Sequence record: OR061068
Reading direction: 5' to 3' (one strand)
DNA from: Escherichia phage CR01
Length of the DNA: 45,236 nucleotides
In this document: positions 1 to 45,236 of the stretch, in pieces
Layout of the letters: each line of letters starts with the position of its first letter
Position numbering within the stretch: the first letter of the stretch is position 1
Translations under genes and position numbers: made by a program
The notes under the pieces: model-generated
What the model was told of the DNA's origin: nothing
The model's input: only the letters and a program-made list of their open reading frames with translations
Database searches by the model: none

Positions 1-50
1 CCGTAAAGTTCTTTGATGGCGCGTACAACGTTTGCAGTAGCTTTGTTCAT
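1..50 (-). CDS. 5' part of a 72-aa early protein gene that wraps across the window ends (continues at 45071..45236); paralog of 32971..33189
   Basis: ATG at 50..48; reverse complement reads MNKATANVVRAIKELYG, matching the N-terminus MNKATASVVSAIKEVYG of the 32971 ORF; 50 nt here plus 166 nt at the right end = 72 codons exactly. Confidence 0.6.
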   Translation of the reverse strand, partial: MNKATANVVRAIKELY

Positions 51-61
51 TTCCAAATTCC

Positions 62-115
62 TTATCTCTCGTTTTGATGTAATGAATAGTACCCTATTAT
101 ATTGGGGTGCGCAAA
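62..115 (-). promoter_or_regulatory. conserved early promoter/operator cassette, copy driving the wrap-around gene
   Basis: Reverse complement TTTGCGCACCCCAATATAATAGGGTACTATTCATTACATCAAAACGAGAGATAAGGAATTT immediately precedes the ATG; contains TATAAT, palindrome AATAG-N4-CTATT and an AAGGA ribosome-binding site; near-identical copies at 9808-9870, 43428-43495 and 32905-32970. Confidence 0.5.
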
Positions 116-386
116 CTATTTATTTACCTATTCCAGTTATTCCACCGAATTGTAAATGTTGGAATAAACTATTCGAATAGTTGACTTTTCACTAAAAATA
201 TGATAAGCTCCACCTGAGCTTGTGAAGTATGAACAAGCGACCGCGGCGCGGGCAGGTAACGGAGCCGGACGTTAAGTCCGAGTGTAGTTACGCTGACGCG
301 TTCGGAAGGGCCATACTCTATTGCTTGTGTAAAAAGTACCGGGTTTACTGAGATTACGCCGTTTCTATGTTTAAATGATAAGGACT

Positions 387-416
387 AGCGCCCCGCTTTA
401 AGGCGGGGCTTTACTT
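387..416 (+). terminator. rho-independent terminator-like hairpin
   Basis: Stem GCCCCGC / GCGGGGC with loop TTTAAG followed by a T-rich tract. Confidence 0.4.
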
Positions 417-432
417 ATCGAGAAAGGGAAAC

Positions 433-819
433 ATGAATCTTAAAGCAACTGTCGTAGCAGGAGCATGTTTCATCATCCTGGCTTACGCACACGGCATCTA
501 CCAGTACCGCGCTGGTTGGGGCGAAGGCCGCGCTAATCTCGTTTCGCAGCAACAGCAGAAAGCACAGGCTGAGTTAGCGAAGAAAACACAACGGCAGCAG
601 CAGGATGAATCAAAGGCAGCCGCCGCTGACAACGAAGGCAAGACGAAATCAGAGGTAATTACCCGTGAAGTCGTTAAGTACATTAAAACGCCTGGTCGCA
701 GCGTGTGCACTTTTGACGATGCTCGCGTCCTGCTCAAGTCCCGCGCCGTCGCCAACGCCAATTCCATCTCCGGATACGACGATGATGCAGCCACCGTGCA
801 AACTGGCCACGCCAAGTAG
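433..819 (+). CDS. i-spanin (Rz-like inner membrane spanin)
   Basis: 128 aa; N-terminal TM segment, Q/A/K-rich coiled-coil periplasmic region; contains an embedded out-of-frame lipoprotein ORF. Confidence 0.6.
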   Translation: MNLKATVVAGACFIILAYAHGIYQYRAGWGEGRANLVSQQQQKAQAELAKKTQRQQQDESKAAAADNEGKTKSEVITREVVKYIKTPGRSVCTFDDARVLLKSRAVANANSISGYDDDAATVQTGHAK

Positions 820-928
820 CGATGCTGACCAGGACTTAGCTATTGACGTTCAGAACGCCGAATGCGTGCGGCAACTGCGTCTGAAAGTGTTCATGTTGCA
901 GGACTACGTGAGGAATATTCTGGAATAG
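665..928 (+). CDS. o-spanin (Rz1-like outer membrane lipoprotein), overlapping and extending beyond Rz
   Basis: Signal peptide MKSLSTLKRLVAACALLTMLAS followed by lipobox Cys (LASC) and a Pro-rich mature region; starts in a different frame inside the i-spanin gene. Confidence 0.55.
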   Translation: MKSLSTLKRLVAACALLTMLASCSSPAPSPTPIPSPDTTMMQPPCKLATPSSDADQDLAIDVQNAECVRQLRLKVFMLQDYVRNILE

Positions 929-1009
929 TTGCCTTGCATGTTGGAATAATTTATTCTTGACATGTAAATCCGGGGGCCCGGATTCCAACGTCCAGGGGAC
1001 ATACTGACT

Positions 1010-1711
1010 ATGAATCGTTTTTTACGTTATCCGTTCCAGGAAGAAGCTGGAGCAGAAGATAAAGCCGGTGGCGGTGACGCGCCGAAAATGTTCACAGCCG
1101 AAGAAGTTCAGGCGCTGATTGAGAAAGAAGTTGCCGGGCTTAAGGCCAATCAGGAAGCATTGCTGGCGGAGAAGAAAGAAGCCGCTCGCAAAGCAAAAGA
1201 GGCTGAAGAAGAACGGCAGCGCGCACACCAGGAGGCGTTAAAAGCCGCTGGTAAGATGGACGAGTTTGAAAAGACGATTCGTAGCCAGTATGACCCGGTG
1301 TTAGCCGAGAAAGATGGTCGCATCTCCAAAATGGCAGAGCGCATCCTCGGCAGCGAACGTAAAGCGGTGTTAGGCTCTTTCGCGGGGGACTTTATTACCC
1401 CGGAAGCAGTGGACATTCTTGCGCCGTTCGTCAAGACTGAGTTCGAAGGCGATGATGTGGTTACTAAGTTTGTCGGCGCAGACGGCAACGTAATCACGAC
1501 TGACCCGGAACAGTTCCGCAAATACCTGCGCGAACACAAAGCGTTTTCGCATTTGATTAAAGCAAATGCAGCTTCCGGCGGCGGGGCTTCCGGTAGCAAA
1601 GGCGGCGGGGCCGCACCAGCGTTTAAAGACATGAGTGAAGCGGAGCGTTTAGCTCTGTATAAATCGAACCCTGCCGAATTTGAGCGGCAACTTAAAGCCC
1701 TGAGGAAATAA
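1010..1711 (+). CDS. putative capsid scaffolding protein
   Basis: 233 aa, highly charged coiled-coil (EAARKAKEAEEERQRAHQEALKAAG), immediately upstream of the major capsid gene. Confidence 0.45.
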   Translation: MNRFLRYPFQEEAGAEDKAGGGDAPKMFTAEEVQALIEKEVAGLKANQEALLAEKKEAARKAKEAEEERQRAHQEALKAAGKMDEFEKTIRSQYDPVLAEKDGRISKMAERILGSERKAVLGSFAGDFITPEAVDILAPFVKTEFEGDDVVTKFVGADGNVITTDPEQFRKYLREHKAFSHLIKANAASGGGASGSKGGGAAPAFKDMSEAERLALYKSNPAEFERQLKALRK

Positions 1712-1713
1712 TA

Positions 1714-2762
1714 ATGGCAATTACTACTATCGGCGATATCGTAACTGGCAACATCCCGGTCCTGGCGTCTTACATGACCGAGGACCCGGTAGAAAAACCG
1801 CGTTCTTCCAGTCTGGTATTCTGACCCCGACTCCATACGCTGCCGAGATTGCCCGCGGCTCGTCCAACATCGCTAACATCCCTTTCTGGAAAGCGATTGA
1901 TACTTCTATTGAGCCTAACTACTCGAACGACGTATACCAGGACATCGCAACCCCGCGTAACGTGCAGACCGGCGAGATGATGGCGCGCGTTGCATACCTG
2001 AACGAAGGCTTCGGCCAGGCAGACCTGACTGTAGAACTGACCAGTCAGAATCCGCTGCAATCCGTAGCGTCCCGTCTGGATAACTTCTGGCAGCGCCAGG
2101 CGCAACGCCGTCTGATTGCTACCGCGCTCGGTCTGTACAACGACAACGTAGCCGCTACCGATGAATACCATACGCAGAACGATATGGTTATCGACGTGTC
2201 TGCTTCTCTGGGCTTCGACGCTGGCGCATTCATCGACGCTACCCAGACTATGGGCGATGCGCTGATGGGCAACGGCGGTGAAGTGCTGGGCGCTATCGCG
2301 ATGCACAGCTTCGTTTATGCGCAGGCGCGTAAGCAGCAGCTTATCGACTTCATCAAAGATGCTGACAACGACACCCTGTTCGCCACCTACCAGGGCTACC
2401 GCGTGATTGTTGACGACAGCATGACCGTAGTTGGCTCCGGCTCGAGCCGTAAGTTCATCTCCATCATCTTCGGCAACGGCGCTATCGGTTACGGTGAAGG
2501 TAATCCGTCCAACCCGCTGGAATACGAGCGCGAAGCATCTCGCGGTAACGGCGGCGGCGTTGAAACCCTGTGGACCCGTAAGACCTGGTTGCTGCACCCA
2601 CTGGGCTACAGCTTCACCAGTGCGGTAATCACCGGCAACGGCACCGAGACTGTAGCCCGCTCTGCTTCCTGGCAGGACCTGGCGAACGCCTCCAACTGGA
2701 ACCGTGTTGTTGAACGTAAGCACGTACCTATTGCCTTCCTGGTAACTGGTGTCGGTGCTTAA
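1714..2762 (+). CDS. major capsid protein, interrupted by an apparent frameshift near the N-terminus
   Basis: ATG at 1714 reads MAITTIGDIVTGNIPVLASYMTEDPVEK then hits a stop at 1822; the -1 frame is open from ~1794 to 2762 (track ORF 1962..2762); A5 run at 1793-1797; followed by a terminator. Confidence 0.6.
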
Positions 2763-2777
2763 GGTTAAGCTATAATC

Positions 2778-2802
2778 GAGAGGGACTTCGGTCCCTCTTT
2801 TC
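2778..2802 (+). terminator. rho-independent terminator after the capsid gene
   Basis: GAGAGGGAC-TTCG-GTCCCTCTTTTC hairpin plus T-run. Confidence 0.6.
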
Positions 2803-2823
2803 ATTTACTAAGAGGATTCCTAA

Positions 2824-3165
2824 ATGGCAGACGTATTGAAACGACGCACCACCGGCGTCTCCGCTGACGCCCCGGGTGCCAAGATTGACATGGTGACTAT
2901 TTCTCCTGCGTCTTTCTCGTCCGCGCTGGCGGCTACTACCTCCGTTACCGCAGGCGAAACCATGACACTGACCGTAACCGTAACTGGCGGTCTGGAGCCG
3001 TATTCCTACCAGTGGTATAAGAACAACAACGCCATCGCCGGGGCTACCGAGGCCACCTATGCTAAAGCGTCGACCACTACCGCCGATTCAGGCACGTATA
3101 AAGTGGTTGTTCACGATGCGTATGGTAATATTATCTCCAGCAGCACCGTAGCAACTGTGTCTTAA
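2824..3165 (+). CDS. Ig-like domain protein (candidate capsid decoration protein)
   Basis: 113 aa; motifs TLTVTVTGG, YQWYKNNNAI, DSGTYKVVV typical of Ig-like I-set/Big domains; sits directly after the capsid gene. Confidence 0.5.
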   Translation: MADVLKRRTTGVSADAPGAKIDMVTISPASFSSALAATTSVTAGETMTLTVTVTGGLEPYSYQWYKNNNAIAGATEATYAKASTTTADSGTYKVVVHDAYGNIISSSTVATVS

Positions 3166-3201
3166 TACAACGGCCCTTCGGGGCCGTAATAAGGAAAGGT
3201 C

Positions 3202-3381
3202 ATGGCAGATAATTATGTAATCCGCGAAAAGTACACCCACGTTGACGTTGTTGACGGTCAGGTAATGCCTGTTCGCGGTGTGGTAGAAGTGGACGAACTG
3301 GTTGCGACTCAACCGGACAACGAAGAAGCGCACAACAACGGCGGTGGTACTAAGCGTCGTCGCCGTAAGTCAGAGGAATAG
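3202..3381 (+). CDS. hypothetical small protein (59 aa), basic C-terminus
   Basis: ATG 3202 with ribosome-binding site AAGGAAAGG; ends GGGTKRRRRKSEE; below the ORF-track length cutoff. Confidence 0.35.
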   Translation: MADNYVIREKYTHVDVVDGQVMPVRGVVEVDELVATQPDNEEAHNNGGGTKRRRRKSEE

Positions 3382-3384
3382 TAC

Positions 3385-3537
3385 ATGAATATCGTGCGCC
3401 GCTTGCTCTGTACCCACAAATACCGAACGGTAAGAGTCGCGTATGGTGACGAGATAATTGGTAGAAATTACAAGCGATATTGCCAAGAGTGCACAAAATG
3501 CGGCGCAATCAGATACGTGGGTGGTGATAAATGTTAA
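3385..3537 (+). CDS. hypothetical small Cys-rich protein (50 aa, zinc-ribbon-like)
   Basis: CTHK...CQECTKC...C arrangement; start overlaps the preceding stop region. Confidence 0.3.
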   Translation: MNIVRRLLCTHKYRTVRVAYGDEIIGRNYKRYCQECTKCGAIRYVGGDKC

Positions 3538-4039
3538 TTGTAGAAACAGGTCAAATTGTAGATGGGGCCGATTCGTACATCTCGCTAGCTGACGCCCGCG
3601 CGTTAGCGGCTAATTATGGCCTTGAGTTACCTGCCGACGACCCCGCGGCGGAAGTAGCTCTGCGCAACGGTGCTACTTATGTCGGGCTTGCAGAACCACA
3701 GATGTGCGGCCGCCGTGTGTCGGCCGAACAGTCTCTTGCATACCCTCGCACGGGGTAACATTGAATGGCTTCCCTGTAGCTAACAACACCATTCCGAAAC
3801 AGGTGATTCTTGCGCAGGTAATCGCAGCCGCTACATATGGCTCCGGCACAGAAGTGCGGGCTAACTCGGACGGTCGCTCCGTGCAGACTGAGCGTGTCGA
3901 GGGTGCGGTCACAGTGACGTACTTCAACAACGGCAGCAGTGGCGCTACGACCGCGATTACCGCCGCTGACGACGCCTTACGCCCGTTACTGTGTGGTGGT
4001 CTTAACAATGGCTTCTCATTTAATGTGTACCGGGGTTAA
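3531..4039 (+). CDS. head-tail connector-like protein, frameshifted at G-run 3752-3755
   Basis: Track ORFs 3531..3758 and 3704..4039 join in one frame if one G is added to GGGG; N-terminus ISLADARALAANYGLELPADDPAAEV resembles gp6-like head-tail connector proteins. Confidence 0.4.
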
Positions 4040-4041
4040 AA

Positions 4042-4656
4042 ATGGCGAAGACTAAATCAGAGATGTTCACCCTCATCGGCGCGAATCTCCCCGATAACAC
4101 CAACGGTGCCATCACACCCGCGAAGCTACGCGAGGTAATGACGCAGATGGCGGACTCACCTATTTACGCCACTCCCGGTGTTAAAGAGGTTGAAGTTCTC
4201 CGCGCAGCGTCGACCGTGATACAAGTGCCCACCGCAACGAACACGGCGTTGCAGTTAACTTTTGGAGCTGCACAGGGTAGCGCATCCGACCCTGTAATGA
4301 TTAATGCCGCGGGGCTGGTTACGTTCAACACCGCGGGTAACTATGCCGTTCGCATCAAGTTACAGGCTGGGCGCACGGGGGCTAGCGGAACGTCTATCCT
4401 GTTATCACGCCTTCTTCTGAACGGCGCTCAGTACGGCTCGCCCGCAGCTACTAAACTGGTAAGCGCGGATACCACAATCCCGATTGAGTCTCGCGTCGTT
4501 ATTAACCCGACCGCAGGCCAGACGTTTGCCGTTCAGATTATGCGGGATAGCGCCGGGAGTAACTTCGGCGGCGTATACCCGCAAGCGGCTACGGTAACTG
4601 CATGGGGCACAGCACCATCTGCGCTACTGGTTATTTCGAGACTGGAGGCTGCGTAA
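4042..4656 (+). CDS. hypothetical virion structural protein
   Basis: 204 aa ORF in the head-tail gene block; Ala/Thr/Gly-rich. Confidence 0.35.
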   Translation: MAKTKSEMFTLIGANLPDNTNGAITPAKLREVMTQMADSPIYATPGVKEVEVLRAASTVIQVPTATNTALQLTFGAAQGSASDPVMINAAGLVTFNTAGNYAVRIKLQAGRTGASGTSILLSRLLLNGAQYGSPAATKLVSADTTIPIESRVVINPTAGQTFAVQIMRDSAGSNFGGVYPQAATVTAWGTAPSALLVISRLEAA

Positions 4657-4787
4657 TGCGAAAAATAATTAATATGTGGATTAACTCTGATTTTTTGTGG
4701 AAGTACGAATTTTTGGTATCAGTGTTTGCGCTGGTATCAACAACAGCTCTAATTATATTTTTAGCGGTTTGCGGGGAGTCAACATGA
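4656..4787 (+). CDS. small AT-rich membrane protein ORF (43 aa) inside the structural module
   Basis: ATG overlaps the upstream stop (TAATG) and its own stop overlaps the next ATG (ATGA); one hydrophobic helix FLVSVFALVSTTALIIFLAV; local AT content visibly higher than the flanks. Confidence 0.35.
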   Translation: MRKIINMWINSDFLWKYEFLVSVFALVSTTALIIFLAVCGEST

Positions 4788-5143
4788 GCACCGCTTTCAG
4801 CAAACGTATGCAGGGCGTGGGTACACGCCTGCTAACCAAATTCGGCAGCACAGTATCTCTGGTTCGCGCTGGCTCGAAAGTGTGGGATGAAGTTCTCGGT
4901 GAATGCGTCTGGTCCGCCGACGAAGTGTTGCCTTTGAAGGCCGTTCCGGTTCCGGTAAACGCGGGGCTGGTTAACGGTGCGACGATTCAGGCTGACGACA
5001 TGATTGTTAAAGCGGATTACAGCGTCGTTCCGAAGATGGAAGACAAGGTGCAATTCGGCGGCGAGCAATGGTCTGTCGTAGCTATCGAGAAGAAGATGGT
5101 TAACGATGATGTCGTGGCCTACTTTATCCAGGTGAGAAAATGA
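4784..5143 (+). CDS. putative head closure / head-tail joining protein
   Basis: 119 aa from ATG 4784 (the track ORF extends spuriously upstream to 4697); position between connector and neck genes. Confidence 0.4.
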   Translation: MSTAFSKRMQGVGTRLLTKFGSTVSLVRAGSKVWDEVLGECVWSADEVLPLKAVPVPVNAGLVNGATIQADDMIVKADYSVVPKMEDKVQFGGEQWSVVAIEKKMVNDDVVAYFIQVRK

Positions 5144-5640
5144 GTTTCGCGCTTGATGTCTCTAAGTTCGTCGAAAAGGCGAAGAAGAATCCCGAGAAGG
5201 TGATGCGCCAGGTGTCTATCAAGCTGTTTTCCGCTATCATAAAGGCGAGTCCGGTAGATACTGGTCGCTTTCGTATGAACTGGATGGCCTCTGGCGGTAC
5301 TCCTGCTTCCGGCACAAGTCAAGGTACTGACCCTAGCGGAGCTAACGCGATAGGCGCTATGGTTTCTACTGTGTCAGGCTTACCCGACTGGAGCGAGTTC
5401 ACCCTGACAAATAACCTGCCGTATGCGGAAGTTATAGAGTTTGGAGGTTACGCTACCGGCTTCCATGGCCCTAAGCGCCCTTCTAACTTAGGCTCTAAAT
5501 TTGTTGGCCCATTGAGGCCGAAAGCGCCCAGCAGAACAACCACAGACGGATATTCCCTTCAGGCTCCGCAAGGTGTTGTCCGGGTTAACGTTCAGCGATT
5601 CAATAAACTGCTCGAAGAAGAAGCGAGGAAGTATAAATAA
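5140..5640 (+). CDS. HK97 gp10-like neck / tail completion protein
   Basis: 166 aa containing a VDTGRFRMNW motif (DTGxLR-type motif of the HK97 gp10 family). Confidence 0.45.
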   Translation: MSFALDVSKFVEKAKKNPEKVMRQVSIKLFSAIIKASPVDTGRFRMNWMASGGTPASGTSQGTDPSGANAIGAMVSTVSGLPDWSEFTLTNNLPYAEVIEFGGYATGFHGPKRPSNLGSKFVGPLRPKAPSRTTTDGYSLQAPQGVVRVNVQRFNKLLEEEARKYK

Positions 5641-6053
5641 TGGGCTACTTTGAGGACTTAACCAAAGCGTTTGATGTGCCGCTGGTAGCCTTCGGAACAA
5701 CCAACGGCATCAAGGTGGCGCTTGAAAACATCGACGCGCCGACGTCAACCGATACACCGTATCTGGCGAGTTACATGTTGCTGGCAGATACGGAACAGGC
5801 TGACTTATTCTTCACCGAGCAACGTTCTGGTATTTATCAGGTCGACATTAACTACGCATCGGTGAAAGGTAGCGCGCCAATCAATAAAATGGCAGACTTA
5901 CTTAACACGGCGTTTAAAGCAGGTAAGTCATTTTCACGTAACGACATCTGCGCCGAGGTTCAATCGGTTAGCCTGGGGCCACTGATTGTAGAAAACGGAT
6001 GGGCCAAAAGACCATTGTCAATTAACTTTATCGCATTCACCAAGAGGCTGTGA
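5640..6053 (+). CDS. putative tail terminator protein
   Basis: 137 aa ORF immediately upstream of the major tail gene; start overlaps the preceding stop. Confidence 0.35.
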   Translation: MGYFEDLTKAFDVPLVAFGTTNGIKVALENIDAPTSTDTPYLASYMLLADTEQADLFFTEQRSGIYQVDINYASVKGSAPINKMADLLNTAFKAGKSFSRNDICAEVQSVSLGPLIVENGWAKRPLSINFIAFTKRL

Positions 6054-7222
6054 ATATGGCTACAACTCCTTTTAAGGGCGCGAATACCGCGCAATTCTAT
6101 GTGGCGGAAGTCACCCCGGGCGTAACACCGACTAACCCGGTCTGGTCACCGTTGCGTAACACTGGCGGTGTTCCTGCTATCACCCGCGACACGCTGACCT
6201 CCAACGAACTGGACGGCAGCCGTGAAACTACATCCATCCGCACCGGTAACAAACAGGTTAGCGGTGAATACGCGATCGAGCTTAGCTCGAAAAGCCAGGA
6301 TGACTGGCTGGCTGGTGCTTTAGGCTCTACGTGGCAATCCGGTGTTTCCCTGTCCAGTCTGTCGATTACCGTCGCACCCGCAGGCAAGACGTTCACACGC
6401 GCTACCGGCAGTTTTATCACTGACGGAGTTGGGGTAGGCGACCTGATTGCATTTACCGATTTAACAGGCGATAACGCAAAACCATTTATTGTTACTGCAG
6501 TAACGGCTACGGTTGTTACTGGTGCTGGCATCCAACACACCCTGACCACCGAGACAAAAACTAGTAAGGCTAAAACCGGCGACACGCTGGAAACCGGTAA
6601 CACGTGTAAGACGTTCTCTATCCTTACCTGGTACAAAGGCCAGTGCGGCGGTACTAACGCGTACACGTTAACCAAAGGCGTGGAAGTTTCTGGTTTTACC
6701 ATCGAACAGGCTGTTAACGCGATGGTAACTGGCAGCTTCCCATTCATCGGTCGCAGTCAGGAGATTCTCACTACGCCGCCGACCGGTTCCAACTTCTCAT
6801 CTGTTACTTTTGGTGATGAGCCGTTCTCCTCGGTTGACGTTTCTGTGTTCGACGGTTCTACGCCGTTGCGTTGTGATAGCCTGACCATCACCAACGATAA
6901 CAGCGCGTCGGCGCAGTTCGAACTCGGCAACACTAACGTAGCGTTTGTGGAGCGTAGCCGCGCGGCTAACACCTTCTCCATCTCCGGTAAGCTGTACGAC
7001 ATGGCGATGATTCAGAAGTTTATCAACGAACAGCAGGTAGAGATTAACTCTATTCTGGCGGGGGTAAACGGGGCTATGTCTTTCAGTTTAAAACGCGCAG
7101 AGCTTACGGCGGTCACACCAGAGATTGGCGGACCCGAGTCAATCACTCAGTCCATTGAAGGCCAGGCTACCGGCAACCAATACCAGTCGTCTATTGTCAT
7201 CCAGCGTATCACCTACCCATAA
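6050..7222 (+). CDS. putative major tail (tube) protein
   Basis: 390 aa Thr/Gly/Ser-rich protein positioned before the tail chaperone and tape measure genes; followed by a strong terminator. Confidence 0.5.
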   Translation: MNMATTPFKGANTAQFYVAEVTPGVTPTNPVWSPLRNTGGVPAITRDTLTSNELDGSRETTSIRTGNKQVSGEYAIELSSKSQDDWLAGALGSTWQSGVSLSSLSITVAPAGKTFTRATGSFITDGVGVGDLIAFTDLTGDNAKPFIVTAVTATVVTGAGIQHTLTTETKTSKAKTGDTLETGNTCKTFSILTWYKGQCGGTNAYTLTKGVEVSGFTIEQAVNAMVTGSFPFIGRSQEILTTPPTGSNFSSVTFGDEPFSSVDVSVFDGSTPLRCDSLTITNDNSASAQFELGNTNVAFVERSRAANTFSISGKLYDMAMIQKFINEQQVEINSILAGVNGAMSFSLKRAELTAVTPEIGGPESITQSIEGQATGNQYQSSIVIQRITYP

Positions 7223-7225
7223 AAC

Positions 7226-7252
7226 TAAGGCCCCGAAAGGGCCTTTTTCTTA
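7226..7252. terminator. bidirectional rho-independent terminator
   Basis: AAGGCCCCGAAAGGGCCTTTTTC: GC hairpin flanked by A-run upstream and T-run downstream; lies between convergent genes 6050..7222 (+) and 7250..7804 (-). Confidence 0.65.
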
Positions 7253-7804
7253 CAAACCTAATTTTAAAGCAATGTCTATAACGTTCGATTTAACATCACC
7301 TGGTATGATGTAGGTATCGTAATCTTTTACACCATCAACGCCATACAGATAACCACGGCTGTCCCCCTCAAATGTATAGCCTTCTCGGTGCAAGCGAACG
7401 ATTCTTACATCATGACCCGCGGCGACGATAGGGGCTACTTCACTGGCGAATCCACCGTCGGACACTACAAAAACTTCGTTGCCGTCTGGCAAGTTTTCAG
7501 CAAGATACTTACCGAAATAATCATCACCGAATACCGGTTTAATGAATTGCTCAGAAACGGCAATCATGAACTGACGACGGGACAACCCATTAAGAAAACC
7601 CTCTGGCTTTTCTTTCCGTGCCCGGTCGTCGTAGCCGTCGAGAAATTCGCGGTAAGCATCCGGGCCTAACGCTGCCAAAGCAATATCGAACATTGGATTC
7701 TTGAAACTGGTAGTTCCTTTCGCAAAGCCCATTTCTACCAGCGCCATAGCAAGTGTGTCTTTCCCGCAACCCGCCGGACCATTAAGAATAATTACCTTAG
7801 CCAT
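7250..7804 (-). CDS. P-loop kinase, dNMP kinase-like (T4 gp1-like) or polynucleotide kinase-like
   Basis: 184 aa; Walker A GPAGCGKDT at residues 8-16; downstream RRQFMIAV and VFVVSDGG...VRIVRLHREG segments resemble the T4 gp1 family as recalled; start overlaps the upstream stop (TAATG). Confidence 0.5.
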   Translation of the reverse strand: MAKVIILNGPAGCGKDTLAMALVEMGFAKGTTSFKNPMFDIALAALGPDAYREFLDGYDDRARKEKPEGFLNGLSRRQFMIAVSEQFIKPVFGDDYFGKYLAENLPDGNEVFVVSDGGFASEVAPIVAAGHDVRIVRLHREGYTFEGDSRGYLYGVDGVKDYDTYIIPGDVKSNVIDIALKLGL

Positions 7805-8289
7805 TATTTATCACTCCCGTGTGATTTTAAGTGTGTAGAGTTACCGTTACAGTCGTATCCAGTGACAGCGTGTGTGGTTATGCCGAGGCCTCGGAAATGC
7901 TTAATTACCGCCGGAGAATCATCGAATGCACACAAGATTCTCTCCAGCCCGATAGCACGCAACACCTCTTCTTTAATTGCGATGTCTTTTCTGTTGTCGT
8001 GTTTGCTGCGCATGATTAGCTGATAAAATTCGACGCGGTGGCGCTGCAACCACATTCTGGTTTCTTTTTCTGCATCATCACTACGGCCCGTTAAAATAAT
8101 AACGGCGTAGCGACGATTGAGGGCGTTACACAGTTCGATGTTATCTCTAATTGGTTCATCATCTTTGCACGCCATGTTAAAGGGCTTCCACGCCCACGTT
8201 TCGTTGTAGTTATCTTTCGGCAGCAGGTGCAAACGATGCGTACCATCAGCCAATGTCCCATCTAAATCGAAAATTACAATATCTTTCAT
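7804..8289 (-). CDS. HAD-superfamily phosphatase, T4 Pnk 3'-phosphatase-like
   Basis: 161 aa; motif I FDLDGTLA (DxDGT), motif II ILTGRSDD, RKD lysine motif, motif IV AFDDSP; order and spacing match the phosphatase domain of T4 polynucleotide kinase as recalled. Confidence 0.55.
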   Translation of the reverse strand: MKDIVIFDLDGTLADGTHRLHLLPKDNYNETWAWKPFNMACKDDEPIRDNIELCNALNRRYAVIILTGRSDDAEKETRMWLQRHRVEFYQLIMRSKHDNRKDIAIKEEVLRAIGLERILCAFDDSPAVIKHFRGLGITTHAVTGYDCNGNSTHLKSHGSDK

Positions 8290-9035
8290 CCCAGCATCTC
8301 CGGTGAAATAGTTAAACGTGCGACCTCGCCGTATTCGGCGCTATAAGTAATTACATTTGCACTACGGCCTGACATCCATCCGCCGCGGGAGGCGTAGGCA
8401 TCTTTAGCCGCCAGGGTGCGGTGTTGCTCAACAATCATGTTACGGCTTTCTACAATCTTTTGATGGTGGAGATGCCCGACATGTGCGTAACTGTACTCGC
8501 TTTCGCCAAATGCTTTTCTGAACTTAGCTATCATAATTGGCTCGACCACCTCAAACCGGCATTTATGCCCGTGTGTAAAGAACAGCGTCGTTTTGCCGTG
8601 TTGCACCATCTTGTAAACATCCGGCGACGTATCGACGAACACACGAGGCTCGTTGTCGTATAGCGTACTGAACATCTCAGCCAACCAAATCATACCTGAT
8701 TCGTCATGGTTCCCTTGCACGATAAGCAGGCGAACATTTTTATGTTTAACCAGAGCCATATCGACAACACGGCGGACCATACGAATCATGTAGCGGACCA
8801 GTTTCTGATAGCGCGTATCCGCGTCAAGAACATGACCACTCGCTGGCGTAACGGCATCCAGACTATCAAAGTGCGCGAAGTCACCAAGAAGGTTAATAAC
8901 CCCTGTTCCCGCATCTGGCGCTTTCTGAAACGCAGCATCAAACCACCGAGAGAACAGGTCTTCTGCAATCTTCATATCCCAGTCATCGCCGCTCTCGTCG
9001 GCCCATGCCAGCATACCGAGATGGAAATCAGACAC
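8286..9035 (-). CDS. calcineurin-like metallophosphoesterase (Mre11/SbcD-like), probably the C-terminal part of a fusion with the upstream HTH ORF
   Basis: Motifs SDFHLG (DxH), GDFAHFD, GNHDE, THGH, GHLHH in canonical order; annotated start is GTG with no beta-strand before the DxH motif, while the upstream frame is open. Confidence 0.6.
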   Translation of the reverse strand: MSDFHLGMLAWADESGDDWDMKIAEDLFSRWFDAAFQKAPDAGTGVINLLGDFAHFDSLDAVTPASGHVLDADTRYQKLVRYMIRMVRRVVDMALVKHKNVRLLIVQGNHDESGMIWLAEMFSTLYDNEPRVFVDTSPDVYKMVQHGKTTLFFTHGHKCRFEVVEPIMIAKFRKAFGESEYSYAHVGHLHHQKIVESRNMIVEQHRTLAAKDAYASRGGWMSGRSANVITYSAEYGEVARLTISPEMLG

Positions 9036-9412
9036 AGTGTAAAGGTTGAGTAGCTTGTCGTCTCGTTTGGTGCGAACGGCTTTAACAGGAGCAACGGGGT
9101 AATCTCCGACTTCATGCCCTCGATTACGGCCTTCATTAACTCGACCTGACGTTCCGCATCGGTGTCGGTCTTAACCCATTGCAGTTTAGTGTTGCCTAAC
9201 TCGTCCACAAGTGACGATGTTCCTTTAATCTTGTAGCCATCTGGCACAAGGTGGCTAACGTCCCGCCCGTGGCCTACGCCTTTCTTAGCCAGCTTCGCTT
9301 TACGGATGCGAATAACGCGGTCTGAGATGCCGTATTTACGGGCGATGTCGATATTCTTCATACCGGCGTTCAATTCTTCCTGTAACTGTTCGTCGGTTAT
9401 TTTCTTCCGGGC
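8972..9412 (-). CDS. HTH DNA-binding protein (N-terminal part of a probable HTH-metallophosphoesterase fusion)
   Basis: ATG 9412 with ribosome-binding site GAGGAAG; HTH-like DEQLQEELNAGMKNIDIARKYGISDRVIRIRKAK; the C-terminal 20 residues look non-native; adding one C at C-run ~9096-9099 joins this frame to the phosphoesterase. Confidence 0.45.
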   Translation of the reverse strand, partial: ARKKITDEQLQEELNAGMKNIDIARKYGISDRVIRIRKAKLAKKGVGHGRDVSHLVPDGYKIKGTSSLVDELGNTKLQWVKTDTDAERQVELMKAVIEGMKSEITPLLLLKPFAPNETTSYSTFTLCLISISVCWHGPTRAAMTGI

Positions 9413-9480
9413 CATGCTTACTTCCTCGTGTTTAGGATTTGTCCTATTTAACCACAGTGCATTCATTTAAATAAAGGCGA

Positions 9481-9807
9481 CTATTTACTTTCCGCGCCTA
9501 TCGCCCACCCGGTCATCACCATTTGCAGGCGGGTGGCTGTCAGTAGGCTGTAAAACGCGTCTCCGTTTTTCTCTACCGAACGTATTACAGAGTATGTTAC
9601 GGCTTGCGGAGGCAGGCCCGATTTACCAACCCCTACGGCAGCCTCACACTCGCGAACGGTAGAGTCCTTAAATGCCTTTACAATAGTAGGGTCGGCTTTA
9701 TCGAGCACACCAGAAGTCATAAGAACAGATTCACTAAATACCTGTTCGCACGGGGACCCAAAAGCAGCAAAAGACATAAACCCCAGAGCTAATACTAATT
9801 TACGCAT
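9481..9807 (-). CDS. small secreted/periplasmic protein (108 aa), first gene of the moron operon
   Basis: N-terminal signal peptide MRKLVLALGFMSFAAFG; gene sits immediately downstream of a conserved early promoter cassette. Confidence 0.5.
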   Translation of the reverse strand: MRKLVLALGFMSFAAFGSPCEQVFSESVLMTSGVLDKADPTIVKAFKDSTVRECEAAVGVGKSGLPPQAVTYSVIRSVEKNGDAFYSLLTATRLQMVMTGWAIGAESK

Positions 9808-9870
9808 AATTATTTCCTCAGTAAGTTACAGGTGAATAGTACCCTATTATATTGGGGTGCGCAAGTAGTG
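9808..9870 (-). promoter_or_regulatory. conserved early promoter/operator cassette driving the moron operon
   Basis: Reverse complement CTTGCGCACCCCAATATAATAGGGTACTATTCACC...GAGGAAATAATT-ATG; near-identical to the copies at 62-115 and 43428-43495. Confidence 0.5.
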
Positions 9871-9971
9871 TGTTAGAATAAGTTTGCGCCTAGTGTCGCA
9901 CACGAAAAGCGGGTGGTTCCCGTCTGGCGCGTCAACCTTAACTTGTAACCTCTTAACCAAAGGATTAAATA

Positions 9972-10388
9972 ATGAAACTCTCTGATTTTTATTTTGCGGA
10001 CCGCCATGCTGCTGGCACTAAAATGCCCATCCTTCTGCCTAGCGGTAAAGATTCCGGTGAATGGTTGCAAGTCATCGGCCCTGATTGTGACGCTGGCGTT
10101 CGTGCTGGCCGTGCCTATACAACGGCAATTCGACGCCTTACGGAAGAACTTGCGCCGTTAGATAAAGAGTGCGAGGCACTGAATAACTGGGCGCGCTATA
10201 ACGATGAGAAGGGCTGGCGGGTGATGGACTTGAACAAGCAGCTTGCCGTTGAAATCGTCACCGGTTGGTCGTTCGACGAACCTTTCAGCAAAGAGGCACT
10301 GGCTAACCTGTTCGACCAGTACAGTGGGCTGGCGGAGGCCGTAGTTAAGCATCACACCGACAGTCGCGAGAAACTCTCGGAAAAGTAA
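9972..10388 (+). CDS. tail assembly chaperone (lambda G-like)
   Basis: 138 aa ORF immediately upstream of the tape measure gene; ends at a GAAAAG slip site with an open -1 frame downstream. Confidence 0.55.
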   Translation: MKLSDFYFADRHAAGTKMPILLPSGKDSGEWLQVIGPDCDAGVRAGRAYTTAIRRLTEELAPLDKECEALNNWARYNDEKGWRVMDLNKQLAVEIVTGWSFDEPFSKEALANLFDQYSGLAEAVVKHHTDSREKLSEK

Positions 10389-10750
10389 AAGCGCTGTATG
10401 AATTTGCGCAATGGTGCTTTGTCGACCGCCACAAACGTAAGCAATTCGACGACATAGCGGCAGGCCACCAGGCGGCTTTGATTGCAATGGGCGTGATTAA
10501 AGAACCGCAGATGAAAGAAGCGACGGGGCCTGAATGCCCCGTTTCTCTTATCGACGTGTTCGAGAAATACCGCGCCATTAAATTCCTACAGCGCGAAACA
10601 GATGATACTATCGTCATAATCCCGCGCGATGCGCTCAAATGGCAAGATTTGGTAGCGTTTCGTGATGTCGCCGGTTACGGCATAAGTTTGTTCGAAGCCG
10701 AGGTTATCATGGGCTTAGACGGAATATTTGAGGGCAGAGAAGATGGCTGA
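10379..10750 (+). CDS. T-extension of the tail assembly chaperone (G-T product via -1 frameshift)
   Basis: The -1 frame is open from 10349 through 10750 with no start codon until 10478; overlaps the G stop; conserved G/GT arrangement before tape measure genes. Confidence 0.45.
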   Translation, partial: GKVKALYEFAQWCFVDRHKRKQFDDIAAGHQAALIAMGVIKEPQMKEATGPECPVSLIDVFEKYRAIKFLQRETDDTIVIIPRDALKWQDLVAFRDVAGYGISLFEAEVIMGLDGIFEGREDG

Positions 10751-13054
10751 TACGGCTTCCCTAATTGCCAGAGTAAAAACAGAAGGCGCCGACGTAGCCG
10801 CCAAACAGCTTGACGCTATGGCGGCATCCGCAGACCGGGCGGATACCGCGGTAAACAAGCTGACTCCGGATGTCAATAAAGTTAACACAGCTACCTCTAA
10901 AGCAGCCTCTGACGGTTTCGCTAAGTTCCGTAACGCCGCCGGGCAGGTGGGCTTCCAGGTACAGGACATGGTTGTCCAGTTGCAGTCCGGCACGTCTGCA
11001 TTCGTAGCAATCGGGCAACAAGGCTCGCAGCTTGCAGGTGCTTTCGGCCCCGGTGGCGCGGTGCTCGGGGCTGTAATTGCTCTTGCGTCTGCTGTTGGCG
11101 GCGTCCTGTACAAATCGCTAACCGAAGCCGAAGGTAGTTCAAAAGACCTCGAAACCGCACAGAAACAGTTAAAAGATACTTTCCAGCAAACGGCATCTGG
11201 CTCTCTCGAACTGACAGACGGCCTCATCCAGCTTACCCAAATAAGCCGAGAAGCGGCAGAGACTCAGCTTGCTCTGGCTAAGGCTAACGCGGACCTTATC
11301 GCGCAGCAAACAGCTAAAGCTGTTCGTGAGGACGCAGAATCATGGGAAACGTGGAAAGCCTCCACGGCGTCGGCGATTAGCCAGTACGATGCACTGGTCT
11401 CTAAGGGTGCGGATGTAGGCGACACGTTAGAAAAACTAGGCGGCACTTACGAGGGTAACATCGTAGGCGTCAACATGCTGGCGCAGAATATCGCGGAGCT
11501 TAGCAGTAAGTTCGGGGTTAACCGTGACCAGGCGCTGGAGATGATAGCGGCGCAGAGCGCGTTTAACAAAGAGCCAACCGCGGAGAATGCCCGCCGCATC
11601 GCCGATGTGTTTACCGACTGGCTGGGTAACACAAAACAGTTGAACCCGGAGCTTATCCGCCTCACCGATAATGCCAACAAGAACGCCACGGCACTGGAAA
11701 ACGCAGAGAAGTCAGCAAACGCGGCGGCAGAGGCCCAAAAGAATCTTGGTCGTAACGTCAACTCAACCACGCAGAGATTCCAGGAACAGAACGAAGCTAT
11801 CGTCAAGAATCAGCAAATTGCCATCTTAAGCGACCGTGAGCGCATCAGGGCGCAAGCTGAGATGGATAAACAAGCGTTCGCTAAACGTGAAGCTGTCACC
11901 AAAGAACAGATCGCCGCGTATAATGCCGCTCGTGACACGGAAGCACAGCAAGACATCGCCCGCATCGACGCTACCGAAAAAGCGAAGGCAGACCGTGAGG
12001 CTAAATCGAACGAGAAACGTCTGGCGGCGCAGGCCAAACGTGAAGAAACGGCGGCACAACGCCAGAAGAAAGCTGCGGAAGATTTCCTCGCTACGGTTGA
12101 CCGTACAACCGGAGATGAAATTTCTCGCATCACGGCGGCCGAAGAGCAGAAACTGGCGAAACTTGAAGAGTTCAACCGCGCCGGAACGATAAGCCAGCAG
12201 CAGTACGAAAACGCCAAAACTCAGATTATGCTCACAGCTGAGCAGGCCAGACAGGAAGAACTGGATAAGAAAAGAAAAGAGCAGCAGGAAAAGCAGCAGA
12301 AAGGCGAGGACTTCATGGCGCAGATTATGGGTCAGAATGCTGCCGAGCTTGAGCTTCTTGACATCCAGGAACAGCAAAAGCTGGCGGTCGCGGATAAGTA
12401 CCGAGAACAGGGGCTTATTAGCGAGAAGCAGTATCAGGCCGCGCTTAACGCCATCAACGAGCAGTACGCCACGAAGCGTGCCGACGCAACGGCAACCGCC
12501 TTCGGTAACATGGCTTCAAACATCGGTTCGGCTTTGGGGAGGCTTCCGGCGCGTACAAGGCATTCGCTATCGTACAGGCCACTATAGCCACATACACAGC
12601 AGCTATTGAGGCTTATAAGTCAACGGCCGCTATCCCTGTAGTTGGCCCGTTCCTGGCCCCCGTAGCCGCTGCCGCTGCCGTTGGGGCGGGTATGGCGCAG
12701 GTTTCCGCTATCCGGTCCGCGCGTGAACAGGGCGGACAGTTATCCGCAGGGCAGGCTTCCACCATCGCTGAACGCGGTAAACCCGAAGTTATCATGCCCG
12801 CTGGCGCATCGCGTGTGCGCACCGCGCAGCAGATGAAAGAAATTATGGGGCAAAACGGGTCTTCTTCCGGCCCGTCTAATGTTACTATCGTAAACAACAC
12901 GAGTTCTCAAATCGGCAACGTATCCACTGAGCAAGATGATGAAGGCCGTCTACGCATCATCATCGAAGAGCAAGTGGCCGCCTCTTTGCAGAACAGTAAC
13001 AGTAAGATTAGCAAGGCCCGCAAGGCCACAAGAAACGCGCCGGGGTTTAAATAA
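10743..13054 (+). CDS. tail tape measure protein, frameshifted at G-run ~12536-12539
   Basis: Long Ala/Gln/Glu-rich coiled-coil ORF 10728..12587; the C-terminal frame 12692..13054 joins if one G is added to GGGG; fused reading gives a hydrophobic Ala/Gly-rich segment. Confidence 0.7.
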
Positions 13055-14444
13055 TGAGCGACTTATATTTCCCACGTAGCCTTAAGCCTATTGTGTCGAA
13101 AGGCTACTCAATGACCAGACGCAACAACGTCTGGAGTGTCGATTTAGCCGGTGGCGGAGTGCGTCAAGGCCGTGACACGTATTATGATGTGTTCCCAATA
13201 AGCGTAACCCTGATTACATCCGCAATGGGGCGGCAGGCGTTTCTGTCGTTCCTCGAGAAAGTCGATGGTGGCGCGTCAAGTTTCTGGATGGCGCACGACT
13301 TCGGCATGGGTATTGAGGATTATCAAGTCACCATTACATCCACCGTCGCCGAGTCCACCGAAGACGGGATTAACTGGACAATTACTTTCACGGCAACCGC
13401 TGAGAAATCACCGTTCCAGGACCTTGAGAACCAGTGTCTGATTAACAATCTGCCAGATTTGTATGGCTGTTATGGTGATTGCCTGGGCAGTTTCCTGAAA
13501 ATATACGCGAACTATGAAACGACGTTCCCGCGTATCTGGAGTGACGAAGGCCCCGCCGGTTATCCGCCGATTAACCTTCTGGCGTCGACTCTTGATAGCC
13601 GCATTGTGTATGACGGGCCACAGGTTTACTACATCAACAGAAATGGCAATCTTGTGCAGTCCGCCGCCAATGAATGGCCTCTTACGTTCATTGATGGTGT
13701 TGCGGTTGGGCGAGTTCCTCCTGAAAATGCTGCAGAAAATATAATAATTGAGTCTTCAAACATAACTGATGCGTCGTGGGATAAGCAGAGGACAACAGTG
13801 AGCTATGACGGAAGCCTGGTTTTATCTTTCGCCGTTACCCCAGATGAAAACACGGGCGTCCACACCATTAATCAGACAGTTCATGCGCAAATTCTAGAAG
13901 GTGAAAAATACACATTCAGTGTTTTTTTAAGGCTAATGGGTATAATTTTGCCAGGCTCCGCGCGGCAAATCAGGATACTACGCACATCTCTTCCGCGATA
14001 GTAGACCTCACATCCGGGACTATTGTCGATGGCGAAGCATATTCCACAATAACATCTATAGGAGGCGGATGGTATCGAGTTACTGAAACTATAACGGCAC
14101 CACCCGGCGGGTTTGACGGCCTCAATCTGTCGATGTGGATTTACGAAACAGCAACAATATCATCGTTTCCAGGGGATGGGGTTAGTGGCATTCTCGCATC
14201 CACTCCACAAATAGAAAAAACAGAGTTCTCCACGTCCCCAATAGTAACTGAATCGTCATCAGTAACACGCCCATCCGCAGGTGCAAAAGTAGCAATGAAT
14301 GGCGCAATAAGCATCGACATAACCTATTCCGACGGCTCTGTGGTAAACGTTCAGGCTGTTGACGGTTATGCCGCCATCCCCCAAGCGGATTCTTCGTGGG
14401 GCAGTAAATACATCACTCGTATCGACTTTAATGTGGGCGGTTAA
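13054..14444 (+). CDS. minor tail protein (distal tail protein-like), frameshifted at T-run 13922-13928
   Basis: Track ORFs 13054..14001 and 14133..14444 join in one frame when one T is added to the T7 run. Confidence 0.4.
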
Positions 14445-14447
14445 TTT

Positions 14448-14963
14448 ATGAGTCAGGAATCAGTAGAAGCAGCCTATCGCCGTAAGCTGGCCTCAAACCC
14501 CGACGGCGAGATGGACTACATCACGTTGCAAATCAGCCACCCGTTGCTGTCAAAGACGTACTATCTTGTGCGCGGGTTGCAGGAGCTTACAGCAACGCTG
14601 GAGACAGGAGAAACAATCACGTTCGAACCAACCCCGATGGAAGCGTCGGGTGCTTCGAACAATAGTGATATGGACCAGACGACGACGTTTACTCTACCTG
14701 ATATTCTCAATCAACTGGATGATGAGATGGATAAAATCCCGATGAGTAACACCGAGTTGCCGAAGTTTATTTTTCGCCGTTACGTCAGCACAGACCTGTC
14801 TTATCCAGCTGACGGCCCTGTCGTGTATGAGTTGCAGGCTATAAACCAAGAGAAGGGTGAGTTCTCTGCGGATGTCGGTACACCTATGCTGAACCAACGA
14901 AGCACTGGTATACTGATGACACCTAAAGAGATACCGTTATTACGCGGCCTGTTGACCACATGA
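14448..14963 (+). CDS. minor tail protein
   Basis: 171 aa ORF in the lambda-like tail tip gene order. Confidence 0.35.
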   Translation: MSQESVEAAYRRKLASNPDGEMDYITLQISHPLLSKTYYLVRGLQELTATLETGETITFEPTPMEASGASNNSDMDQTTTFTLPDILNQLDDEMDKIPMSNTELPKFIFRRYVSTDLSYPADGPVVYELQAINQEKGEFSADVGTPMLNQRSTGILMTPKEIPLLRGLLTT

Positions 14964-15325
14964 ATATTAACGACTACACGGGCATACCTTACGACTTTCG
15001 CAAACGCAATTGCTGGCATCACGTGCGCATTGTCCGCGCGGATGCCGGGTTAGAAACACCGGCGTTCGACGTTACAAGCCCAACGGCAATTAACGAAGCG
15101 TTTGACGAAGGCCACCGTGACACGAAGGGGCTTACGAAGATTGATAAGCCTGAAAACTTCTGCGCGGTGCTTATGGGGTATCGACGCGGCGGTCGTATCG
15201 TGTGGCATGCGGGGGTTTACTTCGACGGGATGGTGAGTCATTGCGAGCTTGCTTCACGTCAGGTGCGGCTTGACAGGCTGGCGGACCTCAGAGACACGTA
15301 CACGGAGATTGAATTTTGGCGATAA
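14960..15325 (+). CDS. tail assembly protein, NlpC/P60-like (lambda K C-terminal domain-like)
   Basis: 121 aa; Cys-His motif NCWHHV and later His/Cys (WHAGVYFDGMVSHCE); synteny with the K position. Confidence 0.4.
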   Translation: MNINDYTGIPYDFRKRNCWHHVRIVRADAGLETPAFDVTSPTAINEAFDEGHRDTKGLTKIDKPENFCAVLMGYRRGGRIVWHAGVYFDGMVSHCELASRQVRLDRLADLRDTYTEIEFWR

Positions 15326-17874
15326 TCCTGCACTACACGCGAAACGCTGATGGCGCTTTCGACCGTACAAAACACGTCGGGACGCCGATGGAGTTTGTCG
15401 TTAACCGTATTCCTGACGGCGTGCCTGTGCGCGTCTACCTCGGCGAAATTGGTGATGATACAGACGTAACGGACGACTTCGATGCGCTTAAAGACGAGGA
15501 CGCCGTGTACCACATTATTGAGGGAGCGGGTAGCGGGGCGCTTGGTGCCGTTAGTAAGGTATTTGGTTTTATCCTTAAGCCAATTGCCAAGTTGTTCGGC
15601 CTTAACACAGCCACCAACGCCAACTACACGGCGACTAACAACCAGACAACATCACCAAATAACAGCCTCACAGACCGCTCCAACAAACCACGCCCTTACG
15701 AGCGCTCTTATGACATCTGCGGGACTGTACAGACAATCCCTAACGACCTGATGCAGACGTATAAGGCGTTCAACTCCACCGGTGCTTTGCTGGAGTATTC
15801 ATACTACGACGCAGGGCGCGGGCATCTGTATATTGAGGCTGATGGCGTCACGGAAGGTGACACCCTGATAAGCGACATCACAGGTTCCTCTGTTGCCGTG
15901 TATGCGCCGTATACGTCGCCGAACAACACCACATCTCCGCAACTACAAATCGGCGACGTCATTGACCAGAAACTCTATGTGACATACTCCAACGACGACG
16001 TTGACGGTATTGTACTGAAAGCTCCAAACGACATTGGGGCTAACCCAAGCGCCGACGGGAAAGTTCGTTATGACTCGTCAACTAAAATAGGCTACATATA
16101 TGATAGCTCTGGGGATTCCGCCTTCACCGAGTTTCTTAACGTCGGAGACATCGCGGTCTTAACTGAATTTTGGGTTAAGGACGTTGCCGTTTTAGACGGG
16201 GAGTTTGAAGTTCTTTACGTGGACGATTTTGAGGTGAGAATAGCTACAGGCGGTACTAACCAATGGCCTAACCTCGGAAGCACCACCTACAACCTGACCG
16301 AGCAATCAATCACGTTTATCGGGCCTAAAGACACTTATGAACCCTCGCTTTCAGACTGGTACTACATGGTGCGGGGAGAAGTTGACCGGGTGCTCGTTAA
16401 CGTTGCAGGGCAAAACGGTCTCTACAAATACGACGGCGGCTATAACCGCACCAGCGTAACCGTAGAACTCCAGTACCAGATGATTGATTCTCAACGCAAC
16501 CCGTTGAGCGATATCTACACGGTACAGGCTACGATTACCGGTAATAGCACGGATTACGTCGGTACGACCATTTATGGGCAGTTGCCTACCGCATCGCGTT
16601 TCCGCGCCCGTATGCGCCGTATAACGAATTTTGATAAGGACTACGACGGAACGGTAAGCGACGAGATAACCTTCATCAACCTTTATGGGCAATCACTCGA
16701 CACCACCCCACACTACGGCAACAGAACTACCGTACATTGCGCCCGTAAACAGACGCCACGTGCCGCCAGCATAGACAACCCGGAACTGCGCATGATTGCG
16801 ACCGAGATGTGCTACAAATACTTAGGCAATGGGGTGTTCGATACAGTAATGTCGCCAAATACCCAGGCTGTGCAGTCACTAATTCGACTGGCGCGCGACC
16901 CTGCAGTGGGCAATCTGGAACTGACGACGGCAAACATGGACAAGTTACTTGCTGTGCAGGAAGAAATTGAGTCCTATTTTGGTAGCGAATTGGCCGGGCA
17001 ATTCTGCTACACATTCGACGACTACGACACCACGATGCAGGACATCGTCCAGACCATAGCGGAAGCCGTGTTCTGCACCGCGTACCGTAAAGGCGCGGAT
17101 ATTATGCTGCGATTCGACCGTCCGGTTGCGGGGCCTGAAATGGTGTTCACCCACCGCAGTAAAACGACCGGTACGGAGAAATGGACGCGCACGTTCAATG
17201 ATTCCACGACATACGATAGCCTTTCGTTCTCGTACATTGACCCGGATACAAACGTACAGGAAACGATTTATATCCCGGAAGAACTCGGCGCAAACACCGA
17301 GGAATACGAATCGAAGGGTGTACGCAACTACCAACAGGCATATTGGCTGGCGTGGCGTCGATACCAGCGCAACGCGTTAAGTAAAGTTGTCGTAGAGTTC
17401 GAAGCCACTGAAGAAGGCGCGCTCGCCACACCCGGCGGTGTAATCAGCGTGGTTAAAGGTTCACGTATCGCGCCACAGGACGGCTATGTTGTTGCCGTTA
17501 ATGGGCTTACGTTGACGCTGTCTCAGCCTATTACGTTTACTCCCGGTGACGACCACTCCATCATCCTCAAGAAGCGCGATGGCTCCGTGCAGAGTATTTC
17601 TGTTATCAAAGGAAGCCACGACCGCGAAGTGATTATGCTCTCCGCGCCGGAGGAGGCAATCTACACGGGGAATAGCGCACTAAAAACTGAGTTTTCATTC
17701 GGCAACGAAGCAAGGCATAATGCTCAGAAGATAGTTGTTTCTTCAATCGACCCGGGCGACGACCGCACGGTCAAGATTACGGGCTACAACTATGACGACG
17801 GATTCTATAAATACGACGGCGTCGCGCCATACGGCAGCGGTTTCTCCGACGGATTCAGCAATGGTTTTAATTAA
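15316..17874 (+). CDS. tail tip / host specificity protein (J-like), N-terminal region I-like
   Basis: 852 aa ORF after the K-like gene; N-terminal Gly-rich GSGALGAVSKVFGF segment. Confidence 0.5.
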   Translation: MAIILHYTRNADGAFDRTKHVGTPMEFVVNRIPDGVPVRVYLGEIGDDTDVTDDFDALKDEDAVYHIIEGAGSGALGAVSKVFGFILKPIAKLFGLNTATNANYTATNNQTTSPNNSLTDRSNKPRPYERSYDICGTVQTIPNDLMQTYKAFNSTGALLEYSYYDAGRGHLYIEADGVTEGDTLISDITGSSVAVYAPYTSPNNTTSPQLQIGDVIDQKLYVTYSNDDVDGIVLKAPNDIGANPSADGKVRYDSSTKIGYIYDSSGDSAFTEFLNVGDIAVLTEFWVKDVAVLDGEFEVLYVDDFEVRIATGGTNQWPNLGSTTYNLTEQSITFIGPKDTYEPSLSDWYYMVRGEVDRVLVNVAGQNGLYKYDGGYNRTSVTVELQYQMIDSQRNPLSDIYTVQATITGNSTDYVGTTIYGQLPTASRFRARMRRITNFDKDYDGTVSDEITFINLYGQSLDTTPHYGNRTTVHCARKQTPRAASIDNPELRMIATEMCYKYLGNGVFDTVMSPNTQAVQSLIRLARDPAVGNLELTTANMDKLLAVQEEIESYFGSELAGQFCYTFDDYDTTMQDIVQTIAEAVFCTAYRKGADIMLRFDRPVAGPEMVFTHRSKTTGTEKWTRTFNDSTTYDSLSFSYIDPDTNVQETIYIPEELGANTEEYESKGVRNYQQAYWLAWRRYQRNALSKVVVEFEATEEGALATPGGVISVVKGSRIAPQDGYVVAVNGLTLTLSQPITFTPGDDHSIILKKRDGSVQSISVIKGSHDREVIMLSAPEEAIYTGNSALKTEFSFGNEARHNAQKIVVSSIDPGDDRTVKITGYNYDDGFYKYDGVAPYGSGFSDGFSNGFN

Positions 17875-17886
17875 AGAGGACTCTAT

Positions 17887-19332
17887 ATGTCAAGCGGATG
17901 CGGTGACGTTTTAAGCCTGGCGGATTTACAGATCGCCAAAAAACACCAGATTTTCGAAGCCGAGGTTATCACAGGTAAATCCGGCGGGGTTGCTGGGGGC
18001 GCGGATATTGATTACGCGACCAATGCTGTTACGGGTCAGGCACAGAAAACGCTACCTGCTGTGTTGCGCGACGCTGGCTTTTCTCCCGTGTCGTGGGATT
18101 TCTCAACCGGCGGAACGTTAACAGTTAACGACCGCGATAAAGTTGTCTATGACCCTGTAAGTAAAACATGGTACTCGTACTTGGGAACACTACCGGTTAC
18201 GGTTCCAGCGGGTTTTAATCCTGTTGGCAACGCAGACTGGAGACCGCAGACAGACCCGGATTTGCGTACGGAGTTAGGGTCCGCCCAAGGTGCCGATATG
18301 ATCGGACTCCCGCAAGGTGGTACTGTGGCGCAAGGGGTAGATGTGGTAACGCCCGCTATGTTTGGCGCTATTGGCGACGGCGTTGCAGATGACTCAGTTG
18401 CAATACAGGCCGCAATGGATTATTGCCAGATTAACAATAGAAAGCTAGTCATTCCATCCCGGCGCTATCGAATCACCAAGCCATTGCTATATCGCAACCA
18501 GGGATTTTATAACTATGAGATTGAAGGGCACGGAGGTGCTGCTGTACTTATCATGGATTCTCTGGAAAAAACTGGAATTACCGCACCTGATGCCTTTGGC
18601 GATGATTTTAACGTTAACGCCGCGATGGTAGTTCTGAATGACACTAACCAGAGTAAGTATTGCCGCATTAGTGGATTGCGCTTCGAATCACCAGTTGGTG
18701 CTGAATACGCTATTTATGTTGGGCAAACCGAGAATAGCTATATCCATGACTGCTTTTTTACTGGGTTCACATTTGGATGGTACGACATTGGATCATGGAT
18801 ATGCCGGATAGAGCGATGTGTCGCGCGCAGTATTGTAGATACTGGTTTTTTCAAGAAGACTGGGACGAGTACTAATATCAGTGAATGCTATGCGGACCAG
18901 ATGGAGCGAGGGTATTATTTAGGCGGTGGGTATTCGTCGATAGTAAATTGCGCATGTGATAAGACCACGCGCTGGGGTTATTACTTTAAAGGCGGCCCTG
19001 CAGGAACCGATTTAGCTACGTTCAGTATGAAAGGGTGCGGCTCAGAGCAATCAGGTGCAGATTCAGTATTCTACGTGGACGGCTTGGTTTCGCTAAGCAT
19101 AGAAGACCATAACGCGTTCAACGATCCTTCTTTATCCGCCGCGCCAGCTGCATTACTTAGCATGGCTTCGAATACATCATATTCACAAGTTGTGCTGAAA
19201 AATATTAGAACAGTAAATGTAGATACATTAATTTTGGATGCTGCTGACCATAATTATTTTGATTTAACAAACGTCACATGTCGTAGCGCCATGTCTAAAG
19301 AGTTTTACTTAGGAGTAATTCAAGAGTTTTAA
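17887..19332 (+). CDS. tailspike / tail fibre with pectate-lyase-like beta-helix domain (candidate polysaccharide depolymerase)
   Basis: 481 aa; motif FGAIGDGVADDSVAIQAAMDYC typical of pectate lyase-3 / beta-helix glycosidase folds used by phage depolymerases. Confidence 0.55.
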   Translation: MSSGCGDVLSLADLQIAKKHQIFEAEVITGKSGGVAGGADIDYATNAVTGQAQKTLPAVLRDAGFSPVSWDFSTGGTLTVNDRDKVVYDPVSKTWYSYLGTLPVTVPAGFNPVGNADWRPQTDPDLRTELGSAQGADMIGLPQGGTVAQGVDVVTPAMFGAIGDGVADDSVAIQAAMDYCQINNRKLVIPSRRYRITKPLLYRNQGFYNYEIEGHGGAAVLIMDSLEKTGITAPDAFGDDFNVNAAMVVLNDTNQSKYCRISGLRFESPVGAEYAIYVGQTENSYIHDCFFTGFTFGWYDIGSWICRIERCVARSIVDTGFFKKTGTSTNISECYADQMERGYYLGGGYSSIVNCACDKTTRWGYYFKGGPAGTDLATFSMKGCGSEQSGADSVFYVDGLVSLSIEDHNAFNDPSLSAAPAALLSMASNTSYSQVVLKNIRTVNVDTLILDAADHNYFDLTNVTCRSAMSKEFYLGVIQEF

Positions 19333-19341
19333 AAAGGACGT

Positions 19342-19721
19342 ATGATGGCACGCGATTTATTACTAGCAACGACCAAGTTGGTATTGGATTTACGGAATCT
19401 GATATCGTTGACGGATGGACAGATCTCACTTTATCTGGGTTGCGAAATGGGCAGTTTGTAATTAGAAGGTCTATATCCGTATCTAGGACTTCGGGAGACG
19501 CTGGTGCGGCAGTTGTAACACTCCCTTTTAATATGAACACCAATTACACTGTTGCAGCTACGCTTGAAGGTACATTCAGTCAGCTGCAATCCATTTGCCC
19601 TGTGTTCAGTGTTACAGATAAAACATCATCTAGTTTTTCCTTGTGTGCGTCATCGGCAAAAGGCAACACTTCATGGTCGGCTATAACTGTTGAAGTTATT
19701 ATATATGGGTTAAAAGCTTAA
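19342..19721 (+). CDS. tailspike-associated hypothetical protein, apparently frameshifted near 19437-19446
   Basis: ATG 19342 opens a 39-codon frame ending at 19461; track ORF 19440..19721 continues in the -1 frame; the two join if one base is added to a short homopolymer. Confidence 0.3.
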
Positions 19722-19723
19722 AA

Positions 19724-19750
19724 CTAAGGCCCCAAACGGGGCCTTTTCTC
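19724..19750. terminator. bidirectional rho-independent terminator separating late (+) and replication (-) blocks
   Basis: AAGGCCCCAAACGGGGCCTTTTCTC hairpin with flanking A- and T-runs. Confidence 0.65.
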
Positions 19751-19887
19751 TACTCTTCCGATAACTTCTCCAGTACAAACGCCAGTTGCGCATTAGCGGC
19801 ATCTCTCTGTTGCCGTAGTCGTAGAACCTCCTCCTCAAGTTCCTTGATACGTTTTTGCAATGCCGGAATCGGTGCTATGATGTTCAT
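19750..19887 (-). CDS. small coiled-coil protein (45 aa)
   Basis: ATG overlaps the stop of the Toprim gene (ATGA); reads MNIIAPIPALQKRIKELEEEVLRLRQQRDAANAQLAFVLEKLSEE. Confidence 0.3.
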   Translation of the reverse strand: MNIIAPIPALQKRIKELEEEVLRLRQQRDAANAQLAFVLEKLSEE

Positions 19888-20399
19888 CTGGTAAATTTCC
19901 TCGCAAGATACGTTATTTCTTCTTCACAAAGTTCATCAAGGTCGTTTGACACAAATCCTCTGGTGAATGTTTTGCTGAACTTTAAGCCAGCTTTATCATT
20001 GTCGCCCGCGCACACCCAGTCATACGGCAAAAGTGACATTTGCTGCCGTAGGTCGGTTGGTATATTTGACCCAAGTGCGCTTACGGCATTGAACCCGCAA
20101 TTCATCAAAGCAACAGCCTTAAATATGCTTTCGGTAACAAATACGGTCCCGCTTTCCGGAAGGTATTCCAACCCCCATAAACAAGGTCTTGTTGTTCTGG
20201 TGAAGTACCGCGCGTCTTTAGGGTTTTTACAGTTCTTTTCAGCATGTGGCTTGTAATGCTGGTATCCGCGAAGCCTACCATCAAACCCCCACAGGTAAAA
20301 TGTAGCTACTCCAGAGCCTAAGACTACACGTAAACGGTCAGCGTCAAAACCTCGTGACAGCAGATGCACCTTAAGTAGTAACTCCTCGCAATCCATCAT
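19884..20399 (-). CDS. Toprim-domain protein
   Basis: 171 aa; conserved Glu (VFVTESIF) and DxD (VCAGDNDKAG) motifs in Toprim spacing; start overlaps the SNF2 helicase stop. Confidence 0.4.
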   Translation of the reverse strand: MMDCEELLLKVHLLSRGFDADRLRVVLGSGVATFYLWGFDGRLRGYQHYKPHAEKNCKNPKDARYFTRTTRPCLWGLEYLPESGTVFVTESIFKAVALMNCGFNAVSALGSNIPTDLRQQMSLLPYDWVCAGDNDKAGLKFSKTFTRGFVSNDLDELCEEEITYLARKFTR

Positions 20400-21820
20400 T
20401 TCTTACCTCGTCTCTTCATGTAATTAAGCAATTCTTCCTGGACCGATTTCTTCTCGTCGGTACGCGCGGCAACAACCTCGTCCAGCGTATCTTTAGCAAC
20501 GATATGATAGAGGAACACCGGTCGCTCGTGACCCGCCTGTTTCTGGCGTACAGGGCCTATGCGCTCGACAACCTGCAAATAGTGCTCAAGGTTCCAGCCT
20601 TGCGAGATGAATGCCAGATGATGCCCTCCGTCCTGTAAATTCAAACCATGGCCGGCTGACGCGGGGTGAACGCATAAGATTTCGATTTCCCCGCGGTTCC
20701 ACGCTTCCATCTGCTTATTACCCTTCGCACCTTTGGCAAACGCCTGCGCCTGAGGGAATCGCTTAAGGATGCGCTCCAGTTCGTGCTTGAACTGATAAGC
20801 CACCAGTAACGTAGCGCCCTGTAACTCCTCAACGATGGACTCCAGCGCATCCAGTTTCGTGTCGTGCACTTTCTCCCAGTCTTTCGTTGCTTCTCCGTCT
20901 GGCCCCGATACATATACAGCGCCGGATGCAATCTGTAGGCACTTCGACGTCTTAGCTGCAGCGTTAGCCGCTTCGACTTCTCCGCTCTCCAGTTCCGCGA
21001 ATAATTTCTCCTCCATATCGATGTACGCCTGACGCGCTTTCTTCGGCAGGTCGATTTCAACCGGTACAATAATCGGTGCTTCGCACCCGAACCACTCGGC
21101 GGCGTCAATCGTGAGACTAATGTCCTTCATCTTCTGGTGAATTTCATTATCCGCACCAGGGCGCGCATGATACTCCCGCGCCATAGCCGATTTGCCTTTC
21201 TGCACCGAGTTAAACCAGCGGTCGGTGAATGCGGTGTATGAAGACCCCAGGCGCTCGCCAGCGTCGATAAACCAGTTCTGGCCCCACAAATCCTTGAGGC
21301 CGTTAGGTGATGGTGTACCTGTAAGGTTAATGAAACGCTTAACCTTACCGAACGCCACTTTGCTTAGCGCCTTCGCCCGCTTGCTTCCGCCAGAACGGCT
21401 GCGGAAAGATTTAAGCTTCGTGCTTTCATCGGCAACGATAACAGTAAATGGCCAGTCGTCTTTGCCGTAGTAGTCAATCAGCCACTCGATAACTTCGTAG
21501 TTCGTGCACACCACGTTAGCGTCTGACTCCAGCGCCGCGATGCGGCGCTTCTCCGAACCAGTTGCATCGACGACACGAAGACACGGGAAACCCCACTTAG
21601 TTTGTTCTGCGGGCCACGTGCCAGATGCAACTCGCAATGGGGCAAGGATTAACACTCGGTCGTCGTCATTAAGTTGGCCATTGCGGAACAGTCGATTGAG
21701 AACCCACATCGTCGACGAGGTCTTGCCGCCGCCCATACCGCACCAGATATTGCAACGTGGGTGCTGTAGCATAAACGACGTCATTATTTTCTGATATTCC
21801 CTGCGCCTAAACTTACTCAT
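20396..21820 (-). CDS. SNF2-family helicase/ATPase
   Basis: 474 aa; Walker A GMGGGKTS, DEXH-like VIVADESTKLK, C-terminal helicase-like region. Confidence 0.7.
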   Translation of the reverse strand: MSKFRRREYQKIMTSFMLQHPRCNIWCGMGGGKTSSTMWVLNRLFRNGQLNDDDRVLILAPLRVASGTWPAEQTKWGFPCLRVVDATGSEKRRIAALESDANVVCTNYEVIEWLIDYYGKDDWPFTVIVADESTKLKSFRSRSGGSKRAKALSKVAFGKVKRFINLTGTPSPNGLKDLWGQNWFIDAGERLGSSYTAFTDRWFNSVQKGKSAMAREYHARPGADNEIHQKMKDISLTIDAAEWFGCEAPIIVPVEIDLPKKARQAYIDMEEKLFAELESGEVEAANAAAKTSKCLQIASGAVYVSGPDGEATKDWEKVHDTKLDALESIVEELQGATLLVAYQFKHELERILKRFPQAQAFAKGAKGNKQMEAWNRGEIEILCVHPASAGHGLNLQDGGHHLAFISQGWNLEHYLQVVERIGPVRQKQAGHERPVFLYHIVAKDTLDEVVAARTDEKKSVQEELLNYMKRRGKK

Positions 21821-22313
21821 GCCTTGAACTCCCCGAAGTATATTTCCGCGGCTCTTTGGTATACGCGCGACGCTTCTTCTATAGTATCAAAATAGCCAAG
21901 GTGGATGTATTTGTTATTGACGCCTATTCTGGCGCGCCACCTGCCAGAGGATATTTGGTAAACCCCTATCGCGCCGCTAGTGTTATGTGATGAGCAGTCT
22001 CGGTTCTGAATCTGCTGGCTCCTGGCTGCTGGCCTTATATTATTTATGGCGTTATTAGCCCTGTTACGGTCTTTATGGTCAAGCTCACCGTTATGATATT
22101 CTCCGTAGACGAAAGCCCATGCCAGATGGTGGGCTTTTATTCTTACACCGGAGACTGTAATAACTATGTATCCTTTGTCGTTTGGCCCTCCGGCTACCTC
22201 CCCGCATTTCTCCCTTTAATGCTTACTTTTCGTGTAAATATACCTGTTTCGGGGTCATAGTTAAGAAGACGTTTCGCCTCCTCAATATCAGGCCTTCTTG
22301 TTAATTTGTTCAT
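21817..22313 (-). CDS. HNH homing endonuclease with AP2-like DNA-binding domain, frameshifted at C-run 22200-22203
   Basis: Not in the ORF track because it is split; N-terminal MNKLTRRPDIEEAKRLLNYDPETGIFTRK, then after adding one base KAHHLAWAFVYGEYHNGELDHKDRNRANNAINNIR (HNH) and GVYQISSGRWRARIGVNNKYIHLGYFDTIEEASRVYQRAA (AP2-like); ATGA overlaps with both neighbours. Confidence 0.6.
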
Positions 22314-22501
22314 TTCAGCACCAGAACTAATTCCTTACGCCCGAACGCCGTAACGTTACCGGTTACATCTTCGATAACCAGTTTACCGTTCGACTCGACG
22401 TACACCGTATCAACGGCAACAGGTCGGCGCGTCTTAACGTTGAAAATCATGTCGCCAGGTACGATGTCACGTGCTGGTTTGCGGTCATATTCGTGTTTCA
22501 T
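22310..22501 (-). CDS. hypothetical protein (63 aa)
   Basis: Track ORF; downstream of promoter-like copy at 22534-22562. Confidence 0.35.
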   Translation of the reverse strand: MKHEYDRKPARDIVPGDMIFNVKTRRPVAVDTVYVESNGKLVIEDVTGNVTAFGRKELVLVLK

Positions 22502-22531
22502 TTCTCAATTCCTTATATTGTTGGTGTAGGA

Positions 22532-22831
22532 CTAACTATAATAGCTCGCTATTAGGTCGTCAACCTGTTTAAACGAACCAACGACAAAAACATTAGCACC
22601 GCGTTTACACATCCGCTCATGCTCCCGTAACTGGTGCGGGTCTGGCTTCGTGTTTTCGTCTTTCTTCACCTCGACGAACCAGATGATGCCACCAGGGAGA
22701 ATTGCCAGCAGGTCGGGGGCGCCGGAACGTCCTTCGTAGGAGAGCTTACGAACGAGGCCCCCAATGGCCTCGAATCGGTCTTTGCGTATTTCTGAATCTT
22801 GCCTTCCGGGGTCACAGCAAAGGCTCCGCAT
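22532..22831 (-). CDS. VRR-NUC domain nuclease
   Basis: About 99 aa from ATG 22831; motif RSGAPDLLAILPGGIIWFVEVKK (PD...E-x-K). Confidence 0.5.
   Translation of the reverse strand: MRSLCCDPGRQDSEIRKDRFEAIGGLVRKLSYEGRSGAPDLLAILPGGIIWFVEVKKDENTKPDPHQLREHERMCKRGANVFVVGSFKQVDDLIASYYS
22534..22562 (-). promoter_or_regulatory. sigma70-like promoter with operator palindrome
   Basis: Reverse complement TTGACG-ACCTAATAGCGAGCTAT-TATAGT; contains AATAG-N5-CTATT. Confidence 0.45.
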
Positions 22832-23006
22832 CCGGGTTACGCAGGAAGTACGCTTGATAGATGTCGTGTTCCGAATAGTAAACACCTTTGTGTGTGCACC
22901 CCGCACAAACGTCACTAAAGAACCCATCACCCATTACCATGATAAATTCCCATTCCGGCATATCCACTAACGCAGCTAGTTTCTTACTAAATGGCTTGTT
23001 ACTCAT
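22812..23006 (-). CDS. hypothetical Cys-containing protein (64 aa)
   Basis: ATG 23006 (MSNKPFSKK...); contains CAGCTHKG; overlaps the VRR-NUC start by ~20 nt. Confidence 0.3.
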   Translation of the reverse strand: MSNKPFSKKLAALVDMPEWEFIMVMGDGFFSDVCAGCTHKGVYYSEHDIYQAYFLRNPDAEPLL

Positions 23007-23209
23007 AATACGCACCCCTCACGTTTCGTATGCTCAATACCACAGCGCGGACAGATTCGACAGTCTTCTTCATAGAACCAGTAAATTTTCATTCCAGCAC
23101 CCACAGATAAATTGCGATGAACATGCCCAACACGGCTACCATCATGCCGTATTGGCCCTCGTGACAGTAGACACCGGCGGCGAACCCCGCCAGTACCGCG
23201 ATAATCAGT

Positions 23210-25409
23210 TTACTTAGCATAACGTTTTAACTCCTGACCTTCCGCTACAAGAGGGAACCCCTCGGCCCACTCCGGCAACGCACACATTAATTTTTCCAGT
23301 TCAGCCACCGTGTACTCAGGTGTGTCCGGAGTTTCACACACTAATTCATCGTGTACCGAAAGCACGATGGGGTACCCGCCGCCCTCAACATTAATCATCG
23401 CATATGCGAGCAAATCACGGCACAGCGCCTGAACAATGTTTTCGCAGGCTTTGCCGCCGTGGGTGTACAGGGTAGTCCATTGGCGGGTTAACTGGTTTTC
23501 ACCCTGATACTTGATTCGCACATTCGTGTTTACCCGTCCGTCTTCGTCTGTTTCCTTTGTCACACTAACGCCGATTCCCGGATACGAGAGGATGCGACCC
23601 GACGGCAACTCCATACACAACCACCAACCAGGAACCTTCCTGCCGGATGAATCAAATTCTACAGTACGCCATATGCGGATAGCACGCTCGCCATTCTTGC
23701 GCAGATGCGCCCCGCCCAAAATTCACGACCAGGATTACGAACAGCAGCTAAAATTCCGTCTTTAAGGTCGCGCCAGAAAGCTACTGTTTCAGGGTGGGAC
23801 TCCCGCCACATACGCTTGATAGCGTCGCAGGTACGCCACACTTTCTTATCAAGAATATACGATGGTCGGTCATCCTTTTCACCGGGATGTGGCGGTCGCT
23901 TTGCTTCCTGAATACGCGCCCACTCATACCCACGTGCGGTAGCAGCCCAGATGTGGTCGGGGAAAGTCCCGTCCATTGTTTTTGCCATCTCAATAAGGTC
24001 AAGACCTAAGTTTTTAGCAAACGTAACGAACGCTCCGACGCCCCCTCATAGCCGAGGCCAAGCTCGCAAGCCTTGCCTATCTGTCTGATTTCCTTGAAGT
24101 TTTTCTTAATATCATCTGGGTCCATGCCAAACATCTTACCCGCGGTTACACAGTAAATATCCAACCCGGCGCGGAACGTATCAAGCGCGGTTTCCTCCCC
24201 AGCCAGCCACGCAAGCCCGCGACCTTCAACGTTAGAGTAGTCAGCAACAACAAACTTATGCCCTTCTTCCGGTATGATGCAGCTACGCACAGTAGATGCC
24301 GTCAGTTTTGCCACATCGAAACGGCGATGCGCTCGGCCCTTAAGTAACGCTGAAATGCCTTTATCCAGTTCATCATCGTGATAGTACCCGCGTGCGAGAT
24401 TCTGCGGCTGGAAGCCTTTACCCGCCCATCGCAGAGTACGTTTTGCCCCGCCATACTGTAAACAACCGCGACGGCGGTCGTCCGACGAGCGGCCTAACAG
24501 CAGCGGGTTATATTTCGTTGATGCGGTGGACGCGGCCCCGAGGCGCATTTCGATAATCGTGCGGGCGTCGTCAGGTAAATCATCGTCCGCCAGCAGGTCA
24601 TGAAGCGTTGACTTCTGCGCGTTGTGGATGCGGTGCGCGGGGGCGAGTTCACGCAGAATCGGCAGAAAGTCTTTACCGGTAAGCGAGCCGCCGTATTTGC
24701 GTTGGGCTTCTTCCTGTAACTGTGCCTTGTGCTTCTCCACGGCTTCAATCGCGGCTTCCGCCAGTGCAACGTCAACCTTAAACCCACGGTCATTGATTAA
24801 CTGGTCAAGTTCCAGTACACGGTCCTCGAACTCGGAGTTACCCCAACGCGGCAGCTTATGAAAGACTTCACGCATCGCGGTGATGTCGCTCACGGCGTAC
24901 TTGATGAACAGCGCCCACTCGTCCGGGTGTGTTTCGGCGGTGTAACGGCGGATTTTGTAGTTCTTCGGTGTAGGTTTGGAGAAACGCTGAATCAGCGCCT
25001 TGCCGCGTTTATCTTTCGCGTTGTCCGCGGATACACACAACACTTCGCACAATGCATCGAGCGACCCCGGCAGCGCGTGGCGAAACGCCCAAATCATCGT
25101 ATCAATGGTGTTGCTTACCGGAATATCAAAGCCCCAGCAGTGCTTCATGATGAGCCTGTCGAACATTGAGCCGTTGTGCCACACCATCTTAATGCGGCTG
25201 TTCGGCTTAACCAGACGGCGTAGTGCGCGGTGCAAATCACCCGGCATGTCGCTGCTGTCGGTGCAATCCCATACCTGCACAGGCTCGTCGTCAAAAGCAT
25301 AGGTACAGATTAGCACTTCGGTAGTTGGGTGTTCGGCATAAGCGTAGGAGCCGACTTTCTTTAAATCGGCTTCGGAGAATGTTTCAAAGTCCAGGTATAA
25401 GTAGCTCAT
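23210..25409 (-). CDS. family A DNA polymerase with 3'-5' exonuclease domain, split by two homopolymer frameshifts
   Basis: N-terminal exonuclease motif LYLDFETFS; pol motif B-like RQIGKACELGLGYEG; motif C SVHDELV; frame changes at C5 run 24041-24045 and C4 run 23710-23713 are each repaired by adding one base. Confidence 0.8.
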
Positions 25410-25426
25410 TATTTTTGACCCTTAGT

Positions 25427-25450
25427 AAAAAGGCCCAATGAAGGGCCTTA
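25427..25450 (-). terminator. intrinsic terminator/attenuator hairpin between the SSB-like and DNA polymerase genes
   Basis: On the minus strand AAGGCCCTTCATTGGGCCTT followed by TTTTA. Confidence 0.4.
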
Positions 25451-25468
25451 GTTAAATTGATTCAGATA

Positions 25469-26095
25469 TTAGCGGCGACGACGTTCGCGGCGCGGTGCTT
25501 CATCTTCTTCATCGTCTTCCAGGTCATCGACGCTTGCAGCGACTTTAGAACCGCCGAACGCTTTACCTTCGCCGACGTATTTAATCGCCAGCAGGTTAAC
25601 GCCGAGAACTTTATATTTCTGGCTGAACCAGATTTCAACGCTTACATTAGCAACGCAGCCGCTGTAAACCTGTTCACCTTCAATCTGTTCGCCGTCTACA
25701 TTGAAGTCCTGCTCTACCTGAGTCTCGCCTTTTTTAGAGGTTACAATAAGCGGCTGTTTCTGCGCCTTCGCTTTGAAGTAGAAGCCTTCCGGGAAGTCTT
25801 CAAACGGATTGTCGCGCTCTGCAATATCTTTAATCGCGCATTTATCCATGTGCTTACCTTCGCCGTAGTTGGACTTCATCCATTTCTCTGCGGCGGCTGC
25901 GCCTAATGCTTCTTCGACTACAGCGTAAACGGTATCGTAGAGCGCATCGATTTGAGCATGGTCCGACGGCAGGATAATGGTTGCACTGTACTGGCCTTTG
26001 GTGATTGAGCCATCATCGTTTTCACGGTCTTTTTCGCGTTCAAATACGTTAACCCATGCAGTGTTTACTTTACGCAGATTTAATTTCAGTCCCAT
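25469..26095 (-). CDS. putative ssDNA-binding protein with acidic/basic C-terminal tail
   Basis: 208 aa; C-terminus DDLEDDEEDEAPRRERRRR; adjacent to the Cas4-like nuclease. Confidence 0.35.
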   Translation of the reverse strand: MGLKLNLRKVNTAWVNVFEREKDRENDDGSITKGQYSATIILPSDHAQIDALYDTVYAVVEEALGAAAAEKWMKSNYGEGKHMDKCAIKDIAERDNPFEDFPEGFYFKAKAQKQPLIVTSKKGETQVEQDFNVDGEQIEGEQVYSGCVANVSVEIWFSQKYKVLGVNLLAIKYVGEGKAFGGSKVAASVDDLEDDEEDEAPRRERRRR

Positions 26096-26149
26096 CTTAA
26101 TTTCTCGCTTTTCAGTTTCGTTTACTCCGGGAGCTGCCCGGCCAGTGAT

Positions 26150-26182
26150 TAGAAATATAATAGCTAACTATTCAGGTGTCAA
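26150..26182 (-). promoter_or_regulatory. sigma70-like promoter with operator palindrome upstream of the SSB-like gene
   Basis: Reverse complement TTGACA-CCTGAATAGTTAGCTAT-TATATT; contains AATAG-N4-CTATT. Confidence 0.5.
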
Positions 26183-26460
26183 CCCTTCCAGCCAGTTATT
26201 TTCTCAACTATCTCAATATACTTGTTTGGCCATTTCATGTTGTTTATGAAACGTAACGCCTGTGTCTTCCACGATTTGTCATTCAGGATGGCTTCGATGT
26301 CGCGTGTTCGCATTAGGCATATCGTAAGGCACGCTATGATAAATGTTGGTATCATTAGCGGCGACATAAGAACCCAGAAAATAATACACGCCACAAAACC
26401 GCCAATTACTCTGAACATTTTACGAATCATTCCAAATCCTCCTCTGTTACCTGATTCCAC
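26179..26460 (-). CDS. small membrane protein (93 aa)
   Basis: Two hydrophobic segments (VIGGFVACIIFWVLMSPLMIPTFIIACLTICL). Confidence 0.35.
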   Translation of the reverse strand: MESGNRGGFGMIRKMFRVIGGFVACIIFWVLMSPLMIPTFIIACLTICLMRTRDIEAILNDKSWKTQALRFINNMKWPNKYIEIVEKITGWKG

Positions 26461-27533
26461 TCAGGACGTTTGTCGTCCGCCGTTGCGACGCATGGCGCGC
26501 CTGGTTTACGGGTAATGAAGTCTTTCAGTTCTTCTTCCGGTATTACTTTAACCGCTTCGGTCGGCGTCATGAGCACTTCTTTGGTCAGCTTGCCGCCGTA
26601 TTTCTCGGCCACTTTCTCTGCGTCTTTCCACGCGCGATTACCCGGCCGACCCTCAACCAGCTTGTACCCCGGTACTTTCTTGCCAGAATGCAACGCGGCG
26701 GCCATAGCTTTCTCGACCTTGTCGATGTGCTGGCGCAACAACGGCAACTTCTCATACTCAGCCACGAGTTGCTCCGGTGTAAGTTCCAGTGCGAAATCGT
26801 CCTCCAGTTCTTCCGCCAGCGCCGCGTTAACCGTCTTTGTACGCGCTGCGCACTGTTCTGAGAACCGACACCACTGACAGCCGTCGACAGACGGCCTGAA
26901 GTCCGACGCTTTCAGGTTCTTCTTGCCGCGGGAATACGCATCAAGCGCTAACAGTGCCCGTTTCTGCGCAAACTTAGCGAACAGTTCCAGACCTTCAACC
27001 GAGATGTCCCACTCCGACGCACCGCCAGCGTACGGCTGGAAGATGACCAGACGGACAACTGTGATGTTATAACGTCTCTTGAGTCGGCGATAAACACCGA
27101 GAGCGTAAAGCATAAGCTGCTTGTTTTCTTTCGCTTCGACACGATGCCGTCCAGTTTTCAGGTCGCCGATAATGAGCATGTGATCGTCGGTGTTCGCCAG
27201 CTCCTGAACGGCAACAAGGTCAGCGGTTCCGAACGTCTCGACACCTTCATACCCAGGATGCAATACCTCAGTAAGATTGACTCGCATTTCCAGCTTGGCG
27301 TAAGTCGCTACGTCGATAATCGCTTTGCAGTAGTCTGTGTACTTGCGCACCTGCTCAATCATATCCGCCGTAATCAGTACCGCGCCTTTCATCGGGCTGA
27401 TTAGCGCCTTAATCTGGCCTTTACCTTCATCAAGCACGTAAGCACCGACTTCGCGCTCTAACGGCAGCGCAGTACCGCGTATATAGGCGTTGAGATGTAC
27501 CTCAGCTATTGTATGCATAGCTGTGCCTAACAC
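26427..27533 (-). CDS. PD-(D/E)xK nuclease, Cas4/RecB-like
   Basis: 368 aa; GTADLVAV, IIGDLKTG and QLMLYAL motifs plus a Cys cluster CQWCRFSEQC. Confidence 0.5.
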   Translation of the reverse strand: MLGTAMHTIAEVHLNAYIRGTALPLEREVGAYVLDEGKGQIKALISPMKGAVLITADMIEQVRKYTDYCKAIIDVATYAKLEMRVNLTEVLHPGYEGVETFGTADLVAVQELANTDDHMLIIGDLKTGRHRVEAKENKQLMLYALGVYRRLKRRYNITVVRLVIFQPYAGGASEWDISVEGLELFAKFAQKRALLALDAYSRGKKNLKASDFRPSVDGCQWCRFSEQCAARTKTVNAALAEELEDDFALELTPEQLVAEYEKLPLLRQHIDKVEKAMAAALHSGKKVPGYKLVEGRPGNRAWKDAEKVAEKYGGKLTKEVLMTPTEAVKVIPEEELKDFITRKPGAPCVATADDKRPEWNQVTEEDLE

Positions 27534-27663
27534 GGCAGCTTTGCCGGACGTGTTAGGAATATCTTTTCACAGGCCAGTGATGCACTGCACGCCAGCCACT
27601 TTTTAGCACCTGACGGCGATAGTAATGCGTGCACATCGTTATTGCCGCCGCGTTCTTTTAGAA

Positions 27664-28026
27664 TCATCGTAAACTCTCCAAATACAAGTTTAATGCCTGT
27701 AACTGTTCTTCTGTGGGAATGAAAGAATCATCGCGGTGTAAGTCGCTTAACTGTTGCAACATTCCTGCGAACTTACGTCTTGCGTCGACAGCGACCATGT
27801 GATGCTTTTCACTTTTGTATATTAATGTTTTCGGGTAATCCTCAAGCCTGCCAGACGATTTATTCACTCGGAGCGCCCGAGCTTCATGCGCAATGTGTAT
27901 GTACTTTTTACCGTTTTGTAGCACAGTAGCTACACCGCTGTTCTTTCTGCGGTCGCCGACGGTATAAACTTTGTCGCCGCTGCGCAAATTAAGCCACCAT
28001 TTATCAGTCATGCTCTGTTCTCCCAC
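27664..28026 (-). CDS. hypothetical protein (120 aa)
   Basis: Track ORF in co-directional operon. Confidence 0.3.
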   Translation of the reverse strand: MGEQSMTDKWWLNLRSGDKVYTVGDRRKNSGVATVLQNGKKYIHIAHEARALRVNKSSGRLEDYPKTLIYKSEKHHMVAVDARRKFAGMLQQLSDLHRDDSFIPTEEQLQALNLYLESLR

Positions 28027-28280
28027 TGGTCAATTAAATGTCTGGTCTTATGGTCGCAGTGCATAGCCCACCCATACATCGACTCGAAGACATAAAAGTC
28101 AGGTTTGGCGAATGTCGTGCGCTTAATCTGCGACACGTGACGGCCTATATCTTTAGGCCGCGGTACTTTGCCTAAGTACGCCATCTCTTCCATCTGGTGC
28201 GCACCCGACGGCGCACGCAACAGCCACAGAGCCTCTGTGTTATCCCGCCTGTCCACGGCAAGGTAGAGTTGGTAAATCAT
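28008..28280 (-). CDS. hypothetical protein (90 aa)
   Basis: Track ORF in co-directional operon. Confidence 0.3.
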   Translation of the reverse strand: MIYQLYLAVDRRDNTEALWLLRAPSGAHQMEEMAYLGKVPRPKDIGRHVSQIKRTTFAKPDFYVFESMYGWAMHCDHKTRHLIDQWENRA

Positions 28281-28591
28281 TGTGCCTTCTCCTGCATTTC
28301 CAGAAAGACTATCATGGCCGCGCGGAGTGGCTTGCCATAGGCAACACCCACTTCTGTATCGTCGTCGTTAAATAAATCCCGAGCGTTTGACGTCGCACAC
28401 GGCATTGTCGGGTTATCTAAAATAAGGCTGATGTTGTTTTCTTCAATAATAGGCCACGCATCCTCTATCCGATTACAATAGTCTACCGCCCCAGAAGCTA
28501 ACTCCATCTGATGTCCTCGAGAAACATCGCCGTATAGCGTACGGCTAACCCGTGCATTAATTTCTATGTCTGTTAAATTTTCGTAGTTCAT
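28277..28591 (-). CDS. hypothetical protein (104 aa)
   Basis: Track ORF; start overlaps the downstream gene. Confidence 0.3.
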   Translation of the reverse strand: MNYENLTDIEINARVSRTLYGDVSRGHQMELASGAVDYCNRIEDAWPIIEENNISLILDNPTMPCATSNARDLFNDDDTEVGVAYGKPLRAAMIVFLEMQEKAQ

Positions 28592-28634
28592 AATTCCGAC
28601 CCTCAGTTAAAGCGGCCCGAAGGCCGCCAGATAG

Positions 28635-29153
28635 TTATTCTTCTTCGAAATACTTGTTCTTGATTGCCGTCAGGCGCTCCAGGTATTCAGCCAGGTCTTC
28701 GTCTTTAATCGCGGCAATCTTCATCTTCTTACCGGTGAACTCCTCCAGCAGTTCATCGGAATCATCGCACGCAGCATCACTCGGACCTTCATTAATCGCA
28801 TCGTCGATAGCCTGAATCTGGTCACGAAGAGACTGGTAATCGACCTCTTCTTTCTCTTCTTCTGGTTCTGGAGTCGGCTCCTCTACTTTGGCCTTACGCG
28901 GCTTGCGCTTCGGCTTCTCTTCTTCTGCTGGTTTAGTGTCAACGGTGTCTTCACCTTCAACAGGGATTTCTTTTGTTGCTTCTTTCGCAACAGTGGTCTC
29001 GATTGTTGCGGTTTCTGCGACACCACTGTCGACGTCTTTACCATATGGCGCCGTGATAGCCTTCGGCAGTTCGGTACGGCGTGCACTGTTCGCAGCAATC
29101 AGTTCATGCGCAACTACGAAACGTTCCAGTAATTTTAAGAATTGTTCTAACAT
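28635..29153 (-). CDS. hypothetical acidic low-complexity protein (172 aa)
   Basis: Central EEEKPKRKPRKAKVEEPTPEPEEEKEE region. Confidence 0.3.
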   Translation of the reverse strand: MLEQFLKLLERFVVAHELIAANSARRTELPKAITAPYGKDVDSGVAETATIETTVAKEATKEIPVEGEDTVDTKPAEEEKPKRKPRKAKVEEPTPEPEEEKEEVDYQSLRDQIQAIDDAINEGPSDAACDDSDELLEEFTGKKMKIAAIKDEDLAEYLERLTAIKNKYFEEE

Positions 29154-29175
29154 TTGTTTCTCCTGTTTATTTAGG

Positions 29176-29412
29176 TTACTCGCCGTCGCCTTCTGTAAGG
29201 CTATCGTCTATTAATTCAAATTTACCGTTTGAGTGTTGGATAGCTTCTTGCCCGCAATGGTCGCAAACCACCAGTTTATCGAATCCGTCAAACTCGTCCC
29301 CGACTACGCAAGAAAGTACAAATTTATGTTTTGTACATACTTCTTGCGGTTCACCGAAAATTGCCCGGAAACATTTAGCTATAGCTCCTGTGATTATGTT
29401 CATATCTGTCAC
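29176..29412 (-). CDS. hypothetical Cys-containing small protein (78 aa)
   Basis: Five Cys/His positions (C..C..C..C-DHC); ribosome-binding site GAGAGG before ATG; directly downstream of a consensus promoter. Confidence 0.35.
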   Translation of the reverse strand: MTDMNIITGAIAKCFRAIFGEPQEVCTKHKFVLSCVVGDEFDGFDKLVVCDHCGQEAIQHSNGKFELIDDSLTEGDGE

Positions 29413-29525
29413 CTCTCGTTTTGTATGGGCTAACTATAATAGCGAACTATTCACTTGTCAATGGGCTTTTCTAAAATAATTAATATGGTACTATTCACAT
29501 ATCAACTGACTAAGGAGTAATTGAC
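29413..29525. promoter_or_regulatory. divergent promoter region with two operator palindromes
   Basis: Minus direction TTGACA-N17-TATAGT around AATAG-TTCG-CTATT; plus direction a second TACTATTCA copy and ribosome-binding site AAGGAG before ATG 29526. Confidence 0.6.
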
Positions 29526-29741
29526 ATGCAACCATCTGAACTAGGCATCCGTGTAGAACAGCGCCGTAAAGAACTCGGCATCTCCCAGCGCCGTCTGGCT
29601 GTGCTGACCGGGGTTTCCCAGGGCGCAATTAACCAGCTTGCACTCGGTGTAACTCAGGACGTCCGCCCAGCAACGCTGTTTAAACTGGCGGAAGTGCTGG
29701 AAGTAGACGCCAAGTGGCTGGCGCTAGGTGAAGGGGCTTAA
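29526..29741 (+). CDS. XRE/Cro-like helix-turn-helix transcriptional regulator
   Basis: 71 aa; HTH signature LGISQRRLAVLTGVSQGAINQL; only + strand gene inside the minus-strand replication block. Confidence 0.65.
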   Translation: MQPSELGIRVEQRRKELGISQRRLAVLTGVSQGAINQLALGVTQDVRPATLFKLAEVLEVDAKWLALGEGA

Positions 29742-29757
29742 CGCCCCTTTCTTTTAC

Positions 29758-32014
29758 CTACTCCAAATCCTCCTCTGTCACCACCAGCATTTCATTCGGT
29801 TCGTATATTGTCTTCGGCCTTAATCTGTCCCCCATCTTTTCGGGTATCCGGTATGTGCCGGGGACAACTTCACCGTTAACATCACATCCGAGCATCAACT
29901 CCCCGTCTTTCAGCATCTTCTCGAGATGATGGTTGGTGATGGCGTGGTCCCCCGAGTTCGCCACTATCTGCCGTTGGGTAAAACCTCGTCCGGTGTCGTC
30001 GGACTGTTGCAGGTCTTCCAGCGCGGCGAGTATTGATTCCTTACGCCCTTCATCCTTCCCGCGTTTTACAGCATTATTTACGTTTTCTTTACCTTCTTTA
30101 GTTAACCCTTCTTCCCGCTCCTTCTCCTCGTCAGTTTTGAACGGCTCGAAGCCCCACGGCATCAGCACAAGCGCCTTGTGCGGCTCAGGCAGATCGAGGT
30201 TTACGATTGTGCCGTATTCCTCTGTGCTACCGAGGAACTCAACCGCACGGTATTCTTTCGGAGGCGGGGCTTCACGGAACTGTACCGACTCCAGAACCAT
30301 GCCAACCGTTTTCTGTTGAGGCCCATGCTTAAATTTCGAGTGGTATACGTTTATCTGGCGGCCGGTAGCGCGCTCAATTGTCAGCTCCACATCAACACCG
30401 GCATACAGCGCCCCGCTACCACGGGCTTTCTTTCCACCCTTAGGCGTATGGTGGACGACACCCACAGCGGCTTTAGTTGCGTCGCGTACTTTTTAAGGAT
30501 GGCGATAACTTTACCCATGCCAATTGCAGTTGATGAACTGTTCTCGTCGAACTTGTCAATTGTCAGGGCCAGCGTCTGGTTGAGGGTATCGAACGCGACC
30601 ATACCAATAGGCTCGTCCCCTGCAGCTTCACGCATCCTGCGGATTAGCGCGGGGATTTTTTATCACCATGCGCGGCGAGCACCTCACCCATATCAATGAC
30701 ATGTACGTAATCTTTACCTTCCTCGCCGTATTTAGCCGCGAGCGCGTCAATACGTGTGCGTGTAGCTGCGCCTCCCTCACCGTCGATATAGAAATGGTGG
30801 CAACGCTGGGTATCCGCCCCGGCAAACCGGTATCCGGCGGCGCTCAGGTACATCATCCCCAGCGTATAGAACGATTTGTACGTGCCGGATTCCCCAACAA
30901 TATCCCAGATACAATCTGACGGCATGTACCCCTCAACGACGAAATCAGCCTTTACCGGTTCCGGTAGCTCGTCCTCTTCTGAGTCATCATCGTCTTCCAG
31001 GTCGTCGAGGCTGCATGAAACAGATTCACGCGCACCCCATCCGATAGCCCCGGCGACTTCACTGAACGGCAGCCCAGTCGCATCACACGCGTATTTCCAC
31101 ACCTCTTTCGGCGACATGCCTTCGGTTGCCGTGATGTCGGTGTCGTGAATCATCGTTACGTTCGGCGCTTCATATCCCTCGCGCGGGAAGCATAGCAGGA
31201 AGTCGTCCGGACGCGGCGTCGGGTCGCTGTAGTTCTCTGCGTGTTCCGGTGTAGCTGGCATTTTTAGTCCGCGCGGCGTCATGATGCCACCGTACTCGAA
31301 CGCCAGTGCCTCAAACGCATCAGTAAACGCAGTGCGCAGTTCTTCCGGTATCTGGTAGTCAGATGCGCTGCTGATGTCAACGGCTGGGACGCCTTCCAGT
31401 AACTCATCAGGGTCAATCAGGTCGTTGCGGCGCGACCAGATAACAGTAGAGCCAACTGGCGGCAGGTACATCGGCTGCGACAGAGTGAACCCGCTGCGGT
31501 CCGCGCCCATGCCTTTGAAGAAGTGCTCCAGTAATCCATGGCGAACACGGATGATGTCGCCACCTTCAACCGGGCGGGCCAGCGGCATGACGACGCGAAA
31601 GCGCGGCGACTCGTCGGTATGTGATGCCGTGGTGTAGAGACACATCGCCTGGCGGCTGCGCTTAACCAGGCGCACCGCTTCCTGATACTCTTCCGGCGTT
31701 GTGCTGTCGAAGTCCAGGTACGCCAGCGACGATTTGCTTACAGACGCATCACAGCGATAGAAGAAGCCTTTGCGCGCCTGCTTAAAGTCACCGGTTTCCG
31801 GGTCTTTTACGGTGCTGTGCGTAGAGTCGCACGCGGCAGTGATATACCCCGGCGCGGTCTTAGGGCTAATCCCGTCACGAACGGCATCGAGCGGCTGGAT
31901 TAACTCTTTCAGGTCGTCCAGTGTTGCCGTGTGGGTAGTTCTGACGTTTATATCCTTTTTCTCTGCCCGCGCGTTGCGACGTGACCACGAGTAGGATAAA
32001 ATTACATCGGACAT
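29758..32014 (-). CDS. DNA primase-helicase (primase-like N-domain plus RecA/DnaB-like C-domain), split by two homopolymer frameshifts
   Basis: N-domain LAYLDFDS (DxD-type); P-loop-like GESGTYKS; C-region VVHHTPKGGKKARGSGALYAG resembles the DnaB H4 motif; frame changes at T6 run 30656-30661 and T5 run 30490-30494 repaired by adding one base. Confidence 0.6.
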
Positions 32015-32302
32015 GTTGTATATTCCTTAAGCAAGTAATTTGGCCTCGGCGTTCACCGCGTCGGGGCTTTCTTTTATTCCAGGTCTTCTAAAGTAGCGGT
32101 CATTCCGCGAACTTCGGCAACAGCACTATATTTCCCGCCAACATTTTTCACGACACCAGATTTAACCAGTACCTTCAACGACCCTTCAATAATGGCGGAA
32201 CTATAGTACCTAAAATAACTACGGCGCAAGTCCATAACGCTGCACGACCCTTTTTACAGGTTAATGAAACGACTGCCGTAAATACGCGGGACTGGAACTC
32301 GG

Positions 32303-32506
32303 TCATTTTACATTCTCCTTAATCCACGCTTCCACTTTCTCCAGGTCGAAAGTACCCGGCTGCCGGCGGCCCATAATACGGATACAACAATCCGGGAACT
32401 TCCCACTCTTTAACCAGTTATTCAGCGTGCGACGGGTAACCCCAATACGCTCGGCTACTTCATTCTGTGTCATTCTCAAACCCCCATTATCAGTTAACGA
32501 AACCAA
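32303..32506 (-). CDS. AlpA/excisionase-type HTH DNA-binding protein
   Basis: 67 aa; MTQNEVAERIGVTRRTLNNWLKSGKFP; preceded by a TTGATT-N17-TATACT promoter-like sequence. Confidence 0.55.
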   Translation of the reverse strand: MVSLTDNGGLRMTQNEVAERIGVTRRTLNNWLKSGKFPDCCIRIMGRRQPGTFDLEKVEAWIKENVK

Positions 32507-32509
32507 GTA

Positions 32510-32970
32510 TACATTGCGAATAATGGGAAATCAAACATAATCGCACCTATTGACATTAAGAAAATCTTCGTTTAAGGTGCTTCTATATCTTAGTTACTTT
32601 GATTCCTGTTCACCTTGTAAAACCCGCCGAAAACGAGCGCCCAACGCGAAGTGTTAGGCGGCAGTTTACTGAACATTCGAATTATCGTAACTTTCCTTCC
32701 TAAGTATCTCCGGTTGCCCTGGGCAAGCTCTATTCCCATCGGCGGAATATATCTTAAGTATCTGATTTTCTTAAAGTGCCGTAGATTCGCAACCGTAAAA
32801 ATGTAACGATTATTGGGCAGGCTTAGGGCCTGCCCTTTAGTTACCAAGTAATAAGAATAAAGGCACAACCCTACCTGAAGAATCACAACGGCAACGTAAC
32901 TATTCTCTTGCACACCCCAACATAATAGGTTACTATTCACTTATCGAAACGAGACATAAGGAATTTAGCA
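32510..32970. promoter_or_regulatory. 460-bp non-coding control region with divergent promoters and a terminator-like hairpin (candidate origin / ncRNA locus)
   Basis: No convincing ORF; TTGACA at 32552 with -10-like element; hairpin GGGCAGGC-TTAG-GGCCTGCCC plus T-tract at ~32816-32842; conserved cassette at 32905-32970. Confidence 0.45.
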
Positions 32971-33189
32971 ATGAACAAAGCGACTGCAAGCGTAGTTTCC
33001 GCAATCAAAGAAGTTTACGGCATCGATATTTCAGAGCGCGTAATTATCGGGAACAAACGCAGCTTCTTTACGTTCGACACCGACGGAATGGATGAAAATG
33101 ATTTTAACAACGTACAACGTTTCGCCAACGGTAAAGGGCTTCGTAACGAGCCTGCTGGTTACAAGAAATTCGCTATCTACTTTAAATAA
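32971..33189 (+). CDS. 72-aa early protein, paralog of the wrap-around gene
   Basis: MNKATASVVSAIKEVYGIDISERVIIGNKRSFFTFDTDGMDENDFNNVQRFANGKGLRNEPAGYKKFAIYFK; same length and ~80% identical to the wrap-around product; same promoter-leader cassette. Confidence 0.6.
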   Translation: MNKATASVVSAIKEVYGIDISERVIIGNKRSFFTFDTDGMDENDFNNVQRFANGKGLRNEPAGYKKFAIYFK

Positions 33190-33198
33190 GACAAAGGG

Positions 33199-33393
33199 GT
33201 GAGGGTTATGTTTAAGAAAGGTCAGTTGGTTAGGGATAAATTTAGCGGCGATTTATTCACTGTAATAGAGTCGAAGCTAATGTGGTTCGGTTTTGTTGAG
33301 GTTAATAGCGTAGCTGGGTTTGGTAAGGGACTGCTCCGTAAATGTGATTTAACACTCATCGGCAACAATTTTAAATTCAAAGGGGCGAAGTGA
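33199..33393 (+). CDS. hypothetical early protein (64 aa)
   Basis: Track ORF; ribosome-binding site AAAGGGGTGAGGG before ATG. Confidence 0.4.
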   Translation: MRVMFKKGQLVRDKFSGDLFTVIESKLMWFGFVEVNSVAGFGKGLLRKCDLTLIGNNFKFKGAK

Positions 33394-33632
33394 TGGAAGA
33401 ATTAATTTGCGTGAAAAGTAAATTAGCGGAGTTTAAGTCAGGACGTTTGTACAGCGGTTATTCAACACCTGATTACGATTATGTTATTGGTGAAACAGGA
33501 TGCGAATGGGTAGTTGACCAGTTCGGAGATGATGAGTTCGGTATATTTGATGGTGGACTGAGAGCCTCATTCACAACGGCATCGAATCATGATGCTCGTG
33601 CCGACGACTCTGAGGGAGGTTGCCGTGAATAA
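33390..33632 (+). CDS. hypothetical acidic early protein (80 aa)
   Basis: Track ORF with overlapping start/stop. Confidence 0.35.
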   Translation: MMEELICVKSKLAEFKSGRLYSGYSTPDYDYVIGETGCEWVVDQFGDDEFGIFDGGLRASFTTASNHDARADDSEGGCRE

Positions 33633-33898
33633 TTACCCGTTTATTTTAATTGTCAGCGCCGTTTATGCGGTGCACGCGTTGTGGGGGTTGGTGTGGTAGC
33701 CGCGGGATATGCTGTACATCTCTATTGTGATTGCGATGAGTGTAATTCAAAACAATGGAGTATGCCGGACTCAGGGAGTATACCGGGGAAACGTGGTCCG
33801 AGTGTGCAAGGCAAGCAAGGTCCGACGGTTGGGTGATAAGCAAAGACAGAACACGGTGCTATGCCCCTGGGCACAATGTTAGACGCAGGAGTTGAGTT

Positions 33899-34090
33899 AT
33901 GAAAAATTATGATGCGACTAAGTTTGACCAGGCGTTACTAATTAACAAGTTCTATGAAAGATACCCTTTGTCTGAGTTTAAAACAGATTCTGAAAGAGCC
34001 GAAGCACTTGGATATTTTATGGCTGGCGCCGAGTTGCAAAGGCTTGGAGATTTCATAGTGTACCCTGACTTAGAAGACGATGAGGACTAA
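33899..34090 (+). CDS. hypothetical acidic early protein (63 aa)
   Basis: Track ORF; C-terminus PDLEDDED. Confidence 0.35.
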   Translation: MKNYDATKFDQALLINKFYERYPLSEFKTDSERAEALGYFMAGAELQRLGDFIVYPDLEDDED

Positions 34091-34093
34091 GTT

Positions 34094-34285
34094 ATGAGAA
34101 TTCGTATAACAGAGGTGAACAGTTTTCAACCCGCACACTATGGTGACCATCCCCTATACCATTTTGGCGTGGCCGTCGGGGATGAGTTTGAGGTTGTAGA
34201 TGTGCATGGGTACGGGTTTATCGTCGAAACTGATGATGGACCGTTATTCATTAGACGTGGTGAATGTGAAGTTCTGGAGGACTAA
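34094..34285 (+). CDS. hypothetical acidic early protein (63 aa)
   Basis: Track ORF. Confidence 0.35.
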   Translation: MRIRITEVNSFQPAHYGDHPLYHFGVAVGDEFEVVDVHGYGFIVETDDGPLFIRRGECEVLED

Positions 34286-34435
34286 GTTATGAGAGAAGCA
34301 TTCGAACGGTGGGCTGTCGTCGAGGGTCTGCCGGTTAACAAAGGTTCAAAGAAAGAGTACCTGAACGTTAAGACGCGTCTAGCGTGGCGGGCGTGGAAAG
34401 CTGGTGTGCAAGCTGTGATGAATACGAGGTGAGAT

Positions 34436-34636
34436 ATGGGTAAGTGGATTAAGTGCAGTGAGCAGATGCCCGCTCCTTTCTCTCATGTACTTGTGACTGA
34501 TGGGGGAGAGGTTGAGATTAAATGGTTCGATGATGATTCGGATGAGTGGGATAGTTGGGATGAATTCAACTCTGTCATAGACAACGAGGATATAACGCAC
34601 TGGAGGAAATTGCCTAAACCGCCGAAACTGGTGTAA
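34436..34636 (+). CDS. DUF551-like small protein
   Basis: 66 aa; N-terminal GKWIKCSEQMP and C-terminal ITHWRKLPKPP match the DUF551 pattern common in enterobacterial prophages. Confidence 0.5.
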   Translation: MGKWIKCSEQMPAPFSHVLVTDGGEVEIKWFDDDSDEWDSWDEFNSVIDNEDITHWRKLPKPPKLV

Positions 34637-34771
34637 CAGGTCAATAGTTTACTATTTGACTGAGTGACTTACGCTGCTACACAGCAGCGTACAACTTTAG
34701 ATTAGTGTCGTCAAAAAGCGACACTTTCACCGAACGCAACAATAGAAGCGATTATTGCAGGAGATGCAACA

Positions 34772-35002
34772 ATGAAACTAACGAAACGACAGGCAGAGAC
34801 CCTACGGGAAATAGCGAACGGCAGAACTATGCTCATGGGCAGGTTCGACCGTTACTGGTGGCAAGATTCTGATGAGTTATGCACTATGGTCGCCAGACGC
34901 CTCCGTAGTAAAGGGCTTATAAGAACCGTGTACCTCAATGCTGCTCGTGATGTGGTTCAGATAACCGGAGCGGGTGAAAGCGAGTTACTAAAACACCAAT
35001 AA
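34772..35002 (+). CDS. hypothetical protein (76 aa)
   Basis: Track ORF preceded by a promoter-like region and two hairpins. Confidence 0.35.
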   Translation: MKLTKRQAETLREIANGRTMLMGRFDRYWWQDSDELCTMVARRLRSKGLIRTVYLNAARDVVQITGAGESELLKHQ

Positions 35003-35071
35003 AATTTACTTGCACACTGAGATAGAATAGACTACTATTCATTTACACAAACGAGAGGAGAGAGAGAGAAT

Positions 35072-35449
35072 ATGAGTAACAAAAACGAAGTATTCGAGTA
35101 CCTGATTGACCAGCTACGGCAGCAGGTAAATAACAACCAGTGCGAAGACCTGGCGCATGAGGTGCAGTCACTTAAGAATCAGTTGCGTGATGCGTCGGCG
35201 CAGATTAAGGAGTTGCATATTGCTTTGGCTACAGCTACCGGTGACGTAGAGGCGTACAAACTTATCCGTAAAGGTGGGCGCATTTCTGATGGTCAGAGCT
35301 ACGTAGTAGGTGAACACGGACCTGAGCAATCTGGTTGCTGTAAGGAAGACGTGAGGCTGTCTGTATGCCAGTGCGTTCCTGCCCACTGCGGAACTTACCA
35401 CGGCAATATCGTAGTCTGCGATAACCGCGGCGGGGTTATACCCGAATGA
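35072..35449 (+). CDS. hypothetical coiled-coil / Cys-rich protein (125 aa)
   Basis: Track ORF; preceded by a conserved promoter cassette copy (35005-35071) and ribosome-binding site GAGAGGAGAG; C-terminal CCKEDVRLSVCQCVPAHC. Confidence 0.4.
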   Translation: MSNKNEVFEYLIDQLRQQVNNNQCEDLAHEVQSLKNQLRDASAQIKELHIALATATGDVEAYKLIRKGGRISDGQSYVVGEHGPEQSGCCKEDVRLSVCQCVPAHCGTYHGNIVVCDNRGGVIPE

Positions 35450-35649
35450 CCAGCATCTTATTTATATGGGTGTTGCACGCGGGCCAGATGCACCTCGCGG
35501 CATCAGAAACGTTTTACTCGATGGAGGCGTGCCAGTCAGCGGCACGCGCCGCAGAGAACGCGCACTTCCTGTTTCAGGGCGACAAGCCCAACGATTCAGA
35601 GGTACGCGCTATCTGCTCACCTAAGCGACTTGGTAAACAGGAGAAGTGA
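35446..35649 (+). CDS. hypothetical protein (67 aa)
   Basis: Track ORF. Confidence 0.3.
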   Translation: MTSILFIWVLHAGQMHLAASETFYSMEACQSAARAAENAHFLFQGDKPNDSEVRAICSPKRLGKQEK

Positions 35650-35855
35650 TTGTGGTACAGAGATATTCTAAGTATGGGTCTGACAACCATTTCATTGACC
35701 GCCACGGGAAGTGGGTTAAGTTTGAGGACTACCAGAATCTTGACCTAAAGCTGTTGGAAGTTGAAGCCGAGTTACAGAAATACAAAGACCAGTTCCCGGA
35801 TTACGTCGAGTGCGCGAACTGTGGGTCAGTTACACATGTGGAAGGGGTGGAGTGA
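35646..35855 (+). CDS. hypothetical protein (69 aa) with C-terminal CxxC
   Basis: Track ORF. Confidence 0.3.
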   Translation: MIVVQRYSKYGSDNHFIDRHGKWVKFEDYQNLDLKLLEVEAELQKYKDQFPDYVECANCGSVTHVEGVE

Positions 35856-36148
35856 TGTCTCTTGCAACTGACATCCTGAAACGAAGCGGCCTTGCGCCGC
35901 TGTCGCCGAGAGCAAACACACGAATATACAAGCGCTGCCGTAATGCGCTGTACCCTGAGATTCAGGCCAGGCGCAAAGCTATCCGAGCCTGCGGATTCCA
36001 GAACGGGAAGGCCGTGAATCTCGGTGAGTTTAAAACACAGGAACGCGCCGCTATCGCTAATCGGCTATTTAATTACTGGAAATCGCTGGGGTACGATGAT
36101 ATTCCAACGAAACCGCAGAGACGACAATACATCTGGAGACACAAATGA
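35855..36148 (+). CDS. hypothetical basic protein (97 aa)
   Basis: ATG 35855 overlapping the upstream stop (TGATG); Arg/Lys-rich. Confidence 0.35.
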   Translation: MSLATDILKRSGLAPLSPRANTRIYKRCRNALYPEIQARRKAIRACGFQNGKAVNLGEFKTQERAAIANRLFNYWKSLGYDDIPTKPQRRQYIWRHK

Positions 36149-36585
36149 CGACTATCGCGTTTGACGGAAAGACAATGGCCTGTGACACACGTGTTGTGTG
36201 CGGGAGTAACTGCTACAACACAGACACAAAGATATACGAGAATGATACTTATGTTATAGGGGTAGCGGGTGATGCTGGAGTTGGCACTATGCTTATCGAC
36301 TGCCCGTATATCCTCCAGGCCAGACCATACGAATTCGATTTCGAAGCCCTGGTGTTCGTGAAAGACACAGAAAAGGTGTACAAAGTCGCGTTCTATAAAT
36401 CATGGGATTGTGCACTTAGTTCAGTTATTCCGGTTGCTGATGTGTACGCCGCCGTGGGGTCTGGCTCGCCATATGCATTAGCCGCTATGGAGTGCGAATA
36501 TTCGGCGCATGGCGGCGTAGCCGTTGCATCGAAGTTCGACACTAACACCGGCGGCAAGATTATTACCAAACAACTATTAGGATAA
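36145..36585 (+). CDS. HslV/proteasome beta-subunit-like Ntn-hydrolase
   Basis: 146 aa; starts MTTIAFDG (Thr directly after Met), VIGVAGDAGVG and AAVGSGSPYALAAMEC align with the E. coli HslV motifs TTIVSV, VIAGFAGG and IAIGSGGPYAQAAARA as recalled. Confidence 0.45.
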   Translation: MTTIAFDGKTMACDTRVVCGSNCYNTDTKIYENDTYVIGVAGDAGVGTMLIDCPYILQARPYEFDFEALVFVKDTEKVYKVAFYKSWDCALSSVIPVADVYAAVGSGSPYALAAMECEYSAHGGVAVASKFDTNTGGKIITKQLLG

Positions 36586-36644
36586 TTCCTACCCGTGGTA
36601 TCCTCCAGTTACTGCATACTTAATACGCACCTGGAGGATTCATC

Positions 36645-36953
36645 TTGGATAAATTTACTGAAACAGTGACGGGGTGGCTTCTCGCTGCCGCGCTAGCCGG
36701 AGGGGTCATCGGACTACGACAACATAAGTCCGCTATTTCCGGCCCTATCGACGGCTTCTGCTTTATTGCAACCGGCTTCACTTGCGCAGTATTTGGCGCG
36801 CCTCTCGCAGCTCAATGGTTTGGAATCACGGGCGACCGTGAAATCGCCGGGTTGGGCTTCATTATCGCCATTCTCTGGATGCCTATCTATTCCCGTCTCT
36901 CTGGTATCGTCGCCGGAGAATACATCGCACGTCGAGGAGGCACAGATGAATGA
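36645..36953 (+). CDS. putative holin
   Basis: 102 aa with multiple TM segments, directly upstream of the endolysin. Confidence 0.5.
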   Translation: MDKFTETVTGWLLAAALAGGVIGLRQHKSAISGPIDGFCFIATGFTCAVFGAPLAAQWFGITGDREIAGLGFIIAILWMPIYSRLSGIVAGEYIARRGGTDE

Positions 36954-37218
36954 ACTATTCTGGTTCGGCGGTATGCTGGCAATCGGGGGCACATCGCTGT
37001 TTAATGTGTACCACCCCAGCGTGGACGACGGGCTGTTTGGTCGGGTGCTCTATATCCTGACCGCTATCGTCTGCGTCGCCGGATGCATCCACCTGTTACA
37101 GGGCAGCATGTCCCCGACGTTGCCGGAGACGTTAATCACATTAGTTGCGCTGCGCCAGATTCGTCAGGCGTGGCTGTCATACGGAGGGCATAAGCGTGTC
37201 TCGAAACATTTCAGATAA
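36950..37218 (+). CDS. second small membrane protein (holin/antiholin-like)
   Basis: ATG 36950 overlapping the holin stop (ATGAATGA); two hydrophobic segments. Confidence 0.4.
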
Positions 37219-37681
37219 TGGGCTGCATTTCACCGCCGCGTGGGAGGATTTCCGCGGAACTGCGTATCGTGCTACGCCTGACGAGAAGTACCTTACTATT
37301 GGCTATGGTCACTACGGGCCTGACGTAACACCTGGTAAGACCATCACCCCCGGACAAGGCCTCCTGTTACTGAATCGCGATATGGCTAAGGCCGTAGCTG
37401 CGGTTGACGCAGCAGCACACCATTCACTGACACAGGCTCAGTTTGACGCGGTGTGTGACCTGGTGTATAACGCCGGAGCAGGTGTGATTGCCGCTACTAC
37501 AGGCACAGGTAAGGCGCTGCGTTCCGGTGACATCGCTACGCTGCGTGCTAAGCTGGCGCTGTTCATTAACCAGAACGGCAAACCATTACTTGGTCTGCGC
37601 CGCCGTACCGCCGGACGTCTGGCGCTGTTCGACGGTAAACCGTGGCAAGAGGCTGAGGCTATTGGGAGGGCTGTTAAATGA
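37196..37681 (+). CDS. endolysin, phage lysozyme (GH24, T4/P22 lysozyme-like)
   Basis: GTG 37196 preceded by ribosome-binding site GGAGGG; WEDFRGTAY...TIGYGHYG and QFDAVCDLVYNAG resemble P22/lambda-type lysozymes as recalled. Confidence 0.7.
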   Translation: MSRNISDNGLHFTAAWEDFRGTAYRATPDEKYLTIGYGHYGPDVTPGKTITPGQGLLLLNRDMAKAVAAVDAAAHHSLTQAQFDAVCDLVYNAGAGVIAATTGTGKALRSGDIATLRAKLALFINQNGKPLLGLRRRTAGRLALFDGKPWQEAEAIGRAVK

Positions 37682-37810
37682 TGGACGAATACGAAGGCGT
37701 TTAGTAAACTTACTTCCACGCTGTTTGTGCTTGCACACTAAGCCCTGGTAAACCTGAAGCAGCAGCCCAAGCGGTGGAGACTGCGTAGGGTTCAGGGGCT
37801 TATGACCGAA

Positions 37811-37839
37811 ACCCGGACCGCGAATCCGGGTTTTATTTT
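37811..37839 (+). terminator. rho-independent terminator after the lysis genes
   Basis: ACCCGGACCGCGAATCCGGGTTTTATTTT. Confidence 0.6.
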
Positions 37840-37913
37840 ACCAATTGACACCCGAGACTAATCCGACGATACTTAAATCACCTCCTGTTCCATCCCTCTA
37901 CTATCCAGTTTTA

Positions 37914-37944
37914 TCCCGGCCCTGACCCAGCCGGGATTTTTTTA
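37914..37944 (+). terminator. second rho-independent terminator
   Basis: TCCCGGCCCTGACCCAGCCGGGATTTTTTTA. Confidence 0.55.
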
Positions 37945-38173
37945 TCTATTTTCTGCAATGACTAGTTGACTATTACCTACGACCCTATTATATTTACTCC
38001 ATCGACAACGAGAACGGAGTAGAGAAGATGAAAATCACAGATATCGAAGCCTTCAAAGACGCACAACTGATGGCACGCATCGCCGTTGGTAACCTGAGCA
38101 ACAGCATTCCAGCGGACGCGTTCTGGTTCGCCGCGATGCAGACACTGAAAGCAGCTTATGCAGGAGAGAAGAA

Positions 38174-38371
38174 ATGAAAGTTAAAGCCGCTAAAATTCTC
38201 TGGTTAGCCACCCTTGACTATGTGACAGAGGGTAAAGTGTATGATGTATACAACCCGACAGCTACTGGTTTCGGTTATATAGTCTCCGACGACGACTGCG
38301 ATATTTTCATAGACTTTGGTAACGATGAAGGTGATGGTTTCCACGGCGTTAAATGGGAGGTTGTAGAATGA
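38174..38371 (+). CDS. hypothetical acidic protein (65 aa)
   Basis: Track ORF; part of a string of ATGA/TAATG-coupled small ORFs 38028-39714. Confidence 0.35.
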   Translation: MKVKAAKILWLATLDYVTEGKVYDVYNPTATGFGYIVSDDDCDIFIDFGNDEGDGFHGVKWEVVE

Positions 38372-38519
38372 GCGAACAAGGTCAAGTAAGCCAACCATTA
38401 CGAGTAGGCCGCAAAGTTAGTCACACCCCGTTCCCTACACGCGAGGAACTGATGAAACGTAACAGTTTCCCTGGGCCGGACAAGAACAAGTATCTCAATC
38501 GCATGTGGGGAGAGAAGAA

Positions 38520-38717
38520 ATGACTGACCGCGAATACGAAAAGATGATGGTAGAGGCTGTTAACGGCGGCGTAGACATCAGCCACGTGATGCACGTCCTG
38601 AATACTAAAATCGCTGTAGCTGAACAAATGGTAGAGTCGCTTTACGAGACACGTCGTGAACTGATTAACCGCTTCAACCTTAACAAAGCCTCCGGTGATG
38701 GGTATGAAAGCGCCTGA
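38520..38717 (+). CDS. hypothetical protein (65 aa)
   Basis: ATG 38520 overlapping the upstream stop. Confidence 0.3.
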   Translation: MTDREYEKMMVEAVNGGVDISHVMHVLNTKIAVAEQMVESLYETRRELINRFNLNKASGDGYESA

Positions 38718-38886
38718 GCCAGTAGTTATAGATGGCGTCTTGTGGAAACCCTACTCGGTTAACCATATCGACGCCGACGGGAAGAAGTTCAGCTTCTACA
38801 TTTTTGCAATTAGCCGTGAGCACGCTGCGTGTGTAGTAGACGATATACGAGAAACGGCGTGGCTTGGCGATGAGATAGTGGGGTGA
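38695..38886 (+). CDS. hypothetical protein (63 aa)
   Basis: Track ORF. Confidence 0.3.
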   Translation: MMGMKAPEPVVIDGVLWKPYSVNHIDADGKKFSFYIFAISREHAACVVDDIRETAWLGDEIVG

Positions 38887-39137
38887 GAGCATGAGTCTTG
38901 AGGTTGTTATAAGTCTGGTTGGTCTTAGTTACTTCATTGGGCTATTGGTCGGTTTTCTGTGGGGTAGATACTAATGTTCAGCGACATCAACGCAGCAATC
39001 GAAGAAGCAATCTGGCGTCGCTACAACGGCGAGCAGCAACGGCACTTCTGCCTGGTGCAACGGGGTAACATGATTGCCGTAGTGCAGGACCGCGATAACA
39101 AATATCCGAATGCGATGTGGACAACGAGGAATTTCTT

Positions 39138-39335
39138 ATGATGAAACGTTTCTTTATCAGTTATGCCTGGACAAGCGTCGCAGGAACTGGCTTCGGCAAC
39201 TGTACGGCGTCACCAGAAAAAGGTGAAAAACTTACAGTAAAGGATATTCGATCGATTGAATCAGATGTGGCCTCGCGTATGCCACCCAACTCGAAGGTTG
39301 CAATTATATCCATAGTGGAGATTGCTGCAGAATGA
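39138..39335 (+). CDS. hypothetical protein (65 aa)
   Basis: ATG 39138 overlapping the upstream stop. Confidence 0.3.
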   Translation: MMKRFFISYAWTSVAGTGFGNCTASPEKGEKLTVKDIRSIESDVASRMPPNSKVAIISIVEIAAE

Positions 39336-39568
39336 TTACCAGCATTCCGAACCTGATAAAAGAATACGGCACGATGGCGGAGACATGCCGACAAACCGGC
39401 ATCAACGAAATGACGATTGCGAAGTACAGCAAAGACGTTGACTGCGAGCGCCACGTAATTTATAACAACCGTCTTATGACGCACGTTAAGACAAGCCCGG
39501 TGTTATTCACGCGCAGGGGCATCACTAAAACTGAGCAACGTATTGCTAAAGAGGAGAGTGGGGAATGA
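39332..39568 (+). CDS. hypothetical protein with HTH-like segment (78 aa)
   Basis: AETCRQTGINEMTIAKYSKD resembles a helix-turn-helix. Confidence 0.3.
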   Translation: MITSIPNLIKEYGTMAETCRQTGINEMTIAKYSKDVDCERHVIYNNRLMTHVKTSPVLFTRRGITKTEQRIAKEESGE

Positions 39569-39840
39569 TTGAGTTTGATGATGTTTTATTTGAGGAATAC
39601 CGCGGAACGGTGTTTTTGACTGTGATGTACGGTGTTTACTCAAAGTCCTTTAACGGGTTTTCGAAAGCAGATTGCATAAATCAATTACTGCAATGGGTGG
39701 TAAGCCGAAAATAGCCACACCACAAGCCCTCTACGGAGGGCTTTTCTGTACATCCCGCCCAATCCCCTTATATAATCCCTTTAGACGCGTAGGGCGCGTC
39801 TGGTGCGCTCTGATGGTCAGACGCATATGCAAGGGATTCT

Positions 39841-40386
39841 ATGAAGCTGAAACTTAAGCAGCCATCGCCAGAGGTGGTGCAAGCGGCACATGAAGAAGCT
39901 GTTAGCGCAAACCGTCGTCGTAAACGACCGCGCGGCAAACAGAGCCTTTACCAGTCATCCCGTAATTCCGCCGCGTTGTGGGACCCGGACTATTGCGACG
40001 CGTTAATCGAGTTCTTCGACCGAAACTCATGGGAACTTGTGCCTACGTCTAAGGGTGACGAACGCCCGCTGATTCAGGATAAACCGCCGTCACTGGCCCG
40101 CTTCGCCTTGCACATCGGCGTCACTATCCCGATTATTAAGCTGTGGCTGCGTGAGATTCCCGCATTTGCCGAAGCCTATGAAACAGCGCAGGCACTTGAA
40201 GAGGCATACTTCACCGAGACAGGGGCCGCCGGTATTTCTGCTACGTTTGCCGCCGCTAAACTGGGTCTCAGCAAAGAGAAACCGGTTGAATCCACCGAAG
40301 AAACAGCACCGACTGAGATTATTTTCAGTGTCGCGGAGCCTGTAGGTAAAATCGTAACAACGAATATGGGCGAGGTAGAGGAATGA
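39841..40386 (+). CDS. terminase small subunit
   Basis: 181 aa ORF immediately upstream of and overlapping the large terminase gene; basic N-terminus. Confidence 0.5.
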   Translation: MKLKLKQPSPEVVQAAHEEAVSANRRRKRPRGKQSLYQSSRNSAALWDPDYCDALIEFFDRNSWELVPTSKGDERPLIQDKPPSLARFALHIGVTIPIIKLWLREIPAFAEAYETAQALEEAYFTETGAAGISATFAAAKLGLSKEKPVESTEETAPTEIIFSVAEPVGKIVTTNMGEVEE

Positions 40387-41631
40387 GTATTCAGCTATCC
40401 GCGCCACAGGCACTGTTCCTGAATTGCGATAACAAGTACAAAGCCTATGTCGGCGGCTTCGGTAGCGGCAAGACATTCGTCGGATGTCTCGACCTGCTTA
40501 CGTTTATGCTCAAGCACCCCGGTACGCGCCTGGGCTACTTCGGCCCGACATACCCGGCCATACGTGACATCTTCTACCCGACATTCGAGGAAGCGGCTAA
40601 CCTGCTTGGCCTTGATGTGCTGGTTAAATCCGGCGACAAAGAAGTCGTTGTAACTCGCGGTAAGACTGTGCTCGGGACCGTTATCTGCCGTTCTATGGAT
40701 AACCCCGGCTCGATAGTCGGCTTCAAAATCGCGGCTGCGGTCGTGGATGAGCTGGACGTATTGAGCCGTGAGAAAGCCGAGCTGGCGTGGAACAAAATCG
40801 TAGCCCGCATGCGTCTGGTTATCCCGGGGTAATTAACCACATCTCCGTCACCACGACTCCGGAAGGGTTCAAGTTCGTTTACGCCAAGTTCAAGGAGAAC
40901 CCGACGCCGAGTTACTCAATGGTGCAGGCGTCCACTCACGAGAACGCCAGATTCCTGCCGCCGGATTACATTAGCTCGCTGACTGAGACTTACCCGGCGC
41001 AACTGATTAACGCGTATCTGAACGGTGAGTTTGTCAACCTGACATCCGGAAGCGTGTATTACGCATACGACCGACGCAAGCACCGCAGCAAAGAGACAAT
41101 TCAACCGGGCGACACGCTGTACATCGGGCAGGACTTCAACGTTACGAAGAACGCCAGCGCCGTGTATGTGCAGCGTAAAGATGGATGGCACGCGGTTGCA
41201 GAACTGAAGGGCCTGTTCGATACGCCGGACACCGTGCGCGTAATTACCGAGAAGTGGAAGTCACAAGGCCACCGCATCGTCGTTTACCCCGACGCTAGCG
41301 GCAAGAACCGTAAGACAAACTCGGCGTCAATCTCTGATATTGCATTACTCCAGCAGGCGGGTTTCGATGTTCGCGCTAAATCAGCCAACCCCCGGTTAAA
41401 GACCGCGTTTTAGCCGTGAACACCGCGCTGGAAAAAGGTAAGCTGTGGGTTAATGACCACTTATGTCCTGAGATAGCCAAGACGCTGGAACAGCAGGCAT
41501 ACGACGATAACGGAGAGCCGGCTAAAGACGGCGTCATTGACCATATGGCTGATGCTCTCGGCTATCCTGTAGTTTATGAGATGCCGGTGGTTAAACCAGT
41601 AATCAACATCCCGGTGACTTTCGCACTTTAA
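40383..41631 (+). CDS. terminase large subunit, split by two homopolymer frameshifts
   Basis: Walker A VGGFGSGKTF and Walker B AAVVDELD; three successive frames (40383..40832, 40787..41413, 41416..41631) join when one base is added at G-run ~40826-40829 and C-run ~41388-41392. Confidence 0.75.
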
Positions 41632-41643
41632 GAGGATTATTAA

Positions 41644-43112
41644 ATGTTAACTATGAACGGTCAGAATCAGGGTGTTAAGACAAAACACCGGGAATGGCTG
41701 CATCACTTCGATAAATGGCAGAAGGTGCGCCACGCACTGGAGGGCGACCTTATCCGCTATCTGCGCAACGTCGGGAAGAACGAGCCGGACCCGACCTACG
41801 CGGCACAGCGCCAGGAAGAATACGAGAACGGGGCTATCTGCTATAACTTCACCAAGCGCACCCTGGCGGGGATGGTTGGGTCGGTGATGCGCAAAGACCC
41901 CGAACAGATTATTCCGCCTGAGCTTGAGTACCTGTTACGTAACGCCGACGGTTCTGGTGTCGGGCTGTGGCAGCACGCGCAGGATACTTTGATGGAGATT
42001 GACTCGGTGGGCCGTGGCGGGTTGCTGGTGGACGCCCCGGAGACAGCCGCGGCAACGGCGGCAGAACAGAACGCGGGGCTATTAAACCCGGTCATTGCAT
42101 TCTATACCGCAGAGAACATCATAAACTGGCGACTGACCCGCGTTGGTTCAGTTAACCGTGTGACGATGGTCGTGCTGCGTGAGGTGTGGGAATACTCGGA
42201 ACCGGGCGCAGAGTTCGAAACAAAGTTCGGTGAGCAATACCGCGTTCTCGATTTGATTGATGGTCGCTACCGCCAGCGCATTTACCGCTTCGATGCCGAA
42301 GGTGGTGCGCAGGGTGAAGTAATCGAAATATTCCCTGAACTTGGTGAACAGTTGCGCGGCAAAATCCCGTTCACGTTCATTGGGGCGAGCAACAACGACG
42401 CCACTATAGACGATGCACCTTTGCTGCCGTTGGCTGAGCTCAATATCGGACATTTCCGCAACAGCGCGGACAATGAGGAGTCCAGCTTCGTTGTAGGGCA
42501 GCCCACCCTGTTCATTGCCCCAGGTGAGAACATGAGCATGGAACAGTGGAAAGAGGCCAACCCTCACGGCGTCCGCACGGGGTCGCGTTCAGGCCACAAC
42601 ATTGGTTACGGCGGCAATGCGTTTCTGGTTCAGGCAGGGAGAACAACCTCGCCAAACAGAACATGCTGGATAAAGAGAATCAGGCGATTCAGATTGGTGC
42701 GCAGCTTATCACCCCGACGCAGCAAATCACCGCTGAATCGGCCCGTCTGCAACGTGGTGCTGATACTTCAGTTATGGCAACAATCGCACGTAACGTAAGC
42801 ATGGCGTACACTGATGCGCTGCGCTGGGTGGCTGCGATGCTTGGGCTGCGTGAAGGCACAGAGATTGAGTTCAAGCTGAATATGGAGTTCTTCCTGCAAC
42901 CGATGACCGCTCAGGACCGTGCTCAGTGGATGGCGGATATTAACGCGGGTCTGTTACCGGCTACCGCTTATTATGCTGCGTTGCGCAAGGCAGGTGTAAC
43001 TGACTGGACGGACGAGGACATTCAGAACGCTATTGAGGACGCACCTCTGCCGTTGGGTGCTGTTACTCAGGTGGCTGGAGAGATTCCGCAGTCGGCGCAA
43101 CAACAGGAGTAA
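41644..43112 (+). CDS. portal protein, frameshifted at G-run ~42637-42639
   Basis: Track ORFs 41644..42798 and 42546..43112 join with one added G; position between TerL and the head morphogenesis gene. Confidence 0.6.
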
Positions 43113-43116
43113 ATAG

Positions 43117-43140
43117 AAAGGCCCCTTAAGGGGCCTTATC
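43117..43140. terminator. bidirectional rho-independent terminator
   Basis: AAAGGCCCCTTAAGGGGCCTT followed by T-rich tract; between convergent portal (+) and 43146..43427 (-). Confidence 0.6.
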
Positions 43141-43145
43141 TTTCT

Positions 43146-43427
43146 TTATACAAATATGAATCCATTGCTGGAAGAGGTGTATCGGGTGGTGCCGTTTTTC
43201 GTTTCGGGCCAACAGATATATGAGCGACCATGATACTCTACCCACCAAAGTTCTACATCGGCATCCCCATTAGGTCGCGTCAACCACCCGTGGTGCAGCC
43301 AATACTTGCGCCCTATTTTAAATATGCCTTCTTCGCATGAAGGCCTGCAACAGGCGACGCACTCTACTTGAACACCATCAACATGCACACATGTCATATG
43401 TAAATTACTGTTTGAATATTTAGCCAT
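43146..43427 (-). CDS. Cys-rich small protein (93 aa) driven by a conserved early promoter cassette
   Basis: MAKYSNSNLHMTCVHVDGVQVECVACCRPSCEEG...; lone minus-strand gene inside the late region. Confidence 0.5.
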   Translation of the reverse strand: MAKYSNSNLHMTCVHVDGVQVECVACCRPSCEEGIFKIGRKYWLHHGWLTRPNGDADVELWWVEYHGRSYICWPETKNGTTRYTSSSNGFIFV

Positions 43428-43495
43428 TTCTAAATTCCTTATCTCTCGTTTTGATGTAATGAATAGTACCCTATTATATTGGTGTCTGCAAATAT
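43428..43495 (-). promoter_or_regulatory. conserved early promoter/operator cassette
   Basis: Reverse complement TTTGCAGACACCAATATAATAGGGTACTATTCATTACATCAAAACGAGAGATAAGGAATTTAGAA-ATG. Confidence 0.5.
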
Positions 43496-43535
43496 TATTT
43501 TTATGCGTTACACTGTCTATACTACAGGAGGGCTT

Positions 43536-44578
43536 ATGAGCTTACTTACATCCCTAATCAGCCACCAGATATGGCTACAACGCGCCGCATCCGGTGAAGT
43601 GAAAGACCTCGCACCGTTTATTAAGGAGATGCGGGACGAAATCAAACGGCAGGTGCTGTTATTCGGCGACGACGGGCGAAGCACTGCGCGACTGAATAAA
43701 CTGTTACGCGACCTCGAAGAAGCACTGACAGGGCTTACAGGTGACTGGCAAACAAAGCTGACAGAAGACCTTAAGGAACTGGCGGCGTATGAGGCGGAGT
43801 GGAACGTAAAGGCACTGACCGCCAACGTAGACGCGGAGTTTGTTACACCTACCGCCGAACAGGTGTGGGCTGCTGCCGAGTTTCAACCGCTCTCATTGAG
43901 CGACAAGCCTGTTGATTTCTCTAAGCTGATGACCGGCTGGGGCGAAACAGAAGTCGAGCGCCTGGTAACCGGCGTTAAGATGGGCTTTGTACAAGGCCAA
44001 ACCACACGGCAGATTGTTAAGAATGTCGTAGGCGCTGGCGGACTGGCCGACGTCTCTGAGCGTAACGCCGCTACCGTCATCCGCACCGCGCTGTCCCACG
44101 TGTCTAACGAAGCCCGTAACGAGACGTACCGCCAGAACGAAGACATCATCGAGAAGTACGAGTGGGTGTCGACGCTAGACAGCCGTACCAGTACGATTTG
44201 CAGAGCCAGAGACGGAATGACGTGGGAAATCGGTAAAGGGCCAATGCCCCCGCCCATCCGAACTGCCGGTCGTGCACGGCTCCGGTAATCAGTTCAGAGT
44301 TCGATTTCCTGGATAAAGGTGCAAAGCGAGCGGCTAAAGGTGCGGACGGCGGTACTCAGGTAAGCGCAGACACCACCTATTACGAGTTCCTGAAGCAACA
44401 ACCGTCGTGGTTTATCGATGAAGCGCTCGGCCCGGTGCGAGGCAAGATTTTCCGTAACAGCGGTATATCACCGGAAGAGTTTCGCGTAATATCTGTAGAT
44501 GGTTTCGGGAATCCGCTGACGCTTAAGCAGATGGCGGAACTCGATAAACGTGTTGCTGATTATCTGAAAGGGGAATAA
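43536..44578 (+). CDS. head morphogenesis protein (phage Mu F-like), frameshifted at C-run ~44247-44255
   Basis: ATG 43536 with ribosome-binding site AGGAGGG; adding one C gives MPPPHPNCRSC, the PPxHxNCRC signature of Mu F / SPP1 gp7 family proteins, and extends the frame to 44578. Confidence 0.6.
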
Positions 44579-45039
44579 TGATGGGCTTTTTCAAAGTAAC
44601 TGATGTACCGTCACGTCGCGTAGTCCAGTTTGCTCGTGTGTCAGGCTCCGGTGAGAACGTGGTGTCTATTGGGGATGAAAGTGTACTGGGTACGCCGGTA
44701 GATGATATGCCGTTTGCAGATAAAACCGGTATTGCGTTACCCGCGGCGGGCATGCTTTATGAGATTCCGTATCTGGCGGACGCTGGCGATGTGTATTTCT
44801 CTGTGCAACCGAAAGACGCTGAACTGGTTGACGGCAGCGCGACTATCACTGTCGAAGTTAAGGCAGGTAAAGCGCCGTATACGCTGACCTGGTACAAAGA
44901 CGGTAAGGAAGTAGTAAACGCCCCGGAAGAGGCTTTGTCTCTGACGGTTAATGCAGTTGGTGAATACTTCGTTAAAGTTACTGACGCCGATGGGGTAGAG
45001 GCGGTAAGCAAAGCGGCAAAGGTTACTAAGCCAGAATGA
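44578..45039 (+). CDS. Ig-like domain protein (second; candidate virion decoration/accessory protein)
   Basis: 153 aa; TLTWYKDGKEV and GEYFVKVTDADG motifs typical of Ig-like domains. Confidence 0.45.
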   Translation: MMGFFKVTDVPSRRVVQFARVSGSGENVVSIGDESVLGTPVDDMPFADKTGIALPAAGMLYEIPYLADAGDVYFSVQPKDAELVDGSATITVEVKAGKAPYTLTWYKDGKEVVNAPEEALSLTVNAVGEYFVKVTDADGVEAVSKAAKVTKPE

Positions 45040-45040
45040 T

Positions 45041-45070
45041 AAAAGGCCCCATTACGGGGCCTTAGTTTTA
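45041..45070. terminator. bidirectional rho-independent terminator
   Basis: AAAAGGCCCCATTACGGGGCCTTAGTTTTATTT between convergent genes. Confidence 0.6.
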
Positions 45071-45236
45071 TTTGAAGAATATCGCGAATTTCTTGTAACC
45101 CGCTGGCTCGTTGCGCAGACCGTGTTCGTTAGCAAAACGTTGTACATTGTTAAAGTCATTTTCACCCATTCCGTCCGTATCGAACGTAAAGAAATTACGT
45201 TTGTTCCCGATAAGCACACGGCTTGTGATATCAATG
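45068..45236 (-). CDS. 3' part of the wrap-around 72-aa early protein gene (start at 50..1)
   Basis: Reverse complement reads IDITSRVLIGNKRNFFTFDTDGMGENDFNNVQRFANEHGLRNEPAGYKKFAIFFK-stop, collinear with residues 18-72 of the 32971..33189 product. Confidence 0.6.
   Translation of the reverse strand, partial: IDITSRVLIGNKRNFFTFDTDGMGENDFNNVQRFANEHGLRNEPAGYKKFAIFFK

What the first reader, a model, noticed from the sequence alone, without database searches (positions are those of the whole stretch)
45068..45236. The window closes on itself exactly: a gene wraps across the ends
The minus-strand ORF entering at the right end and the one leaving at the left end (1..50) join in frame with no gap or overlap (166 + 50 nt = 72 codons), and the joined product is collinear with its paralog at 32971. 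The sequence is therefore one exact genome unit, circular or circularly permuted with the breakpoint placed inside a gene. No direct terminal repeat or cos-like end was seen, which fits headful packaging.
Basis: seen in the sequence. Interest (0 to 1): 0.4.

Follow-up and report, generated by a model that had tools for sequence, protein, structure and literature searches.

The report
Complete phage genome cut inside a gene
The window is one complete copy of an E. coli siphophage (Kagunavirus) genome whose assembly was cut open at an arbitrary point inside a small accessory gene; this is an ordinary result for a phage that packages DNA by the headful.

Summary
On the minus strand, 45068..45236 plus 1..50 form a 72-codon ORF plus stop. 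Its product is 85% identical, without gaps, to the in-window paralog at 32971..33189. The paralog's DNA is split exactly at the window ends. Two independent short-read metagenome contigs run through the junction with 80/80 identical bases, and several relatives are contiguous there. The window is collinear around the whole circle with complete Kagunavirus genomes and has no terminal or large internal repeat, so it is one genome unit cut open arbitrarily.

Headful packaging cannot be read from an assembly, but relatives support it. The window's large terminase is the phage Jersey/Schulenberg allele, and Schulenberg, Sciku, Shashou, Snoke and a Jerseyvirus were reported as headful.

- The assembly has at least 14 homopolymer frameshifts in essential genes.
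- The wrapped gene sits in a payload-swapping hotspot and is absent there from the closest relative, M01.
- Its family includes T-even injected internal head proteins, but the Kagunavirus copies lack the capsid-targeting leader.

Verdict: real, explained, low interest.

The parts
45068..45236 (-). 3' part of the wrapped gene: third base of codon 17 through codon 72, plus stop TAA (45070..45068)
   Evidence: Aligns without gaps to the paralog.
1..50 (-). 5' part of the wrapped gene: ATG at 50..48, codons 1-16 and the first two bases of codon 17
   Evidence: Metagenome contigs L005 and L006 are identical across the 45236|1 junction.
58..63 (-). Shine-Dalgarno-like AAGGAA, 7 nt upstream of the ATG
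   Evidence: Read from the sequence. Conserved in the paralog and in BCH953P1.
84..114 (-). 31-nt promoter-like element TTGCGCACCCCAATATAATAGGGTACTATTC (TTGCGC, 17 nt, TACTAT) upstream of the wrapped gene
   Evidence: Four copies in the window, 0 expected by chance. Each lies upstream of a small gene. Promoter function is inferred, and the sigma-70 scan did not call it.
45043..45063 (.). Two-way terminator-like hairpin shared by the wrapped gene (-) and the convergent Hoc-like head decoration gene (+)
   Evidence: Called on both strands. Conserved in M01 and BCH953P1.
32971..33189 (+). Paralog of the wrapped gene, the first gene of the rightward early-region cluster
   Evidence: 85% aa identity. 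82% nt identity over 291 nt, including 64 nt upstream of the ATG. 96% identical to Bas70_0057.
32908..32938 (+). Copy of the 31-nt promoter-like element upstream of the paralog
   Evidence: 3 mismatches.
44578..45039 (+). Hoc-like Ig-domain head decoration gene: the conserved left flank of the junction locus
   Evidence: 95% identical to Bas70_0005. Weak Ig_3 / BiPBP_C Pfam hits.
433..819 (+). Rz-like spanin gene: the conserved right flank of the junction locus
   Evidence: 92% identical to the Bas70 Rz-like spanin. The same neighbour is present in L005-L009 and EC3-1.
39841..40386 (+). Small terminase gene. In P22/SPP1-type phages pac lies in or next to this gene, so pac is expected here, about 5 kb from the window breakpoint (inference).
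   Evidence: 98% identical to the L007 TerS. PHROG 3064 'terminase' matches the corresponding L005 gene, not the window ORF itself. The pac position is an inference.
40383..41631 (+). Large terminase gene, broken into three frames by two homopolymer frameshifts
   Evidence: Terminase_6N / 6C. Fragments 100/97/88% identical to the intact 416-aa TerL of L007, which is the Jersey/Schulenburg allele.

Best explanation
The window is one complete, unit-length genome of a virulent E. coli siphophage of the genus Kagunavirus (Guernseyvirinae). It came out of an assembler as a closed circle and was written out from an arbitrary position that happens to fall in codon 17 of a 72-codon accessory gene.

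The circle is a map, not the virion molecule. These phages most likely replicate to concatemers. Their terminase makes a first cut near a pac site (expected in or near the small terminase gene at 39841..40386) and then fills heads with slightly more than one genome length. Virion DNAs are therefore linear, terminally redundant and circularly permuted. Reads from such a population overlap at every position, so no fixed end survives assembly.

The wrapped gene has its own promoter-like element, ribosome-binding site and two-way terminator. It lies in the variable slot between the Hoc-like decoration gene and the Rz spanin gene. It is a second, diverged copy of an early-region gene whose relatives include capsid-targeted internal head proteins of T-even phages.

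What is shown: the exact closure, the collinearity, the homologies and the cassette anatomy. What is inferred: the headful mechanism, the pac position, promoter activity and any anti-defence role.
For: Closure:
- The ORF joins in frame.
- Gap-free 85% identity to the paralog, E = 7e-46.
- Repeat arms abut exactly at the window ends.
- Contigs L005 and L006 are 80/80 identical across the junction, with 95.4% and 98.4% identity over 2.7 and 2.2 kb. L007 and L009 (about 91%) and BCH953P1 (92.8%) are also contiguous there.

One unit:
- The window is collinear with M01 and with the circular Bas70 record all the way round.
- Length 45,236 bp lies within the 41-46 kb of relatives.
- No repeat longer than 79 nt apart from the paralog, and no terminal repeat.

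Headful packaging:
- TerL is Terminase_6N/6C.
- It is the allele of Schulenburg and Jersey.
- PhageTerm reports headful packaging for Schulenberg, Sciku, Shashou and Snoke (PMC6763661, PMC6753286, PMC6776780, PMC6776784).
- No termini were found for fBC-Eco01, whose terminase region is about 91% identical to the window's (PMC9825357).
- Jerseyvirus K47 was supported by restriction pattern and PFGE (PMC10783031).
- The K1G/K1H TerL clade lies next to headful packagers (PMC5582158).

Cassette:
- Promoter-like element present in four copies.
- Hairpin called on both strands.
- Other payloads sit between the same flanks in M01, Bas70 and EC3-1.
Against: No reads or virion DNA are available, so the physical ends are untested. 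An assembly of a phage with short direct terminal repeats or cos ends can also close into a circle.

The assembly is error-rich, with at least 14 homopolymer frameshifts. Its exactness elsewhere cannot be assumed, although the junction itself is verified.

For fBC-Eco01, PhageTerm gave no call rather than a positive headful call.

The sigma-70 scan did not call the proposed promoter.
Confidence: 0.85

Rival explanations
1. The virion DNA has fixed ends, either short direct terminal repeats or cohesive ends. The assembler collapsed or joined them, so the circle hides defined termini located elsewhere in the sequence.
For: Assemblies cannot distinguish these cases. For the related fBC-Eco01, PhageTerm found no termini rather than positively calling headful packaging (PMC9825357). 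Nothing in the window itself marks a pac site.
Against: A terminase 97-98% identical to the window's allele belongs to Schulenberg, which was called headful (PMC6763661). Four further Guernseyvirinae were called headful or pac (PMC6753286, PMC6776780, PMC6776784, PMC10783031), one of them with restriction and PFGE support. The K1G/K1H TerL groups with headful packagers, not with cos or DTR clades (PMC5582158).
Confidence: 0.08
2. The junction is an assembly artefact: a chimeric or mis-trimmed join that only by luck restores an ORF.
For: The assembly is low in base quality, with at least 14 homopolymer frameshifts, so errors are common in it.
Against: Five independent metagenome contigs and the BCH953P1 records carry the same gene uninterrupted between the same neighbours. 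L005 and L006 are base-for-base identical across the junction. The paralog alignment has no indel there. The flanking synteny, Hoc-like gene then slot then Rz, is shared with Bas70, M01 and EC3-1.
Confidence: 0.01
3. The sequence is a truly circular replicon, a plasmid-like or episomal phage, rather than a circular map of linear permuted DNA.
For: The sequence closes exactly. Relatives are sometimes deposited as 'circular' (Bas70).
Against: The gene content is that of a virulent tailed phage with terminase, portal, capsid and tail genes. No integrase, partition or plasmid-replication gene appears in the Bas70 annotation, with which the window is collinear. The family is described as virulent siphoviruses with linear dsDNA (PMC9825357, PMC11990801). 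Tailed-phage virions package linear DNA (established knowledge).
Confidence: 0.03

Closest known systems
Escherichia phage M01 (OR061069.1) and other Kagunavirus genomes (Bas70-76, UTEC10, fBC-Eco01, BCH953P1)
   Same: About 98% nt identity to M01 over almost the whole length, with full collinearity. 81-97% nt identity in the aligned blocks to Bas70, covering about 72% of the window, in the same gene order. BCH953P1 carries the same gene in the same slot.
   Different: M01 has a different 133-nt payload where the window has the 246-nt wrapped gene. Among the Kagunavirus records listed, each carries the gene at a single locus, and only BCH953P1 carries it in this slot. The window carries it at both loci. 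The record start points differ because all of them are arbitrary or set at terS.
pac-type headful packaging (the P22 / SPP1 / P1 paradigm), as reported for Guernseyvirinae phages Schulenberg, Sciku, Shashou, Snoke and Kenya-K47
   Same: Circular genetic map, no fixed ends in the assembly, and a Terminase_6N/6C large terminase 97-98% identical to the terminase of a phage called headful (PMC6763661).
   Different: Nothing was measured for this isolate. The pac site, the degree of terminal redundancy and the processivity are unknown. TerL has no detectable sequence match to solved terminase structures.
T-even internal head proteins (Ip family; T4 Ip1-3 are injected inhibitors of GmrSD type IV restriction enzymes)
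   Same: The wrapped gene and its paralog match PHROG 7673 'internal head protein' (E about 1e-26). They are 58% identical to proteins encoded next to another internal-protein gene and downstream of the tail-fibre chaperone gene in Mosigvirus SF, the ipI-type locus.
   Different: The T-even proteins start with a capsid-targeting leader (MKTFNEFISE / MKFNEFLTE). The Kagunavirus proteins begin at the mature domain (profile positions 20-90). They are not homologous to T4 Ip1 itself as far as I recall its sequence (from memory, not tested). Their target is unknown.
Morons / accessory-gene hotspots of tailed phages
   Same: A small gene with its own promoter-like element and terminator, on the opposite strand to the flanking late genes. 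Its content varies between near-identical genomes.
   Different: Classical morons were defined in temperate lambdoid phages and are expressed from the prophage. This phage is virulent, and the element shares its promoter and leader with early-region genes.

Membership tests
Headful (pac) packaging with a circularly permuted, terminally redundant genome | The genome map closes into a circle of one unit length | tested here: met
Headful (pac) packaging with a circularly permuted, terminally redundant genome | No fixed terminal repeat or cohesive end in the sequence | tested here: inconclusive
   No terminal or long direct repeat was found. However, collapsed repeats and cos sites are invisible in an assembly.
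Headful (pac) packaging with a circularly permuted, terminally redundant genome | The large terminase belongs to a lineage of demonstrated or predicted headful packagers | tested here: met
   TerL fragments are 100/97/88% identical to the L007 TerL. That TerL is 98.3% identical to Schulenburg's and 97.8% to Jersey's. Schulenberg was called headful by PhageTerm (PMC6763661). No phylogeny with reference terminases was built here.
Headful (pac) packaging with a circularly permuted, terminally redundant genome | Virion DNA longer than one genome unit, permuted ends, submolar pac fragment, read-start pattern | not testable with these tools
   Needs the reads or virion DNA of this isolate.
Genus Kagunavirus (Guernseyvirinae) | High nucleotide identity and collinearity with genus members across the genome | tested here: met
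   98% to M01. About 89-94% over 72-81% of the first 25 kb to UTEC10, Bas70-76, Golestan and K1ind2/3. Collinear with Bas70.
T-even internal head proteins (Ip) | Sequence homology to a family of internal head proteins | tested here: met
   PHROG 7673, E = 9.7e-27 and 3.4e-27. 58% identity to T-even homologues.
T-even internal head proteins (Ip) | N-terminal capsid-targeting sequence (MKxxxEFxxE) removed by the prohead protease | tested here: not met
   The Kagunavirus proteins start at MNKAT..., which aligns to residue 16 of the phage SF protein and to profile position 20. The CTS is present in the SF protein and in P0025. So this is a homologue of the mature domain, and it should not be filed as an internal head protein.
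T-even internal head proteins (Ip) | Packaged in the capsid and injected with the DNA | not testable with these tools
   Needs virion proteomics.
Moron-like accessory gene cassette | Own promoter and terminator, and presence or absence varying between close relatives | tested here: met
   Terminator hairpin. Repeated promoter-like element, with function inferred only. Payload differs in M01, Bas70 and EC3-1 between conserved flanks.

The most novel reading that the evidence does not exclude
The wrapped gene and its paralog may be leaderless, intracellularly expressed versions of a T-even injected internal-protein family. They could act as early anti-defence factors in a siphophage with unmodified DNA. 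On this reading, the window's unusual two-copy state (two locus-specific clades about 15% apart in protein sequence) reflects diversification against variants of a host defence system. The copies would be exchanged through a slot bounded by a conserved promoter/leader and a terminator.
Probability: 0.25. Interest if true: 0.45.

Novelty: already known. Interest (0 to 1): 0.12.

Why it matters
The value is mostly practical.

- The sequence is complete and can safely be re-circularised and re-opened at the small terminase gene.
- A linear gene caller will lose the wrapped gene.
- The assembly needs polishing before annotation, because its terminase, portal, capsid, tape measure, polymerase and primase-helicase genes are broken by homopolymer errors.

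Biologically, the closure adds nothing new to what is known about Guernseyvirinae packaging.

The one modestly interesting lead is the gene itself. It belongs to a family shared between T-even injected internal proteins and leaderless siphophage genes, and here it is present twice. It would be a cheap candidate for anti-defence screens.

Tried and rejected
- **Pfam** on the wrapped protein and its paralog: no family at E <= 1.
- **PDB sequence search:** only weak EF-hand-like hits around FDTDGMGENDF (best E = 0.09). The loop lacks the canonical residues at positions 5 and 12, so this was rejected as chance.
- **AlphaFold2 model:** confident (pLDDT 92.5; helix-strand-strand-helix-strand-strand). 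Foldseek against the PDB gave no match at E <= 0.001. The top hits are cap subdomains of HAD phosphatases and designed proteins, which is a generic fold, so no function was assigned.
- **Exhaustive representative search:** only 12 hits. The long multi-repeat proteins among them (P0026, P0029-P0031) match only short stretches of 27-36 residues and were not pursued.
- **TerL against PDB sequences:** no terminase hit, so packaging class could not be assigned that way.
- **Rfam on the whole window:** nothing.
- **Sigma-70 scan:** did not call the repeated element, nor the TTGACT box at 181 that I first took for a promoter.
- **Recent in-genome duplication:** rejected. The two copies differ by 18% in DNA. 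The copy at the junction is 98-100% identical to metagenome contigs carrying it at the same locus. The homologues fall into two groups by sequence signature, and for the members whose locus I checked (P0001, P0002, BCH953P1 versus Bas70, M01) signature and locus agree.
- **Literature search** for 'Jerseyvirinae' plus 'circularly permuted': found nothing.

Full report
**What the window is.** Megablast of the first 25 kb finds 521 phage records, almost all Guernseyvirinae siphophages of Escherichia and Salmonella. The best is Escherichia phage M01 at 98.0% over the full query. Kagunavirus members follow (UTEC10, Bas70-76, Golestan, K1ind2/3) at about 89-94%. The window is collinear with M01, and with the circular record of Bas70, all the way round the circle. 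Its length of 45,236 bp lies within the 41-46 kb range of relatives.

**Checking the observation.** Joining the last bases to the first gives, on the minus strand, a 72-codon ORF plus stop.
- The ATG is at 50..48 and the stop TAA at 45070..45068.
- Codon 17 (Gly) spans the junction.
- The product is 85% identical to the ORF at 32971..33189, with no gaps and E = 7e-46.
- DNA similarity (82%) extends from 8 nt past the stop to 64 nt upstream of the ATG.

The repeat finder reports the similarity as two inverted-repeat arms, 32943-33020 paired with 1-78 and 33021-33197 paired with 45060-45236. The arms are adjacent in the paralog and are split precisely by the window ends. The join therefore neither loses nor duplicates a base. 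No prefix equals a suffix, and the terminal k-mers are unique.

**Independent confirmation.** The protein database holds a 99%-identical protein, P0001, and a 92%-identical one, P0002.
- Both are encoded on short-read metagenome contigs from several ENA samples. In each contig the gene lies uninterrupted between the 153-aa Hoc-like gene and the 128-aa Rz gene.
- L006 aligns to the re-circularised window at 98.4% over 2.2 kb, and L005 at 95.4% over 2.7 kb.
- Both are 80/80 identical across the junction. The nearest indels lie hundreds of bases away.
- Kagunavirus BCH953P1 is also contiguous there, at 92.8%.

The artefact hypothesis is refuted.

**Topology and packaging.** A closed assembly shows that the reads overlap everywhere. 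External evidence supports the conclusion.
- The terminase genes lie at 39841..41631, and TerL matches Terminase_6N/6C.
- After allowing for two frameshifts, the window's TerL is 100/97/88% identical in its three pieces to the intact 416-aa TerL of contig L007.
- That protein is 98.3% identical to the TerL of phage Schulenburg and 97.8% to that of phage Jersey.
- PhageTerm predicted headful packaging for Schulenberg (PMC6763661), and likewise for Sciku, Shashou and Snoke (PMC6753286, PMC6776780, PMC6776784).
- For fBC-Eco01, whose terminase region is about 91% identical to the window's, no termini were found (PMC9825357).
- For Jerseyvirus K47, PhageTerm, a circular-type restriction pattern and a broad PFGE band all pointed to pac-type headful packaging (PMC10783031).
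- The K1G/K1H terminases cluster next to headful packagers (PMC5582158).

I therefore accept headful packaging at roughly 0.8-0.85 confidence and treat the circle as a map. The breakpoint inside a gene, about 5 kb from terS, is simply where the assembler opened the circle.

**Assembly quality.** I translated 35 Bas70 proteins against the window. Many essential genes are split between reading frames:
- TerL (three frames)
- portal
- head morphogenesis protein
- major capsid protein
- head-tail adaptor
- tape measure protein
- the 466-aa protein downstream of the tape measure gene
- DNA polymerase (three frames)
- two exonucleases
- primase-helicase

Every switch lies at a homopolymer run such as GGGG, CCCCC, AAAAA or TTTTTT. 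The metagenome relatives have intact genes: TerL of 416 or 423 aa, portal of 493 or 495 aa, and Mu_F-type head morphogenesis protein of 347 aa. The window lacks single bases relative to them, for example at 44251, 428 and 976.

This is the signature of an unpolished long-read or flow-chemistry assembly. The closest record, M01, is labelled 'partial genome' and is fragmented into 104 features in the same way. The exactness of the junction is thus a verified local fact and does not vouch for the rest of the assembly.

**What the wrapped gene is.**
- It is a self-contained cassette. An AAGGAA box lies at 58..63. A 31-nt element (TTGCGC, 17 nt, TACTAT) lies at 84..114. A hairpin at 45043..45063 is called as a terminator on both strands and is shared with the convergent Hoc-like gene.
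- The 31-nt element occurs four times in the window, with 0 expected by chance. The other copies lie upstream of the paralog, of the 108-aa gene at 9481..9807 and of the 93-aa gene at 43146..43427. The last of these also shares a 79-nt leader with the wrapped gene.
- The slot between the Hoc-like gene and Rz is a hotspot. M01, 98% identical on both sides, carries 133 nt of unrelated sequence between the same promoter-like element and terminator. Bas70 has an acidic 67-aa protein there and EC3-1 a 70-aa membrane protein. Other relatives carry methylase, sliding-clamp or endonuclease genes.
- Among the Kagunavirus records listed, each carries the gene at a single locus, usually the early one. 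Across all 170 matching records there are only 172 places. The window carries the gene at both loci.
- The homologues fall into two groups by sequence signature. For the members whose locus I checked (P0001, P0002 and BCH953P1 in the slot; Bas70 and M01 in the early region), signature and locus agree. The second copy was therefore acquired by recombination and did not arise by recent duplication.

**Family of the protein.**
- Pfam has nothing.
- PHROG 7673 'internal head protein' matches at about 1e-26, but only over profile positions 20-90 of 90.
- T-even homologues are 58% identical. In Mosigvirus SF the gene lies next to another internal-protein gene, downstream of the tail-fibre chaperone gene.
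- The T-even proteins begin with MKTFNEFISE (phage SF) or MKFNEFLTE (P0025), the capsid-targeting leader type. The Kagunavirus proteins start at the mature domain.
- They are therefore homologues of the mature domain only and fail a defining feature of an internal head protein.
- T4 Ip1-3 are injected inhibitors of GmrSD type IV restriction enzymes (PMC12373910). An anti-defence role for the leaderless copies, one of which is the first gene of the rightward early-region cluster, is a reasonable but untested inference.
- A confident AlphaFold2 model (pLDDT 92.5) shows a small two-layer alpha/beta fold with no significant PDB match.
- The family is small, with 12 representatives at 50% clustering.

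**Verdict.** The phenomenon is a headful-type phage genome assembled as a circle and opened arbitrarily. That is routine, so the interest is low and the kind is already known. The useful by-products are three: the warning about homopolymer errors, the need to re-origin the record so that the gene is not lost, and the small lead on a leaderless relative of T-even internal proteins present in two copies.

Noticed in passing
window 40383-41631, 41644-43112, 43479-44577, 1714-2762, 3531-4039, 8286-9466, 10728-13054, 13054-14444, 23210-25409, 26427-27667, 29758-32014: At least 14 frameshifts split essential genes: TerL, portal, head morphogenesis, major capsid, adaptor, exonucleases, tape measure, the 466-aa protein downstream of the tape measure gene, DNA polymerase and primase-helicase. 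Each lies at a homopolymer run. Intact versions exist in metagenome relatives. The assembly is unpolished, as is the closest record M01.
   Followed up: yes
window 84-114 (-), 9834-9864 (-), 32908-32938 (+), 43461-43491 (-): A 31-nt promoter-like element, TTGCGCACCCCAATATAATAGGGTACTATTC, occurs four times (0 expected by chance), each upstream of a small gene. Its conserved spacer contains an imperfect CCC-N9-GGG palindrome that could be an operator. The wrapped gene and the gene at 43146-43427 also share a 79-nt leader.
   Followed up: partly
window 45070-45236 + 1-79; L002 6122-6254; L004 4908-5111; L011 693-905: The slot between the Hoc-like head decoration gene and Rz is a payload-swapping hotspot with conserved promoter and terminator flanks. 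Unrelated small proteins occupy it in M01, Bas70 and EC3-1. Other relatives have methylase, sliding-clamp or endonuclease VII genes there.
   Followed up: partly
window 40383-41631; L005 4500-5771; L007 9847-11097: Guernseyvirinae carry two large-terminase alleles only about 54% identical in protein. The window has the Jersey/Schulenburg allele. Its portal is nevertheless 95% identical to that of Bas70, whose TerL matches the window's at only 35-67% depending on the segment. This implies a recombination boundary between TerL and the portal gene.
   Followed up: partly
L003 2456-2719 (Mosigvirus SF); P0025: T-even homologues of the wrapped gene carry an N-terminal MKTFNEFISE / MKFNEFLTE capsid-targeting leader that the Kagunavirus copies lack. 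The same domain therefore exists in an injected form and a leaderless form.
   Followed up: partly
window 115-432 (+): An intergenic stretch of about 320 nt between the cassette and Rz, most of which (about 65-335) is conserved at 92-96% across many Kagunavirus and Jerseyvirus records. A strong terminator-like hairpin lies at 390-409. There is no Rfam hit, and the RNA fold z-score is only -2.08. Bas70 annotates a 36-aa ORF here.
   Followed up: partly
window 22529-22563, 26148-26182, 29427-29461: A second repeated element whose reverse complement reads TTGAC(G/A)..N17..TATTAT/TATAGT. The copies are spaced along the minus-strand replication gene block and are probably promoters of another class.
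   Followed up: no
window 7220-7250, 19719-19749, 43111-43141, 45042-45070: A family of near-identical GGCCCC...GGGGCC terminator hairpins occurs at module boundaries. Repeated flanks of this kind could mediate cassette exchange.
   Followed up: no
window 38877-38958 versus L010 ends: The M01 record ('partial genome') lacks about 82 nt that the window has between M01's last and first bases. M01 is therefore not closed, whereas the window is.
   Followed up: partly
L001 (OZ035754.1), around locus 1578-1797: The BCH953P1 copy of the wrapped gene has a 2-nt insertion in a T-run that breaks the frame. Its sister record OZ035805.1 matches in one piece. This is either a sequencing error or a pseudogene.
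   Followed up: no
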